In this document: positions 1 through 64,000 of the stretch, one piece after another
Position numbering within the stretch: position 1 is the first letter of the stretch
Layout of the letters: each line of letters starts with the position of its first letter
From: an uncultured delta proteobacterium
GTDB taxonomy: Bacteria > Desulfobacterota > Desulfobaccia > Desulfobaccales > 0-14-0-80-60-11
Length of the DNA stretch: 64,000 nt
Reading direction: 5' to 3'
NCBI GenBank assembly: GCA_963812015.1
Contig: CAWETI010000002.1
Coordinates: forward strand, 704,001-768,000
Notes under the pieces: generated by a model
Database searches by the model: none
What the model saw: the letters and a program-made list of their open reading frames with translations, nothing else
What the model was told of the DNA's origin: nothing
Made by a program: the position numbers and the translations under genes

Positions 1-1931
1 CTAGTTCCTCTGGTCATGTCACTTGCAAACTTAATCGGAACATCCCGATGGTCTTGCCAGCGCATCGATTTGCCGACCATTTTCGACAGATAACCCCGAA
101 ACGTCGCATGGGAACCAAGGTCTTGTCCGCGTTTCCAATCATCGAGAATTGTCAGCAGGTTTTTCAGTTCTGGATCTTCGGAAAGAGGTTGAGTTCGTCT
201 CAAATCAACTGATTGCCGTTTTTTCGGCTTCTGATCTACAACTCTGACTTTTTCTGAGAAATCAGGTAAAGACAAAGGTCGAAGGTAGTTAGATAAGCGA
301 GTTAAGGCCTCATCTGCTGAACTCGCATCGAACCAGAACTCAGCAAGAAAACGCGCTCGATCCTGATGTCCTGATGTCCACGCATCCCCTCCCAAGTACT
401 TATTTTCGATCTCTGTCCAATAAGTAAGTACCGCTCTTTTAAATCCAAAATTCCTCTGGTCCGGAAAGACATTTCTATCAAACAGATCGTACGATTGAAC
501 CAATGCAACATTTAGCACGTAATCCAATAGTCCGCGTGGTGAGGAGCGGAGGTGTTCTCGCAACAGAGATTTGAGCATTTTATGAGGCGCAGTCAGTGAG
601 AAGGGAAACAATCCGATCGTTACATCGTGCTCAAGTTGCACAGATCCAAAAGTTTTATGGCAGTCGTCCTTTTGAGGACATTTATCACATTTACTTCTCG
701 GAACGTCTGAATCGAACCGGTCCGAGGCCAAGTTTTCGATTTCCTCATCATCACAACGAACGGCATTCAAATAACGGGCAGCAAATTTTGCAACTTCATT
801 CTGATCGTTTGCCCATTGACTTGCATTTTCGTCTACATCAAACTCAAAACTTACCCGGTCTTGTTCATTCTGCGGTAACACTGTCCAACCTTCGTTACTC
901 ATGCCGAGCAATGCGATCATTCGGCAGAGATTTTCCCCCCCATGGGGTTCAAAAGCTCGAAATAGATCCAGATCTAAACCCCCTGAGGCGGCTGTAACGT
1001 CTTCAATAAAAACGGCCAATTGTTTGCCTTGAGAATAGAGTTCACGACGTATTGACCTGAAGATTTCACTGAGTTTAGTTCCTTTAATTCCGGTTAACTC
1101 GCGCTGTGCCTCAATAAGTGCAAGATTTAATACCTTGACTGTATCCTCAGAAGTATCATTGTCATACTCTAAATCTTGAACAAACTCATGGACTTGAGGG
1201 GCATCTTCCTTTCTATTAAGATACTCGGGTCCAGGAATTAACTCGGCAGCAGTAAAGACAATATCTTTTAGACGATCTTCCTGTGTACTACTCTCAGTCA
1301 AGCGAGCGATTTTTTGAGCTATAACACCTTCATTTCGCCCTAACCATCGCCTATAACCCGGAGATAACAGAACGTCACCTAAAGGTTTGAGACTTCCTTT
1401 GAGTGGCTTATTGCCGCGTTGCTCCCATTTATTATTAATCTCCAGCGCAAGTTCCTGGATTAGTGCTTCGCGAGCCGTCTTAGCTGAAAATCTATCTACC
1501 GAACTCTTTATGTCTTCAATATACTTGCCGAATTCTGTCCCCAACTGATCTACAATCTGTTTTAATGCCGCTTTGAGACTTCCGACCTCTCGTTGAACCA
1601 TTACCATCTTGAATTGGTTTAACCCCAGTTCTTTAATCCTCGAAGCGTATTCTGCACGGAGATTAATCCAACGTATCAAATGTGATTTGCCTGTACCGAC
1701 ATTTCCCCGCACAACTCCCCTGATTTCCCCCTTTAGAGAAAAGAGCTTCTGAAAAGCTTGTTCCTCGGTAATTAGTGCGTCGGCTTTAGCATCTTTAATA
1801 TTTCTTATTGGTGAGTGAACTGCCAGGAAGAAGGGGACCTTTTCTTGGGTAACCTGGGCGACAGTGTTAATGCATTTTTCGGCCTGGTCTTTTGCCCAGC
1901 AAGGTTGGCCAAATTGTTCAGGATAACCCAT
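1..1931 (-). CDS. dpdH: DpdH-like P-loop ATPase, partial (runs off the left edge; absent from the ORF track)
   Basis: ATG at 1931, just after the dpdG stop. Manual translation MGYPEQFGQPCWAKDQAEKCINTVAQ...FLAVHSPIR...VVRGNVGTGKSHLIRW shows a Walker A motif; position after dpdE-F-G fits the Dpd gene order. Confidence 0.75.
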   Translation of the reverse strand, partial: MGYPEQFGQPCWAKDQAEKCINTVAQVTQEKVPFFLAVHSPIRNIKDAKADALITEEQAFQKLFSLKGEIRGVVRGNVGTGKSHLIRWINLRAEYASRIKELGLNQFKMVMVQREVGSLKAALKQIVDQLGTEFGKYIEDIKSSVDRFSAKTAREALIQELALEINNKWEQRGNKPLKGSLKPLGDVLLSPGYRRWLGRNEGVIAQKIARLTESSTQEDRLKDIVFTAAELIPGPEYLNRKEDAPQVHEFVQDLEYDNDTSEDTVKVLNLALIEAQRELTGIKGTKLSEIFRSIRRELYSQGKQLAVFIEDVTAASGGLDLDLFRAFEPHGGENLCRMIALLGMSNEGWTVLPQNEQDRVSFEFDVDENASQWANDQNEVAKFAARYLNAVRCDDEEIENLASDRFDSDVPRSKCDKCPQKDDCHKTFGSVQLEHDVTIGLFPFSLTAPHKMLKSLLREHLRSSPRGLLDYVLNVALVQSYDLFDRNVFPDQRNFGFKRAVLTYWTEIENKYLGGDAWTSGHQDRARFLAEFWFDASSADEALTRLSNYLRPLSLPDFSEKVRVVDQKPKKRQSVDLRRTQPLSEDPELKNLLTILDDWKRGQDLGSHATFRGYLSKMVGKSMRWQDHRDVPIKFASDMTRGT

Positions 1932-1935
1932 AATA

Positions 1936-2790
1936 TTATCCTAAATACTCGATAAGAGTTATGCGATCTGCCTTGATGGTGTCATCCCGAGGTGGTTGAA
2001 CCAGTTCGATGTTCCAGCCGCGACTATCTATAGGGCATTCAAGCCGGATGATTTTGTCCTCGTGTAGTTCCACCAGACAATGGCTTAGGCCCAAGGTACA
2101 CTGTTTATCTTCTGTCTTGTAGTTTTTGTATTTGTTGGCTTGTAGAAATATTTCACCACCATCCAATTCAGGACATACTTGCGCCAACCGAACCATGAAC
2201 TGATCTCCAAGAAGTTTCACTTTGTCACCAAAAATCGAAGGCAAAGCACGGTAAAGCCGTCCATAGGGATTAGCCTGAAACTGGTCATTAGGATCATACC
2301 AGCCCAAGCCTAAATAGCTAAGCCATCGATCTAAACCAGTGTGCTTATCACGATTAAAAGGGTTAGTCTGAGGTTCGTTATTAAAGACATCTTGGTTGAA
2401 GCGGCTAGCCCATTCTTCCCTACTAAAGTTAGAACGATCATACACTTCTTTATCCAAACCAAGGTAGTACGCATAAAACAGGGCTAAATAAGGTTCTATT
2501 TGGAGACTGGATAAAACCGCCTGGTCAACCGCCCTTAGGATGTTTTCTTTCGCTGGTTTCTTCTTCTCATATTCATTGCTTAGCTTAATGGAACTTTGCT
2601 TCTCTTCAACCAGACCAATTTGTAGTGCTGCACGTATCGTATCCTTTGCCGTACCCTGACTACCTCCCGACAAAGGGCTTGGTTGTAACAACTCATAACT
2701 ATCTTCTCGCTTTAATCCGTTTGAGTATTTATTTAATACGTCAAGCAATACCTCAAGTCTTACTGGCGTTGCTGGCCCATCGGTAAACAC
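1936..2790 (-). CDS. dpdG: DpdG-like protein of the Dpd system
   Basis: 284 aa between a RecQ-like helicase and an ATPase; W-x-x-Y-LGLG and CPELDGG segments recalled as typical of DpdG; synteny. Confidence 0.7.
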   Translation of the reverse strand: MFTDGPATPVRLEVLLDVLNKYSNGLKREDSYELLQPSPLSGGSQGTAKDTIRAALQIGLVEEKQSSIKLSNEYEKKKPAKENILRAVDQAVLSSLQIEPYLALFYAYYLGLDKEVYDRSNFSREEWASRFNQDVFNNEPQTNPFNRDKHTGLDRWLSYLGLGWYDPNDQFQANPYGRLYRALPSIFGDKVKLLGDQFMVRLAQVCPELDGGEIFLQANKYKNYKTEDKQCTLGLSHCLVELHEDKIIRLECPIDSRGWNIELVQPPRDDTIKADRITLIEYLG

Positions 2791-2809
2791 AGTTTAAGTA
2801 CTCCCTTTT

Positions 2810-5245
2810 CTATGTTAATTGGTCCAACCAAGCCTCCACTGATGACCATGAATCGCAACAATACTTGATTTTAATGTGACGACCGCTGGGTTCATATGGA
2901 TTCTGGATGCCACAAAACAGATGTTTGGAATTACAGAAACATGCCTTTTCCAACATGGCTTCTGAGTATGAACCAATATGCAAAAAGAGAATCGCGTGAT
3001 CGCCACAAGGTCTTAGGACAGCATCATTGGTAAATGGGTCTAATCGGTAAGGTTCACGATAATGGCATAGAACTCCTTCTAATAACTTTAGAATCTCATC
3101 AAATTGTTTTTCAGGGCAATAAAGATGTAACGGTTTAAGACTGTGTTTGCGTAGGCAGTCCTCAATCCTATCGATGAAATCGTCTTTTGTGGACGATTGA
3201 GTTGGATCTGGCCAACCTTCAATAATCGTTCCTTTGCATTTGTTGAAAACAATTCCACTTTCAGGGACAAGTAATGGCGGGCATGATTCGACTTCCCGGT
3301 TATTTTCTCGGCAATATTTGCATCCCCCGCACACCCTTTGCTCTGACGGGACTTCATACAGTGCTCGTAAGGTACGACTGATGCAGTGTTTTGGGTCAAG
3401 AATTTCCTTAAGTTTAATAAAGCCAACATTAAAGTAATTTAATTCCTGTTGCCGATTCGCACGAATCAGTTCGCCAAGCTTGGGAGTGCCTGGAGGGAAT
3501 TTGACTTTCACTGTGGCCCATTCCTCTTTATCGTCTATAAGGTCTTCAGGTGATTCGAGTTCGAGGTTTAGAAATTCAATGAGTTTTGCTCGAAACAATT
3601 GTAACAAGAGAGACTTGTTCCATATGATATTTTGTGAGTAAGTTCGATCTCCCTTTAACTCTAACCTTTTGACTGAAACTGGTAATTTGAAGATATACTC
3701 CTCACCTTGAACTGACCTGCGATTGGAATACATTGATTCCCAGCGTTGTTGGATCTTCTCCTCATCTTTCAACATTTTTGTACCAAGATACTCTGCAGTC
3801 TGTCGATCTTCTTCTGTTGGCATCAACAAACAAACCGAACTATAGCCATCGCGACCGCTGCGTCCGGTTTCTTGGTAATATCGGTCCAAATTTTCTGGGT
3901 AGCAAGAATGAATCACTGCTCTAACATCAGCCTTGTCGACCCCAACTCCAAAGGCTGAGGTGGCCACCATTAGATCGATCTGGTTACCTTTCCATTGCTC
4001 CAAAAGGGCCTTACGTTCGTGGCGCTTTGTCTCGCCGGTAAAACAGCCAATCCGCATGAAACCTTCTTCATGCTTTAATTTATCATGCATTCTTTTTGCG
4101 TCATCCGGCTTTGTCATGTACAGGATCGCCGGACGAGGCAACCTCCAGACCGCTTCGCGCAGGCAAGGCCACCTCTCGTCACCATCATGGAACCGAAAAC
4201 CATAATAGCTCATCTCGGGACGTAGTCGCTGGCAAACAAATTCTTGGGAATGATATTGTTCAGAAAACATGTCGCTCAAGGTTTTTCGACACTGGGGTGA
4301 CATAGTTGCTGAAAATAGAAATGTGCGTATTCTATTTCCGCTGATTTCTATCCATTTGCGACGAATAGCTGCAAGTATTTGAAACTCAACCCGAAACTGA
4401 GCCCCCCAGGTTTCAATCAGGTGTGCTTCATCGATAACCAAGTTCTGAAGCCAACCTTCTCGAGCAAATTGATTCAAAACTGGTCTCATATATCCAGAAA
4501 CAGAGGTTTCTGGAGAAAGGAAAACCAATCGCGATTCTTTACTTTTAATTTTCGCCACGGTGACTTCGGGATTATCGTCAGAAGCAAAGAAGCAAGGATT
4601 CACTCCCGGAAAATTCTTAAGTCTATCCGCAGCACTCTGCTGTTGGTCAATCGCTAAAGCCACAGTGGGCACCACTACCACAGTTAATCCCGGCGTAAAA
4701 ACTGGTAGGAGCCAGAAGCATGCACTTTTTCCGCACCCGGTCGGTAAAACCACCGTACAAGTTGATCCCTCGTGAGAATTCAGGACAAACCAAACTGCTT
4801 CTTTTTGGGCCGGGGAGAGCCATTTCTCAAAAGCAAGGCTCTGTCGCAAGTAAGGTTCCCCAGCAAAGCTTTCATCAATAATCCGCTTTTGCGGTGGGCA
4901 ATCTAATATGACTGACTTCTCTCGTAGCCAGATTGGAGCATAGGGTTCTGCCGATAAATATCCGCCTGGGGTCCATTTCACCCCGGCATTTTTAAGCCAC
5001 TGATCCATTTGCTTGGGTTGATGCAAGGGACGATCTACTCGAACTTCGTCCATACCAGACCAACGTATGGCTTGCCGTAAAAGCACAATTTGATCCGGGC
5101 CGAAATCTCCAACTGAGCATCGCGCCAAGCCAAAACGATTGACCGAATAATCAATATTAGGGAAACAAGAAAGTTGATCAGGCAATGCCTCCACCCGGGG
5201 TTGCCTGATATAGACTTTTAACTTTTGTATAGCGTCAGAAACCAA
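2810..5245 (-). CDS. dpdF: RecQ-like DEAH helicase, DpdF-like
   Basis: LPTGCGKS, IDEAH, SAT, ATSAFGVGVDK and QETGRSGRDG motifs; overlaps the dpdE stop. Confidence 0.8.
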   Translation of the reverse strand: MVSDAIQKLKVYIRQPRVEALPDQLSCFPNIDYSVNRFGLARCSVGDFGPDQIVLLRQAIRWSGMDEVRVDRPLHQPKQMDQWLKNAGVKWTPGGYLSAEPYAPIWLREKSVILDCPPQKRIIDESFAGEPYLRQSLAFEKWLSPAQKEAVWFVLNSHEGSTCTVVLPTGCGKSACFWLLPVFTPGLTVVVVPTVALAIDQQQSAADRLKNFPGVNPCFFASDDNPEVTVAKIKSKESRLVFLSPETSVSGYMRPVLNQFAREGWLQNLVIDEAHLIETWGAQFRVEFQILAAIRRKWIEISGNRIRTFLFSATMSPQCRKTLSDMFSEQYHSQEFVCQRLRPEMSYYGFRFHDGDERWPCLREAVWRLPRPAILYMTKPDDAKRMHDKLKHEEGFMRIGCFTGETKRHERKALLEQWKGNQIDLMVATSAFGVGVDKADVRAVIHSCYPENLDRYYQETGRSGRDGYSSVCLLMPTEEDRQTAEYLGTKMLKDEEKIQQRWESMYSNRRSVQGEEYIFKLPVSVKRLELKGDRTYSQNIIWNKSLLLQLFRAKLIEFLNLELESPEDLIDDKEEWATVKVKFPPGTPKLGELIRANRQQELNYFNVGFIKLKEILDPKHCISRTLRALYEVPSEQRVCGGCKYCRENNREVESCPPLLVPESGIVFNKCKGTIIEGWPDPTQSSTKDDFIDRIEDCLRKHSLKPLHLYCPEKQFDEILKLLEGVLCHYREPYRLDPFTNDAVLRPCGDHAILFLHIGSYSEAMLEKACFCNSKHLFCGIQNPYEPSGRHIKIKYCCDSWSSVEAWLDQLT

Positions 5246-8200
5246 GAATTCCCCCGTTTATGGATAGAAACCCAGCGATATCTAATTCCAGATCCCAGTA
5301 GCCCAAGGCCTCCTTAAGTTGACATAAATCTTGTGCTTGATCCTCCCAACCATCGGGTTTGGCGAACTGGAGCTTTCTAATTTGCTCGTCTATACACTTA
5401 AGCTGCTCTTCAATTTTAGGAGTCAATATCTGATTATAGCGCTGATATACATGCTTCCGGGCCGTTTTTTCAATTATTCTGAGCAGTTCGTCCCAATTGG
5501 AATAGTGATCGGATAATAAGGCAGCCTTTTCATGGGTAAGATTTTTCCAAATCTTTCCTTTGTTTTGCTTATCAAAAGACCTTCGCAGCCTTAGTAAATC
5601 ACCGGGGGGCTCTTTCACGTTGCCATTTTCATGAACAAAGCAGTGTTCAATGCGTTCGGCAAATAAATAATCCAAGATATTTTGATATGCCGAAGTCTGA
5701 TCGGTAAATTGGCTGCTCGGTTTTACTCGATATGAAAATTCAAAGCCCCGCCACGCCGGTTGATCTGCTATGCATTCAACAGCATAAGTTCGCCCACTGG
5801 AGTCATCAGATAGAGAATGGCATATTGAATCAAAGAAATCATTTCCTATACTGAAAAACTCCAAGTCAGGGCGATTCTGCGCAATCTCACGACGAAACGT
5901 TCCTGTTCTTACTTTTTTATTGTCAAGCAAATTTAATTGAACTTGGCGCACATCTTCTGGATAAAACTCGATAACGCCTTCGAGGTAGTCAGCTTGCCTT
6001 GGGAACTGAATACTATTTTTGTCCGATATCATTTTAAAGTATTGGCAGAATCTAATTTCAAGATCTCGATCTAGCTCCTTATTAGATTGTACCCTACGAA
6101 ATTGTTCGGCCCTGGTTCGCTCATAGGAGGCTTCATCCATTTGGCTTTGGGACTCATCCCGCGCCCTTTCTTCTGTCATTCGCTCTTTGATATTTTTCGG
6201 CATGTCCCATAGGACCTGATCATCGTCGCTGAGGAGGTTTTGGGCAACGTCTAATTCGACATCTCTGAGAGCAAACTCAAGACCGCTTATTGATTGGCTG
6301 AAAACCCCTAATCCTTCAGATAAGCACTTTACCCAAGCCTCTTCTTTGCTGCCCTTTGCAATGACCAAACTAGACACCACCTCGGGCCGTTTCCGACCTA
6401 ACCGGTCTAGTCGCCCAATTCGTTGTTCGATTTTGGCAACTTGCCATGGTAGATCATAATGAATGAGTTCGGCGGCAAATTGAAAATTGCGACCCTCTCC
6501 TCCAGTTTCGTCACAAATTAATAACCAAGCTTGTTGATCAATCCTAAACCTTCTAACTTCTTGCTCCTTGAGATTGCGCTCGCGGATAGGGTCTTTATTC
6601 AGGCCGAAATAAAAACGAGCGATCGATTTTTGTCCAAAGTACTTAACTAATTGTTCGTCTAAAATGGAAGCCAATTTTGGATAGCCAGCGAAAATAATGA
6701 ACTTATCTTTAGGTTGAGTACGGTGCTTCTCTTCTATCATTGAGAATATTCTCTGAAGTCGAAGATTTTCAACTTCCCCCTGTCTTTCCCATGCCTCAAC
6801 GGAGCGAATTGCTTCCAGTAGAAGGTCTGGATTAAGCACTTCCCTGGCACTGCTCCAGCAATACTTCATTTGATTGTTCCATTCCGAATAGGATACTAGA
6901 TCGTGAAGTTCCCCATATTTCTCTTCTGACGCTCCAGTTAAGGTTTGCTCGCTGATTTTGAGGGTCTGCAATAATGTTTTAGGATGAACTGCTGCATGAA
7001 ACAACTCTTTGGTTAAGGGTAACAATATCTTTTCCGGCAATTTGGTCTGACGTAAGGACTGTAAAAATCTCTCTAGACTCACCACTGCATCTAACTCATA
7101 TTGATCGGGATTATAAAACAGTGTGTTTTGGACTCTTTTCAAGCGTTCAATTTGTTCGGATTCAATAAGCTTTTCCCTTCGGTTTCGAAGAATGCGGCGA
7201 TTGATACGATAGTAATCTGATATGTGATGGAGAACTTGATGAACTGTTTCAGCAAAAATTTCGCTTTTTGGATCAAGCTTAGCAATGGCCGTATTAAGGA
7301 ATTGATCATCATGCAATACAGGCAACTCGATTAGCGTTGCAAGTTGTTTAATGACTCTGTCAGGTTCCGAACCGCCCTCATGCAGTTCGGTCAACCGACG
7401 GTTAACCACACCGATTCTGCCTCCAATTTCTCTTTGACGCTCAAATAACATACTGAAGTGTTCGCGCGCTTGTACATCATTATGCCTATATTTCTTGGGT
7501 TCAAGTAGTGCGAGCAGATCATAATATTCATGGTCGCGATGTTGCGCTGGCAACGCGCTGAGTAATAATAGACCACGATCTTGCAGGGAAAGTTTCTTTG
7601 CCAGCTCATACAATGGTTTCACTCGCAGCAGGTTATGAACCTCATCGATCACTATTAGATCCCATTGCTTGTCCATCAATGCCTTCCGATGAATTAGCGC
7701 AGCATAAAAAGACAGGATAACTTGGACTGCTTGGCCCATCATAACCGTATTGATGCCACTTAGTTCAGGTAAGCGAAAGATGACTCCGCTAAACTTTGAG
7801 TACATCTCAGTGAACCACTGCTGCACCAGTGATCCGGGACAAATAATCAAGATGTTAGCCCGAGGGTTGCGCGCCAGGAGGTCATGGATGACAATTCCGG
7901 CTTCGATGGTCTTTCCCAGTCCCACTTCGTCGGCCAATAGATATCGCTGTTTGCTATCAAGAATAACAGTTCCTGCGACGTATGCTTGGTGGGGGTAAAG
8001 ATCGATACGGCTTGATAAGAGGCTTTTTACACCAACACACCGGCGAAGCAATGCATTGTATGTCTGGGCAAGAACTTCCCTCGTTTTGAAGATAGGATAT
8101 CCTTCTTGCTGGAGGGTGGCCAAAACCTCCAAGGGATCGCGAGGTTTTACCAATTTGATTGGGCTAAGTACTGTTTCGGGCAATTCGTCTTCCAGGCCGT

Positions 8201-8744
8201 TTTCAAATTCCACCCGATAGATATGTGGTGCGTGACCCTGACTCGGTTTTCGCTCTTGAATGATGCAGTTACCATTCTTTGTCTCGCAAGTGGTTCCAAT
8301 GGGAATATGGCTTCGGTGGAGGTAATTAGGGTTCAACTGCTTTTGTGATGGTGGAAAAAAGAAGTTTACAACTGCTACCCTACCTTCGAGATTCAATAAT
8401 CGCCCGAGGCCTAGACCTGAGTGTTTTACAATGCAACCGATCACTCCAGTTCCTTCTACCCGTGTCGATTTTGAGCGCTCTGTTGGACTTTCCTCCCCGC
8501 CTGAACCTTTCCGGACAGGATCGGTAAACTTCTCAATGGCATCAAACACTTCGGGGGAAATAATTGCATGCAGATCGTCGGCCAAACTAAAGACATGTAG
8601 GTTAACTGCACCCTGAAAGCATCTTAGATTCGGGTTGTAGGTCATAACTTGCATGACCCTTTGCTTCGCTTCGACAGGAATTGGCCCAATTAGATCCAAT
8701 GATTTGCAATTGCGGTTGAATTTCAATATGAGAGACAAGTTCAT
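5235..8744 (-). CDS. dpdE: SNF2/RapA-like helicase, DpdE-like (likely ATG start 8744; ORF track start 8762)
   Basis: LADEVGLGKT, IDEVH, GGEGRNFQ and EQRIGRLDRLG motifs; first gene of an E-F-G-H run. Confidence 0.8.
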   Translation of the reverse strand: MNLSLILKFNRNCKSLDLIGPIPVEAKQRVMQVMTYNPNLRCFQGAVNLHVFSLADDLHAIISPEVFDAIEKFTDPVRKGSGGEESPTERSKSTRVEGTGVIGCIVKHSGLGLGRLLNLEGRVAVVNFFFPPSQKQLNPNYLHRSHIPIGTTCETKNGNCIIQERKPSQGHAPHIYRVEFENGLEDELPETVLSPIKLVKPRDPLEVLATLQQEGYPIFKTREVLAQTYNALLRRCVGVKSLLSSRIDLYPHQAYVAGTVILDSKQRYLLADEVGLGKTIEAGIVIHDLLARNPRANILIICPGSLVQQWFTEMYSKFSGVIFRLPELSGINTVMMGQAVQVILSFYAALIHRKALMDKQWDLIVIDEVHNLLRVKPLYELAKKLSLQDRGLLLLSALPAQHRDHEYYDLLALLEPKKYRHNDVQAREHFSMLFERQREIGGRIGVVNRRLTELHEGGSEPDRVIKQLATLIELPVLHDDQFLNTAIAKLDPKSEIFAETVHQVLHHISDYYRINRRILRNRREKLIESEQIERLKRVQNTLFYNPDQYELDAVVSLERFLQSLRQTKLPEKILLPLTKELFHAAVHPKTLLQTLKISEQTLTGASEEKYGELHDLVSYSEWNNQMKYCWSSAREVLNPDLLLEAIRSVEAWERQGEVENLRLQRIFSMIEEKHRTQPKDKFIIFAGYPKLASILDEQLVKYFGQKSIARFYFGLNKDPIRERNLKEQEVRRFRIDQQAWLLICDETGGEGRNFQFAAELIHYDLPWQVAKIEQRIGRLDRLGRKRPEVVSSLVIAKGSKEEAWVKCLSEGLGVFSQSISGLEFALRDVELDVAQNLLSDDDQVLWDMPKNIKERMTEERARDESQSQMDEASYERTRAEQFRRVQSNKELDRDLEIRFCQYFKMISDKNSIQFPRQADYLEGVIEFYPEDVRQVQLNLLDNKKVRTGTFRREIAQNRPDLEFFSIGNDFFDSICHSLSDDSSGRTYAVECIADQPAWRGFEFSYRVKPSSQFTDQTSAYQNILDYLFAERIEHCFVHENGNVKEPPGDLLRLRRSFDKQNKGKIWKNLTHEKAALLSDHYSNWDELLRIIEKTARKHVYQRYNQILTPKIEEQLKCIDEQIRKLQFAKPDGWEDQAQDLCQLKEALGYWDLELDIAGFLSINGGILGF

Positions 8745-8777
8745 TCCACCTTCACAGTTCACATTCTGCGAACAACT

Positions 8778-9022
8778 TAAGACCCTATCCCCTGATGGTC
8801 GGATCCCTTAAGGTCTTTATATGATATCTAAGGCAGCATGGTTGACAGTCTCACTGTCGATCGATCCTCCAAAGATTCCAGCGACAGTTTGCTGGTCCAG
8901 TTCGACTTATAAAGCCCGACTACCTAAAGTCGTAGACCGTCGATAGGGACCGATAGGCCACTCACGTCCATGCCAGCACGAAATAGATGCTTCTCATGTG
9001 CGCCTTTGCTGACAGTGATCAG
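8778..9022 (+). ncRNA. Candidate structured RNA (multi-hairpin intergenic region), unassigned
   Basis: Nested inverted repeats: 8836-8841/8968-8973, 8842-8860, 8878-8895, 8902-8906/8939-8943, 8917-8932; G-U pairs favour the + strand; no ORF of 60 aa or more. Confidence 0.3.
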
Positions 9023-9290
9023 AAACTCTCGGGCCTCCCAGGGTCATCTTTTTATAGATTTGTTAATGATTACGATCCTCCAATGATGATTCGAATAATA
9101 TAAGGCTATCCCTGAATTTAATCTAGAATTTCATTAAAATGGGGTAAGGGAACTGACCATATCCTTGGTGCTTCGATAGATGAGAAAAATCTGCGAGCCT
9201 TTCCCCTAATCAAGGTTGTTTTCTTAGAATAACTTTAGACGGGGGACCCTTAGTTTCCATTCAAACAAGACCACAACCAGGGTTAAAAGT

Positions 9291-9566
9291 TCAGAGGTCG
9301 ACCCGTTCCCGCAGTTCCTTCCCGACTTTGAAGAAGGGCAATTTCTTGCCTTCTACCTTGATGAGATCTCCGGTCTTGGGGTTTCGGCCTTTGTAGCCTT
9401 TGTAGCCTTTTACTTTGAAACTGCCAAAACCTCGAATTTCGATGCGCTCCTCATGTGCCAAGGCATCCGCGATATTCTCAAACAAGGCGTTGATGACCAT
9501 TTCAGCCTTTTTCAAAGTGATATTTTCAGCTTTGGCCAGGGCCTCGATGAGTTGGGACTTATTCAT
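9291..9566 (-). CDS. ihfB: Integration host factor beta / HU-family DNA-bending protein
   Basis: MNKSQLIEAL...IEIRGFGSF...GRNPKTG...PFFKVGKELRERVD; GGAG SD before ATG 9566. Confidence 0.85.
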   Translation of the reverse strand: MNKSQLIEALAKAENITLKKAEMVINALFENIADALAHEERIEIRGFGSFKVKGYKGYKGRNPKTGDLIKVEGKKLPFFKVGKELRERVDL

Positions 9567-10172
9567 GCCGCTATTCTCCTTGCCTGGTGTGGCCTGAGCC
9601 TGAGGGGCTTGACAGCGAAGGCACCCTTCACCCGTAATATCATTCATTTATACCTATATTCCCAAACGCACCTCATAGTCAACAAATCTCGGCGTGAGGG
9701 CAACCCAACGACCAAATGGTGGGGCGTTACCGGAAAGGATAGGGATCGGTCAGGGTTCGGGGATTGGGATATATATGAGGTTATGTCACGAAGAAGAGGA
9801 AATGGTTAAGACTCTTGGGGGAGTTTGGCCTCTGAAATTAATGGCCGGGACAATTTTTAATGGGGGCACTTGCCGGGGACGGTGAAATGGGCGAAAAACA
9901 ATTAACTTTAAGCTCCGAAGGATAAGCGCAGATAAACAAGGATAAGATAGAGGTTATCTTACTGAAATTAAAGTGTTTTTCAGATAATTTATGTTTTGGG
10001 ATGGGGATGTGGAGAAAATGCCGAAAAAGTATGAATGGTACGGGCGGGAGGAGGAAAAAAGTCAGAGGTTTATTGGTTGGTAAATACGAACTTATTTAAT
10101 ATAAAAGACAAATCAGGTTTATAAATTTTCAGCAGTAACTTTTATGGTAAAATTCTTCGACATTATAGGCTC

Positions 10173-10481
10173 TTAACCCTTATCAGCGTCTTCCTTTTCT
10201 TCCTCTGAAATAGCCTGGGCCAGCTTTTTCCCTGCATCGGTCAAGGTGACAGCCGTTCGATAATGGGTAAGTTTTTCCTGCCAGTATTCAATCAAGCCAC
10301 GCCAGAACAGGCGGGTTAGGCTTCTGGATAAGGCACTATGAGCTGCGGCATATCGACACTTATCAGAAACGGCCCCAGGCTGAACCTCCCATAGGGTTAA
10401 TAGGTTTTGGCATGTTACCAACTTTCCCTGCAGGACATACGTCAGAATCCGCTTTTGAACAAGCGATAGTCCCCGGCCCAT
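10173..10481 (-). CDS. Winged-helix (MarR-like) DNA-binding protein
   Basis: LSRSLTRLFWRGLIE...VTLTDAGKKLA wHTH pattern; last gene of the replication operon. Confidence 0.55.
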   Translation of the reverse strand: MGRGLSLVQKRILTYVLQGKLVTCQNLLTLWEVQPGAVSDKCRYAAAHSALSRSLTRLFWRGLIEYWQEKLTHYRTAVTLTDAGKKLAQAISEEEKEDADKG

Positions 10482-10484
10482 AGG

Positions 10485-10823
10485 CTAACCTCCTATGCAC
10501 TTCGACAAAATCCTCAGTGCTTTTAGCTGTTGAAGCTCAGATTTGTTATTGTCGGCCATGTCTACAATAGCCTGGGCAATCTTCAGCTCTCGAGCTCCCG
10601 CACGGCGGAAAAAAGCTTTAGGGCTGGCGCTAAATTTATTCAAGATTGCCCTTCCGGTGTTGCAAAGGGCTTGGTCACTGGACCCTCGGTAGCCTGCAGC
10701 CCTGGCCGAATCTTTTATTGAAAACCCGGAAAAATATAGTTCCAAGAACGTGATCTGACGCGGCAAGAATTTGAAATCTTCTTTATCATTGTAGGACATT
10801 GGGTTACCCATGCCCAAATTCAT
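10485..10823 (-). CDS. Terminase small subunit-like HTH protein
   Basis: RQITFLELYFSGFSIKDSARAAGYRGSS...GRAIL resembles the TerS N-terminal F..Y...A.RAAGY motif. Confidence 0.5.
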   Translation of the reverse strand: MNLGMGNPMSYNDKEDFKFLPRQITFLELYFSGFSIKDSARAAGYRGSSDQALCNTGRAILNKFSASPKAFFRRAGARELKIAQAIVDMADNNKSELQQLKALRILSKCIGG

Positions 10824-11397
10824 CAGGTTCTTTCCCCGCCCCTATACACCGTTGCACATAGCTTATTTTTGCCAATATTTCCTGCAAGATAGATAGTTCT
10901 TGTTTAATGTAGAACTCCTTCAATTCCTGGGTATCCTTACACTCATACAGCAGGCAGCCGCGGGGGGTGCCCAGGCAGAACATATAGACATTGGCCTGGA
11001 TCAGATGCTCAGGTTTCGGCTCATAAGACCCATAGAATTGATTGGCATTCATAGATTTAATTTCCAGAATGCCGTCAATGCCGTTAATCTCTATGATGCC
11101 GTCAGCATGCCCCCTGATCTCATACTCCTCATGTTCCACGGCGACCTCGGTTTCCCGCAGAACCCCGATTTCTTGCAAATACCCCTGCAACCGGCTATGG
11201 ACAGCGTGGCCGTTATCGAAGATCCGGAGAACTCGAGGCTCAAACTCCTGGTTGGCATCGCCCTGGAGGTAATGATGGTACAGTTCCCGCGGTGATTTGT
11301 GTAGGCTGGAGGGGTGGAAGCACCTCCGAGGTCTTTCAGCCCTGGGCCTGGTTTGCAGATATTTGTCAATTGCCTGAATAATCATCACTTCCTCCAT
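10804..11397 (-). CDS. PD-(D/E)XK Cas4/RecB-like exonuclease
   Basis: PSSL, G.AVH, GHADG, LEIKS and Q...YM motifs. Confidence 0.75.
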   Translation of the reverse strand: MEEVMIIQAIDKYLQTRPRAERPRRCFHPSSLHKSPRELYHHYLQGDANQEFEPRVLRIFDNGHAVHSRLQGYLQEIGVLRETEVAVEHEEYEIRGHADGIIEINGIDGILEIKSMNANQFYGSYEPKPEHLIQANVYMFCLGTPRGCLLYECKDTQELKEFYIKQELSILQEILAKISYVQRCIGAGKEPDEFGHG

Positions 11398-13529
11398 GTC
11401 TGATCAATCATAAGGTCCACTTCTACTGGGACCGTTTTTAAGAAATCCTTACCTGCCCGTATCATCTCGGCTTTGACGATCTCTTTCACGGCCGCCGCCT
11501 GATGCTCCGCGACCTCGATCACTATCTCATCATGAACCAGATTAATGATTTGGGCATCATATGGCCGCAAGGCCTCCATGAGATAATGGATGGCCTTCTT
11601 GAGGATATCCCCGCAAGTGCCCTGTATGGGAGTGTTGCGACCTTTCCGTTCCAGTGACTTTTGGCCTGAAAAGCTGTCTACGGGTGGGTAATAACGCTTC
11701 CGTCCAGACAGGGTCTCGGAATAATGTCGACGCACCGCCTGCATCCCTAAACGCTGCAGGGTGTCCTTGACCCGGGGGTAGGCCCGGAAGTAGGCATGGA
11801 TAAATTTCTCGGCTTGCTCCAAGCCAATACCCAACCGGGCAGCCAAGCCCTTGGCCGTCATCCCATAACACAGGCCAAAGTTAATGGTCTTGGCCACATT
11901 GCGTTGTTCCTTGGTTATCTCCTCAAGGGGTACACCAAACATCTCTGAAGCTGTCCGGGCGTGCAGGTCGTGACCATGGTGATATGCGTCAAGAAAAGCC
12001 GGATCCTGGGAATACTCGGCCAGGATCCGGAGTTCGATCTGTGAGTAGTCAGCAGTGATAATCTGGTACCCTGCCGGCGCCGTGAACAAATCCCTCCATT
12101 CCTGTTCCTTGGGGATCTGCTGGGCATTGGGTTTCTCACAGGTGAACCTCCCAGCCTCGGTGCCGGTCTGGTAAAAGTCTGGGTGGATTCTGCCGGTGTG
12201 CTTATTGATGTGATCTGGCAGAGGTTTGACGAAGGACGACAGCAGTTTTGATACCTTACGGTGCTCCACCAGAGTCCTGGCGAGGGGATGGTCTATCTTT
12301 GATAGAACTCCAATGCCGGTACTTTCCAGGCTGATTCCCAGGTTGGCAAATATCTCCTTCACCTGGGCAGGTGAGTTAAAGTTAACCTTGGACATGTCTC
12401 CGAAAAGGGTAGGCTCCTTTTCCCCTGCCAGTTCATGTAACTCCGTTTCCAGTTGAGCCAACCTTGCCTCAAGGGTCTTTTTTAGGATCCTGAGTTTGCC
12501 TAAATCTAGCAGCATCCCAGCCAACTCCATGTCGGCCACGGCTGGGGCAATAGCGAATTCCAAAAGAGCCGCGTCCGCCAGACCCGCTTGGGCCAGTTTA
12601 TCAGCCTGCCGCCTAAAGATCGGCTCCAGAACCTTCACATCATTCACGGCATAGTCAAGCTGTGAGCGGCTGATCTCTTTGTCAGAGAATGAATTCTGCT
12701 GAGCCTTGTCCAACTCCAGCCCAAGATACTTTTCCGCCAAAGCCTTTAAGGAAAGGTCACCTTTATCCGACAAGCCGGCGGTCAGCAGCGACTCGGCCAG
12801 ATAGGTGTCGAAGAGGTTCCTGATGGTTAGGTCAGGGAACAGGTGCCGCTTGAGGAACTTGATGTCGAATTTGAGATTGTGGCCTATTTTTAGAATCGCC
12901 TGATCCTCCAGGATGCGCCGGAGAATGCTGAAGCCGAGCTGATCTGGGCCAGCGCTTTTCACATTGATGACGAAAACCTTTTCCCCGGCCATGATCTGCA
13001 CCAGTACCAACTCGGCTGAATAAGGGTCCAGGCCGGTAGTTTCAGTGTCAATGAAGACCTTGCTGACAGAATTTTCCTTGACGTATAAGTCAATTAATTC
13101 AAGTTCTTCGCCGGCCTGGATATGAAAGACTTCCGGGCTGGTGTCTTGATGGGGGGATTCGGAAGTGATGAACGTTCCATCCCAGCGTTTAGATTCTATA
13201 ACCGCCTTGGCCTGATCGGACGATTCCAGGATCAAGGGCATAATGATGGGCAGTTCCTCCGGTATAAAGACCAGGTCGCCCTTCTCACGCCACTTTTTTA
13301 TAGCCGCTCCCTCATCTGGCGCCAGCCAGACATTATCCCCCAGAAGGTCTTGATATTCTAAAGAAACACCCATCCTCACAATTTCTGTAAGTTGACCGGC
13401 AAAGGCCCGGTCAAGAATTGATTTCTTGAAGGCATCGTCGGACTGAGGAGTCGCCGCCACCCCCCCAACCTCCGGCATGACCTCTCCTGCGACCTCATGA
13501 CTGGTGGATGTAGTTCTCAAGACAAGCAT
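11385..13529 (-). CDS. Family A DNA polymerase with 3'-5' exonuclease domain, no 5'-3' exonuclease domain
   Basis: Exonuclease motifs IDTETTG, HNLKFD, YAVND; polymerase motifs ADYSQIELR, AKTINFGLCYG, NTPIQG, VHDEI. Confidence 0.9.
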   Translation of the reverse strand: MLVLRTTSTSHEVAGEVMPEVGGVAATPQSDDAFKKSILDRAFAGQLTEIVRMGVSLEYQDLLGDNVWLAPDEGAAIKKWREKGDLVFIPEELPIIMPLILESSDQAKAVIESKRWDGTFITSESPHQDTSPEVFHIQAGEELELIDLYVKENSVSKVFIDTETTGLDPYSAELVLVQIMAGEKVFVINVKSAGPDQLGFSILRRILEDQAILKIGHNLKFDIKFLKRHLFPDLTIRNLFDTYLAESLLTAGLSDKGDLSLKALAEKYLGLELDKAQQNSFSDKEISRSQLDYAVNDVKVLEPIFRRQADKLAQAGLADAALLEFAIAPAVADMELAGMLLDLGKLRILKKTLEARLAQLETELHELAGEKEPTLFGDMSKVNFNSPAQVKEIFANLGISLESTGIGVLSKIDHPLARTLVEHRKVSKLLSSFVKPLPDHINKHTGRIHPDFYQTGTEAGRFTCEKPNAQQIPKEQEWRDLFTAPAGYQIITADYSQIELRILAEYSQDPAFLDAYHHGHDLHARTASEMFGVPLEEITKEQRNVAKTINFGLCYGMTAKGLAARLGIGLEQAEKFIHAYFRAYPRVKDTLQRLGMQAVRRHYSETLSGRKRYYPPVDSFSGQKSLERKGRNTPIQGTCGDILKKAIHYLMEALRPYDAQIINLVHDEIVIEVAEHQAAAVKEIVKAEMIRAGKDFLKTVPVEVDLMIDQTWRK

Positions 13530-13543
13530 GGATTTCTCCTCTT

Positions 13544-13932
13544 AATATGCGACATACGACATATATACGACAAAAGGCCTGTCGTATTTCTCATGTAGAT
13601 GTATCCTTCAAAATCTCATTTACGACACACACGACAGGGGGGAAGAAGAAGCACACTTTTTTTCCATAAACCTCATGGATATACGACATACATACGACAA
13701 ACACTCCAATGTAGATAACATACTAAATTACCTAATTTTATTGCCCATATACGACAAACCTAAAGGTACTAAGAGCAAGAATTTTTATCAGTCCAATTCT
13801 CTGGGCTTTCAGAAAAAAACGTGTCTTCTACCTTTCCCGTGTCGTATGTCGTAAATGAACATATATTCAATGATTACCGCATGTTATTATACGACATTGG
13901 TAATGTCGTATATATGTCGTATGTCGTATATT
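13544..13932. repeat. Iteron array / putative replication origin: TACGACA heptamers in both orientations inside a 29-bp terminal inverted repeat
   Basis: TACGACA at 13555, 13566, 13621, 13682, 13693, 13750, 13890; TGTCGTA at 13580, 13840, 13847, 13904, 13915, 13922; 13544-13572 matches the reverse complement of 13904-13932 at 28/29; AT-rich core. Confidence 0.8.
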
Positions 13933-13937
13933 CTTCA

Positions 13938-16610
13938 TTACCCATCATCGATGATCTCAATCTGCTCCCCAGAGATGGGGTGCACAAATTGGATCCCCTT
14001 GCAAAGTTCAGGGAAATTGTTGATGAGCGCTTCACCAGCCGGTAGCATTGACTTTTTAGAGAAAATTGGGTTGCTGGCGGTTTCCTCCACTGGTTTGAAA
14101 AACACCTGCCGCCCACGCTTCTTTTTGTCGAGCAGCCCGTTTTCCACTGCTGGTTCCAGCCACCTCTCCACGGTGCGCCGGGTTTTGCCCGCCTTATTCA
14201 CCAACTCGGTCATGGACACCATGGCGTCCATTTCGTTCTCGCTGGTGTAAGCAGCATCTTTCCCCGCATAAATCTCCCGGACCATCTGCACCAGCATCTC
14301 GGTTTTCGGTGAGGTCCCCTCCACCGTCTCGATCAAGGTGCCTTCCAGCAGCTCCTTGACCATGAGGTAATCAACCACCGAGGCCTCCAGGTATTCCTGG
14401 CCATCCTTGCGGACTATCTTCCTCTGGTATTGGTGCAGCAGCGCACAAACCTCGATGGCCATCAGAATGCGTTCAAAGTCCCGGCGGATCCGCACCTTCT
14501 TGACCGGCATGTGCTGGGCTAACCACTTGCTGTAAGGGATGATTACGGGATACGGCTTCAAAACCCGCTGGATGTTCGTCCACCGGTCTATCTCAGCCTG
14601 CGGCAGCCCGGGATTTTCCTTGGCATACTTGTCACCGATTAATTTGATGATGGCCTGGGTTTGACCCTCCGACTCGTCGATGAACAGGGAGAAGATTCTG
14701 GTTTCGTTCTCATCAAATATCTGGGGTTGCGTGGTGGTGGTGATGAAGCCCGTGGGGCCTTCTTTGTCGATGACGACAGTTTCGTATTTACCGTCCACTT
14801 TGGCCGTATACTCATACCGCAGGCGGCCTTCGCTCATCAGGGTGCGGACCAGGTAGTTGATCTCGTCGCTCTGACCTGCGAATTCAAAAAATATAATGAA
14901 TTTATGTCGGAAATCTCTGTCCGAGTAGATGAGGGCCTTATCCGACATGCTGCTGTATTCATAGAAAAATTCTGCGGGGAATACTTTTAAGCACATTTTT
15001 AGAAGCCAGCTTTTCCCGGATGAAGAATCTGCCTTGATGGCCAGGCTGATGAGATTGTCTGCCAACAGACGGGATGTCAGGGCTATCAGCACCAGCCTGA
15101 TGTTCCGCTCCTCTCCCACCACCCCGAGCCGGCCAATAAATTTCCCGTAGTCATAGAGGAGGGACGGGCTCTTTAACAGTTCAATGGCTTTCTCCACCTC
15201 CTCCTTGGAGAGCTGCCGCTCCAGCTTGCCGTCCTTGGGCAGTTCAATGATTTGCTTACGGTACGCCAGGAGACTGCCGATATCTGCATTCTTCAGCTTC
15301 AGGGCCTTTTTCCTAGCCTCCAGGAATTTCTTCGCGGTGCCGGCATCCACACCCGACAAACAGCTGCCGGTGAATTTCTTCAACTGCAGGAAATTCTTGA
15401 ACCCATCCTCCCCCAGGCACAGGTCTTGAAATAACCCTTCCAGGTCCTCCTCCAGTAGGTATGCAAACCGGATAGGTGAAGGTTTCCGCAGTTTCCCGGT
15501 ACCTGGGTCATGGGAGGGCGTGAGGTTGCAGTTGCACAACTCAGCCTGGAAATCCTGGAAGTGCTCCATCACCACCTTCCGCAGAGCCTCACAGCCGTAT
15601 GGGGCCGCCTTCCCTTGGTTCCTTTGGAGATAGTAACGGGTCTTCTCCTCGGAAAAGTCCGGGCAACCGCCGATGATCTGCCGGATAAAGGCCAGATCTT
15701 GGTCCAGGTCACCCAGGGCCAGGGAGAAGGAACTCAGAGCCAGGCGGATCCCATGGGGGAGGTGATTCCCTGCCTTGCCTTTCTGTTTCAGGAACTCCAT
15801 CAGGTAGCAACGCTCAAAGATGCGGTCGCCATTGAGTGGAATTCCAGTGAGTGCACTTGGGCCTGGGGCTATCTCTGCGATTTCCACGGGTATGGCAAGA
15901 AAGTCCTCACGCAGCTTCTCATCAGGGCTGACAAGGAATGAATCAGTTACAAATGCAGATAAACGTTGAGGACGGTCAGCGTAATGAGGCTTATTAAAAA
16001 TCTTGGTGCCGAAAACCTTGACAAGCCTGCGCATGTCGAAGACGGAAGGATCTATCTTCACGCCTTCGGCTGCGAACTTCTCAGAGAACCTGCTCCCCCA
16101 CTTTTTGAGGCGGGCCTGGGCTTCTTTACGATTACTGGCATCAATAGATATCTCCGGGATCGGCATAAAGACCCAGAAGCCATTCCCTGAATCGGCAAGA
16201 ATTGCCTCCCCGTACCCCAAGCCGTTACTCATGGTGCGTTGAATCTCCACAGCAATCTCAAAAACTCGTCCTTTTTCGGCATCAGTAGCATTTAATTTCG
16301 CCGGCGCCATGCTATCCAGGTCGGCATATAAAAACCTTAGCCCGACAATGTCCTCATTAGTAGCTGATCTTGAACTTCCCAGGAGTTTCTGGTCCCTAGG
16401 CTGCAGGCCAGCGTAACACGTGAATCCCTGATGGTTATAGGCGACCACGCTCTCAATGAACGGCTGTTTATCACCCATAGCAAAATACTTGGTGGCCTGA
16501 GCTCCGCTAGGTTTTCTGAAGTATGTTTCAATAACTCCGGTATCGGTTTGAACAAGGTCAAAAAATCTGCCAATATCGGTCAGTTGCTTGCGTGTAATTT
16601 GCACTTCCAT
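13938..16610 (-). CDS. Primase-helicase: AEP/RepB-like domain, PriL-like Cys domain, P-loop ATPase and C-terminal wHTH
   Basis: YADLD, DSGNG and D...D.RRL.K..GT motifs; HLPHGIRLAL...DFSEEKTRYY...YGC...CNC; ADSSSGKS Walker A; EGPTGFITTTT. Confidence 0.75.
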   Translation of the reverse strand: MEVQITRKQLTDIGRFFDLVQTDTGVIETYFRKPSGAQATKYFAMGDKQPFIESVVAYNHQGFTCYAGLQPRDQKLLGSSRSATNEDIVGLRFLYADLDSMAPAKLNATDAEKGRVFEIAVEIQRTMSNGLGYGEAILADSGNGFWVFMPIPEISIDASNRKEAQARLKKWGSRFSEKFAAEGVKIDPSVFDMRRLVKVFGTKIFNKPHYADRPQRLSAFVTDSFLVSPDEKLREDFLAIPVEIAEIAPGPSALTGIPLNGDRIFERCYLMEFLKQKGKAGNHLPHGIRLALSSFSLALGDLDQDLAFIRQIIGGCPDFSEEKTRYYLQRNQGKAAPYGCEALRKVVMEHFQDFQAELCNCNLTPSHDPGTGKLRKPSPIRFAYLLEEDLEGLFQDLCLGEDGFKNFLQLKKFTGSCLSGVDAGTAKKFLEARKKALKLKNADIGSLLAYRKQIIELPKDGKLERQLSKEEVEKAIELLKSPSLLYDYGKFIGRLGVVGEERNIRLVLIALTSRLLADNLISLAIKADSSSGKSWLLKMCLKVFPAEFFYEYSSMSDKALIYSDRDFRHKFIIFFEFAGQSDEINYLVRTLMSEGRLRYEYTAKVDGKYETVVIDKEGPTGFITTTTQPQIFDENETRIFSLFIDESEGQTQAIIKLIGDKYAKENPGLPQAEIDRWTNIQRVLKPYPVIIPYSKWLAQHMPVKKVRIRRDFERILMAIEVCALLHQYQRKIVRKDGQEYLEASVVDYLMVKELLEGTLIETVEGTSPKTEMLVQMVREIYAGKDAAYTSENEMDAMVSMTELVNKAGKTRRTVERWLEPAVENGLLDKKKRGRQVFFKPVEETASNPIFSKKSMLPAGEALINNFPELCKGIQFVHPISGEQIEIIDDG

Positions 16611-16614
16611 CTTT

Positions 16615-17982
16615 TTATCCGTAAGGGACTTCTTCTATTTGATAACCACCATACGCCTGTTGTTTCCGGCTAAAATATTGAGACTCCGCTAATCCGACCA
16701 AAGAATCTACGAAGTCGTAGACAATGGCGTCTTTTTTCCCTTCATGGGTCCGCAGAATTCTCCCGACCTGCTGGCTGACTTTATTGCTGCTTCGAGCCGG
16801 ACACGTCAGGAACAGGCGGTCCAGCCTTTGGATGTCTAAGCCCTCATCTGCAAGTTTGGTGGCGAACAACACGCTGATTTTGCCCGTCGTCATAGCCTCG
16901 ATGGCCTGCCCCCGCTTAGATTTGCTGTCCGTTCCGGTAATCACTGCTGCCTTACCATCCTGGAACATCTTCATAAACAGCCGGTAGAGCTCCTTTATAT
17001 GGTTGATTCGTTCGCTCAGCACCAGGCAAGAATGACCCTCCCAGGCCTCGGCGATGACATGGTTAATGATCAAATTATTCCGTTCCCGGTCCCTCGTGAG
17101 CATAGCCAACAGGTGTCCATAGTCGCGACATTCGGGAAGGTAACAGTTAGTTTGAATTACTCTGATGGTGGGTTTCAGGATATGCCCATTGCTGAACAAC
17201 TCCTCCTGCCCCACCGTTGCTTGGATGGGTCCCATCACGGCATGGAGAATAAAACTCAAAGCATCCCGGCGCTCTGGCGTGGCAGTTAGTCCATAGCGAT
17301 ACAGTGCCGGGAACTGGCTAATCAGGGTCTGGAAGGTGGTGGCTGGGCAATGGTGGCACTCATCTAAGAGTACCAACCCAAATTGGTTGACGAATTGGGA
17401 GCCCAGAGGCTTGGTGAGTGACTGGACCATGCCTATGGTGATCGGTTTGATATCGAACCTATCGGCGCTGATCACCCCCCTTTCCACATCGGTGAAGGTT
17501 CTGACTCTTTCATCCCACTGTTGCAGTAAATCCTTGGTATGAACGAGGATCAGTGAGCGTTGGGCTTGTCTTAAAATTAGTTCGATCCCCATGACCGTTT
17601 TCCCCGCACCAGATGGTGCGTGTAGTAGACCCTGAAACTTCACCGACAGTTGATTTACCGGCTCGACTTGATAATCTTTGAGGGTGATTTGTGATGCGCT
17701 GAACTCAGCAGTTCTGGTGACTGTTCTGTCCTCGATTTGCAGGAAAGGGTTGTTGACGAACAAATTAGCGATAAGGCCACGAGGTAAGATCAGCGAGGAA
17801 CCAGTTTCTTCAACCAGGCAGATGGTTTTAGGGATTCCGAAGGTACTGAAACCAAGACGCTCAGCTTCGGCATGGCGTGGATTTGGATAAGTAAATCGCT
17901 TCTGCAATGCGGCCACGTTCAGGTACGGATTATCAGATTTACATATCTCTAAATAGTTGTGGATAATGATTTTGTTCACCAT
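16615..17982 (-). CDS. SF2 DEAD/DEAH-box helicase (XPB/SSL2/ResIII-like)
   Basis: APSGAGKT, DECHH, LTATPER, EGLDI and QQVGRILR motifs. Confidence 0.85.
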   Translation of the reverse strand: MVNKIIIHNYLEICKSDNPYLNVAALQKRFTYPNPRHAEAERLGFSTFGIPKTICLVEETGSSLILPRGLIANLFVNNPFLQIEDRTVTRTAEFSASQITLKDYQVEPVNQLSVKFQGLLHAPSGAGKTVMGIELILRQAQRSLILVHTKDLLQQWDERVRTFTDVERGVISADRFDIKPITIGMVQSLTKPLGSQFVNQFGLVLLDECHHCPATTFQTLISQFPALYRYGLTATPERRDALSFILHAVMGPIQATVGQEELFSNGHILKPTIRVIQTNCYLPECRDYGHLLAMLTRDRERNNLIINHVIAEAWEGHSCLVLSERINHIKELYRLFMKMFQDGKAAVITGTDSKSKRGQAIEAMTTGKISVLFATKLADEGLDIQRLDRLFLTCPARSSNKVSQQVGRILRTHEGKKDAIVYDFVDSLVGLAESQYFSRKQQAYGGYQIEEVPYG

Positions 17983-17998
17983 TGGTCGTCCTAAAGTT

Positions 17999-18024
17999 GC
18001 GGGGGAAGTCGGTGCTTCCCCCGC
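17999..18024. terminator. Perfect 10-bp GC hairpin between genes (no U-tract; pause or processing site)
   Basis: GCGGGGGAAG-TCGGTG-CTTCCCCCGC. Confidence 0.45.
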
Positions 18025-18033
18025 TATCGGTAA

Positions 18034-18645
18034 TTACGCTGTCCACGGGTTTCCAGCGTTCGCCGGCTGAGTTGCTGATACCGTCTCGACAGCAGCCTGG
18101 ATGATTGTCGGATCCGGGTCCGAATCGGTTGGCGGCATCCCGATGACGATGGTGAATACCGCCACGCCGTAGCGCCCTCCCTGTTTACTCGTGCGCGGTA
18201 CCACGCTAATTTTCACCCAGACATCTTCCGGTCTTAGGCCTGAATTCTTCAAATGCCGAAAGAAACTCCCAGCGGCGCTGGCGGAAGTTGGGGACAATGA
18301 CAAGATCGTCGTCTTCTCAGGGTCCTTTATGGCCAGTTCCATCCGGGGCTGATACCCCTCAGGATAGGGCTGACGGGTGAGCGGCATCTTCGACAAGACA
18401 ACGCCCTCAAACTTGCCCAAGTAGGTCTCGATCCCGACGATTCGTCCAGTAATGAACGGGACGGTGTGATCGAACGCTTTGTAATGAATGCCAATTTCTG
18501 TGATCGATGCGAAGTACCCCTCTGGGGCAACGCTCGCCGCCGCCTCAAGATTCTCGTCGGAGATTTTGAGGGTAACCAAATCTTTTCTTTCTTCCTTGAT
18601 GGCCGGAATGTTTGTCGTTACCTTCTTATCATCCTTATCATCCAT
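18034..18645 (-). CDS. Hypothetical protein, possibly phage-type ssDNA-binding/annealing protein
   Basis: Strong AGGAG SD; beta-rich core with flexible tail ending NPWTA; precedes helicase and primase. Confidence 0.45.
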   Translation of the reverse strand: MDDKDDKKVTTNIPAIKEERKDLVTLKISDENLEAAASVAPEGYFASITEIGIHYKAFDHTVPFITGRIVGIETYLGKFEGVVLSKMPLTRQPYPEGYQPRMELAIKDPEKTTILSLSPTSASAAGSFFRHLKNSGLRPEDVWVKISVVPRTSKQGGRYGVAVFTIVIGMPPTDSDPDPTIIQAAVETVSATQPANAGNPWTA

Positions 18646-18660
18646 GCTTCTTCTCCTTTT

Positions 18661-18747
18661 TCAGTTGGTTTTCCAGGTCGTTTTTGGGTTGCGCTTCTTC
18701 GTCATAGGCCGTTGATTTGATGTTCTTTTCGGGTTTATTTCCGGCAT
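18661..18747 (-). CDS. Small basic 28-aa ORF (MPEINPKRTSNQRPMTKKRNPKTTWKTN)
   Basis: Starts in a TGATG overlap with the alpA stop, GGAGG just upstream, ends just before the next SD. Confidence 0.3.
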   Translation of the reverse strand: MPEINPKRTSNQRPMTKKRNPKTTWKTN

Positions 18748-18965
18748 CACCTCCGTTGGTCGCTGTTCTGGTGGGGTCCTTGCTCTTTCAGACCCTGAAG
18801 CCAAGCCTCCAGGTCACTTCGCAGCCAACCGGAGGCTCTGCCTCCAGCTCCAAGCTTCACTCGACGTGGGAAAGTGCCGAGCCGTTCTCTTCGCCAAAGC
18901 GAAGTCCTGCTCAGGCCCACAAGCTTAATCACTTCCTTTTCTCGCAATATCATTGATAGTTCCAT
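18747..18965 (-). CDS. alpA: AlpA-family regulator / excisionase
   Basis: LREKEVIKLVGLSRTSLWRRERLGTFPRRVKLG...GWLRSDLEAWL. Confidence 0.85.
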   Translation of the reverse strand: MELSMILREKEVIKLVGLSRTSLWRRERLGTFPRRVKLGAGGRASGWLRSDLEAWLQGLKEQGPHQNSDQRR

Positions 18966-19165
18966 AGCAAACCCCTCTTGTTTCTGCTAATTGCTCAACA
19001 TGGTCAAATTGAACCATAAAGTTGCGTGCTTTGCGAGAATAATAGCAAGGAAGGTTACTTAAGCGAAAGGGAGGAGTTGAATAGTAAGAAAATACTTAAG
19101 TTAGGAGAATTTGTGATTTGCGTTACAAGGCGGGGCAAAAAAGGTTACTTAGTTCAAAGTGTTAA

Positions 19166-19984
19166 TTATATCATATCCCATGGGTAATCAGGATCAATAT
19201 TCCGCAGTCTCTTCTTAAGGGCTTGGTAGGATATTTTTTTGGAAAGGAATCCTTCTTCAACCAATTTGACAATAACTTGATTCCAGGGGGCGAAATTTTT
19301 CCTGGTTCTCTTTCTTTTCTCCTCGGTGTGCGTTTTGCTTTGCTGTTTTGTATTCTTGAGCGTTTCAGCAGTCACTCGCATTCTATTTCGCAACTGTTCT
19401 TGCAACTCTGCCAATGTATAGGGAATTTCTGGATTAGATGAATTTTCCCGAACCTTCATTTCAGCTAAATAATTCAGGGGGGATTCTTTGGCTAGGGCAG
19501 AACCTGTGATAACCCCACGAAGCTCCAGGACCCTCATCATAAGGGTTATATCTTTGGGGCGCTTCATGCCAGTCTCAATACCCACTATCTTGGTTTCTCG
19601 CAAGACTTCGCGGGCATCGTGCCTTCGGAGCCGTAACATCCGAATCCATTCGACGAAATGGTTCCTAACCCAATGGGGAAGCTCCGGGTGAAAATCGGCG
19701 AACCGAGGTAAAACCTCTGCATATTCTCCGGTGGAATCGAATACAAGGCTGAAGCCGGGCCGCCGAGTTTCGGCAGGACGGCTCCTCAACAGGCCGGACC
19801 TGAGGGCTTTAACGGACAGTTCGTCAATCCTCTTTTGGATCTCATAAAATTCAGGGACCTGAATACCAGTTTTGGGGTCCCCTGGCGGGAGGGCTCTGAA
19901 TTTTTCATTTTCTGCCTTGATTTCCTCGAGAAGGCTCCGTTGTCTTGGAGTAATTGGAGGAAAATCAGGGGTGGAATTTTTCAT
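19166..19984 (-). CDS. Hypothetical protein between integrase and alpA (possible regulator)
   Basis: 272-aa ORF with GGAG SD; position typical of P4-like island regulators; no recognised motif. Confidence 0.6.
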   Translation of the reverse strand: MKNSTPDFPPITPRQRSLLEEIKAENEKFRALPPGDPKTGIQVPEFYEIQKRIDELSVKALRSGLLRSRPAETRRPGFSLVFDSTGEYAEVLPRFADFHPELPHWVRNHFVEWIRMLRLRRHDAREVLRETKIVGIETGMKRPKDITLMMRVLELRGVITGSALAKESPLNYLAEMKVRENSSNPEIPYTLAELQEQLRNRMRVTAETLKNTKQQSKTHTEEKRKRTRKNFAPWNQVIVKLVEEGFLSKKISYQALKKRLRNIDPDYPWDMI

Positions 19985-20077
19985 CTTGACGACTCCGGTT
20001 CTGCCCTGGATTCCAGGGAAAGCGGCCCAGGATTGCCACCTTGTCGGGAGCGACCTTATCCATGGGAATCTTCTTAT

Positions 20078-21298
20078 TTAAACTCCACGAACCATCGGGA
20101 TAACATTAGTTTCCGCGCCTTTGATTATGCCCTTGAGCTTGCACCCCCAGGCTTCCAGGGCTTGCCTTTTCTCCCGATCGTAACTATGGCGGTCATAAAC
20201 GGCGGTTACGCCCTTCTCCACATGATTCAGAATCTTGCTCACCACCAACCGGGAAATGCCCATGCCGGTCATATGGCTGGCCGCGCTGCGCCGCAGGTCG
20301 TGAGGAACAAAGCTGAACCCCAGGGCCTCCAGGCCGGGGCGCCTCAGGGCATGGTCGATGGCCTCCGGGGTGATGTGCCTGTCAGTCTGGGGTGAGGGAA
20401 AAATCCAAGGCGAGTTGCCGGTGATGTTCTTCGCCGCTTGGAGTAACTCCATCGCCAGGTGAGAGAGGGGTACTCGGTGGGCCATCTTATTCTTGGCCTT
20501 CTCAGGCGGGATCGTCCACCACCTGTCAGTCAAATCAATTTCATCCCAGGCCGCCGATACAATTTCGGCCTTTCTCTGGCCGGTTACCAGTTGCAGCTTG
20601 AGAGCCAGCTTTGTTCCCTTTGACATCATTTTCGCCCCTTCTATGGCATGCCAAAGGGCGCGGATTTCATCCGTAGTCAACACCCGGTCCCGCCGCTGCT
20701 CCGGAGCCGGGGCCCTGACCGCCAGGCAGGGGGAGACGGCTACAATATCCCGGCTCACGGCGAAGTTGAACATCTTACGAATAGTCGCTAAGGTTCGGTT
20801 CGCCATGATGCTGGCGCCCCGGTCAACTATGTCATCAAGCAGCCCGATAACATCCCGCCGGGTGATGTCTTTGGCCTTGCGATGACCCCACGCCGGCAAA
20901 ACGTCCTTTTGCAAGATGCGGGCGTCTTCCCGCCAGGAGCGCTTGCGGGGCTTTGCCCACTTCTCCAAGTATTCCTCGGCCAGGGCAGCCGCGGTGGGGG
21001 CGTCACGTTCTTCCTTACGTTCGTTAATGGCTTTAGCTCCAGGATTAATTCCATGACGAAGCACCTTCCAGGCATCTGCATGGGCTTCATGGGCGTCGGC
21101 CAGGGTCAGCTCCGGATATGTCCCCAAAGTCATCCACCTGACTTTACCATCGAATCGGTATTTGAAGATGAAGGTCTTGACTCCATTTGGCGTCACCCGT
21201 ACTCCCAAACCACGCTCTCCCCACTCTGTGTATCGTTTGTCCTTACCCTTCAGGTTCTTAATTTGAAAGTCGGTTAGTTTCTTTTTCCCATTTTTCAT
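20078..21298 (-). CDS. int: Tyrosine integrase with N-terminal arm-binding domain (P4-like)
   Basis: GLGVRVTPNGVKTFIFKYR arm domain; catalytic TGQR, KNK, HDLRR, LNH, VYD; likely ATG 21298. Confidence 0.92.
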   Translation of the reverse strand: MKNGKKKLTDFQIKNLKGKDKRYTEWGERGLGVRVTPNGVKTFIFKYRFDGKVRWMTLGTYPELTLADAHEAHADAWKVLRHGINPGAKAINERKEERDAPTAAALAEEYLEKWAKPRKRSWREDARILQKDVLPAWGHRKAKDITRRDVIGLLDDIVDRGASIMANRTLATIRKMFNFAVSRDIVAVSPCLAVRAPAPEQRRDRVLTTDEIRALWHAIEGAKMMSKGTKLALKLQLVTGQRKAEIVSAAWDEIDLTDRWWTIPPEKAKNKMAHRVPLSHLAMELLQAAKNITGNSPWIFPSPQTDRHITPEAIDHALRRPGLEALGFSFVPHDLRRSAASHMTGMGISRLVVSKILNHVEKGVTAVYDRHSYDREKRQALEAWGCKLKGIIKGAETNVIPMVRGV

Positions 21299-21316
21299 CT
21301 CAGCACCGCCTTTGGG

Positions 21317-21340
21317 CTGGGCTACCATCTGGGCTACCAT
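21317..21340. repeat. Tandem 12-bp repeat, putative integrase arm-type site
   Basis: CTGGGCTACCAT twice, between the integrase start and the att core. Confidence 0.55.
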
Positions 21341-21479
21341 TTTGAGGGTGGCAATAGGTGAAGCATAAAGGGGTCTCTTGAAACAAGAAATACCAGGATC
21401 AATTAGGATTGTCAATGAATTAAAGAAGTACGAGGAGATATTCTGGAGAGATAAAAATCAAAAAGAAACGTCACTTGTC

Positions 21480-21528
21480 CTGATTCGTAATCAGCAGGCC
21501 CGGGGTTCGACCCCCCGTGCCGGCTCCA
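21480..21528 (+). other. attR: 3' fragment of tRNA-Thr(CGT)
   Basis: CTGA-TTCGTAA-TCAG anticodon arm, CGGGGTTCGACCCCCCG T-arm, ends CCA; no acceptor 5' strand or D-arm upstream. Confidence 0.85.
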
Positions 21529-21532
21529 GTGA

Positions 21533-21545
21533 TATCAACGAGTTA
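21533..21545 (+). promoter_or_regulatory. IHF consensus binding site
   Basis: TATCAA-CGAG-TTA matches WATCAANNNNTTR exactly. Confidence 0.55.
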
Positions 21546-21619
21546 GGCAACTAGGCCTTCCCTCCATTTAGTTCTGTGGGACTCTGTGTAGGACTCTCTG
21601 ATAGGACCTCATCCAATGC

Positions 21620-21958
21620 CCAGGGCAGCCAGTATACGTTTCACGATTTCCAAGAAGAAAATGCCTTTCTGGGAATCACCAACTCTCCGGCCTTTGTCCG
21701 GGCCCCGGAGGGCAACGGCTGCGCCGAGCGCTTTGTCCGCATCCTCAAAGAAAACCTGCTCTGGATAATGACCTTCCACACCGTGGAGGAATTGCGCCAG
21801 GCCCTCCTGGAGTTTAAGGGCGCGTATAACGAAAACTGGATCATCCGACGCCATGGCTACAAAACCCCGGCCCAGGTGCGCTTGGAACAATCTCAGGCTT
21901 TGCCCCCGGTCGCCTGATTCACCCCCTAACCGTGTCCAAAAAATTGTAGACGGTTACA
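21620..21958 (+). pseudogene. IS3-family transposase C-terminal remnant with right inverted repeat
   Basis: GSQY...PEGNGCAERFVRILKE...YN...H GYKTPAQ integrase-core tail; TGTCCAAAAAATTGTAGACGGTTACA end at about 21933-21958. Confidence 0.75.
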
Positions 21959-22019
21959 GTTTACCCGTAATTGTCGGGTATGAACTCCACCCCCGGCCTA
22001 CTCTAATATAACTTGTAGA

Positions 22020-23549
22020 TCAGCTTTTGGGGGACAGGTCAGCTGCGCTGGCTTCTTTTTTTCCGAAAATCCAACCTGTCGCAAATGTCAGAAATGTGCC
22101 GATCAACAAAAGCCAGGTCCATCCCAGCGGGAATATATTCTTCTCGGAAAGAATCAAGAGAACCAGCATGGCAAGTGCGGAAAGGGCCATGGCGATGACA
22201 TTGACCCGGTTGCAGCGCCTTTTGGTCAGGAGCCCCAGGAGAAAAACTCCCAGTAAAGAGCCGTAGGTGACCCCACCAATTTTAAAAGCGAGCCAGAGGA
22301 ATTTTTCAAAATGGCTGAAAATGTAGGCGATGAACGCCAAAATAATGCCAAAAAGAACCACACAAACTCTGGAAATTAGCAGATAGTGGCGGTCAGTTCC
22401 CGACTTAAAAATCACCGGACGATAGATGTCCGTGACAAATGAAGTGGTCAGGGAACCTAACGGCGTATCAAAGCTCGCCATCACAAGCGCCGCGAGCATC
22501 AGCCCTCTCATCAAGGGGGGCATCGCCTGTTCGATAAAATGCGGAAAAATTTTGTCCAATTTTGCCGGCAGCGGCATCCCGGGATGTTGAGCATAGAAGG
22601 CATAAAGGCAAGCGCCAACAGAGAGGAAGATGATCATCATCAGAAAACTGCCGATGGGGGTCAGCAGCATGGTTTTCTGGCTTTCTTTTCTCGTTTCCAC
22701 GGTCAGGAGTCGCTGCATGGACTCCTGATCCGTCCCAAAGGCCGCCATCGAGCCAAAAAACCCGTTCAAAGTCGCCAGCACAAAGAGATTGGGATCCGTG
22801 AACAGGCTCTTCAGGACTCCTGTCAGTCCGGATGCCGCCAGCCCCGGTCCCCAGTTGAAGATTTTCAGTTTGCCGGCGTGGCCGGCAATCGCCACCACGG
22901 CCCCGGCGCCGCCGTCAATGCGGGTGAGAAGGAAACCGATGGCGACCGTTCCAGCAGTTATGTAAGTCAGGCCTTGAATCACATTGGTCCAAACTATTGC
23001 CTTGATCCCGCCCCAGGCGACATAGAGAATGCAGATGACCGAAAATAGCACAATTGTCGGCAGGATAGGCCAGCCGATTAAGATGCTCACCGCCAAACAG
23101 GCCACCATCAACCGGACGCCGGAAGCCAGCAGACGCGTAATGAAAAACAGGATCGAGCCGGCGATTTGGGTTTCCGGTCCGAAGCGATATTTTAAAAATT
23201 CATAAATAGAGGTGCAGTTATAGTGGTAAAAGGCCGGGATAAACAGAAAGGCGATGGCGACCCGGGCCAGAAAATCGCCAATAAAAAACTGGGCATATTC
23301 CCAGTTTTCCATATAAGCGATAGCGGGCACCGCAATCAGGGTGAGGGCGCTGATTTCAGCCGCCACAAACGCCAGACCAGCCGCCCACCAGGGGATTTTT
23401 CTCCCGCCCAGGAAAAAGTCATTGGTTGATTTTTCTTCCCTGCCAGTGTAAAAGCCGACAAAAATCACCAAAACGAGACCCACTAACAGGACGGAGTAAT
23501 CCTGCCAGGTCAGACTGCTGCCGCTGGTAAAAAGGGTTGAGCTTTCCAT
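22020..23549 (-). CDS. Sodium:solute symporter
   Basis: FFLGGRKIPWW, AEISALT and GTDQESMQRLL motifs; many hydrophobic segments. Confidence 0.9.
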   Translation of the reverse strand: MESSTLFTSGSSLTWQDYSVLLVGLVLVIFVGFYTGREEKSTNDFFLGGRKIPWWAAGLAFVAAEISALTLIAVPAIAYMENWEYAQFFIGDFLARVAIAFLFIPAFYHYNCTSIYEFLKYRFGPETQIAGSILFFITRLLASGVRLMVACLAVSILIGWPILPTIVLFSVICILYVAWGGIKAIVWTNVIQGLTYITAGTVAIGFLLTRIDGGAGAVVAIAGHAGKLKIFNWGPGLAASGLTGVLKSLFTDPNLFVLATLNGFFGSMAAFGTDQESMQRLLTVETRKESQKTMLLTPIGSFLMMIIFLSVGACLYAFYAQHPGMPLPAKLDKIFPHFIEQAMPPLMRGLMLAALVMASFDTPLGSLTTSFVTDIYRPVIFKSGTDRHYLLISRVCVVLFGIILAFIAYIFSHFEKFLWLAFKIGGVTYGSLLGVFLLGLLTKRRCNRVNVIAMALSALAMLVLLILSEKNIFPLGWTWLLLIGTFLTFATGWIFGKKEASAADLSPKS

Positions 23550-23604
23550 AAAGCACCAAACTAACGTATCAAAAAAATATTTGCATGGTTAAAATGATCT
23601 CACT

Positions 23605-25188
23605 ATGAAATTAGCAGAATTTGTGGGAGAACGGCTGGTCATCGGCATTCCCGGAACCAAGATCACTCCGGAGATTGTTCGCCATTTTAACGAATTGAAT
23701 GCGGGCGGGCTGATTCTCTACCGGATCAATTTTGACTCTCCGCAGCAGATTAAAAAACTGATTGCCGATCTGGAAGAGGCTCTCGGGAGAAAACTGCTGG
23801 TGACGGTAGACCATGAAGGCGGGCGGGTCATCATGTTCAGGGACGGCAGCACCGTTTTTCCGGACAATCTTGCGGTGGGAACGGCCGGAAAAATCGACTA
23901 TGCTAGGCAGCAGGGCGAGATAGAGGCGAAAGAACTGAGAAGACTGGGGCTGGATGTGAATCTGGCGCCGGTGCTCGATGTTTTGACCGATGCTTACAGC
24001 CCGAATATCGGGATACGGGCTTACGGAAAAGATTGGCGATTGGTTGCGCAGATGGGCGCGGCGCGGATTTCAGGAATGCAAACGGGCGGACTATCAGCCT
24101 GCGCCAAGCATTTTCCCGGCAAGGGTCATGCGCCCGTAGATGCCCATGTTGGACTGCCGGTCATCCAATCCACCTGGAGAGAGATGGAAGAGGTCCATCT
24201 GCAGCCTTTTGTGGAAGCGATTGCAACCGGAGTTGATTTGGTGATGTCTTCTCATCCCTACTATCCCAAACTTGATCCTGATCCTAAAAAAATCGCCACA
24301 TTTTCCAGAAAAATTATTTACGATTACCTGAGACGCGAGCTCAACTTCAAAGGAATCATTGCCAGCGACGATCTGGAAATGGGGGCGATTAAAGCGATCT
24401 GCCCTATCGGCGAAGCGGGGATTCTAGCTGCGCAAGCGGGACATGATCTGCTGCTGGTTTGTCATGACCTCAAGGCCCAGAAAGAGGTTTACTATAAACT
24501 TCTCGAGGCCTATAAAAGCAAACAACTTCCCCTGAAAGAACTGGAGGAGAGCGCGGCACGGATCAAAAGATTGAAATTAAAGAGGGAAGAAAGATTTGAG
24601 GGGGGAGAAGCCTGCGCCGAAAAAGAAGGTTCCATCTTGGCTGAAAGAATCTGCCGTGAATCTGTCCTAGTTCTCCAAGATGAGAGAAAATTAATGCCGC
24701 TGAAGAGCGGCGAAAAAAGAATTGGCGTTATCTTTCCGCAATTTTCATGGTTCGATGCTAAAATCATGGTTGAAAAGGAAGTTTTGCCTGAAAATGAATT
24801 CGTCCGGAATGAGTTTAAGAAATTCGGCATGAATCCCGATATTCAAATTGTCTCAATCGAGCCGGCGGATGCAGAAATTCAGCAGGCGGTAAACCTTGCA
24901 CAAAACTCCGATCTGACCATTTTCTTCTGCTTTGACGCGCATCTCTATCCCTCTAATAAAAAACTTCTGGATTCGATCCAAGATTCCGCCAAAGAGCTGG
25001 TGGTTGACCTGTTGCGCGACCCTTATGACGCGGACTTTATCGAGGCAGACGTGGCCTGCCTCACCGATTTCGGCTGGAGGGCCTGCCAGATCAAGGCTGC
25101 CATTGCAAAACTTTGCTCTTCTCCCTCTCCCTTGCGGGGAGGGCGCCGGCCCCCTGCCATAGAGCCCGGCGCCCCTGATCGTGTTTAG
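23605..25188 (+). CDS. nagZ: GH3 beta-N-acetylhexosaminidase
   Basis: VDHEGGRV, APVLDV, KHFPGKG..VDAH and SDDLEMGA motifs. Confidence 0.85.
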   Translation: MKLAEFVGERLVIGIPGTKITPEIVRHFNELNAGGLILYRINFDSPQQIKKLIADLEEALGRKLLVTVDHEGGRVIMFRDGSTVFPDNLAVGTAGKIDYARQQGEIEAKELRRLGLDVNLAPVLDVLTDAYSPNIGIRAYGKDWRLVAQMGAARISGMQTGGLSACAKHFPGKGHAPVDAHVGLPVIQSTWREMEEVHLQPFVEAIATGVDLVMSSHPYYPKLDPDPKKIATFSRKIIYDYLRRELNFKGIIASDDLEMGAIKAICPIGEAGILAAQAGHDLLLVCHDLKAQKEVYYKLLEAYKSKQLPLKELEESAARIKRLKLKREERFEGGEACAEKEGSILAERICRESVLVLQDERKLMPLKSGEKRIGVIFPQFSWFDAKIMVEKEVLPENEFVRNEFKKFGMNPDIQIVSIEPADAEIQQAVNLAQNSDLTIFFCFDAHLYPSNKKLLDSIQDSAKELVVDLLRDPYDADFIEADVACLTDFGWRACQIKAAIAKLCSSPSPLRGGRRPPAIEPGAPDRV

Positions 25189-26708
25189 CTGAAGGTTCCC
25201 GGTCCGGTGGCCGCGGCCCGTTCCTCGTGAGACATGGCGGCCAGGCGCTCCACCGCGGCGACCTCGAGACCCAGCCCTGCAGCCACCCGCCGCCCATAGT
25301 CGGCATCAGCCTTAAAAAACAGAGCGGTCTGCCGCATCTGAATGCGTTTGGCGGCGTTCCCCAAGTGATCGACAATATTGCCGATGAGGTGATCCCGATC
25401 CGGGTCGCGCATGACCTTGCGGTAGAGGTCCCCGGGCTGGACGAAATCGTCGTTGGGGAAGGTAAAGGGATGGCGTCCCGCCGGTCCGGTAATCTCAAAG
25501 GGCGGCTCGCCCGCGCCGGGGTCCGGAGCCGGCCCGCCGAAACTATTGGGATAATAATTGGGGCCGCCGCCGCCGCCCGCGTCCACCCGCATAAAGCCGT
25601 CCCGCTGGTAGCTCATCTCCGGGGCGCATTTCGGGGCGTTCACGGGAATCAGATGGTAGTTGGGCCCCAGCCGGTGAATGTGGGTGTCATGATAGGAGAA
25701 CACCCGGGCCTGGAGCATCTTATCCGGAGATACGGCAATGCCCGGCACCACGTTGCCGGGGCAGAAGGCGGCCTGCTCCACCTCGGCGAAATAATTCTCC
25801 GGGTTGCGGTTCAGCACCAGTTTGCCGATTTTGATGGGCGGCACCTCGGCGTGGGGCCAAACCTTGGTGATATCGAAGATGTCCCAGCGGAAGTCCTTGG
25901 CCATCTCCGGGGTCAGGATTTGCATCTCCAGGGTCCAGGAAGGGTAATCGCCCCGGGCGATGGCCGCGTAGAGGTCCCGGGTGGCGTGGTCCGGATCGGC
26001 GCCGCTCAGGCCTCCGGCTTCCTGCCGGGTCAGGTTCTTGATGCCCTGGTCGGTCTTGAAATGGTACTGCACCCAGAAATAGTCGCCCTTGGCGTTATAC
26101 CATTTATAGGTGTGGCTGCTGTAACCGTTCATGTTGCGGTAGGTGGCCGGCGTGCCCCGGTCCGAGAAGAGAATGGTGACCTGGTGGATGGATTCCGGGG
26201 TCAACGACAAAAAGTCCCAGAACATGTCGGCGTCCTTGCAATTGGTGGCCGGATGCCGCTTCTGGGTGTGGATGAAGTCAGCAAACTTGAGGGGGTCCCG
26301 GATGAAGAATACCGGCGTGTTGTTGCCGACAAAATCGTAATTGCCCTCTTCAGTATAAAATTTGACCGCAAATCCCCGGGGGTCCCGGGCGGCGTCGGCC
26401 GAGCCTTTTTCGCCGCCCACCGTAGAAAACCGGGCGAAGACCTCGGTCCGTTTGCCGATGGCGGAGAGGAACTTGGCCCTGGTGTACCGGGTCACGTCCG
26501 CGGTCACTTCAAAGTAGCCGCCAGCGCCGGCGCCCTTGGCGTGCACCACCCGTTCGGGAATGCGCTCCCGGTCAAAGTGGGCCAGCTTCTCCAGGAGATG
26601 GGCGTCCTGCATTAACACCGGACCGCGGGGCCCCGCGGTGAGGCTGTTTTGATCATCGGCCACGGGGATGCCGAAGGCAGTGGTGAGCGTATCTTTTTTC
26701 TCGGTCAT
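25185..26708 (-). CDS. katA: Monofunctional heme catalase
   Basis: FDRERIPERVVHAKG and ARVFSYHDTH signatures; AGGAGG SD before ATG 26708. Confidence 0.95.
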   Translation of the reverse strand: MTEKKDTLTTAFGIPVADDQNSLTAGPRGPVLMQDAHLLEKLAHFDRERIPERVVHAKGAGAGGYFEVTADVTRYTRAKFLSAIGKRTEVFARFSTVGGEKGSADAARDPRGFAVKFYTEEGNYDFVGNNTPVFFIRDPLKFADFIHTQKRHPATNCKDADMFWDFLSLTPESIHQVTILFSDRGTPATYRNMNGYSSHTYKWYNAKGDYFWVQYHFKTDQGIKNLTRQEAGGLSGADPDHATRDLYAAIARGDYPSWTLEMQILTPEMAKDFRWDIFDITKVWPHAEVPPIKIGKLVLNRNPENYFAEVEQAAFCPGNVVPGIAVSPDKMLQARVFSYHDTHIHRLGPNYHLIPVNAPKCAPEMSYQRDGFMRVDAGGGGGPNYYPNSFGGPAPDPGAGEPPFEITGPAGRHPFTFPNDDFVQPGDLYRKVMRDPDRDHLIGNIVDHLGNAAKRIQMRQTALFFKADADYGRRVAAGLGLEVAAVERLAAMSHEERAAATGPGTFS

Positions 26709-26845
26709 ATTCTTCCTCCTTGCCTGATTGACGCAGGTTTTGGTTGCCACGCCGGGCCTATCGGGGTCCCCCGACAGCTCAAGTTATGGTCAGTGCATAA
26801 CTAGTAATTACGATTCGTTATGGATGCCCAACAAAAATTGCCGAT

Positions 26846-27286
26846 CTACTCTTTTCTTTGGCATTCTGGACAGATGCCGAAGAAATCAAGGCGATGCTCC
26901 ACGATCTTAAAACCCGTTGTCAGGGCCGCTTCCGCCGCAAGTTGGGGCATGTTGCCCAGATCCGGGTCCAGGATCCGTTTGCACCTGATGCAGACGACAT
27001 GGGGATGCGGATAAGGTTTGTTGCCGTCGTAGCGGTTGCTGCCATCCGCAAAGCCCAGTTCCAAGACCTCGTTTAATTGCTTGAGCAGCATGACCGTCTT
27101 GTAAATCGTGGCCAGGCTGGTGGTGGGAAAAATCTCCCGCACCTGCTCATAAATGCACTCCACGCTGGGGTGCCCCTGGCTGGACGCCAAAATCTTAAGG
27201 ATAGCCAGCCTTTGCGGAGTAATCCGGAAATTCCGGGTTTTCAGCTTGGCCAGCATCTGGTCTAAGCGGCTCTGGGGATCAGCCAT
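26846..27286 (-). CDS. perR: Fur-family peroxide regulator PerR
   Basis: RITPQRLAIL, HPS, SLATIYK, HPHVVCIRC and CPEC; directly upstream of catalase. Confidence 0.85.
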   Translation of the reverse strand: MADPQSRLDQMLAKLKTRNFRITPQRLAILKILASSQGHPSVECIYEQVREIFPTTSLATIYKTVMLLKQLNEVLELGFADGSNRYDGNKPYPHPHVVCIRCKRILDPDLGNMPQLAAEAALTTGFKIVEHRLDFFGICPECQRKE

Positions 27287-27415
27287 ATCTTGATAACCGC
27301 CTGGCACCAGGTCTGTCCTTCGGGAGCCTGCGGCCCCCAACTTTTGCTGAGTTGATTTCTTTATAGATAATAATTCTTATTAAAGAATATGTCAATTTAT
27401 CTGATCCGACCAAGT

Positions 27416-27448
27416 AAAAAGGCCTCCAGCCCTGAGGGGCTGGAGGCC
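27416..27448 (-). terminator. Rho-independent terminator of the fdh operon
   Basis: GGCCTCCAGCCC-CTCA-GGGCTGGAGGCC-TTTTT on the minus strand. Confidence 0.85.
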
Positions 27449-27496
27449 GGAAACGTTCTTATTTTAGCCTAACTATAACGCCTGGCTGCTTTTGGC

Positions 27497-29383
27497 CTAA
27501 CTGCCTTGCTTACACCGGCAGACGCCGGCCCGGCATTTTTTCTGCTGGATATGTTCGTCAATTTCCGCACGGAAATTTTTCAAGGCGCTCATCAAGGGAA
27601 CCCCGGCGGATTGCCCCAGGGGGCAGAAAGAGGCATCTTGTAAGGTGGCCGCCAGCCGTTCCAGGAAGGCCAGGTCCTCAGCCTTGCCCTGGCCCTGGCA
27701 GATCCGGGTGAGGGTCTGGAGCAGGCGGGGCGTCCCTTCCCGGCACGGGGTGCACTGGCCGCAGGATTCGTGCGCGAAGAAGATGGCGACCGAGCGCAGG
27801 AAATCCAGCACGCAGGTGGACTCGTCCATCACCAGCATGGTGCCGGAGCCCAGGGCGCCGCCGGCTTTGGACAGGGAGCCGTAGTCCATGGGCACATCCA
27901 GGGAGGCGGCCGTCACCAGGCCGGCGGAAGCGCCGCCGGTCTGGCACATCTTGAAGCTGCGGCCGGGTAAGAGACCGCCGCCGTAGGCGTCGATCAACTC
28001 CCGCAGGGTCATGCCCACCGGGGCTTCCACGATCTGGGGGGTCTGCACGTGGCCGATGATCTGGTAGATCTTGGTGCCCGAAGTGTCCGGGGTGCCCAGG
28101 CCTTTATACCAGGCCCCGCCCCGATTAATGATGGCCGGGACGCTGGCCAGGGTCTCGACGTTGTTCACCACCGTGGGACGGCCCCAGAGGCCCGAGACCC
28201 CGGGGAAAGGGGGCTTCAGCCGGGGGTAGCCCCGCTTGCCTTCCACGGATTCGATGAGGGCCGTTTCTTCCCCGCAGATATAGCAGCCGAAGCCGGAGCG
28301 CACCTCAATGGTAAAGGAGAAGTCGGTGCCGAAGAGCTTTTCTCCCAAAAAGCCCCGGGCCGTGGCCTGCTGAATGGCGGTTTCCAGACGGTACTTGGAA
28401 AGATAGTATTCTCCCCGGCAGTAGATAAAGCCCTGGCTGGCCCCCACCGCGTAGCCGGCAATGGCCATGCCTTCCAGGACCTTATGAGGATCGCCCTCCA
28501 TCAGGTAGCGGTCTTTGATGGTCCCCGGCTCTCCTTCGTCGGCATTGCAGACGAGGTATTTGGGAGTAACCGCCAGGGGCCGGGTGAACGACCACTTCAG
28601 GCCGGCGGGGAACCCGGCGCCGCCCCGGCCCCGGATTCCCGAGGCCTTCACTTCCTCGACCACGGCTTCCGGGGTCATGGTGGTCACGGCTTTCTTCAGG
28701 GCGCCGTAGCCGCCCCGGTCCAGGTAAGCCTGAATCTCCATGGGATCGATCAGGCCCACATTATCCATAAGCACCGGTTCAGCAGGACTCTGCTTGTACT
28801 TGCGATAATCCCCGGTGGAGTAGGGCAACTGGCGGAAATCCGGCGCTTTGCCGGCCCGGTAATCGGCCAGGACCTGCCGGATTTTCTCCCGGGTCAGGTT
28901 GCCGTGCACCACTTCGTTGATCTGCATGGCCGGGGCCACTTCACAGACCCCCAGGCAGGCCGACAACTCCAGGGTGAATAAGCCGTCCCCGGTGGTTTGG
29001 CCCACCGTAAGGCCCAGTTCCTCCTGCAAGGCCTCGAACATATTCTCGGCGCCGTTCACGTGGCACGGCGGCGACTGGCACATCCTGACGATGTATTTCC
29101 CCTTGGGTTTCCAGGTGAACATGGAATAGAAACTCATGGTGCCGAAGACGTCGCTGCCGGGGACGTTGAGTCCCGCGGCAATGGCCTCTTGCATGGGCAC
29201 CGGCAGGTAACCCATGATCTCCTGGGCTTCCTGGAGGACCGGCATCAGGTTCCCGGGGGTATCCCGGCGGCTGGCGATGACGGCCTCCAGCCGGTCTAAA
29301 ATTTCCGGGGTGATCTTCTCGGTTGGCACAATGGCGCTGGGGCCAAGATTGGTTGTCATGGGAGCCTCCACGTAACGGGTCAA
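27497..29383 (-). CDS. Fused NuoE-NuoF-like NADH-binding subunit of formate dehydrogenase
   Basis: CQSPPC...CLGVC [2Fe-2S] site; GRGGAGFP, NADEGEPG, YICGEETAL and ESCGQCTPCREG. Confidence 0.9.
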   Translation of the reverse strand: MTRYVEAPMTTNLGPSAIVPTEKITPEILDRLEAVIASRRDTPGNLMPVLQEAQEIMGYLPVPMQEAIAAGLNVPGSDVFGTMSFYSMFTWKPKGKYIVRMCQSPPCHVNGAENMFEALQEELGLTVGQTTGDGLFTLELSACLGVCEVAPAMQINEVVHGNLTREKIRQVLADYRAGKAPDFRQLPYSTGDYRKYKQSPAEPVLMDNVGLIDPMEIQAYLDRGGYGALKKAVTTMTPEAVVEEVKASGIRGRGGAGFPAGLKWSFTRPLAVTPKYLVCNADEGEPGTIKDRYLMEGDPHKVLEGMAIAGYAVGASQGFIYCRGEYYLSKYRLETAIQQATARGFLGEKLFGTDFSFTIEVRSGFGCYICGEETALIESVEGKRGYPRLKPPFPGVSGLWGRPTVVNNVETLASVPAIINRGGAWYKGLGTPDTSGTKIYQIIGHVQTPQIVEAPVGMTLRELIDAYGGGLLPGRSFKMCQTGGASAGLVTAASLDVPMDYGSLSKAGGALGSGTMLVMDESTCVLDFLRSVAIFFAHESCGQCTPCREGTPRLLQTLTRICQGQGKAEDLAFLERLAATLQDASFCPLGQSAGVPLMSALKNFRAEIDEHIQQKKCRAGVCRCKQGS

Positions 29384-32091
29384 GCCTTCTCGATATGCAC
29401 GGCGCAGACTTTGTATTCCGGGATTTTGGCCACCGGGTCCAGGGCGGCGTTGGTGAGCTTATTCACCGCCGCCTCATGGAAGTGGAAGGGCATGAAGATG
29501 GTCCCCCGCACGGCCTTGGGCGACACCTGGGCCCGGACGACCAGCTCTCCCCGGCGAGTCTTAACCCGTACTGCATCACCATCCCCGATGCCATAGTCAA
29601 TGGCGTCGCCGGCGGCAATTTCCACCAGGCATTCCGGGGCTTTTTCCTCCAGGCCCGGAGCCCGGCGGCTCATGGTGCCGGTATGATACTGGTAAAGCAC
29701 CCGCCCGGTGGTCAAAACCAGGGGATAGTCGGCGTCGGGCATTTCCGCCGGGTCCCGATGGTCAATGGCGAAGAAGGCCCCCTTACCCCGGGAAAACTGG
29801 CCCCGGTGCAAATAGACGGTGCCGGGGTGTTCCGTGGTGGGACAGGGCCATTGCAGTCCGCCCTCGGCCTCCAGGCGGGCATAGGTGATGCCGGCATAAG
29901 ACGGGGTGACCTGGCGAATCTCCTCGAAGATGGCTTCGGGGTCGGCATAGTCCATGGGGTAACCCAGGCGCCGGGAAATCTCGGCAATAATCTGCCAATC
30001 GGGCCGGGAGTCGCCCAGGGGCGGTATCACCTGGCGCACCGCGGCCACCCGCCGCTCCGTGTTGGAGAAGGTGCCGGCTTTTTCCGCAAAGGTGGTCGCG
30101 GGTAAAACCACGTCGGCCAGCACCGCGGTTTCGGTGAGAAAAATATCTTGCACTACCAGGAAATCCAACTGTTTAAGGGCCTTGACCAGGTGGTCGGAAT
30201 CAGGATCGGAAATGACCGGGTTCTCCCCGACGATATACAAGGCCTTGATTTTGCCCTCAGGAATGGCCGGCACCATACCGGTCATGGTCAGGCCCACCCA
30301 ATCCGGCAGGTTCTTGACCCCCCAGGCCGCCTCCATCTTGGCCCGGGCGCTCGCATCCGTCACCGGCTGATAACCGGAAAAGACGTTGGGCAGGCCGCCC
30401 ATGTCGCAGGCCCCCTGGACGTTGTTCTGGCCCCTGAGGGGGTTGACCCCGCCGCCCTCAATCCCGACGTTGCCGCACAGCATGGCCAGGTTGGCCATGG
30501 TCTTGACGTTATCGGTGCCGACGGTGTGTTGGGTGATCCCCATGGCATAGACGATGGCCGCGGCCTTGGCCTGGCCATACAGGCGGGCGGCGCGGCGCAG
30601 GTCCGCGGCGGGCACGCCGCTGATCTGTTCCACATATTCCGGGGTATATTTGGCCACGGTTTCCCGGAGGGCCGCGAAGTTTTCCGTACGTTCGGCAATA
30701 TAGGCCTGATCGTGCAAATTATCCTGGATGATGAGGTTCATCAAGCCGTTGAACACCGCGATGTCGGTGCCGGGACGCTGCCGCAGCCACAGGGTGGCGT
30801 GGCGCACCAGGTCGATGCGGCGCGGTTCGATAACGATGAGGGCTTTATTATTCAACCGCACCGCCCGCTTGATGCGGGTGGCGATCACCGGATGGGTCTC
30901 GGTGGTGTTGGAGCCCGTGACCAGGATACAATCTGAGTTCTCCAGTTCGGCGATGGAATTGGTCATCGCACCGGAGCCGAAGGAGGCGGCCAGTCCGGCC
31001 ACCGTGGAGCTGTGTCAGAGGCGGGCGCAGTGATCGACGTGATTGGTACCGATCACGGCGCGCATGAGCTTCTGCATCAGATAGTTTTCTTCATTGGTCA
31101 CCCGGGCCGAGCACCAGCCGCCGATCACCCCGGGGCCATCTTTATCCCGGATTCCTTGCAGGCGGGAAGCCACCAGGTCCAGGGCTTCGTCCCAGCCGGC
31201 TTCCCGGAAGACGCCGTCCTCCTTGATCAAGGGCGTCTTCAACCGGTCGGGATGATCCACAAAGTGCCAGCCGAAGCGTCCCTTGACGCACAGCTTCCCC
31301 TGGTTGGGTATGGCGTCGGCGCCAGTGACTTTCACAATGTGGTTGTCCTTGACGTGGACGTCCACCTGACAGCCGACCCCGCAGTAGGGGCAGGTGGTTT
31401 GAACCTGGGTGCGTTCCCAGGGACGTCCCCGGCCTCTCGCATGCTTGTCCAGGATGGCGCCCACCGGACAGGCCTGGAGGCACTCCCCGCAGAAGACGCA
31501 ATCGGAGTTGATATAGGGAAAATCCCCCCGGGCCACAATCTTGTTGTGCGCTCCCCGGTAGCCGATGGCGATGGCCTGGTTGACCTGCCGTTCATTGCAG
31601 GCCCGGACGCACCGGCCGCACATGACGCACTTGGAAAAATCCCGTACGATCATGCGGTTGTCGTCTTCATAGTAATAGGGGGTATCCGGCGGATTGGCAA
31701 AATCGGGCGTGGTCACCTGGTAGCGATAGGCCAGGGCCTGGAGCTCGCACTCGCCGTTAGCCTCACAGACCAGGCAATTGTGATTGCCCGAGGCCAGCAG
31801 CAGTTCGATGACCATCTTGCGAGCCGCCGTCACCCGGGGGGATTCGGTCTGGACCACCATTCCCGGGGCCGCCTGGGTGGCGCAGGCCGGGAGCAGGGTG
31901 CGGGCCCCCGCCACCTCCACCAGGCAGACCCGGCAGGCTCCCGTAGGCATCGTGTCTTTATAATTGCATAAAGTCGGCACCGCGATGCCGGCCCCCCGGG
32001 CGACTTCCAGAATTGTCTGCCCTGCCTCGAAATTCAGTGTCTCGCCGTTGATCGTCAGATTCGACGGAGGCATAGTTCCCGTGCCCTCCAT
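29380..32091 (-). CDS. fdhA: Selenocysteine-containing formate dehydrogenase alpha subunit (one gene; UGA at 31015-31017)
   Basis: ORFs 31015-32091 and 29380-31002 are in frame: [29 protein letters not shown]; Fe-S N-terminus and molybdopterin domains. Confidence 0.92.
30985..31003 (-). promoter_or_regulatory. Bacterial SECIS hairpin
   Basis: GGTGGCC-GGACT-GGCCGCC begins 11 nt after the UGA. Confidence 0.75.
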
Positions 32092-32412
32092 TTTGGGTTC
32101 GGCTTTGGAGCATATCGGCTGAAGCTCTTAGCGTTCAGCCCGCCCAGGCGGCCTGGCGCGCTCATTCCAAGAGTCCAGCACACCTGTGAAAATTATCTCA
32201 ATGTACCAGGTGTATTGTCAGAAAATCAAGCAGGAAATGCCCGTCTGCTTAAATATGTGCCGGGGCAACCGGATCATTCCGGACTGGGGGAATAATTCGG
32301 TGATTTAACCATGATTTTCTCATTTTCCCGGGCCATTGATTGGATAAGCGGTGGTAGACCGATGGATCAACCCGCCGGGGGCATGGCAAAAACGGGGCAT
32401 TAAAGGCCAGAG

Positions 32413-35400
32413 TTAGCCGGCCTCCTGGAGGGCACGTGGCGGGGTGGGGAGATCGGTTGCTCCGGCAGGTTCGGCCAGCACCACCCGATCTCGGCCCGTC
32501 TGCTTGGCGCGGTAGAGGGCGACATCGGCAGCGTTGATGATTTGCCGATCGGTATCGCCGTGGTTCGGATACACGGCCACCCCCAAGGAGAGCGTGGTGG
32601 GTTTCAGACCCGGTTGCAGCAGATACATTTTTTTGACGGCTTGACGCAAGGTTTCGGCCCGCTCCAGAGCAATCTCCACGGTGGTTCCGGGCATAATTAC
32701 TAAGAATTCTTCGCCGCCATAGCGGCAGGCGATGTCCTCCCCCCGGATATGGCTTCGCACCAGATTTCCCAGGGCGCTCAGCAGTGCATCCCCCGCAGTG
32801 TGGCCAAAGGTGTCGTTGTATTCTTTAAAATGGTCCAGATCCATCATGATTACCCCCAGAGGGGCCCCAAGCCGCTTGACCCGGATCAGCTCCCGTTCCA
32901 TGGTCTCCTCCAGGTAGCGGCGGTTGAACAATCCGGTGAGAGGGTCGCGAATTGCCTGGCTGCGCAGGCTCTCCCGGAGTCTCAAGTTCGCCAGGGCCAG
33001 GGCCATATCTTCGGCCACCGTCAGGGCCAACTGTTCTTTGGCCAACCCCAGGCCGGCTATCTGTTCTGTGGTCGGGGGGGGCAACTGGATATGTAATATG
33101 CCCAGGGTCTCCCCTTGGGCGATGAGGGGCACGCACAGATAGCCGCCGGGTATAGCCTGGGTAACGTGGCGGCAGAGCAGACCCTCTTGGGGATTTATCG
33201 CCCGGTGCAGCCGGCCGCGCCGCACCGACCAGCATTCATCCGGAGCAATAACCGAAGCCGCAGGTGGGACCTCGCCCCAACGGGCCACCGCCTCAAAGAG
33301 GTTCCGGGAGTTATTGAGCATGTACAGGGCCCCGGCGTCATCCGGGAAAAAACTGGGCATGAAAAGGCCGATAGTCTTGTAGGCCTCTTCCGAGACCTGG
33401 CAGGCTTGCAGCATATCCGCCATTTCATTGGACAGGCTCATGGTGCGATTGCGCTCCTCCACCTGGGCCACCATCTCCTGGAGACTCCGGTTGGTCTCCT
33501 GGAGGGCTATCTCCATCTGCTTGCGCTCGGTGACCTCATGCTGCAACTGCTGATTGACGGTGGCCAGATCATCCAGGGCCTTTTTGATCTCACTCAGGTC
33601 CCGGGCGACGCACATACTGCCGATCGCCTTATGGTTGCGGTCGTATAAGAGACTGATGGACAGGGCGAACAGGGCAATTCCCCCATCCTTTTTCTTTAAA
33701 TGGATCTCGTATCCCCGGACCGAGCCGTCCCGGCGTAATTGGGCCAAAATTCCTTGAAGTTCATTATTGTCGGCATACAGCTCAAAGGAAGATTTTCCTT
33801 CAATTTCACCGAAAGAATAGCCGAAGGCCTGCTCGGCAGCCTTATTCCATTGGATGATCCTGCCACGCTGGTCCACGATGCCGATGGGGTCGGCGGAGTT
33901 TTCTATGATATTTTCCAGGTATTCTTTGGCCTGCCGGACCTCATTTTCGGCCCGCTTGCGCTCGGTGATGTCCCGGACAAACACGAGCTCCCGGATCTGG
34001 TCCCCGTGGAGAATCTTGGCCGCAGTGCACTCCACATCGACCAAAGCCCCATCTCTTTTGCGATAACGAAGGTCCGATGACAGGGGTAGACCGTCTGACC
34101 CTTCCCAGGCGCATTCCTCCTGGGGCCCCAGAGAATCCGAGGATCGGACCTGGTCGATGTCCAGGCCGACAAGTTCTTCCGGACCGTAGCCCAGCCATTG
34201 GGCCATAAAGGGATTGGCATCGAGAATCCGGCGGGTTTCCGGGTCATAGACAAACACCGCCTCGGGGGCCGCGGCAAAAATGGCCCGGAAACGGGCCTCG
34301 GAGGCCAGGATGCGATTGGCCCCTTCCCGGATGGACAGATTGGTGCCAGCAGAGACCAAGGTTAAAAACACCAGGAAGAAAGCCGTGGTAATGCCCATGA
34401 AGCGGTAGTGCACTATGGGGTTGAATGGCTCCAAATTCACCAGGGCCCAGCCCGGGGCGATGACCGCATCGAGATTTTGCCGGGTGACTACATAACCCTT
34501 CCCGGCAAATTCCACTCGGGCTCCGTCAACGAGGGGCTGGGAAAAGATGGGGGTGAAGCGGTCGATCCCGTATTGGGCCTTGAAGTCGCCCGGGTCGGTG
34601 ACCACTACCGGCCACAGGCTTTGATAATCCAGGTCGGAACGGCTCGCCACAAACACGATGCCCTGGGGATCGATGAGAAAGGCCGGGTCATATCCCCGCA
34701 GGTCTTGTTGAAAACGATTCAGGCTCACTTTATAAACCGCCACTCCGAGGATCTTCCCCGTCGGGGCCTGGACCGGGTGGGCGGCATAAAACCCCCGCTT
34801 TTTCGAGGTGACCCCCAGGGCTAAATAGCACCCCACCTTGCCCGCCATGGCTTTCTGGAAGTAGGGCCGGAAGGCGTAGTTTTGTCCCACGAAGCTATCC
34901 GGGTCGCCCCGGTTGGAGGAGGCGATAGTGGTGCCGGAGGTATCCAGGAGGTAGGCCACCGAGGCCCCGAAGCTCTGTTTATACCGGTCCAGCACCGAGT
35001 TGGCCTGGGCCAGGGTCTGGGGGGACCTCGACTCCAGGGCCGGGGCGATCCAGGGAGACCCGCATATGGCCTTGACCACTTCCTCGGCTTCCTGGACTTC
35101 GAAAGCCAGGCGTTGAATGGCGAATTGATTGTCGGCTAGGCTGTCTTTCCGCACTTGCTGCCAGGCCAGGTTGCCCAGAAATTGGGTGAGGAGCCAGCCG
35201 GCGACCATGATGGCTGCCAGGGCGGCGCCCACGCCATACAGGTAGCGGGCTCGGTACCGGTGGCAGTGTTCATAGGTTGCGGGCCAGGAGACTTGAAAAT
35301 AGCCCGCGGTCATGGCGGCGATCCACACCGCCAGCAGGCCCCGCACCAGTTGGATCGGCAGGCCCGTAAGGTTCGAAAACGTCTCATAATTTACCGCCGC

Positions 35401-35952
35401 GGCCGGGAAGAACCCGGCCCGGGGCACTATCAGCCCGGTGGCCAGACCGTAGAGGATGAAACCGATGGCGCCGGCCAGCAGCCAGGGGCGGCCCCGGGGG
35501 TCGGCCGATTTTCCTTCCACATATAACACCCACCCCGCCCATAAACTCCCCACCAGTCCCAGGGCATAGCGGCTGGTGGCGTTTAAGCCGCTCCAGCCAT
35601 CGAGGGCCCCCAGGCCGGCGCCCAGGGCCAAAACGATTAAAAGCCAGCGCCCCGGTCCCCGGCCCCGCCTTTGGATCAGGCCGAGACGGCCGAATTCCAC
35701 CAGGCAGAGGAAAGATACGGTCATGACGGCCCAGCGGCAGGCGGCAAACCATACCCCATCCCCCCAGGACATGGCCAGGAGGTCCAGCCATTCGTTGAAC
35801 CCATGGGTGAGACCGAAGAGGGCCAGCCAGCCCCAGGGCAGCCGCTGGTTGACCTCTTGGGAAAGGATGTAGGAAACCACCCCCAGACCGATAAAGGCCA
35901 GGCCGTAAAAGAAGAAGATGTAATCCATCTGTCCCTGGAAAAAGGTGCTCAT
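32413..35952 (-). CDS. Membrane sensor diguanylate cyclase (TM region, Cache, 2 PAS, GAF, GGDEF)
   Basis: YAFRPYF Cache motif; RDITERK PAS linkers; DPLTGLFNRR; RGED I-site; GGEEF. Likely start 35952. Confidence 0.88.
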   Translation of the reverse strand: MSTFFQGQMDYIFFFYGLAFIGLGVVSYILSQEVNQRLPWGWLALFGLTHGFNEWLDLLAMSWGDGVWFAACRWAVMTVSFLCLVEFGRLGLIQRRGRGPGRWLLIVLALGAGLGALDGWSGLNATSRYALGLVGSLWAGWVLYVEGKSADPRGRPWLLAGAIGFILYGLATGLIVPRAGFFPAAAVNYETFSNLTGLPIQLVRGLLAVWIAAMTAGYFQVSWPATYEHCHRYRARYLYGVGAALAAIMVAGWLLTQFLGNLAWQQVRKDSLADNQFAIQRLAFEVQEAEEVVKAICGSPWIAPALESRSPQTLAQANSVLDRYKQSFGASVAYLLDTSGTTIASSNRGDPDSFVGQNYAFRPYFQKAMAGKVGCYLALGVTSKKRGFYAAHPVQAPTGKILGVAVYKVSLNRFQQDLRGYDPAFLIDPQGIVFVASRSDLDYQSLWPVVVTDPGDFKAQYGIDRFTPIFSQPLVDGARVEFAGKGYVVTRQNLDAVIAPGWALVNLEPFNPIVHYRFMGITTAFFLVFLTLVSAGTNLSIREGANRILASEARFRAIFAAAPEAVFVYDPETRRILDANPFMAQWLGYGPEELVGLDIDQVRSSDSLGPQEECAWEGSDGLPLSSDLRYRKRDGALVDVECTAAKILHGDQIRELVFVRDITERKRAENEVRQAKEYLENIIENSADPIGIVDQRGRIIQWNKAAEQAFGYSFGEIEGKSSFELYADNNELQGILAQLRRDGSVRGYEIHLKKKDGGIALFALSISLLYDRNHKAIGSMCVARDLSEIKKALDDLATVNQQLQHEVTERKQMEIALQETNRSLQEMVAQVEERNRTMSLSNEMADMLQACQVSEEAYKTIGLFMPSFFPDDAGALYMLNNSRNLFEAVARWGEVPPAASVIAPDECWSVRRGRLHRAINPQEGLLCRHVTQAIPGGYLCVPLIAQGETLGILHIQLPPPTTEQIAGLGLAKEQLALTVAEDMALALANLRLRESLRSQAIRDPLTGLFNRRYLEETMERELIRVKRLGAPLGVIMMDLDHFKEYNDTFGHTAGDALLSALGNLVRSHIRGEDIACRYGGEEFLVIMPGTTVEIALERAETLRQAVKKMYLLQPGLKPTTLSLGVAVYPNHGDTDRQIINAADVALYRAKQTGRDRVVLAEPAGATDLPTPPRALQEAG

Positions 35953-36622
35953 GGGTCCGGCTTGCTCCTCAGGCACGGGAAGGTGCGACGTCTGCGGTCT
36001 CGATGCGGGCCATCCCGCCTGCCGCACTCGGGCGCCGGCCACTGAGACGGCCTTCCCGCGATCTTGTGGCACATCTTACCTGGTTATCCATCCGGGGTAA
36101 ATCCGGACATCTACTGAAAACCGGTGACCAAACTCCTGAATCTTACCGGTGAGCCTCACCATCACCCGGGGGGAGGAACCCGCCCGGATCACCCAGGTCT
36201 CAGGTTAACTTGCCAGATATTCTCTATTTCGGTCCATCCTTAATGATTTGGTTATTCGGTATAAAATGCAGAGTAGTTAAATCTGAGGTGGATAAGGGTT
36301 TGGAAGTGGGGACGGAGTAGGACAAGGCGATTCGCCCGGGTAAGAGAGGGCCCTCGCGGAAACTTTTTTGACATCGGCCTCATCATGGGGTGCGGTGAAG
36401 AGGGGCCGCACCTTTGGCCCCATCATCTTTGCAAAGGCGGGGTGTCATGCTTCATTACTACTATTATGGCAAATTAAGCGGCCAATGGTGCGCCGCTCTC
36501 TATACATTTAAAGGGGTGGGGTGGATTTGCCAGGCGTAGCCCGCAGCAGGATTATGATTCGTGACCTAAGCCCCCTCTGGCCCCCAGACCTCCCAGGGAA
36601 AAAGGGCGTGAGGGGATGGTCA

Positions 36623-37699
36623 CTAAAATTGATACATACAGGAAAAGAGCGGGGTGATCGCGGTGGTGGCGTTCTTGCCGATGAGGTCAAAGTTCACCGA
36701 CATGGCGAAGCCTAACTTTTCCGTGACCATGTACTCGATGCCCGGATTTACGGAGAGCAAAGCCCCCGGCGGCAGGTTGGCCTGATGGCCGAACAGCCGC
36801 CCGCCGTCCCAATAGCTGGTGAGTTCCAGGAGGGCGATCCACTTATCGGTGATAAGATATTCCGCCGCCAGGTTCACCGTGACGAAGTCCCGGGGATAGT
36901 TGCGCACCTGGGTGGAGGCCGGGTCGCTCTCCGCCAGGTTGCCGTTTTCATCATTAAACAAACGGGCACGGTCCTCCCTGGTGCTGTAAGCGGTCTGCAT
37001 GGTGTACCAGAGATTGGCATAGAGGATAAAGGGCTTGAGACACTTGGACGTATTCAGGCCGGTGGTGAAGGCGTAGGCCCCCCCTCCCAGGATATCCGTA
37101 TCCAACCGCCCGGGATTGAGGTGGTTGAAGTGGCCGGTGGGGAACCCGGTGGCGAAGAGCGCGGTAACCGTGGGGTTCTTGGGTCCCTCTTCCAGCAGCT
37201 GGTATTTCATGGTCAGGTTGACGTCGCCAAGTCCCCCGAAACTGGCGGAGCGCTCCCCGTTCGGCCCCGGTTCTTTGACGCTGTTGGCCCAGTTGTTGAC
37301 GTAGGGGACCACCACGAAAACCTCCATATTTTTTATCAGACCATAGGTAAATTTCCAATCCATGCCGAAGTTCTTGAAATCGCCGCCGGCCGACACCCGG
37401 CGCCAGCTCTGGGTGAGGTTATTCGTGACGAAACCCAGGCCAAAGGTGGGTTGAACGGCAAATTTTCCCTTGTCCAGGGGGATAGCGGTATCAGTGATGA
37501 TAGGCCCAAAAGTGGGAGGGCATTCATCTTCCTTGGCTTCCTCTTTGCTTGCCGGTTTTCCCTCCTCCTTGGCGGCGGTTGCTACCGAGGCTTTTTCCTG
37601 TTCATCCCCGGCGAGAAGATCATTAGCCCAACCCGGCACCATCCACAGGGCCATCCAAAGACACAGTAATCCGAAGACGCTTCTCAGGTTCATAACCAT
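36623..37699 (-). CDS. Putative outer-membrane beta-barrel transporter (phenol MetA-deg/SphA-like)
   Basis: Signal peptide, PIITDTA, GLGDVNL motif, alternating beta strands, C-terminal Phe. Confidence 0.65.
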   Translation of the reverse strand: MVMNLRSVFGLLCLWMALWMVPGWANDLLAGDEQEKASVATAAKEEGKPASKEEAKEDECPPTFGPIITDTAIPLDKGKFAVQPTFGLGFVTNNLTQSWRRVSAGGDFKNFGMDWKFTYGLIKNMEVFVVVPYVNNWANSVKEPGPNGERSASFGGLGDVNLTMKYQLLEEGPKNPTVTALFATGFPTGHFNHLNPGRLDTDILGGGAYAFTTGLNTSKCLKPFILYANLWYTMQTAYSTREDRARLFNDENGNLAESDPASTQVRNYPRDFVTVNLAAEYLITDKWIALLELTSYWDGGRLFGHQANLPPGALLSVNPGIEYMVTEKLGFAMSVNFDLIGKNATTAITPLFSCMYQF

Positions 37700-37875
37700 T
37701 TTCCTTGCTTTTCAGTCAGGGTTGAGTTCTGGGGGTGCATGTCCGTAAAGAAGCAGGTTGATTTCCACACACCCTTTTCTGGTGCTTCCCGGGGCCTTGC
37801 CGGGCCCTGCAATCGGCCACCTGCCTGCAAGCGGGAGGCCTCTCCCCCGCCCAAAGCCTTTGCCGGCGGGGAACG

Positions 37876-37926
37876 AAAAAAGCCACGAACCCCCAGCGCC
37901 TTTCGACGCCAAAGCCTTCGTGGCTT
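37876..37926 (-). terminator. Intrinsic terminator inside the 5' leader of the transporter gene (attenuator)
   Basis: AAGCCACGAA...TTCGTGGCTT followed by a U run, with inner GAAA-capped hairpin. Confidence 0.75.
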
Positions 37927-37982
37927 GCCATTCCATGTGATGAGTATACGGCGATCTGGGCTTCATACCCCGACTTATTACA

Positions 37983-38011
37983 ACCCTATGGCAAGAAAAG
38001 GATTTTGTCAA
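37983..38011 (-). promoter_or_regulatory. Sigma70 promoter
   Basis: TTGACA-17 bp-TAGGGT on the minus strand. Confidence 0.6.
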
Positions 38012-38142
38012 CATGAGTTATCCGACAAATTGCCGAAAAAATTTTCTGATGCCTTAAAAAAACCCCCCGCCGCCTTCCCGGTCCAGGAACCTCACGCTTG
38101 ATGGCTAAGGCCCATGGATGCCGGGTCCCTGCATGGTGATGG

Positions 38143-38400
38143 CTAGCCGCTGAGTCGCACCGGGGGGTGCAGGGGCTGCAAAACCTTTTGATCCGTTTGG
38201 GCCACCAAAAGTTTGATGTCCCCACAACCATGGGTATACAGGTAGTGCCAGGCGTCATCCACTTCCAAAAATCCTTGCCGGGAGCCCACCAGTTCCACCC
38301 GGTCGGCGGGGAATCCCAGTGCCTTGCAGTGGTCGGCAAGATCGAAGCCCTCCGGCAGCTCCGTACCGCCCGCCAGATAAACGATCAATCCGCTCTTCAT
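38143..38400 (-). CDS. Small hypothetical protein, possibly degenerate CbiX-like half-domain
   Basis: GGAGG SD; follows cbiK; KSGLIVYLAG...VDDAWHYL..HGCGDIKLL pattern. Confidence 0.5.
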   Translation of the reverse strand: MKSGLIVYLAGGTELPEGFDLADHCKALGFPADRVELVGSRQGFLEVDDAWHYLYTHGCGDIKLLVAQTDQKVLQPLHPPVRLSG

Positions 38401-38461
38401 ACCAGCCTCCTCAATGTCCTGCGGTAAAGGTTATTACTCCGTGAGCATCGAGGCCCTGTTT

Positions 38462-39334
38462 CTATAAGCTCTCCAGGACCCGGGCCAGATGGTCTAGGTA
38501 GATGTTTACTATCTCTTTCTGGTCTCCCAGCCCCCGGCGAATTCCTTCGACCTGATAGTGTCCCATCTTCAGCAGCTCGGATTTCCAACTATCCGGGCCA
38601 CTTCCCAAAATATCATTTTGCACGTGATCGCCGGCCACCAGGAGAAATGGCATAAGAACCACAGAGGTGGCGCCGGACCGTTTAACTTCCTCCAGCACCT
38701 CCTCCTTCCCGGGCTTTTGAAATTCCACCAGGCCGAAGAATACCTTTCCATCGGGATAACGGGAGCGCAATAGCTTGGCGAAGGAGGCATAGGTTGCCTG
38801 CGCTTTAGGGTCAGGACTGCCATGCCCCACCAGCACCACGGCGGTTTTCTTCAAGTCCGGGGGAAATTCCTTGGACAGGACTTCGAGAACTCTCATCTCG
38901 TCAGCATTACTGCTGAGCAAAGGTTTGCCCACGGCGACAGTCAGCCCGGGAACTTCCCGGCTTTGTTTTACCACCCCTTCCCATTCTTTGCCCGGGGCCA
39001 GATGAAATGATTGAATGGCAATCTTGGTATAACCTTCGTTTTTCAGGTCCTGAAGTACTTCAGGCAGGCTTTTCAGTTCTTTGTGCTGCTCTTCCTTCAC
39101 CTTGTGGCGTACCTTCTTGGAGGTAAAGGCCCAACGGATTTCATAGCCGGGAAAACGCTCTTTGACCTGGTTGTCGATCTTGTCATAAGTGGGAAAGGCG
39201 TTGGTGGTGGTGCCAAAGGCCGCCAACACGATGGCGGGTTTTGCCGTGGACGCGGCGCGCAGCGCCCCGGGAGCACTGATCATTGCGAGGCAAAGTGCTG
39301 CAATGAACCACCCAAACTTGATCCGCTTAACCAT
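38462..39334 (-). CDS. cbiK: Sirohydrochlorin cobaltochelatase CbiK with signal peptide (periplasmic CbiKP type)
   Basis: AIVLAAFGTT, RWAFTS, QSFHLAPG.E, VGHGS, PFLLVAGDHVQND; hydrophobic N-terminus. Confidence 0.88.
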   Translation of the reverse strand: MVKRIKFGWFIAALCLAMISAPGALRAASTAKPAIVLAAFGTTTNAFPTYDKIDNQVKERFPGYEIRWAFTSKKVRHKVKEEQHKELKSLPEVLQDLKNEGYTKIAIQSFHLAPGKEWEGVVKQSREVPGLTVAVGKPLLSSNADEMRVLEVLSKEFPPDLKKTAVVLVGHGSPDPKAQATYASFAKLLRSRYPDGKVFFGLVEFQKPGKEEVLEEVKRSGATSVVLMPFLLVAGDHVQNDILGSGPDSWKSELLKMGHYQVEGIRRGLGDQKEIVNIYLDHLARVLESL

Positions 39335-39471
39335 GTCGCTCTCCTTTATTGCGGGTTTTTTTGCACAAAAAAAAATCCTTAAGTCACAAAGACTTAAGGA
39401 TTGCACCCAGCTTCTTTATCCTTAGACGCGGCTTCTCGCCCGCTAGACCTCGTAGGGGCTCAAGCCTTCTC

Positions 39472-39632
39472 CCGGGCAGGTCTTCTGACTTCCGGATCCT
39501 CCTACTTCCTGCGCCTTCCCATCTCGCTTCGGTGAGACAGTGGCCTTGCAGGTTTCGTCCCCGGTTACAGCGGCGGGACCGTGCCGGTTTTGCACCGGCT
39601 TCCCTATTATACCCTATATGGGCACCAGAAAA
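39472..39632 (-). ncRNA. Cobalamin riboswitch
   Basis: Minus strand GGTGCCC...AATAGGGAAGCCGGTGCAAAACCGGCACGGTCCCGCCGCTGTAA...GCCACTG...GGGAAGG...AAGTCAGAAGACCTGCC, upstream of cbiK. Confidence 0.95.
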
Positions 39633-39941
39633 TTATGAAGCACAATATATATGTCCTCATGCCGGATGTCAAGGGAAAAAATCCCAGGCTCCCCAACCTC
39701 ACCATGACATATTCTCATCAATAATTAAGGCGCCCCCAATCCGGAATCAATCAGAGCGTACTCCTTTAAGACGGGGCCGTTAAAGCTCTGATTTGATTTA
39801 CTCACAACCTCCGCGGCTGAAGATTTTTCCCTTCCAGGCCTTTGGTTATTTTAAAGGGGTTAAGTAAAATTCTCTAATTGCCGAAAAGGGTTTTAGATTC
39901 CTTGGGAAAACCGGCAGCGCCGTAATCCCCCGCACACTTTT

Positions 39942-40982
39942 ATGATCGACAAGGAACTCGACCATGGTCGTGCAGCTCTCCAAACGATGATGAACACCGC
40001 AGAGTCCAACATCAGGGTCTTGGTGGTGGAGGATAACCCCGCCGATTTCCGACTGATCCAGGAGATGCTGGGAACTCCCAGCCCGGTGCGGTTCCAGATG
40101 GACAATGTGCCCCGGCTGGAAGAAGCCCTGGGGCGCCTGGAGGTAACCCGTTACGATGTAACGCTTCTGGAGCTCAACCTGCCGGACCAGCACGGGTTGG
40201 ATACCTTTTTAAAGCTGTCGGCGCGCTTTCCCGAGGCGGCTATTATCGTGCTCACCGGCATGGCGGATGAAGACTTGGGGCTCAAAACGGTGCAAAAAGG
40301 GGCCCAGGATTTTCTGGTCAAGAGTTGCGTCGACGGCGATCTCCTCAGCAAATCCATCAGATTCGCCATCGAACGGCATCACTCCCGGATGGAACTGGTC
40401 AGGGGCGCCTTGATTGATGACCTCACCGGCCTGTATAACCGGCGCGGGTTTTTCTCCCTGGCCGAACAGCAGATGAAATTGGCCAGACGCAGCCGAAAAG
40501 AGTTCCTCCTGATATCCGGAGATCTGGATGGGATGAAATGGATTAACGATACGTTCGGCCATCCGGCCGGAGACCAGGCGTTGATTGATACCGCCATGAT
40601 CCTCCAGGGAATCTTTCGCCAGTCGGACATCGTGGCCCGGATCGGAGGAGACGAATTTGTCATCCTGATGAACGATGCGGCCCATACAGAGATTGACACC
40701 CTCATGGGGCGCTGCGCCGGGCAATTCGAAAAGTATAATCAACTTCACCCCGACAAGCCCTATGCTTTGTCTTTGAGTCTGGGGGCGGTGGCCTTCGATC
40801 CCCAAAACCCCGGCTCAGTGGAAGAATTACTCTGGCAGGCGGATATTAAATTATACGAAATGAAACGGGGAAAAAATAACCTTCCGGCCGCAGGCAGTCA
40901 GGGGAAAATGGCGTATGGATTCAGCCTGCCTCAGAATTCTTCTCAGCCAAGACCACTCTTGCCGATCTCAGGTTTAAGATAA
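39942..40982 (+). CDS. Receiver-GGDEF diguanylate cyclase (start may be 39987)
   Basis: VLVVEDN receiver domain; DDLTGLYNRR; RQSD I-site; GGDEF. Confidence 0.9.
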   Translation: MIDKELDHGRAALQTMMNTAESNIRVLVVEDNPADFRLIQEMLGTPSPVRFQMDNVPRLEEALGRLEVTRYDVTLLELNLPDQHGLDTFLKLSARFPEAAIIVLTGMADEDLGLKTVQKGAQDFLVKSCVDGDLLSKSIRFAIERHHSRMELVRGALIDDLTGLYNRRGFFSLAEQQMKLARRSRKEFLLISGDLDGMKWINDTFGHPAGDQALIDTAMILQGIFRQSDIVARIGGDEFVILMNDAAHTEIDTLMGRCAGQFEKYNQLHPDKPYALSLSLGAVAFDPQNPGSVEELLWQADIKLYEMKRGKNNLPAAGSQGKMAYGFSLPQNSSQPRPLLPISGLR

Positions 40983-40998
40983 TTTCATTTAATAATGA

Positions 40999-41132
40999 GA
41001 ACCTAGTTCAAAATCTCGAATACTTCTTAAATGTCATTCTGATTGAGCTAAGCGAAGAATCTATTCATTTCAAATCCATAGACCCTTCGCTGCGCTCAGG
41101 GTGACAGAAAAATAGGTTTTGAAAGAGGTTGT
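40999..41132. repeat. Nested palindromic/MITE-like element
   Basis: Inner TGTCATTCTGA...GCGAAG / CTTCGC..GCTCAGGGTGACA at 41032-41106; outer AACCT..TTCAAAA / TTTTGAA..AGGTT. Confidence 0.55.
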
Positions 41133-41146
41133 AGTGAGCGGTTAGA

Positions 41147-41220
41147 TGGCTGGGGGACTAGGATTCGAACCTAGATCAGCGGCGCCAAAGGCCGCTGTCC
41201 TGCCATTGGACGATCCCCCA
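41147..41220 (-). tRNA. tRNA-Gln(TTG)
   Basis: TGGGGGATCGTCCAATGGCAGGACAGCGGC-CTTTGGC-GCCGCTGATCTAGGTTCGAATCCTAGTCCCCCAGCCA forms a complete cloverleaf. Confidence 0.95.
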
Positions 41221-41473
41221 GTATGGGCTGGCGCAAAATGCTCGGGTCCGCAACCTCGGCCGCGGACCACTTTCCAAGAAATTATAATAATTATCCCCTC
41301 GGCCACGCAAGTATTTTGTCCGGTGCAGCCCCTCCATCGCCCCCATCTCTTGCCGATGCGCCAGTTTTCCTCCCTGGAGGCGGGAAATCCTCACGCCATA
41401 AATGGCTTTACGTTTTCGTTAATTTTTTTTATACTAATATGTGAATACTTTCACAGTGAGGGGGACGCGAATC

Positions 41474-42223
41474 GTGAGCTTTATCATCGCCATGGCCGGC
41501 AAAGGCGGCACCGGCAAGACCACCGTGGCTGGCATGCTGTTGCGCTACCTATTGGAACACGGCAAAAAACCGGTGCTGGCGGTGGACGCCGACGCCAACA
41601 GTAATCTCAACGAAGTCCTGGGGCTCGAAGTGGAGAGCAGCGTCGGCGCGGCCCGGGAAGAGATGAAAAAAAGCGGCGGCATGGTGGATATGACCAAAGA
41701 CCAGCTCATCGAAATGCGCATCAACCAGTGCCTGGTAGAGGCCGACGGCTTCGACCTGATCGCCATGGGCCAGCCGGAAGGCCCCGGCTGTTACTGCGCC
41801 GCCAACCACCTGGTGGCCCGTTTCATGGAGGTCCTGGGGAAAAATTATCCCTACATCCTGATGGACAACGAAGCGGGCATGGAGCACATGAGCCGGCTTA
41901 CCACCAATAAGGTGGACCTCTTGGTCCTGGTGAGCGACCCCTCCTGGCGGGGCATCCAGGCGGCCCGGCGCCTCAAGGATCTGGCCCAGGCCCTGAAAGT
42001 CGTGGTGGGCCGTCCCGTGCTCATCGTCAACCGGGTGAGCAAAGGGTGCAGCCCCAGAACTACCGAGGAAATCGCTACCCAAGGCCTCGAACTGGCCGGT
42101 TTGATCCCCGAAGATCCTCAGCTGGCGGAGTTCGATAGCGAGGGCCGTCCGACATTCTCCCTGCCGGCTGATTCACCAGCATTAAAAGGTGCTTACGCCA
42201 TTTTCGACCGGTTGTTTACTTAA
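41474..42223 (+). CDS. cooC: CooC/AcsF nickel-insertion ATPase
   Basis: GKGGTGKTT, DADAN, GCYC and DNEAGMEH motifs. Confidence 0.92.
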   Translation: MSFIIAMAGKGGTGKTTVAGMLLRYLLEHGKKPVLAVDADANSNLNEVLGLEVESSVGAAREEMKKSGGMVDMTKDQLIEMRINQCLVEADGFDLIAMGQPEGPGCYCAANHLVARFMEVLGKNYPYILMDNEAGMEHMSRLTTNKVDLLVLVSDPSWRGIQAARRLKDLAQALKVVVGRPVLIVNRVSKGCSPRTTEEIATQGLELAGLIPEDPQLAEFDSEGRPTFSLPADSPALKGAYAIFDRLFT

Positions 42224-42369
42224 GTTCATAACCAACTATCCCCCCGGGCGTGATTTTTTGCTTGACAGGTTGCCCAATAAATTATTATTTTCACAATGTT
42301 TATACCTCCGCATTTCAAGACTAAAGTTAACATGCCGGCAATTCCGGAAAAATTAAGGAGGGAACTACC

Positions 42370-43317
42370 TTGGCGTTTGAAATTCCCCAACAGAAGTATT
42401 CTGGCGCGATTAAAACGGTAACTATCGGCAAAGGCGATAAAGCCATCACTCTGGGAGGAGAGACCTCCTACCCCTTCTATCTGTTTGAGGGGGCAATGCC
42501 CAACAAACCCCGGATTGCCATGGAAGTATGGGACAAGGATCCGGGCGCGGATTGGGCCGCCCCGGCGTACGCGGCCATCAAAGATGTGGCTAAGGACCCC
42601 GTGGCCTGGGCCCAGAAGTGCGTCAAGGAATTTGGCGCCGAAGCCATCGGCCTGATCCTGGTGAGCACCGATCCCAACGGCGACAACGCCTCGGCGGAAG
42701 CGGCCGCGGCCACGGCCAAGAAGGTACTGGCCGCCATCGATGTGCCGTTGATCGTCTACGGCACCGCCAACGTGGAGAAGGACGCGGAAGTGCTGCCCGC
42801 CGTAGCCGAGGCCTGCGCCGACAAGAGCATTACCCTCGGCCCGGTGCAGGATAAGAACTACAAGAAGATCGGCGCCGCGGCCCTGGCTTACAACCACTCG
42901 GTGTCGGCCAACTCGCCCATCGACGTCAACCTGGCCAAACAGTTGAACATTCTCCTGGGCCAGTTGGGCGTTAAAGACAGCCAGATCCTGGTGGATCCCA
43001 CCACCGGCGGCCTGGGCTACGGTATGGAATATTCCTATTCCGTCATCGAGCGTGACCGCATGGCCGCCCTCACCCAGGAAGATGACAAGCTGCAGTCCCC
43101 CATCCTCAACTACGTCGGTCAAGAAGTGTGGAAAGTGAAGGAGTGCAGGCAGACCAACGAAGAGGCGCCGCAACTGGGCGACCAGACCAAGCGGGGCATC
43201 CTGATGGAAGCCATCACCGCGGTGGACCTGCTCTTGGCCGGGAGCGATCTGCTCATCATGCGCCATCCGGAATCGGTGAAAATGGTAAAAAAAGTTATCC
43301 AGGAACTGGCCGGCTAA
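42370..43317 (+). CDS. acsD: Corrinoid iron-sulfur protein small subunit
   Basis: SPIDVNLAKQLN and DPTTGGLGYGMEY motifs. Confidence 0.93.
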   Translation: MAFEIPQQKYSGAIKTVTIGKGDKAITLGGETSYPFYLFEGAMPNKPRIAMEVWDKDPGADWAAPAYAAIKDVAKDPVAWAQKCVKEFGAEAIGLILVSTDPNGDNASAEAAAATAKKVLAAIDVPLIVYGTANVEKDAEVLPAVAEACADKSITLGPVQDKNYKKIGAAALAYNHSVSANSPIDVNLAKQLNILLGQLGVKDSQILVDPTTGGLGYGMEYSYSVIERDRMAALTQEDDKLQSPILNYVGQEVWKVKECRQTNEEAPQLGDQTKRGILMEAITAVDLLLAGSDLLIMRHPESVKMVKKVIQELAG

Positions 43318-43472
43318 GGCGACGCTGCACCTGGATCAAATTATTCTTGTTTTCTCAGAGCTCAGCCCCTTAAGCCAATCGCGGTACCTGTCCAACTTCC
43401 GGGTATGGGGCTCTGTTGCCAAGGGGGGCCATGAAGGTCATCCCTAAAAGTAAGAAACTGGAGGAAAAATTA

Positions 43473-45488
43473 ATGGCAGAGTTAGAGTTAGGAAAACTAT
43501 CCATCGACCCCGCGACCCAAGAGATGCTGAAGAAGGCCCAGGCGGACGGTATTGAAACCATTTGGGATCGGGCCGCGGCCATGAAGCCCTGCCCCATCGG
43601 GGCTGAGGGCGCCTGCTGCCGCATCTGCGCCCAGGGTCCCTGCCGGGTGCCCCCGCCCAAGAAGAAGGAAGGCGAGACCACCGCGGAGAAGAAGCAGCGC
43701 ATGGGCCTGTGCGGCGCCACCGCCGAGACCATCGTGGCCCGGAACTTCGCCCGCATGGTCTGCGCCGGGTCCGCCTCCCACAACGACCATTCCCGGGGCG
43801 TAGCCAAACTGTTCAAGGAAGTGGCCTTGGGCAAGGCCCAGGGCTACCAGCTCAAAGACGTAGCCAAGCTGCGCCGGATCGCCAAGGATTGGGACGTGGC
43901 CACCACCGAGGGCGAGGGCGATGATGCCAAGCCCCGCACCAAGGAAGCCATCGCCCTGGAAATGGCCGATAAGATTTTGTTGGAGTTCGGCCAGCAGGAC
44001 GGCGAACTCACCAACATCAAGCGGGCCCCCAAGAAACGCCAGGAACTGTGGCGGAAATACGGCATCGTGCCCCGGGGCTGCGACATCGAGATCGTGGAAC
44101 TGATGCACCGCACCCACATGGGCGTGGACCAGGACTACCACAACCTCATCAAGCAGTGCAGCCGCACCGCCCTCTCCGATGGGTGGGGCGGTTCCATGAT
44201 CTCCACCGACCTCCAGGACGTCATCTTCGGCTGTCCGGTGCCGGTGGCCGGCGAAATCAACCTGGGCGTCCTCAAAGAGGACCATGTCAATATCATCATC
44301 CACGGCCATGAGCCGGTACTGCCGGAGATGATCTACGTGGCCTCCCAGGAGCCGGAGCTGCTCCAGTACGCCCAGAACAAGGGCGCCAAGGGCATCCAGC
44401 TGGCCGGCATGTGCTGCTCCGCCAACGAGATCCTCATGCGCCACGGCATTCCCATTGCCGGCAACTACCTCCAGCAGGAGCTGGCCATCATCACCGGGGC
44501 GGTGGACGCCATGGTGGTGGACGTGCAGTGCATCATGGAATCCCTGGCCAACGTGGCCAAGTGCTACCACACCAAGCTGATCACCACCGACCCCCGGGCC
44601 CGGATGACCGGGGAAACCATGCACATCCCCTTTGACGATCATCATGCCCTGGACATCGCCCGCCAGGTGGTCCGGGAAGCCATCGACAACTTCCCCAACC
44701 GCAAGGCCCCGGTAATGATCCCGGCGGCCCACACCCCCACGGTGGTGGGCTTCAGCTACGAGACCATCCAGTATCTGCTGGGCGGCTCCATCCGGGGCTC
44801 CTACTACACCCTGAACGACAACGTCATCAACGGCCGGATTCGGGGCGTGGCCGGCGTGGTGGGCTGCAACAACTGCCGCACCACCCATGACAGCTCCCAT
44901 CTGACCCTCATCAAGGAACTGATTAAGAATGACGTCATCGTGCTGTCCACCGGCTGCTCCGCCATGGCCGCCGGCAAGTACGGCCTGCTGACGCCGGAGG
45001 CCGCTAAGTTCTGCGGCCCGGGTCTGGCTGAGATCTGCGAGACCGTGGGCATCCCGCCGGTGCTGCACATGGGGTCCTGCGTGGACAACTCCCGCATCCT
45101 GATGGCGGCCACCGCCTGCGTCAAGGCCGGCGGCCTGGGCACCGACATCAGCGATCTGCCCGCCGCGGGCGCGGCGCCGGAGTGGATGTCTGAAAAGGCC
45201 ATCGCCATCGGCCAGTACTTCGTGGCCTCGGGGGTGTACACCCTCTTCGGCGTCACCTGGCCCACCACCGGCTCCGAGATCTTGACCGACTACCTGTTCA
45301 AGGGCATCGAAGAAGAGCTGGGCGGCAAGTGGGACTTCGAAGCCGATCCGGAACTGATGGCCAAGAAGATGATCGCCCACATCGACCTCAAGCGTAAAGC
45401 CCTGGGCATCGACAAGGCCCGGGAGCGGGTCCTCTACGACATGGATATGCGCCGGGAAATGGCAGAGGCCGCCGCCGCCGAGCATTAA
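43473..45488 (+). CDS. cooS: Anaerobic [NiFe] carbon monoxide dehydrogenase catalytic subunit
   Basis: CCRICAQGPC, HGHEP, GMCCSANE, DVQC, GCNN, GSCVDN and MSEKA motifs. Confidence 0.95.
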   Translation: MAELELGKLSIDPATQEMLKKAQADGIETIWDRAAAMKPCPIGAEGACCRICAQGPCRVPPPKKKEGETTAEKKQRMGLCGATAETIVARNFARMVCAGSASHNDHSRGVAKLFKEVALGKAQGYQLKDVAKLRRIAKDWDVATTEGEGDDAKPRTKEAIALEMADKILLEFGQQDGELTNIKRAPKKRQELWRKYGIVPRGCDIEIVELMHRTHMGVDQDYHNLIKQCSRTALSDGWGGSMISTDLQDVIFGCPVPVAGEINLGVLKEDHVNIIIHGHEPVLPEMIYVASQEPELLQYAQNKGAKGIQLAGMCCSANEILMRHGIPIAGNYLQQELAIITGAVDAMVVDVQCIMESLANVAKCYHTKLITTDPRARMTGETMHIPFDDHHALDIARQVVREAIDNFPNRKAPVMIPAAHTPTVVGFSYETIQYLLGGSIRGSYYTLNDNVINGRIRGVAGVVGCNNCRTTHDSSHLTLIKELIKNDVIVLSTGCSAMAAGKYGLLTPEAAKFCGPGLAEICETVGIPPVLHMGSCVDNSRILMAATACVKAGGLGTDISDLPAAGAAPEWMSEKAIAIGQYFVASGVYTLFGVTWPTTGSEILTDYLFKGIEEELGGKWDFEADPELMAKKMIAHIDLKRKALGIDKARERVLYDMDMRREMAEAAAAEH

Positions 45489-45572
45489 GAATCAACGGGA
45501 CTGCCCTGCCACGAAGGCAGGGCGGTCCATCGCAGTTAATTTCCTTTACGAAAAAGGAAGGAGGAAGATACA

Positions 45573-47804
45573 GTGTCGAAAATCATCATTTCCGCAGCTA
45601 TCCGCGGGGCTCACAAGATCGTTGACAAGTGCGCGGCCAAGTTGGACGAGGCCATTCAAAAATATGGTGAAAAGCAGGAAATCGGCTTCCCCAATACCGC
45701 ATATTATCTCCCCATCATCTACTCCCTGATGGGCACCAAGATCGAGAAGCTCAAAGACGCCGTCCCCGTCATGGCGCGCTGCAAAGCCTTGCTGCCGCCG
45801 GTCCCGGCCGAGCACAACTACCTGCCCTATCTTGGACCCGGCCTGGACGCCGGTCTGGCCACTCTGTTCGCCGAGGAAATCTCTGAGGCCATCCGCTACG
45901 TGGAAGACCCCAATTTCTACGTGGGCGGGGAAGAAGTTTTCAGCAAAGGTGACAAGAATATCTGGCTGGGCGCCGCGGAAGACACCATCTTCCGGAAACG
46001 CGGCGTCGAGTTCGTCGACGGTTCCGCCCCGGGGTTCGCCGCCATCGTCGGCGCTGCCCCCTCGGTGCAGGAAGCCGTGGACCTGGTAACGGAATATCAG
46101 AAGAAGAACCTCTACATCTTCTGTGCCGCTAAGTCCATCGACGGCAAGACCTCGGTGCCCGAGCAGCTCCTGGAAGGCGGCGTGCAGATCGGCTGGCCTA
46201 CCCGGATCGTGCCCTTCAGCCCGGATATCGCCGGGGCGGTCTTCGCCCTGGGCTTCGCCAACCGGGCTGCCATGGCCTTCGGCGGTGTGAAGCCCGGCGC
46301 CGCCCTGAAGATGCTCTTGTACAACAAGGACCGCATCTTCGCGTTCGTTAATGCAGTATCCGAGATCTCCGACGAATGGTACGCCAACGCCGCGGGTTGT
46401 ATCAACTGGGGCTTCCCCACCATCACCAACCAGAACATCCCCCAGGTGCTGCCCACCGGTATCTGCACCTATGAACACGTAGTCAGCAACGTGCCCATGG
46501 CGGAGTTGGGCCAGAAGTCCATCGAAGTCCGGGGCCTCAAGGTCCAGGTCACCGAGATCGACATCCCGGTGAACTTCGGCGCTGCCTTCGAAGGTGAGCG
46601 GGTCCGGAAAGACGACCTCTACGCCGAGTGCGGCGGTGGCAAGACCCAGGCGGTGGAGCTGGTAACCAGCAAACGCATGGACGAAGTGGAGGATGGCAAG
46701 GTGGAAGTCTTCGGTCCGGATCTCCCCGACCTGCCCCAGGACAAAATCCCCATGCGCCTGCCCCTGGCGGTGGTGGTGGAAGTGGCCGGCCGGGCCTTCC
46801 AGCCCGACTTCGAGCCCATCCTGGAGCGGCAGATTCACCACCTGGTGAACTACGCCCAGGGCGTCATGCACATCGGGCAGCGGGACATCGCCTGGTACCG
46901 CATCGGCAAGGCCGCGGTGGAAAAGGGCTTCAGCCTGAAACACATCGGCACCATTCTGCACGCCAAATACCACCAGGACTTCGGCGCGATCTTCGATAAA
47001 TGCCAGATTAAGATCTATACCGAGAAAGACAAGGTGGACGAAATCACCAAGCTGGCCCGGAAGGTTTACCATGAGCGTGACGCCCGGGTGGAAAACATGC
47101 GGGACGAAACCACCGAGACCTACTACTCCTGCACCCTGTGCCAGTCCTTCGCCCCCAACCATGTCTGCGTGGTCAGCCCGGAGCGTACCGGCCTGTGCGG
47201 CGCCTACAACTGGATGGACTGCAAAGCCTCAAATGAAATCAACCCCACCGGCCCCAACCAGCCCATCCAGAAAGGTCAAGTCCTGGATGAGAAGTATGGC
47301 ATGTGGCAGGGAGTCAACGATTTCGTGTTCAAGGCCTCCCGCCAAAAGGTGGAAAAATACAACTTCTACAGCCTAGTCTATGACCCCATGACCACCTGCG
47401 GCTGCTGCGAGGCCATCTCCGCAGTACTGCCCATGTGTAACGGTATCATGACGGTCAACCGGGACTACACCGGTGAAACCCCCTGCGGGATGAAGTTCAC
47501 CACTCTGGCCGGCGTCATCGGCGGCGGCCAAGTCACCCCGGGCTTTGTGGGCCACAGCAAGTACAACGTTTGCCAGCGGAAATTCATCAAAGGCGACGGC
47601 GGACTGAAGCGGGTGGTCTGGATGCCCAAAATCCTGAAAGACGAACTCCGGGAACAGCTCCTGAAGCGGGGCGAGGAAGAAGGGATGCCCGATCTGCTCG
47701 ATCGCATTGCCGATGAGACGGTGGGCGTCACCGAAGACGAAATCCTGGCCTTCCTGACGGAAAAGAAACACCCGGCTCTGGAAATGGACCCCATTATCGG
47801 TTAA
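45573..47804 (+). CDS. acsB: Acetyl-CoA synthase
   Basis: FPNTAYYLP, CTLCQSFAPNHVC...GLCG and PMTTCGCCE motifs. Confidence 0.95.
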   Translation: MSKIIISAAIRGAHKIVDKCAAKLDEAIQKYGEKQEIGFPNTAYYLPIIYSLMGTKIEKLKDAVPVMARCKALLPPVPAEHNYLPYLGPGLDAGLATLFAEEISEAIRYVEDPNFYVGGEEVFSKGDKNIWLGAAEDTIFRKRGVEFVDGSAPGFAAIVGAAPSVQEAVDLVTEYQKKNLYIFCAAKSIDGKTSVPEQLLEGGVQIGWPTRIVPFSPDIAGAVFALGFANRAAMAFGGVKPGAALKMLLYNKDRIFAFVNAVSEISDEWYANAAGCINWGFPTITNQNIPQVLPTGICTYEHVVSNVPMAELGQKSIEVRGLKVQVTEIDIPVNFGAAFEGERVRKDDLYAECGGGKTQAVELVTSKRMDEVEDGKVEVFGPDLPDLPQDKIPMRLPLAVVVEVAGRAFQPDFEPILERQIHHLVNYAQGVMHIGQRDIAWYRIGKAAVEKGFSLKHIGTILHAKYHQDFGAIFDKCQIKIYTEKDKVDEITKLARKVYHERDARVENMRDETTETYYSCTLCQSFAPNHVCVVSPERTGLCGAYNWMDCKASNEINPTGPNQPIQKGQVLDEKYGMWQGVNDFVFKASRQKVEKYNFYSLVYDPMTTCGCCEAISAVLPMCNGIMTVNRDYTGETPCGMKFTTLAGVIGGGQVTPGFVGHSKYNVCQRKFIKGDGGLKRVVWMPKILKDELREQLLKRGEEEGMPDLLDRIADETVGVTEDEILAFLTEKKHPALEMDPIIG

Positions 47805-47929
47805 CCTCTACGGGGCCTGGAGGTGCGCCCCTCCAGGCCCTTGCTTGATTTCAGGTCCCGGCGGTACGGGACATGCCAGCCCGGTAAAGACCCCCGTGGG
47901 CCACCCAGCCATGGATAAGGAGAGAGACA

Positions 47930-49270
47930 ATGGCATTAACTGGAATTGAAATCTTTAAAATGCTCCCCAAGACCAACTGTAAGGAATGCGGCTTTCCCAC
48001 CTGTCTGGCCTTTGCCATGGCCCTGGCCAGCGGTAAGGCCGAGTTGGATAAATGTCCTTACGTGTCCGATGAGGCCAAGGAAAAACTTGCCGCAGCCTCG
48101 GCCCCGCCCATCCGCCCCGTCAAACTGGCGATGAAGGAAGGGGTCAAGACCATCGGTGGTGAGACCGTGATGTTCCGGCACGAGAAGACCTTCTTCAACC
48201 CCACCATCATCGCCGGTCTGGTGACCACCGCTGCACCCGATGCCGAGGTAGACGCCAAGCTGGCTCAGTTCATGAAGTTGCAGTACGACCGGGTGGGTCT
48301 CCTGCTCCGGCCGGAAATGATGGTTGTACATGATGCTAACGGCGACGCCGGGAAGTTTGCCGCCCTGGCTAAGAAAGTCATGGACAAGACCGACGCCGCG
48401 ATCCTGCTGTGCTCCGATAAAGCTGATGTCCTAAAGGCCGGGGCCGAGGCCGCTAAGGACCGGAAGCCGATGCTGGGCGTCGCCACGCCTGAGAATGCCG
48501 ATGCCATCGGCGCTGTGGCCAAAGAAACGGGGCTGGCCCTGGTGGCCAAAGCCGACGGCTATGACGCCCTGGCGGCCCTCACTACCAAGCTCACCGGCAT
48601 GGGCCTGAAAGACCTGGTGATCGATGCCGGAGCCCGGGCCCTGAAACAGGCCCTCCAGGATCAGATCGTCATCCGCCGGGCTCCCCTGACGGCTCAGTTC
48701 AAGCCTTTCGGCTTCCCCACCATCACCGTCCCGGCCCAAATGACCGATGATCCCATGATGGAAAAGCTCTACGCTGCGGTCTTCATTGCCAAGTACGGCG
48801 GCATCGTGGTGGTCAACGACCTGTCCGCCGACGGGATCTTCCCGCTGCTGCTGGAGCGCCTCAATATCTTCACCGACCCGCAGAAGCCCATGATCATCAC
48901 CCCGGGCATCTACGAGATCGGGACTCCGGGCCCGGATTCCCCCGTGGCCATCACCACCAACTTCGCCCTCACCTACTTTATCGTGTCCGGCGAAATCGAG
49001 GCCAGCAAGGTTTCCACCTGGCTGCTCATCCAAGACACCGAGGGCCTGTCGGTGATGACCGCCTGGGCCGCCGGGAAATTCTCCGGCGACTCGGTGGCGA
49101 TGTTCGTGAAGAAGTGCGGGATTGCCGACAAGGTTAAGACCCGTACGCTCCTCATTCCAGGCTATGCCGCGGGTATCAGCGGTGATCTGGAAGAGGAACT
49201 GCCCGATTGGAAAGTTCTCATCGGGCCCCGGGAAGCCTCCCATATCCCGGCCTTGCTGAAAACCCTGTAG
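47930..49270 (+). CDS. acsC: Corrinoid iron-sulfur protein large subunit
   Basis: LPKTNCKECGFPTCLAFA, IFTDPQKP and TTNFALTY motifs. Confidence 0.95.
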   Translation: MALTGIEIFKMLPKTNCKECGFPTCLAFAMALASGKAELDKCPYVSDEAKEKLAAASAPPIRPVKLAMKEGVKTIGGETVMFRHEKTFFNPTIIAGLVTTAAPDAEVDAKLAQFMKLQYDRVGLLLRPEMMVVHDANGDAGKFAALAKKVMDKTDAAILLCSDKADVLKAGAEAAKDRKPMLGVATPENADAIGAVAKETGLALVAKADGYDALAALTTKLTGMGLKDLVIDAGARALKQALQDQIVIRRAPLTAQFKPFGFPTITVPAQMTDDPMMEKLYAAVFIAKYGGIVVVNDLSADGIFPLLLERLNIFTDPQKPMIITPGIYEIGTPGPDSPVAITTNFALTYFIVSGEIEASKVSTWLLIQDTEGLSVMTAWAAGKFSGDSVAMFVKKCGIADKVKTRTLLIPGYAAGISGDLEEELPDWKVLIGPREASHIPALLKTL

Positions 49271-49359
49271 TTCGCGTAGGAGCTCCTCAGATATCCGGGA
49301 AGAAAGCCCCAAGGGGCTTTCTTCCCCACCGACAGTACCGTCAAGAAGGGGGTCACCTG

Positions 49360-50250
49360 ATGAGTAAATTTTACCGAATCGGCGAAAACCTGAACGTGGT
49401 GACCAAAGTATATGGTCAAGCGATGAAGGAGCGCAATCCCAAACCACTCCAGGAGGTGGCCCTGAAAGAGGCCGAGGCCGGGGTGGATTTTATTGACGTC
49501 AATATCGGCCCGGCCCGCAAGGGCGGCGAAGAACTGATGGAATGGATCGTCAAGACCATCCAGGCAGTGGTGCCCAATGTGCCCCTGGCCCTGGACACCT
49601 CCAACATCGCCGCCATGGAAGCCGGTCTTAAGGCCCATAAAGGCCGTGCCCTGATCAACTCCATCATGGCCCGGCCCGAGCGCATGGACGGCATGATGCC
49701 CCTGGTGAAGAAATACGATGCCGACATGATCGGGCTGATGTGGGGCCCCGAGGGCATGCCCCGGGACGAGCACGAGCGCGGCATGCTCACCGCCGAAATC
49801 CTGGCCAAGGCGGCGGAATACGATATCGAGAACGAACGCATCTGGTTCGATCCCATCATCGCGCCGCTGAACATCCAGCAGAACCAGCTCATCGCCACCC
49901 TGGAATACATGCAGATGCTCCAGGATATCGCGCCCGGGTCCAAGTCCACCTGCGGCCTGTCCAACTCCAGCAATGGCGTGCCCGATGAGCTCCGGCCCAT
50001 CATCAACCGGACCTACGTCATCATGCTGCAGCGGTACGGCATGGTGTCCGCCATCGTCGACGCCTTCGACGATGAACTGGCCAATGTGGTCAATGGCAAA
50101 ATGCCCGAAGCCGTGAAAATCGTCCATGACATCATGGACGGCAAATCCGTGGACATCCCATCCATGTCCAAAACCTTGCAGAACTACGCCAAGACCGCCC
50201 GGGTCATCATGGGCCAGGTCTTGTTCTCCGATTCCTGGCTGGAAATCTAA
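49360..50250 (+). CDS. acsE: Methyltetrahydrofolate:corrinoid methyltransferase
   Basis: IGENLN, IDVNIG, LDTSN, INSI and GLSN pterin-binding barrel motifs. Confidence 0.9.
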   Translation: MSKFYRIGENLNVVTKVYGQAMKERNPKPLQEVALKEAEAGVDFIDVNIGPARKGGEELMEWIVKTIQAVVPNVPLALDTSNIAAMEAGLKAHKGRALINSIMARPERMDGMMPLVKKYDADMIGLMWGPEGMPRDEHERGMLTAEILAKAAEYDIENERIWFDPIIAPLNIQQNQLIATLEYMQMLQDIAPGSKSTCGLSNSSNGVPDELRPIINRTYVIMLQRYGMVSAIVDAFDDELANVVNGKMPEAVKIVHDIMDGKSVDIPSMSKTLQNYAKTARVIMGQVLFSDSWLEI

Positions 50251-50279
50251 GGACGCAGCATTCCCATCGCAGCAAACGT

Positions 50280-50387
50280 GTAGGGGCGGGTTTTAACACC
50301 CGCCCCTTTTTTGGTTTCTGGGGAGAGGGCCAGGGGCCGACGGCCCCTGCCCACTCCCCAGGCCCCTCCCCCAACCCCCATAAGGGA
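50280..50387. repeat. REP-like palindromes (GTAG-led hairpin with U-tract, then a G/C-run palindrome)
   Basis: GTAGGGGCGGGT-TTTAAC-ACCCGCCCCT-TTTT; GGGGAGAGGGCCAGGGGCCGACGGCCCCTGCCCACTCCCC. Confidence 0.65.
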
Positions 50388-50442
50388 AGGCGGGGTAAGC
50401 CCCAGTAACCGGTGGCCCGCTTTTTCCCCTTATCCCGATGTC

Positions 50443-52758
50443 TCAACAATGCTCTCTCAGGGCCAGCATGACCTCCTCCACGGCCCGCTCCAGCAAGTCC
50501 AGGTAGAGAGTCGTGTCATAGCCGTCCAACGCCTCCAGAAACGGCGCGGCTGCAACCCGGCACTCCTTGGGACCCTTTTTGCCCTCCCGGTGCACATAAC
50601 GCACCTTCTCCCCCGGCTGGATGTGGATGCCGGCGCCCTCCAATTGCCGGGTCGCCAGGGAGGTGGGAGTGTCCACCCGGTATTCTTCCACCTTTTGGGA
50701 CAACACCCGGGTAATGACCAGTTCCTGGGGGTTGATCCCCCCCTGCCGGAGACGTTGCCGGAAGCCTTCAGCCATAGCTTCCATCTCCGGCTTCAGGGCC
50801 GCCAGCTCCCCGGGCGTGGCCGCCTCGGCCATTTTTGCGAGCATGGCCTCCTGGGCCCGGCGCACAAAGGGCGGCGTGTCCCGCCGCCGGCACATGAGCC
50901 CGCGCACCTTAAGCGACCCGTCCCCGAAGACCCCGAAGTAGCGCGTCGCCACGGGCCGCTGAGGATCCTGTTTGGACGCCATAAAAAAAATCCAGCGGTA
51001 CACTCCCTCCAAGGCCAGCTTTACCCCCGTGACCCGGGAGACCTCCCGGCACAAGCCCTCCAGATCACCGGCTGTAAACCCTCGCTTCTGCACCCAGAGA
51101 CAGTCCGTGAGGCCGTGAAGCACCCTGAACCCCGCGGCCTCAAAGGTCTCCTTGGCGGCCAGCAGCTTGTCCCGGCCATAGGCGGTCACCGCTTCGTGGG
51201 CCTCAATGCGCCCGAACCGGGCGTTCTTGTATCCCAAATAGCCGAAGCAGGTAACCAACATCCACTTCAAGGCATTCTGCCGCTCTTTATAAAGCGCTGA
51301 TTCTTCTGGTGAAAGTTCCTTTACCCGAGTCTTTAAATCCTCTCTGAGTTTTAATATGGGCCTGAGCGTCCGGGGCACCAACCCCTCCCGCCGCCCACAG
51401 AGCCGGTAGCCAGCTTCGGGAACGAGGGTTGAGGGGAGGACCGGGGGATCAACGATCCCCCGCCCTCCCCTCAAACTCCCCTCCCACCCCCCTGTAAGGG
51501 GTTGGGGAAGGGGGTTTGGGGGAGTCTTTCGTAAGGGAAGAGGCTGTTCGCCCCTTGCCCTCTCCCCCAAACAGCAGCTACAATTCACCGTCTCCGGCGA
51601 GATATTATGAATCGTCATGATGGTGGGGTACATGGAGGCGAAGTCCACTTCCGCCACCTGGGTGTGGAGGCCCGGCGGCGGCATGAAGGTGAGGCCCCCC
51701 TTGTCGATGGTCAGCAGTTCCCTCGCGGTTTTGAAGTGTTCGGGTTCGGCTTTGCGCCAGGGGATGAGGATGCCGTCTGCGGTCGCCCGGGCCAGTTGCA
51801 TGGAGGTAATCAGCGTCCCGGGGCTGGACCGGGCCGCCTGTTGCAGGGGCATCTGGCCGATCCTGGCGATCTGGATGAGGCCCATAAGTCCCGATTCCCG
51901 GTAGTAGAAGGAGTTACGTCGGTCCAGGTGCCAGCGGCCGTAAAAGGGGGCGGAGGAGCCCTGGTAGACGATGCGGCCGTAAGAAAAATAGCTGCGGCCG
52001 CCGCTAAACCGCCGGGGGGGCGTATGCGCCTCCCGGTCCAGGGGCAGGTTTTCGTCATACTCCCGGCTCCAGCGCCAGACGGTGGGGATGATCTCTTCGT
52101 CGCCCCAGTCGCTCAACACCAGGTCAGGGTCCGTCTGTTTCAGCCAGCGTGCCAGTCCCCGCACCAGGGCTGGTTTATCCGGAGCCTCCAGCTCCAGGGT
52201 GCGGCCCTCCCAACCCACCGCCAGGCCGTTTCCCGCCCCGAGAGATATGAGAGGGTCCCGGGTGAGGGAAAGCGTCAGGGTGGCCAGGGGCGGCACGGAA
52301 AACTCCACCGCGAAGGCGTCCTCCCGGAGGCCAAGACGGAGCAAGCGCCCGTCTTCGGCCTCCACCTCATACCAGGCGCAGGGCCAGTAGCCGCGGGTAT
52401 AAAGATAGGTGGCCGCGATGTCCAGATCGCAGTTGTAACAAGCCACCTCTGCCGGAAGCGCCCCCAGCCACCGCCTCACCCGGGGCAGAAAGGCGTAGGC
52501 CTTCACCTCCAGGGCCACCACCGGGATCTCCCGGCCGGTCCATAAATCCTGGGCGCGGGACGGATAGGCCCGGCGCAGCCACCCCTTCTGGCCCAGGGCT
52601 CGGGCCAGGGACCGGACCCGCGCCTGGGGCCCGCCCAGATAGAGACGGTAAGGGAAATCATCCTCCAGGCGCAACCGCTCCCCCGTCGCGGTGATGAACC
52701 ACAAAACCATGCGGTCACCCAAGGGATAAAGATCAAACAGCCAGCCGGTGGTTTTCAT
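50443..52758 (-). CDS. Family B DNA polymerase of the PolB2-like group
   Basis: DKGGL, DFASMYP, NISPET and KWMLVTCFGYLGY; motif C reads HGLTDC instead of YGDTDS; no clear ExoI motif. Confidence 0.88.
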   Translation of the reverse strand: MKTTGWLFDLYPLGDRMVLWFITATGERLRLEDDFPYRLYLGGPQARVRSLARALGQKGWLRRAYPSRAQDLWTGREIPVVALEVKAYAFLPRVRRWLGALPAEVACYNCDLDIAATYLYTRGYWPCAWYEVEAEDGRLLRLGLREDAFAVEFSVPPLATLTLSLTRDPLISLGAGNGLAVGWEGRTLELEAPDKPALVRGLARWLKQTDPDLVLSDWGDEEIIPTVWRWSREYDENLPLDREAHTPPRRFSGGRSYFSYGRIVYQGSSAPFYGRWHLDRRNSFYYRESGLMGLIQIARIGQMPLQQAARSSPGTLITSMQLARATADGILIPWRKAEPEHFKTARELLTIDKGGLTFMPPPGLHTQVAEVDFASMYPTIMTIHNISPETVNCSCCLGERARGEQPLPLRKTPPNPLPQPLTGGWEGSLRGGRGIVDPPVLPSTLVPEAGYRLCGRREGLVPRTLRPILKLREDLKTRVKELSPEESALYKERQNALKWMLVTCFGYLGYKNARFGRIEAHEAVTAYGRDKLLAAKETFEAAGFRVLHGLTDCLWVQKRGFTAGDLEGLCREVSRVTGVKLALEGVYRWIFFMASKQDPQRPVATRYFGVFGDGSLKVRGLMCRRRDTPPFVRRAQEAMLAKMAEAATPGELAALKPEMEAMAEGFRQRLRQGGINPQELVITRVLSQKVEEYRVDTPTSLATRQLEGAGIHIQPGEKVRYVHREGKKGPKECRVAAAPFLEALDGYDTTLYLDLLERAVEEVMLALREHC

Positions 52759-52777
52759 AGATGTTAGGGAAGATGAT

Positions 52778-52823
52778 TTTGGGGTGAGGGCAGGGACCCT
52801 CGGTCCCTGGCCCTCACCCCAAA
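52778..52823. repeat. Palindromic repeat related to the 50318 copy
   Basis: TTTGGGGTGAGGGCAGGGACCCTCGGTCCCTGGCCCTCACCCCAAA. Confidence 0.65.
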
Positions 52824-53086
52824 TTTTCTTCTTCCGCCTTCAGGCGGCGCAGGCGCTCTTGGAGGGCGCTTATCATTTTCTGGTGCTCCAGGAGCATGGA
52901 CAGGAGCATGGACTCCAGGGGCCAGGGTTGGGAGGCGTACACCCCCGCCTGGAGGTGCAGGCGGGCCGACTCAAAGAGCCGGTCCAGGTGGGCCTGGTCC
53001 TCCCGGCGCAGGGCCCGGCGGAATTTCTGCCAGCGCTGCCGCTCTTCTTCCCAAACCTGGCTGTAAGGTAAAACCGTCCGTCCCAT
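52814..53086 (-). CDS. Small PolB2-associated helical protein (arCOG07300-like)
   Basis: MGRT...W.KFRRALRRED...DRLF..AR.H..A pattern; immediately upstream of polB2. Confidence 0.75.
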   Translation of the reverse strand: MGRTVLPYSQVWEEERQRWQKFRRALRREDQAHLDRLFESARLHLQAGVYASQPWPLESMLLSMLLEHQKMISALQERLRRLKAEEENLG

Positions 53087-53104
53087 AATTACCAGTTGTC
53101 AGAT

Positions 53105-53240
53105 GTAGAGTGGCCATACCACCCTACGGCTTCAAAGGAGCATAGGCTGGAAGCCTGTGCCACCAAAAACCTTTACAGGGGGCTGGGAGGGGAGTTTGAG
53201 GGGAGGGCGGGGGACTCGCGTCCCCCGGTCCTCCCCTCAA
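53105..53240. repeat. Cluster of REP-like palindromes
   Basis: GTAGAGTGG..CCACCCTAC (53105-53127); GCATAGGC-TGGAA-GCCTGTGCCAC (53140-53163); TTGAGGGGAGGGCGGGGGA..TCCCCCGGTCCTCCCCTCAA ending at 53240. Confidence 0.65.
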
Positions 53241-53458
53241 TTTTCCACCCCTCTCCTTCCCTTCACCCCGCCATCAGCATGATCAAGGCGCTTACCACGA
53301 TCAGGGTCAGGGTTCCCAGAAATTTCAAAATTTCCAGGAGATAGGTCATGGCGTCTGCCGGTAAGGCCAGGGCTTGGCTCAATTGCTTCAGCTTAACAAG
53401 AGCCGTAAATTTTAGCCCGGGATGCAGGTATTGGTACTCGGGTAAGAATACGTCCACT

Positions 53459-54103
53459 TTACAGGTCTCCTTTTTGAGGCCGGGCGGGGCTGGGTTGGCG
53501 ACGCTCCTGCCATAACGTGTCTCGAGGCGGCGCCGCATCCGTCGTCCCTAACCGGCGGGGCGCCTCGCTCCGGTCTTTCCGACTTTCCACTTCCACCAAG
53601 TAATCAATCACCGGGGCCAGCAGCCGGCCGAAGTGTTGGTTGGTGGCGGCCCGGGGCAGGAAGGGTTGCACCAGCAGCAGGGCGGACTGGATCTTGATCC
53701 GGGTCAGGTGGTGCACCAGGTCCTGAAAGAGGCGGCGGCGTTCGCTCAAGGGCACCTGTTCGTCGTAGAACAGGCTCACCGGCCCCAGGACCAGCACCAG
53801 GCTGCCGGGTGCAAGAATCGTCGGGAAGGTCTCCTCCAGGAGGCGCACCAGTTGGTGGGAGGTGAAGGCCCGGGCCACCCGTACCCGGGAGAGGGCTTCC
53901 TGGGGCGAAAGATTGTGGTGGACCGCCTCCCGGACCAGCCGGTACGGGTCAAAGCGGTTGGCCGCGTCCACCACCAGAACCGGCGCCCCCCGGGTTACCC
54001 CCCAGACCGCGGCGGCCGCGGCCACCGCCCGGAGGTGTTCCCCCCAAAGCAATACCCCCCGGCCCGGTTTCAGGGGTGCCAGATAGCGGCTTAAAGCCTT
54101 CAT
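53459..54103 (-). CDS. Inactive RecA/RadA-fold (ImuA-like) protein
   Basis: VLVVDAANRFDPY, RVRVARAFTSHQL and FYDEQV; no Walker A; ATGA overlap with lexA. Confidence 0.75.
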   Translation of the reverse strand: MKALSRYLAPLKPGRGVLLWGEHLRAVAAAAAVWGVTRGAPVLVVDAANRFDPYRLVREAVHHNLSPQEALSRVRVARAFTSHQLVRLLEETFPTILAPGSLVLVLGPVSLFYDEQVPLSERRRLFQDLVHHLTRIKIQSALLLVQPFLPRAATNQHFGRLLAPVIDYLVEVESRKDRSEAPRRLGTTDAAPPRDTLWQERRQPSPARPQKGDL

Positions 54104-54723
54104 CCGCGTCTTTTGCCCTCCAGGTTGCGGTACACGCCCACCACCTTGCCCAGGATCCGCACGTCGGCGGCCTCTGCCGGAGAGAAGCGCAGGGGGGTGA
54201 AATCCGGGTTGTCGCCCTTGAGGACCAGGCCTCCGGCCTCCTCGTACACCCGTTTCAGGGTAGCCTCATCGTCGATGAGCGCCACCGCGATCTCCCCCCG
54301 AGCCACCCGGGCCTGCACCCGGACCATCACCAGGTCGTCGGGCAGGATCACCGGGGCCATACTCTCCCCGGTGACCCTCAGGAGAAAGACCTCCTCCCCC
54401 CGGACCCAGGAGCGGGGCAGGGGCAGGGTCTCTTCGACGTTTTCGCTGGCCAGCAGGGGTTGACCCGCGGCAATGCGGCCCAGCACCGGCACTTCCACCA
54501 CCGGCCCAGGGCTGCGGGAGGTCAGGGACAGGCCCCGGGAGAGCCCCGGTTCCCGATGGAGGAAGCCTTTGCGCTTCAAGGCCGCCAGATGGTCCACCGC
54601 GGCCCGGGGTTGGATACCGAAGGCGGCGGCCACTTCCCGCACCGTGGGGGGATAGCCCTGGCGCTCGCAAAACTCCTCCACAAAGGCCAAGATTGCCTGT
54701 TGTCGGTCGGTTAATGGCTTCAT
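54100..54723 (-). CDS. lexA: SOS repressor LexA
   Basis: LTDRQ, GYPPTVRE, IAAG cleavage site, GESM serine and ATLKR lysine. Confidence 0.95.
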   Translation of the reverse strand: MKPLTDRQQAILAFVEEFCERQGYPPTVREVAAAFGIQPRAAVDHLAALKRKGFLHREPGLSRGLSLTSRSPGPVVEVPVLGRIAAGQPLLASENVEETLPLPRSWVRGEEVFLLRVTGESMAPVILPDDLVMVRVQARVARGEIAVALIDDEATLKRVYEEAGGLVLKGDNPDFTPLRFSPAEAADVRILGKVVGVYRNLEGKRRG

Positions 54724-54729
54724 GGCCTT

Positions 54730-54758
54730 AAACTACTATACAAAAGAATACGTGTCAA
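54730..54758 (-). promoter_or_regulatory. Sigma70 promoter of lexA (predicts leaderless mRNA)
   Basis: TTGACA-17 bp-TAGTTT-6 bp-ATG. Confidence 0.55.
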
Positions 54759-54859
54759 GAGAATAGTTAAGAGCAGCCAACGATTTGTTTCCCGGCGCTT
54801 TCCTCCCCCGGTTGTGCCGAGGTTGTTTTATGGTCAGGGTCTTGATATGTTGAATTATT

Positions 54860-56023
54860 ATGGAACAGCAGCCAGCAAGCGCCGTGTCCCGCCGGGCCCG
54901 GGAAATCACCCCGTTTTTGGTGATGGACATCCTGGAGCGGGCCAAGGAATTGGAACGTCAGGGGGAGCACGTCATCCACCTGGAGATCGGGGAGCCGGAC
55001 TATGACACGCCCCAGGTGGTCAAGGACGCGGCCTACCGGGCCATGGCCGCGGGGGAAACCCAGTACACCCATTCCCAGGGGCTCCTGGAACTGCGGGAGG
55101 CCCTGTGCCAGCATTATTGGGACAAGTACCGGGTTTGGGTCAAGCCGGAGCAATTCATCGTCACGTCGGGGACCTCCCCGGCCATGATCCTCATCTTCGG
55201 AGCCCTCCTGGACCCCGGCGACGAGGTGCTGCTTCCCGACCTTCATTACGCCTGCTACCCCAACATCCTCAGGCTGGTGGACGCGGTGCCCCGCTACGTG
55301 CCGGTGCAGGAGGCAGACGGCTTTCAGTTGAACCCGGAGGAGTTGGGGCCATATCTCACGCCCCGGACCAAAGCGGTGCTCGTCAACTCTCCCGGCAACC
55401 CCACCGGCACCCTGATGAGCGCGGCGGGCCTGGCCCGCCTGGCGGAGCTGGGCCCCTACGTCATTTCCGATGAGATCTACCACGGCCTGGTTTACGAAGG
55501 CCAGGAGCACTCCATCCTGGAGTTCACCGACCGGGCCTTTGTCATCAACGGCTTCTCCAAGGTCTACGCCATGACCGGCTGGCGCCTGGGGTACCTCATA
55601 GCGCCGCCGGACTTCATCCGGCCGCTCCAGAAGTTGATGCAGAATTTTTTCATCTCTGCCAACCCTTTTGTCCAGCGGGCCGGCATCGCCGCCCTGACCC
55701 TGGCCGGCCCCGAGATCGAGGCCATGCGGGCCACCTATGACGCCCGGCGCCGGTTTTTGCTGGCTGGCCTCGCCCGATTAGGGTTCCGGATTCCCGTTCC
55801 TCCCACCGGGGCCTTCTATGTCTTCGTCAACGCCCGCCACCTCTCGTCCGATTCCTACGCCCTGGCCTTCGACATCCTGGAAAAAGCCAAAGTCGGGGTG
55901 GCCCCGGGCATCGACTTCGGCCCCGGGGGCGAAGGCTTTCTCCGCTTCTCCTACGCCAACTCTCTGGAGAACCTGGCGGAGGCCCTGCGCCGTTTGGAGA
56001 CCTATCTGGCCCGGCGCGCTTAG
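54860..56023 (+). CDS. Class I PLP-dependent aminotransferase (aspartate aminotransferase-like)
   Basis: IGEPD, NSPGNPTG, SDEIY and FSKVYAMTGWRLG motifs. Confidence 0.92.
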   Translation: MEQQPASAVSRRAREITPFLVMDILERAKELERQGEHVIHLEIGEPDYDTPQVVKDAAYRAMAAGETQYTHSQGLLELREALCQHYWDKYRVWVKPEQFIVTSGTSPAMILIFGALLDPGDEVLLPDLHYACYPNILRLVDAVPRYVPVQEADGFQLNPEELGPYLTPRTKAVLVNSPGNPTGTLMSAAGLARLAELGPYVISDEIYHGLVYEGQEHSILEFTDRAFVINGFSKVYAMTGWRLGYLIAPPDFIRPLQKLMQNFFISANPFVQRAGIAALTLAGPEIEAMRATYDARRRFLLAGLARLGFRIPVPPTGAFYVFVNARHLSSDSYALAFDILEKAKVGVAPGIDFGPGGEGFLRFSYANSLENLAEALRRLETYLARRA

Positions 56024-56037
56024 ACGGGGGTATTTCC

Positions 56038-56508
56038 ATGGCCCAAGAGCAACTTCCCCGTGACGAAGCCATTGATTTTCTGACCCAGGAAACGGTTGGA
56101 CATCTGGCAACCTGTGATCCTGCCGGCCATCCATACATTACTCCCCTCAACTATGTGTATCATCAGGGGAAAATCTATTTTCACTGCGCACCTGAAGGCC
56201 GTAAGTTAGATAACCTGGCCGCCAATACCCGGGTATGCTTCGAGGTGAGCCGCATCGACAAGACGATATTCGGTCCTGTGGCTTGCGCCTGCTCGACGCG
56301 TTATACTTCGGTCTTGGTGTTCGGTACGGCTGGCGTGGTGGAGGATATAGCCCGAAAAATCGAGATACTCAATGCCCTTACGGAGAAGTTTGCTGCCGGG
56401 CGGCCCTTTCACCCTCTTAATGCCAAGGCAGCCGCACGCTGCACCGTCGTCGAAATCGCGGTGGCATCGATACACGGCAAACGCAACGTCGATCCCAAGG
56501 CAGACTGA
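56038..56508 (+). CDS. Pyridoxamine 5'-phosphate oxidase-like flavin-binding protein (NimA-like)
   Basis: PYITPLNY, IYFHCA.EGRK, VCFEV and Y.SVLVFG motifs. Confidence 0.85.
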   Translation: MAQEQLPRDEAIDFLTQETVGHLATCDPAGHPYITPLNYVYHQGKIYFHCAPEGRKLDNLAANTRVCFEVSRIDKTIFGPVACACSTRYTSVLVFGTAGVVEDIARKIEILNALTEKFAAGRPFHPLNAKAAARCTVVEIAVASIHGKRNVDPKAD

Positions 56509-56832
56509 AATCTATCTTGATAGCATCACCCTCGGTTTTCTGCCGATGGTTTTTTTAATATATTAATAACTTCCCCTCCGCGGCGTAGTCAGCGCCACCG
56601 TTGCCTTACCGCCGTCTGCCCCCCTCTCCTTTTGCCAACCCCCGGTTTTCCCAGGTCGGAATGGCCCGGATCATTTTGTCAATTTGACAAGGAAAAACCC
56701 GGTGGACCGGCCTTTCTCTCAATTTAAGATTGAGGGGGGAAGAGCTCTGAGGAGCGCCTGGGGAGAAACGGCGTATCAAATAATAGTTTTAATAAATTCA
56801 ATGAGTTATTGTCGCGGAGGCAAGTTGTGGTC

Positions 56833-56849
56833 TTGGCAAGCTTTATGCA
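56833..56849 (+). promoter_or_regulatory. Putative sigma54 promoter
   Basis: TTGGCAAGCTTTATGCA gives GG-N10-GC; IHF-like ATTCAATGAGTTA just upstream. Confidence 0.55.
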
Positions 56850-56904
56850 TTTTAAAGGGGCAGGTCGCCAGAGGCGACCCATTAAACCGGTAGGAGAAAA
56901 ATCC

Positions 56905-57228
56905 ATGAAGAAGATCATCAGCACGTTAACCGCCATGACCTTTGCTTTGGGTCTGGCGGCGGCAGCCCAGGCTCAGGTGGCAAAAACCCCGGAAAAGCCC
57001 GCGGTGCAAAACACCCAGGCGGCCCCGTCCACGGTAGTCCCCAAGGAAGCCGCCAAACCCGGCGACCCGGCGGCAAAGGATGCGGTCAAACCTGGAAACC
57101 CGGACAACACCAAATCTCAGGGCAAAAAAGAGTCGGCAAAGAAGGCAACCCAGAAGGTAGCCAAGCAGGGCAAAGCCGAGAAGAAAACCGGCGCCCCCAT
57201 GGTAACGCCCCAAGAGGGCACGAAGTAA
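56905..57228 (+). CDS. Secreted Lys/Ala/Pro-rich low-complexity protein
   Basis: AGGAG SD; signal peptide MKKIISTLTAMTFALGLAAAAQA. Confidence 0.75.
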   Translation: MKKIISTLTAMTFALGLAAAAQAQVAKTPEKPAVQNTQAAPSTVVPKEAAKPGDPAAKDAVKPGNPDNTKSQGKKESAKKATQKVAKQGKAEKKTGAPMVTPQEGTK

Positions 57229-57299
57229 TTCCGGGCCAGTCACCTTAACGGCAAGCCGGGCTTAGCCAAGTCCCCGCCCTAAAGGGACCGGGGCATCTG

Positions 57300-57336
57300 G
57301 CCGGGAAGGGCTAATCCACCCTTCCCGGCTTTTTTT
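57300..57336 (+). terminator. Rho-independent terminator
   Basis: GCCGGGAAGGG-loop-CCCTTCCCGGC followed by T7. Confidence 0.85.
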
Positions 57337-57374
57337 GTCAACGGCGCGACCATCCGCACGTACTTTCCCCCGCC

Positions 57375-57890
57375 TCACAGCTTCTTGAACCGTTGTTGGC
57401 GCTGGCGTTGGCTTTTGGGCAAGCGTCGGGCCGGGCCTTTCTTGCGGGTGCCCCGGCCGGCAGGGTCCGCCTCGGCGTCAGGCTCCGTGGTCCCGTCGGG
57501 GGCGTGCAGATAGGACAATTCGAATTGACCGGCGTTGATCCAGGTAGCCTTCACCTGCTCGGCGCATCCCTGGATCTCCCGATCCGAGGTGACCACCAGG
57601 GCGCCTTCCCGCTCCTGGTTCAGCAACCGCTTAATGACCTCGTCGGCCCGCTCACCCCGGCGGGAATACACGATCAGGATGCCCTGATACCGGTCCCGGC
57701 TTTCTTTAAGATCACCTCGCTGCCAGCCGTCAAATACCACAGTAATGCGGTGATGGGACCGGCTGCGATACTGGGCCAGCAGTTCTAACAAGGCTTCCCG
57801 GCCGGCTTGCAGATCCATGGCGTCCAGGAGCTGCAACTGGGGAGATTGCCTAATCAAATTGTAGCCATCAACAATGAGGTGCATAGTCAT
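57375..57890 (-). CDS. YacP/Rae1-like NYN domain ribonuclease
   Basis: IVDGYNLI, VVFDG, ADEVI and VVTSD motifs. Confidence 0.88.
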   Translation of the reverse strand: MTMHLIVDGYNLIRQSPQLQLLDAMDLQAGREALLELLAQYRSRSHHRITVVFDGWQRGDLKESRDRYQGILIVYSRRGERADEVIKRLLNQEREGALVVTSDREIQGCAEQVKATWINAGQFELSYLHAPDGTTEPDAEADPAGRGTRKKGPARRLPKSQRQRQQRFKKL

Positions 57891-58007
57891 ATAATACTAA
57901 AAAAAAATAATAAAGTACGTTAACGCAAAAATATAATTGTCAATTCAAACTATTCTTGCTATAGTATGTTCCGGTTACGTCATGTTACCACAGAGGGGGA
58001 GGATGAA

Positions 58008-58655
58008 ATGAATATGCGTAACTTACTACACGTGATGCTCGCGTTGGTGCTGGGGGCGGCGCTGGCGGGGTGCGGCGGGGGCCAGGGGAAGCCCGATACC
58101 GCACTTACTCTGGATACGCCGTTGCCTGATTATGAACAACAGCAAACCGCTTTAACACCGGAACAGCAGTATATTGCGCAACTGTTGCAGCAAAAAGGTT
58201 ATAACCGCGATCCTGATAAACCCATGGTCATCGTGGTTCACAAACTCAGCCGCAAACTCACCTGCTACCGGGGTCTGACCCCGCTCAAGACCTATCCCGT
58301 GGTCTTGGGAAACGACCCGTATAACGATAAATTGTGCCAGGGTGATGCTTGCACCCCGGAAGGGGTCTACCGGGTCCGGGCCAAATACCCGCATCCCAGA
58401 TGGGACTGTTTTATTTGGCTGGATTATCCCAATACCGATAACTGGCTCAAGTTTGCCCGGGCCAAAAAAGCGGGGCGCGTCCCTCCGGAAGCGGACATCG
58501 GAGGCCAGGTCGGCATCCACGGGACTGAAGACCCTTACCGGAACATTTCCGGGGAAAATTGGACCAAGGGCTGCATCTCTTTGCTCAATAAAGACCTGGA
58601 CGAGATCTATCCCCTGGTGAATGATAAAACCCTGGTGGTCATCACCCGGCAATAA
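58008..58655 (+). CDS. L,D-transpeptidase (YkuD) lipoprotein
   Basis: LAGC lipobox; TPEG, DYPN and GIHG...TKGCI catalytic motif. Confidence 0.88.
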   Translation: MNMRNLLHVMLALVLGAALAGCGGGQGKPDTALTLDTPLPDYEQQQTALTPEQQYIAQLLQQKGYNRDPDKPMVIVVHKLSRKLTCYRGLTPLKTYPVVLGNDPYNDKLCQGDACTPEGVYRVRAKYPHPRWDCFIWLDYPNTDNWLKFARAKKAGRVPPEADIGGQVGIHGTEDPYRNISGENWTKGCISLLNKDLDEIYPLVNDKTLVVITRQ

Positions 58656-59001
58656 CTTCAAGGTTCAGGCCGTAACCGGCTCCGGGGTGATTGGCCGGGG
58701 TACGGAGTGCAAAAGGGGCAGACCGGCGTCTGCCCTTTTTCGCGTCCACAGGCTGGCACTGCAGGGTCTGCCCCAGTTGGGTTCCGCCGTGCCGGGCCGG
58801 TATCCGGCCTTCCCAGGTCCGCCCCCCAGGGCGAGGCGACTTTGCCCCTGCCAAGCCGCAGGAGCGGGGTTTCCCCGCCTCAAGACCCGCCGGCGCCTGG
58901 AAATTGCCCATCCCCTGACAAGCAGAAGAGGGGCGGTGCACTCCCCGCCCCTCCTCGAAACCCTGGCGCCGCGCCTTCCCCCCAGGGGGGCCGGCACCGG
59001 G

Positions 59002-60492
59002 TTATTTGGGAATCTCCACCGTCTGGTAGAGGGTGCGGCCGGCGCGTTTGATCAAGAACCGGGCGACGGACTCTTTCTTCACCTTGGCAATGGTCTCCCG
59101 ATATTCTTTGACCGTGCTGACCGCCACGCCATCCACTTCCAGGATCAGGTCTCCCGCCCTGAGACCGGCATCAGCCGCGGGGCTGCCCGGCGCCACCTGG
59201 ATCACCACCACCCCCTTGTTATCCCGGAGGCGGAACTGGCTGGCGAGATTCGGGTTCAGATTCTGCACCTCCAACCCCAGAGGCGCCTTATCGGCCTCTT
59301 GCTTTTCGCCGGCCTGGGCCTGCCGCTCATCGGTGAGTTCCACGATGGTCAGGGACAGGGTCTTTTCCTTGCCTTGACGCAAGACTTTGATGGTGCTCTT
59401 GGTCCCCGGCGGCGTCTCCGCCACCTGTCGGGGCAATTCATTCATCTCATGGATGGGGTGGTCGTTGTATTCAATGATAATATCGCCCCGTTGGATGCCG
59501 GCCTTTTCGGCCGGCGTGCCGGGATTGACTTCGGCCACCAGAGCGCCTTTCGGTTCAGACATGCCGAAGGTCTTGGCCAACTCCGGGGTGACATTCTGGA
59601 CCTGCACCCCGATCATGCCCCGGACCACCTTGCCCTTTTCCCTTAGCTGGGGAATGATGGACTGAGCAATATTGCTGGGGGTGGCAAAGCCGATGCCCTG
59701 CCCGCTGGCCAAAATCGCGGTGTTGATGCCGATCACCTCTCCCTTGAGGTTGAGAAGGGGGCCGCCGCTGTTGCCCGGGTTGATGGAGGCGTCGGTTTGG
59801 AGGAAGTTGTCATAGGGCCCAGCGCCGATGACCCGACCCTTGGCGCTGATTATCCCCTGGGTGACGGTGTGCCCCAGGCCAAAGGGGTTGCCCACGGCCA
59901 GGACCCAGTCTCCCACCTGAATGGCCTCGGAATCCCCCAACTTCAGAAACGGCAGGTCTTTGGGCGGATCGACGATCTGGATCAGGGCCAGGTCGGTTTT
60001 GGGATCCCGGCCTTTGACGGTGGCCTGGTATTCCTTGCCGCCAACCAGGATAACCTTGATCTTTTCCGCGCCTTCCACTACGTGGTTATTGGTCACCACA
60101 TAGCCTGTGGGATCGATGATGAAGCCGGAACCGAGACTGCGAGCTTTATAGCTCTTGGGCATTTCCCCGAAATACTTGTCAAAAAAATCCCGGAAATCTC
60201 GGGACGGGCCCTCGGGACCGAAAGGCATTTTTTGGTCAGGACCCGGCGCCGGCATCTGGCGGCCCTCACCGAAAAATTCCCGCATCTGATTTTTTACCAG
60301 TTTTTCCGTGCTGATATTGACCACCGCGCCCGAGACCTCCTTGGCCAGCTTGGCAAAGGTATCCGGGGCCAAATAGGCGGGGGCCTGGCCCTGGGCTTGG
60401 GCCCAGGACGGCTGCGGGGTCGGGCCCAAGGGCCCCAGGCCCAGCAAGGCCCCAACCATGATAAGGCTAATTATGGGGCTGCGCTTTTTCAT
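59002..60492 (-). CDS. degP: DegP/DegQ (Do) serine protease with two PDZ domains
   Basis: GSGFI, TNNHV, TDLA and INPGNSGGP motifs. Confidence 0.92.
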   Translation of the reverse strand: MKKRSPIISLIMVGALLGLGPLGPTPQPSWAQAQGQAPAYLAPDTFAKLAKEVSGAVVNISTEKLVKNQMREFFGEGRQMPAPGPDQKMPFGPEGPSRDFRDFFDKYFGEMPKSYKARSLGSGFIIDPTGYVVTNNHVVEGAEKIKVILVGGKEYQATVKGRDPKTDLALIQIVDPPKDLPFLKLGDSEAIQVGDWVLAVGNPFGLGHTVTQGIISAKGRVIGAGPYDNFLQTDASINPGNSGGPLLNLKGEVIGINTAILASGQGIGFATPSNIAQSIIPQLREKGKVVRGMIGVQVQNVTPELAKTFGMSEPKGALVAEVNPGTPAEKAGIQRGDIIIEYNDHPIHEMNELPRQVAETPPGTKSTIKVLRQGKEKTLSLTIVELTDERQAQAGEKQEADKAPLGLEVQNLNPNLASQFRLRDNKGVVVIQVAPGSPAADAGLRAGDLILEVDGVAVSTVKEYRETIAKVKKESVARFLIKRAGRTLYQTVEIPK

Positions 60493-61876
60493 CCTTCTTC
60501 TCCTCTTTATCCTGGCTGGGTGATGCTCCCGGCAGGGACTGCATGGCAGACTTCTTCCCCACGACAACCAGGAGATATTTATCCGGGTGGAGATATAGAT
60601 CGGCCACTTTCTGGATATCCGCAGGGGTCAAGTGCTCGATGAGATCCGGATAGCGCCAGGGGTAATCCAGTCCCAGGCCATAAACTTCCACATATCCCAA
60701 GAGCCAGGCGCGCTTGGACATGGAGTCCATCTTCCGGGGAAAGCTGCCGATCAGATAAGACTTGGCGTCGTTAAGTTCCTCCGGCGTCACCGGTTGGGTC
60801 CGGATGCGCCGCAGTTGTTCCACTACCTGGGTGATGGCCTCCCCGGCCGTGGCGTTTTTAGTCTCCAGGGACACCGCGAAGGGGCCGGGGGCCAACCCCG
60901 GAGAAAAGCCGCTGGAAACGTTATAAACCAGGCCCCGGCTCTCCCGGATTTCGTCCATGAGCCGGGACGCGAAGCCCCCGCCCCCCAAGATGTAATTCAT
61001 CACCTGCACGGCATAAAAATCCGGATTGTTCCGGGCGATCCCCAGATGGCCCAGGATGATGTTGGCCTGGCTGATGTCTTTATCGATCACTACTTCTCTG
61101 CGTTTTTCCAGGGGAGGAATAGCAGGCAAGGCGGGGGCCGGGATGGGGGCCGCGGCCCAGGCCCCGAAGGTTTTGGCAACCCACTGGTTCGCTTCGTCCT
61201 GAGTTAAGTCGCCCACCAGGCTTAAAATCGCATTGTTGGGCCGGTAGTACTTCCGATGAAACTCCACCAAGTCCTTGGGGGTAATGGCCGACAGTCCCGG
61301 GACCGTGCCCAGGACCGGATGGCCATAGGGAAAGGCCCCATACAGGTCCTTGAGGAAGACTCGCGACGCCACCACCCCGGGCTCATCTTCTTCGCTAAGG
61401 AGCGACGCTTTGGCCTGGCTCACTTTCCGCTGTACTTCCGCCGCAGGGAAAGTGGGGTTCATCAAGATATCCTTGAACAGGTCCAGGGCCGGGCCCAGGT
61501 CCTTTTTCAGCACCGTCAGGCTGATCGTGGCGAAATCATCGCCCCCCGCCGCCCCCAGCTGCGCCCCCAAAAAATCCAGTTCTTCCGCAATCTTGGCCGA
61601 AGAGCGGGTTTTGGTGCCGTTGCGCAGCAGGGAGGCCGTCAGGTTGCCCATCCCTTCCTTGCCCGGGGGGTCTTCCAGGGTTCCGGCCTTGATAATGAGT
61701 TCCAGGGTCACCAGGGGCAGTTCGGCCTGCCGGGAAAAGAGCCATACCAGGTTGTTGGGCAGTTGCTGCCGGGTTCCCAGCACCTGGGACGCCGGCGCCG
61801 CTAAAGCTGCACCGCTCCACAGCAAAACTCCAATGACCATCCAGGTAAAGCGTTTAAGCACTTTTTTCTCCATCAT
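60467..61876 (-). CDS. M16 peptidase, non-catalytic subunit
   Basis: M16 fold (LGGGGFASRL..EIRE.RGL.Y) without HxxEH. Confidence 0.85.
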   Translation of the reverse strand: MMEKKVLKRFTWMVIGVLLWSGAALAAPASQVLGTRQQLPNNLVWLFSRQAELPLVTLELIIKAGTLEDPPGKEGMGNLTASLLRNGTKTRSSAKIAEELDFLGAQLGAAGGDDFATISLTVLKKDLGPALDLFKDILMNPTFPAAEVQRKVSQAKASLLSEEDEPGVVASRVFLKDLYGAFPYGHPVLGTVPGLSAITPKDLVEFHRKYYRPNNAILSLVGDLTQDEANQWVAKTFGAWAAAPIPAPALPAIPPLEKRREVVIDKDISQANIILGHLGIARNNPDFYAVQVMNYILGGGGFASRLMDEIRESRGLVYNVSSGFSPGLAPGPFAVSLETKNATAGEAITQVVEQLRRIRTQPVTPEELNDAKSYLIGSFPRKMDSMSKRAWLLGYVEVYGLGLDYPWRYPDLIEHLTPADIQKVADLYLHPDKYLLVVVGKKSAMQSLPGASPSQDKEEKKDEKAQPHN

Positions 61877-61918
61877 GATCGCGCCTGCAAGATTACAGCC
61901 GTCAGCTATCGGGCTGGA

Positions 61919-63373
61919 TTAACGAATCTCGCCTCCCGGTCGAAACTGCCCGGTCGGGGCTTTGCCGTTCTTGAGGGGCACCAAGATCCCCACGGCCAGG
62001 TTATTGGCCACCAGGTATTTTCTGGCCACTTCCCGGATCTGGGCGCTGGTGACCTGCTGAATCTTGGGAATGAATTCTTTGAGCAGGGTCCAGCGGGCCA
62101 CGGTCTCGGTCCGCCCCAGCAGCATGCCCCGGTAGAAGATGGAATCCATGGCCATATAAAAGGAGGCCGCCACCTGATTTTTGACCTTTTGCAGCTCCTT
62201 GTCGCCCACCGGGTCGGTTTGCAGCCGCTTGATCTCAGCCTCCAGGGCCGCCTGTAGCTGAGCGATGGTCTTCTTCGGCATGGGTTGGCCGTAAAGCGAA
62301 AACACGTAAGGGTCGGTGGTGTCAAAACTATAGTCCGCCCCGGCTTCCAGGGCCAGCTTCTGCTGGTACACCAGGTTATGATACAGCCGGGAACTGCGGC
62401 CCTGGGAGAGGATCCGGGACAGCAACTCCAGGGGATAGGCGTCAGGGCTCTCCCAGTTAGGCGCGTGATAGTTCATGAGGATGGCAGGGAACTGGGCCTC
62501 CCGGGACACCTCCACCCGGCACGGCCCGTGATGTTCGGGCTCCTGGGCGGTAACCTTGGGAGGCTCCGGCCCCGCCGGCAACTTCCCGAAGGTCGCTTCA
62601 ATCTGGGTAAGGGCTTCCTTGGGGTCGATATCGCCCACCACCACCAGGGTGCAGTTGTTGGGGAGATAGTAACGGTGGTAATAGGCGCGGTAATCGTCCA
62701 GGGAGATGCTTTCGATGTCATGGAGCCAGCCGATCACCGGCCACTGGTACGGGTGGGCTTCAAAGGTGGCGGCCATGGCGACTTCCTGCATGAAGCTCCC
62801 CGGGTCGTCTTCGGTGCGCATGCGCCGTTCCTCGATTACCACCTTCTTTTCAGTTTCGAAGGCCTTTTCGTCGACATTGACGCCCCGCATGCGGTCCGCT
62901 TCCATCTCCAGCCAGTGGCGCAACTGGTCTTTGGGGCCGGTTTCGAAGAAGGCGGTATAATTCCTGGAGGTAAAGGCATTATCCGTGCCTCCCACCTTCT
63001 GCACATCCCGGGAGAAAACCTTGGGCGCAAACTTGGCCGTGCCTTTGAACATCATGTGCTCGCACAGGTGGGAGATGCCGGTCTTGCCCAGAGATTCATT
63101 GCGGGAGCCCACTTTGTACCAAAGCTGGAGGGAAACGATGGGGGCCCGGCTTTCCTGCAAGAGCAGCACCTTGAGGCCATTGGCCAGTTTGTGCTCCACC
63201 ACCTTATCAAAGAGGTTGCCATTCTCCGCCGCTCTGAGGGGGATGGCGCTTAGCCATAGCCAGGTCACGGCTACCAGCGCCGCTAACAGCCAGATCCGCC
63301 GCCGGCCGGGAGCCCAGCCGGACCCGGAACGGCCGGCGCCGCCTAATTTCAGATGGTGCGAGGCAAAAGTCAT
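61919..63373 (-). CDS. M16 zinc peptidase, catalytic subunit
   Basis: GISHLCEHMMFKGT, NAFTS and EERRMR motifs. Confidence 0.9.
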   Translation of the reverse strand: MTFASHHLKLGGAGRSGSGWAPGRRRIWLLAALVAVTWLWLSAIPLRAAENGNLFDKVVEHKLANGLKVLLLQESRAPIVSLQLWYKVGSRNESLGKTGISHLCEHMMFKGTAKFAPKVFSRDVQKVGGTDNAFTSRNYTAFFETGPKDQLRHWLEMEADRMRGVNVDEKAFETEKKVVIEERRMRTEDDPGSFMQEVAMAATFEAHPYQWPVIGWLHDIESISLDDYRAYYHRYYLPNNCTLVVVGDIDPKEALTQIEATFGKLPAGPEPPKVTAQEPEHHGPCRVEVSREAQFPAILMNYHAPNWESPDAYPLELLSRILSQGRSSRLYHNLVYQQKLALEAGADYSFDTTDPYVFSLYGQPMPKKTIAQLQAALEAEIKRLQTDPVGDKELQKVKNQVAASFYMAMDSIFYRGMLLGRTETVARWTLLKEFIPKIQQVTSAQIREVARKYLVANNLAVGILVPLKNGKAPTGQFRPGGEIR

Positions 63374-63490
63374 AGGATTCCTAACTTCGCAATAGGTTGG
63401 GTTCAGGAAGGATCAGGTGCACAATCCTTAACCGGTCACGAGTTTAACGTAAAGTCTCCCTTGACCGATTTCAAGGGAGCCAGGAAAAGT

Positions 63491-63997
63491 TTATTCCGGT
63501 CCCGTCGTTTGCCTCCCGGTCGTCCGGGATATGGCTGAGGCTTCGAAGTTGGGCCTCCAGACCGCAAGAGTAATCAGCGCCGCCAGGCTGGCGCCGGACA
63601 TATCCAGGAGGACATCCCCAATGCACCCGGTCCGGGAGCTGCAAAAACTTTGGTGCCCCTCGTCCGTCGAGGCAAATAACAGACAAAACCCCAACGACCA
63701 GAGGAACGCCACCCCCGGCCGGTAATCCGCATGCCCGCGAAAAGCCCGGAACCAGAGAAAGTACATGCCGCCGTAAACCAGAACGTGGCCGGTTTTCCGC
63801 AGATAGAAATTGATCGCATCAATCCGGGCCGGTTTCAGGGCCACGACCCAGGACAGCAGCCATTGCAGCAAATGCCCGGTATTATCGCTCGAACCGAGAT
63901 CTCCCGACATGCCTATGACCGCCAGGCTCCAAAGAATGGGGGGAACCCAATAATACAGCAAGAGGGGCTTCCGCCAAATAGGTATGGTCATGCCCAA
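63491..63997 (-). CDS. VanZ-family membrane protein
   Basis: RKTGH..Y and ASTDEGHQSF...RTG...DV.LD motifs; start uncertain near the window edge. Confidence 0.8.
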   Translation of the reverse strand: MGMTIPIWRKPLLLYYWVPPILWSLAVIGMSGDLGSSDNTGHLLQWLLSWVVALKPARIDAINFYLRKTGHVLVYGGMYFLWFRAFRGHADYRPGVAFLWSLGFCLLFASTDEGHQSFCSSRTGCIGDVLLDMSGASLAALITLAVWRPNFEASAISRTTGRQTTGPE

Positions 63998-64000
63998 AAG

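Follow-up and report, generated by a model that had tools for sequence, protein, structure and literature searches.

The locus raises the question of what kind of element joins an integrase, a replication gene set with its own family A DNA polymerase and a TerS-like gene between a tRNA attachment site and defence genes. The first-pass annotation of the window (the whole stretch of DNA analysed, 64,000 nucleotides) had delimited a tRNA-integrated block of 12 kb. All the genes that it named are present, co-oriented on the minus strand, at or adjoining the places it gave them, and integration into a tRNA gene was confirmed, whereas the extent had to be revised to 57.5 kb. The explanation that we favour overall, with moderate confidence, is an integrative element of 57.5 kb, inserted site-specifically into the 3′ half of tRNA-Thr(CGU) and composed of a recombination module, an episomal replication module of phage ancestry and defence cargo.

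The proposed tRNA-Thr attachment site proved to be the 3′ 49 nt of tRNA-Thr(CGT), and in the sequence retrieved to the left of the window, where the genes of a further 36 kb were scanned, the intact tRNA-Thr(CGT) gene (attL) was found at C2:667976-668050, 36 kb from the window edge. The 57.5-kb island (C2:668051-725528), of which the window holds the right-hand 21.5 kb, is bounded by perfect 49-nt copies of the 3′ part of this tRNA; only these two copies, identical to each other, occur in C2:660-735 kb. The right-hand end carries the following features:
21480..21528, plus strand: attR core, a 49-nt perfect copy of the 3′ part of tRNA-Thr(CGT)
21319..21339, plus strand: arm-type sites, two GGGCTACCA copies 12 bp apart, inside the attR end
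20078..21298, minus strand: inward-facing tyrosine integrase with an arm-binding domain (Pfam Phage_integrase 3.7e-26, Arm-DNA-bind_3 3.7e-19 and Phage_int_M; phrog_1 3e-77)
19166..19984, minus strand: hypothetical protein of 272 aa, with no family in Pfam, PHROGs or NCBIfam (Atlas <0.9)
18747..18965, minus strand: AlpA-type excisionase/regulator (PF05930 1.4e-12; phrog_66 4e-11)

The integrase frame is open up to 21415 (20078-21415), its true start probably being the ATG at 21298. The GGGCTACCA pair recurs at C2:668097 and C2:668109, 46 nt inside attL; this sequence has 60 copies genome-wide (both strands). Within the island the GC content is 0.33-0.55; the chromosome has 0.58-0.65 on the left side of the island and, on the right, beyond about window position 25000.

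Inward of the recombination genes lies the set that gives the element its character:
18034..18645, minus strand: OB-fold-like protein of 203 aa, candidate ssDNA-binding protein (AF2 model, Foldseek, VIA)
16615..17982, minus strand: SF2 (XPB/RadD-like) DNA helicase (ResIII 4.5e-26, Helicase_C 1.7e-13; phrog_16 1.6e-78)
13938..16610, minus strand: primase-helicase of 890 aa, putative initiator (Pfam DNA_primase_lrg 1.1e-5; phrog_2478 4.4e-9; NCBIfam PriL/PrimPol 1e-4)
13555..13928, unstranded: iteron array, putative origin, with 13 TACGACA motifs between the primase-helicase and PolA genes
11385..13529, minus strand: family A DNA polymerase, PolA (Pfam DNA_pol_A 1.9e-102, DNA_pol_A_exo1 9.5e-30; NCBIfam NF011539, 534 bits)
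10804..11397, minus strand: Cas4-like PD-(D/E)XK nuclease (phrog_1706 1.1e-36; PDB 4ic1 4.4e-4)

The polymerase has the 3′-5′ exonuclease domain and lacks the 5′ nuclease domain. In a 26-sequence alignment its invariant columns include D161/E163, D222, Y293/D297, D494, R543/K547/Y555 and H666-D667-E668, which we take to be the Exo I-III and Pol A, B and C motifs. The host retains its own polA (a 938-aa frame on C3). In the PolA tree, the 19 element PolAs form one clade (SH-aLRT 99) and join the other stand-alone exo+pol enzymes in a larger clade of 31 (support 100). A separate clade (99) is made up of cellular Pol I, the host's own included, and all 8 sampled phages fall outside. The primase-helicase combines an AEP domain, a PriL-like Fe-S domain and a P-loop helicase domain (PF27228), and in its alignment acidic motifs of AEP type, four conserved Cys and a Walker A motif can be recognised. 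Just 32 homologues of it were found among 5.8 billion proteins, and the element appears to be rare, since a single genome among 101 related ones, and a single one among 401 of the phylum, has this primase type, the present genome both times. In the Cas4-like nuclease D99, E112 and K114 (motif D99...E112-x-K114) are invariant. The 203-aa protein had been called SSB-like; a barrel of OB type is indeed predicted at residues 44-166 (AF2 pLDDT 72.7), but the fold matches that go with it are weak, and the name has no other basis (Foldseek top rows RPA and SSB at E 0.008-0.1; VIA Z 7.9 to PhiC31 RDF and 5-6 to RPA, gp32 and LEF-3). Its disordered tail ends in Trp, and W201 is invariant in 18 sequences.

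The iteron array announced by the first reading is borne out by the clustering of its motif: 13 of the 14 TACGACA matches in the window fall within 374 bp (13555-13928), the expectation for the entire window is 2.3, and none of 100 shuffles gives as many as 14. The plus strand carries seven iterons, six of which lie in the left part; of the six on the minus strand, five lie in the right part. The region contains 44-nt inverted arms, 84% complementary, 301 nt apart. Relatives have iterons at the same position, with the same TACGACA motif in L086 and a different iteron in L090 and L091.

Three genes for small, predicted DNA-binding proteins complete the block:
10485..10823, minus strand: TerS-like protein of 112 aa (p112), SF6/SPP1-type HTH plus helices (family profile against PDB)
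10173..10481, minus strand: probable winged-helix regulator of 102 aa (p102), matching MarR chains at E 0.03
9291..9647, minus strand: HU/IHF-beta-like DNA-bending protein (PF00216 4.1e-30)

The names first given to them hold in part. For p112, the N-terminal HTH does resemble the DNA-binding domain of SF6-type TerS (E 8e-8), and the support for the name is confined to it: the three best PDB matches of the family profile (3zqp 8.1e-8, 2cmp 3.9e-7 and 4zc3 6.3e-7) lie over the HTH, the resemblance spans about 38 residues of it, 2 of 59 family members match Terminase_2, weakly, and fold searches with p112 gave nothing significant. In relatives, phrog_57 TerS genes sit where p112 does, and comparison of p112 with these proteins found no similarity. 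The winged helix of p102 is indicated by a MarR match that is present but weak. L086 and L113 have p102 homologues behind their replication genes, and so do four further places in this genome. The p102 gene is a hallmark of a wider set of islands. The third protein belongs to the HU/IHF family, but assignment to IHF itself fails, its NCBIfam IHF-beta score (107 bits) being under the 115-bit cut-off; it is 89% identical to a chromosomal paralogue at C2:1303612, and its gene is accessory, being missing from L086, the closest relative.

Beyond this block lies a defence cargo of about 45 kb, which includes a complete Dpd system (PADLOC), so that the claim that the element ferries defence systems is upheld. 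Within the window the cargo comprises:
5235..8762, minus strand: dpdE, SNF2 helicase (PADLOC DpdE 7.3e-179; Pfam SNF2-rel_dom)
2810..5245, minus strand: dpdF, DEAD-box helicase (PADLOC DpdF 1.2e-129; Pfam DEAD/Helicase_C)
1936..2790, minus strand: dpdG (PADLOC DpdG 3.9e-11)
3..1931, minus strand: 5′ part of dpdH (PADLOC DpdH 6.8e-99), the gene continuing left of the window to C2:702863

The absence of capsid and conjugation genes, as first reported, holds over the full length of the island, the 36 kb outside the window included: when the 57.5 kb were scanned with Pfam and PHROGs, no gene for capsid, portal, TerL, tail, lysis, relaxase or T4SS turned up (ORFs of at least 60 aa kept by a non-overlapping picker; Pfam on all, PHROGs on most).

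There are 16 distinct related metagenome loci, and the core is a recurrent syntenic family rather than a one-off. Its order is int, regulator, OB-fold protein, SF2 helicase, AEP/PriL/helicase, origin, PolA, Cas4-like nuclease. Of the 16 loci, 10 show what comes after the primase-helicase gene, and in every one of them it is PolA; 11 have the SF2 helicase in front of the primase-helicase, and 7 have an integrase upstream. In L086 (74-82% identity) the eleven genes come in the order seen here, and the defence cargo behind them is a different one (SNF2 plus GmrSD). L088 is a complete element of 13,550 bp between perfect 52-nt tRNA-Gly repeats, in which no terminase, capsid or other structural genes were found. 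Of most related contigs a short stretch of 4-21 kb is visible, and structural genes may lie farther off in them. In two short IMG/VR viral contigs, TerL lies just downstream of the common PolA/Cas4-like genes (L147, phrog_2 1e-26; L203, 46% identity to phage WO TerL). TerL behind the same nuclease gene marks the module as phage-derived, and part of the family looks like ordinary phage. The first-pass annotation had asked whether such modules occur only inside complete prophages: the module is common to phage-like genomes, as these two contigs indicate, though not exclusive to them.

We consider it very probable that the element is an integrative element with its own replicon. The recombination module would consist of the integrase, AlpA, the 49-bp core repeats and the paired arm sites at both ends, and excision would yield a circle. 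The 890-aa AEP/PriL-like/helicase protein may then bind the TACGACA iterons that separate its gene from polA, open the origin, load its own helicase domain and prime; this initiator role is suggested by the gene anatomy and by iterons that vary in sequence among relatives while keeping their position. The presumably exonuclease-proficient PolA would elongate the primers, with the SF2 helicase, OB-fold protein and Cas4-like nuclease as likely helpers, the nuclease perhaps substituting for the 5′ nuclease missing from PolA or driving recombination-dependent replication. Transfer is not self-encoded; as with PICIs, the TerL of a helper phage might package the element. Such packaging, suggested by the TerS-like protein directly behind the nuclease gene, is possible rather than probable, and a satellite lifestyle we only infer.

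The phage-like relatives also fit a decayed temperate prophage, no longer mobile and reduced to integrase, early/replication region and TerS after deletion of its TerL, head, tail and lysis genes, whose place incoming defence islands have taken. Apart from the PolA/Cas4-like genes upstream of TerL in L147 and L203, related PolAs (39-42% identity) occur in 115-120-kb viral contigs, and the early region of a temperate phage has this same order of int, regulators, replication and TerS. We nevertheless find decay quite unlikely: every core ORF is intact, the two att cores do not differ and both ends retain their arm sites, L086 passes from the same core directly into other defence genes, and L088, complete at 13.55 kb, has perfect repeats but lacks structural genes. 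That three independent copies are capsid-less and differ in cargo argues for a stable architecture, not random decay.

Another reading keeps the replicon and dispenses with the helper, the island being a defence island or an integrative element of plasmid-like kind, which would replicate once excised and spread by transformation, vesicles or mobilisation, with the 112-aa and 102-aa HTH proteins as regulators between replicon and cargo. Since p112 occurs also in simpler islands without PolA, it may indeed be a regulator: the p112/p102 pair, or p102 alone, stands behind simple primase-helicase genes without PolA in L113 and at four places in this genome, and Type ISP restriction genes, or close homologues of one, follow in L113 and in three of these four places. 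The size of 57.5 kb fits as well, and SCC-type elements with PolA-derived primases have been proposed, in the account of PMC10061031, to replicate after excision or single-strand uptake. On the other side, the Pfam scan found no relaxase, oriT-type or partition gene, the three best PDB matches of the p112 profile are terminase small subunits rather than regulators, and relatives have clear TerS genes at the p112 position; we therefore hold this reading to be unlikely. It is highly improbable that the polymerase, primase, helicase and nuclease genes are no replicon at all but a repair, damage-tolerance or anti-phage cargo module, even though a PrimPol-helicase pair of mobile elements tied to defence islands is described as performing translesion synthesis and end joining (PMC11724360) and a possible defence role was raised by the author of the PolA-SSB paper (PMC10061031). 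The iteron array, constant in position and relative-specific in sequence, is typical of an origin plus initiator, the module adjoins the integrase in every relative while the cargo varies, and the minimal 13.55-kb L088 is almost solely replication module. A replication role of the PolA/primase-helicase module is well supported; the TACGACA iterons could be regulatory sites rather than an origin.

The integrative element with its own replicon can be set beside several known systems. PICIs and P4-like satellites have the layout int, alpA, primase/replication, origin, TerS and lack structural genes. The element has that layout and that absence in common with them, as they are summarised in the first-pass annotation and in part in PMC9618062. 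It differs in its own family A polymerase, SF2 helicase, OB-fold protein and nuclease, and at 57.5 kb it is far above usual satellite sizes; the satellite likeness is one of genes alone. Pipolins, according to bioRxiv 10.1101/2024.05.22.595293, are likewise integrative self-replicating platforms with exchangeable defence systems, but they use a primer-independent family B polymerase, and Pfam scans found no PolB in the element. The class (iii) cryptic elements of PrimPol-PV1 (PMC5862659) and the AgaPP/AgaPH elements (PMC11724360) are described as having an AEP primase fused or adjacent to a helicase and a PriCT/PriL-like domain and as being tRNA-integrated without phage or conjugation genes, and the latter are enriched in defence-associated genes (PMC11724360); there, however, the PrimPol is taken as the replicase, and a dedicated set of PolA, SF2 helicase and Cas4-like nuclease is not part of the descriptions given (PMC5862659, PMC11724360).

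Three further published kinds have polymerases or replication modules of their own. In module 6 of the virion-encapsidated integrative mobile elements (VEIMEs), a tyrosine integrase is listed for 94.9%, TerS for 52.3%, DNA polymerase COG0749 for 40% and a helicase for 36.4% (Eppley et al. 2022, PMC9618062, Datasets S5 and S6), and 78 of the 117 listed VEIMEs with COG0749 belong to this module (PMC9618062). The element shares with it a tyrosine integrase, a small-terminase gene (here TerS-like), a polymerase of the COG0749 type and a helicase, capsid genes being unlisted there (PMC9618062). VEIMEs differ in being marine, small and recovered from virus particles; a DNA primase is given for only 0.5% of module 6, and the same source reports no AEP/PriL-helicase, Cas4-like nuclease or large defence cargo (PMC9618062). 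The likeness is one of gene content. What defines tycheposons is an integrase that sits at a tRNA and faces inward, a replication module next to it ("polymerases, primases, helicases") and cargo; some are PICI-like with TerS (bioRxiv 10.1101/2020.12.28.424599). By that description the element resembles them in its partial tRNA repeat, inward integrase at one end, replication module alongside and variable cargo; in these Prochlorococcus elements the replication module is about 2-4 kb and the cargo up to 10 kbp or more (10.1101/2020.12.28.424599), whereas here a full PolA set lies in a module of about 8 kb (window 10804-18645) and the cargo amounts to about 45 kb. SCC-like islands, as portrayed in PMC10061031, are integrative, lack phage and conjugation genes, and join an A-family polymerase to an OB-fold partner, a helicase and genetic-conflict cargo, for instance restriction-modification systems; their polymerase, however, is N-terminally truncated and acts as a primase together with an OB-fold SSB subunit, their recombinases are mostly large serine enzymes and their hosts are Bacillota (PMC10061031). 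The element instead has a full-length PolA with intact exonuclease motifs, a separate AEP primase and a tyrosine integrase. With VEIMEs, tycheposons and SCC-like islands with PolA-type primases already published, the idea of an undescribed class is not sustained, whereas that of a replication module based on its own family A polymerase in a tRNA-integrated element is; the element is a variant of already published kinds and belongs to a small, unnamed, phage-derived family.

The intact tRNA-Thr(CGT) gene, which the first-pass annotation expected to the left of the window as attL, was found at C2:667976-668050 (C2 being the contig that holds the window, as its positions 704001-768000). The attR core reproduces the final 49 nt of this gene without a mismatch, and ARAGORN recognized no tRNA in the att region of the window. 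The 49-nt core has exactly two copies in C2:660-735 kb, and the GC content between them is 0.33-0.55, as compared with 0.58-0.65 in the chromosome left of the island and right of position ~25000. Two GGGCTACCA motifs, 12 bp apart, are located 46 nt inside attL, and an identical pair occurs ~150 nt in from attR, a short way upstream of the codon at which the integrase probably starts (ATG 21298); genome-wide, GGGCTACCA has 60 copies. The pairs at both ends form a predicted arm-type site layout for an integrase with an arm-binding domain. Taken together, the paired cores, the drop in GC content and the arm sites indicate an element of 57.5 kb (C2:668051-725528), whose integrase faces inward at the partial-tRNA end. 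Thus, the tRNA-Thr att end of the element originally placed at 9291..21528 was retained, but its 12-kb extent was not, since the intact tRNA lies 36 kb left of the window. A tandem arrangement of islands within the 57.5 kb was considered and dropped, there being no third, decayed att core in C2:660-735 kb. The main features of the island are:

C2:667976-668050, same strand as the attR copy: intact tRNA-Thr(CGT)
L001:3824-4861 (island DNA left of the window): HNH-HIT fusion
L001:6489-9880: SIR2-like protein beside a 766-aa protein without family
L001:17753-L002:18857 (C2:683753-702857) and window 3-8762: Dpd cluster with queD-like, radical SAM, queC and folE2 genes
between folE2 and dpdC: split UvrD-type helicase (362 + 399 aa) with GajB-like matches, beside a PD-(D/E)XK protein
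other cargo: DUF6946 protein, YLATT protein, DUF2779/Cas4-like protein
9291-9647, minus: HU/IHF-family protein
10173-10481, minus: p102 (102 aa)
10485-10823, minus: p112 (112 aa)
upstream of p112, minus, in order of transcription: SF2 helicase, 890-aa protein with a PriL-like stretch (primase-helicase), family A polymerase with a 3'-5' exonuclease domain (PolA), Cas4-like nuclease
18034-18645, minus: p203 (203 aa, no family), ahead of the SF2 helicase
between p272 and p203, minus: AlpA
19166-19984, minus: p272 (272 aa, no family)
ahead of p272, minus: tyrosine integrase with an arm-binding domain
21480-21528: attR core

To the right of attR, the 3.7-kb region 21529-25188 is also lower in GC (~0.5) and starts with an rve-like transposase fragment (judged by eye). 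The 19 nt past the attR core and the 19 nt past the attL core are identical at 14 positions. This region may be a remnant of an earlier insertion at the same tRNA.

Positions 21415 to 9291 are occupied by a single uninterrupted run of minus-strand ORFs, along which family matches (Pfam, PHROGs, NCBIfam) bore out the gene list read initially from the sequence. ORFs of at least 60 aa were called across the whole island (C2:668051-725528) and scanned with Pfam and PHROGs. Capsid, portal, large terminase, tail and lysis families were absent from the island ORFs in these scans, the sole prophage-type row being a weak "holin" PHROG match (2.9e-5) on the YLATT-domain protein, and no island ORF had a Pfam match to relaxase, coupling protein or type IV secretion families. 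The lack of capsid and conjugation genes, first noted for the right-hand part, therefore extends to the whole island, including the 36 kb left of the window. An Rfam search of 8500-22200 returned nothing at the gathering score. Judged by gene content, it is well grounded that this is an integrative element with a predicted origin of its own and PolA-based replication genes, and likewise that it has a large defence cargo and no structural or transfer genes. The HU/IHF-like gene (9291-9647) has chromosomal counterparts at C2:1303612 (89% identity) and C3:1005812 (78%), and in four metagenome runs the contigs that cover it diverge from the window right at the stop codon of the gene; because of this divergence and the chromosomal paralogues, it looks like a captured host-type gene.

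Within the replication module, PolA columns D161/E163, D222, Y293/D297, D494, R543/K547/Y555 and H666-D667-E668, which we take to be the Exo and Pol motifs, are invariant in a 26-sequence alignment. The protein also has an N-terminal extension of ~150 residues without a family match (residues 1-150, window 11385-11840), whose residues 10-125 have a 41% match in a 325-aa frame that stands apart in a related genome (G001:C1:59158-59517). Of the 14 TACGACA motifs of the window, 13 fall in the 408-nt gap that separates the primase-helicase gene from that of PolA; the expectation for the entire window is 2.3, and 14 was reached in none of 100 shuffles. Seven of the motifs are on the plus strand (six in the left part of the gap) and six on the minus strand (five in the right part), and inverted arms of 44 nt, separated by 301 nt, are found there as well. 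The primase/initiator and origin that a satellite has of its own would be represented here by the AEP/PriL/helicase protein and the iteron array. A search of 5.8 billion proteins yielded 32 homologues of the primase-helicase (E ≤1e-5), several of them on contigs equal in size to those with polymerase matches. The full protein was found only in this genome, both among 101 host-related genomes and among 401 genomes sampled from the phylum; its C-terminal helicase domain is common in relatives, joined to Prim-Pol/PriCT-1 and Toprim primase types. Among 50,697 phage records, it had two partial matches (25-27% identity) and no real counterpart. In a further genome, a 944-aa family A polymerase (L114:9036-11870 in G026:C38), 42% identical to the island PolA, has its N terminus fused to a DnaG/primase-helicase-type zinc ribbon and is located 1.8 kb from a Prim-Pol/PriCT-1/D5_N/DUF5906 primase-helicase.

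Relatives of PolA are numerous: among the matches listed, ~75 of 120 clusters have an identity of 49% or more, and the majority, at ~650 aa, have exonuclease and polymerase domains. A contig profile search with the PolA alignment, which holds universal PolA motifs, returned almost only cellular Pol I (best identity 39%). IMG/VR and the JGI metagenomes were scanned with the primase-helicase alignment, and 17 loci were recovered, on 16 distinct contigs. In each of the 10 loci that show the position behind the primase-helicase (L086, L087, L088, L090, L091 and L096-L100), it is occupied by PolA; in the other six of the 16 the contig ends there or (L101) is only weakly related. An SF2 helicase precedes the primase-helicase in 11 of the 16, in most cases with a p203 relative ahead of it, the integrase is found upstream in seven of the 16, and a Cas4-like gene lies behind PolA in six loci, to which L085/L087 were added by a later scan. 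The co-occurrence of integrase, primase-helicase, PolA and Cas4-like genes, which the first-pass annotation proposed to look for, is thus a recurrent syntenic core among these 16 related contigs.

The closest relative, L086 (74-82% identity), has the order int, hypothetical, AlpA, p203, SF2 helicase, primase-helicase, TACGACA iterons, PolA, Cas4-like, p112 and p102, and a partial tRNA 3' half adjoins its integrase. Its cargo differs from that of the island and comprises an SNF2 helicase and a GmrSD nuclease. L090 and L091 carry other iterons, in opposed orientation, at the same primase-helicase/PolA intergenic position; such a change at a fixed place is what one would expect if origin and initiator change together. 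A second complete element is L088, in which a perfect 52-nt repeat (76-127 and 13626-13677) corresponds to the 3' part of tRNA-Gly(CCC). As in the element of the window, the intact tRNA is at the end opposite the integrase, and tandem GTGGGGAA motifs are present within both ends. The 13,550 bp between the repeats contain no structural gene, only the integrase, three small ORFs, a p203 relative, SF2 helicase, primase-helicase, PolA, Cas4-like nuclease, a 141-aa HTH protein and one TPR protein. Since L088 is complete without structural genes, the capsid-less state is not peculiar to this genome.

In contigs from four metagenome runs, sequence identical to the element was present in one freshwater-sediment run, at low depth, and relatives at ~88-90% identity were present in runs from groundwater and sediment as well as in one RNA library that may contain DNA. 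One backward joint, in run contig X8, was set aside, as the resemblance between the two arm-site regions accounts for it. Among the related metagenome loci, L098 (497-1888) and L099 (915-2306) have the SF2 helicase as two separate ORFs of 254 and 203 aa.

The small proteins p112, p102, p203 and p272 themselves matched nothing in Pfam, PHROGs, NCBIfam or PADLOC. A search of 1.84 billion representatives gave 70 relatives of p112, and the three best PDB matches of a profile of 59 of them (3zqp 8.1e-8, 2cmp 3.9e-7 and 4zc3 6.3e-7) are SF6/SPP1-type small terminase DNA-binding domains, aligned over the HTH only; two of the 59 profile members have weak matches to Terminase_2. The AlphaFold model of p112 is all-helical (pLDDT 84.7), and the top ten Foldseek matches are mostly small terminases at non-significant values (E ≥0.2; VIA Z ≤5). 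No similarity was detected by hhalign between the p112 profile and the phrog_57-type TerS of L098 and L124. Among the first 17 related loci, the p112 profile has a homologue only in L086, and relatives carry a phrog_57 TerS at the position of p112. The model of p203 predicts a beta-barrel, a single helix and a disordered tail whose end bears an invariant Trp. Its fold matches include the OB-fold ssDNA binders RPA, SSB, gp32 and LEF-3, with the PhiC31 recombination directionality factor on top (Z 7.9), and none of them scores high enough to rule out an arrangement that is simply common; the OB-fold likeness is generic only. Weak MarR likeness was seen for p102, and Atlas look-ups gave no usable family for p203 and p272.

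The comparison of PolA with 50,697 phage records gave best identities of 30-34%; the top "phage" matches (H1 and H6) were rejected as host polA genes on bacterial contigs filed as phage. In a quick IQ-TREE phylogeny (54 rows, LG+G4, 641 columns), 19 element PolAs form one clade (SH-aLRT 99) and, with other stand-alone exonuclease-polymerase enzymes from MAGs, a clade of 31 (support 100), while cellular Pol I, including the host's own polA, constitutes a separate clade (support 99). The tree against phage and host enzymes that had been suggested thus sets the element PolAs apart from cellular Pol I, but not within any sampled phage group either: the eight sampled phages fall outside both clades, one of them on a very long branch, and long-branch joining in the tree is to be borne in mind.

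Links with phages come from viral contigs. In IMG/VR, PolA relatives at 39-42% identity are found on 115-120-kb viral contigs, and short viral contigs, too, carry Cas4-like and PolA genes of the element clade, with packaging genes behind them. These are phrog_57 small terminases in L098 (5.5e-25), L124 (1.2e-22) and L091 (4.6e-14), a 530-aa large terminase in L147 (phrog_2 1e-26; PDB terminase nuclease domain 0.004) and, in L203, whose nuclease is 79% identical to that of L088, a TerS-like gene followed by an ORF of at least 434 aa that shares 46% identity, over 98-99% of its length, with the large terminase of Wolbachia phage WO. A large terminase is therefore seen in two (L147 and L203) of the nine loci with at least 1 kb visible behind the nuclease gene, the other seven being the window, L085/L087, L086, L088, L090, L091 and L124; in L098 the contig ends after TerS. 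Because PolA and Cas4-like genes precede terminases in viral contigs, the module is common to phage-like genomes and capsid-less elements. As to whether such modules occur only inside complete prophages, which would speak for an ordinary or degraded prophage, the module accompanies a large terminase in L147 and L203, but is also found in the capsid-less L088. Two adjacent diverged phrog_57 TerS genes are located behind the replication module in L091:13848-14904 and L124:2185-3191, and the duplication in L091 is visible as a 262-nt repeat (76% identity).

The Dpd system, reportedly a 7-deazaguanine DNA modification and restriction system, is complete according to PADLOC (DpdA 9.4e-179, DpdB 1.7e-146, DpdC 1.3e-68; further matches to DpdD, DpdK, DpdJ (E 0), DpdH, DpdG, DpdF and DpdE), and a 226-aa ORF in the DpdI position had no PADLOC match. 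The preQ0-type genes recognized by Pfam in the island are QueC, a QueD-like PTPS, a radical SAM protein and FolE2. The genes at 3-8762, previously described as defence cargo, are indeed dpdH, G, F and E (PADLOC). The HNH-HIT fusion has PtuB-like and ThsC-like PADLOC matches; like the SIR2-like/766-aa genes, it lies at the left end of the island and may be a defence gene not yet characterised.

Simpler islands with related genes were found as well. L113, a locus in a related genome, has the order int, 282-aa protein, PrimPol-helicase, 102-aa protein, p112-like, p102-like and Type ISP restriction enzyme. Relatives of p102 (once of p112) stand behind primase-helicase or SF2 helicase genes at four further places in the host genome (C3:1126595-1137662, C3:713019-722366, C3:2150836-2156197 and C2:1615180-1621036), most of which have Type ISP-like restriction genes next. 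At one of these places, two tRNA-His(GTG) genes flank an ~11-kb island that encodes int, a PrimPol/D5-type helicase, a p102-like protein and a Type ISP enzyme. From gene order, the element looks like an elaborated member of a wider set of integrase/primase-helicase/defence islands, adding to the content of these simpler cousins a phage-type PolA, an SF2 helicase, an OB-fold protein and a nuclease.

A wider reading can be offered only tentatively, with more doubt than confidence. The element might be the largest complete member of a lineage, as yet unnamed, of integrative replicons that derive from phages and lack a capsid, each with an AEP/PriL/helicase initiator, SF2 helicase, OB-fold SSB, exonuclease-proficient PolA and Cas4-like nuclease, an iteron origin of its own and a small terminase open to exchange. 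Such replicons would over-replicate after excision without the host replisome, be packaged by helper phages that share the replication module, and carry as much as 45 kb of defence systems in bacteria of anaerobic sediment and groundwater, forming a continuum from phage through satellite to defence island.

Satellites and defence islands are generally held to borrow the polymerase of the host or helper; the present family has a replisome that comes close to self-sufficiency, and two complete capsid-less members of it (13.5 and 57.5 kb) lie between tRNA repeats. Should the replicon be active, the copy number of the element, and with it the dose of cargo such as Dpd, could rise independently of host replication. 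The compact origin, the iterons that vary between relatives and the rare AEP/PriL-like/helicase initiator make the system tractable for studies of origin-initiator specificity coevolution, and the presence of TerL in close relatives, where others hold cargo, provides a concrete case in which the passage from phage to satellite or defence island can be studied.

Like a temperate prophage, the element has an integrase and att repeats at a tRNA, and like PICI, P4-like and VEIME (virion-encapsidated integrative mobile element) satellites, it has an integrase and an AlpA/excisionase-type regulator at one end. Phage satellites are well below the genome size of their helpers, at about 5-20 kb; the element, at 57.5 kb, exceeds this range, while its relative L088 is 13.55 kb. 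Pipolins encode a primer-independent family B DNA polymerase, whereas the only polymerase of the island belongs to family A. COG0749 is presumably the PolA group with exonuclease and polymerase domains. In the VEIME study, module 6 comprises elements with a tyrosine integrase (94.9%), small terminase (52.3%), COG0749 DNA polymerase (40%) and helicase (36.4%) (Eppley et al. 2022, PMC9618062), and 78 of the 117 COG0749-bearing VEIMEs, which are virion-packaged integrative elements, fall into this module (PMC9618062). The present family widens the record of PolA-bearing integrative elements, drawn from marine virion data, to bacteria of anaerobic sediment and groundwater. Tycheposons are defined by integration at a tRNA, an integrase that faces inward, a replication module of small size and cargo (bioRxiv 10.1101/2020.12.28.424599), and the element shares this layout. 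Cryptic tRNA-integrated elements with AEP primases (Kazlauskas et al. 2018, PMC5862659) and AgaPP/AgaPH elements with integrase, PrimPol, helicase and defence genes (PMC11724360) are likewise on record. The precise gene set of the element was not found described in the open full-text literature that was searched. SCC-like islands carry A-family polymerase-derived primases and OB-fold partners (Rice 2023, PMC10061031). Their polymerase is N-terminally truncated, their OB-fold SSB gene adjoins that of the polymerase and their recombinases are mostly large serine enzymes, whereas the element has a PolA with a full exonuclease domain, an OB-fold gene 4.5 kb away and a tyrosine integrase. Of the initial proposal of an undescribed class of self-replicating integrative element, the att-bounded element with a putative origin and PolA genes of its own stands at the level of sequence, but the undescribed class does not: the general kind of element is already known, as VEIME module 6, tycheposons and SCC-like islands in print are of the same general kind.
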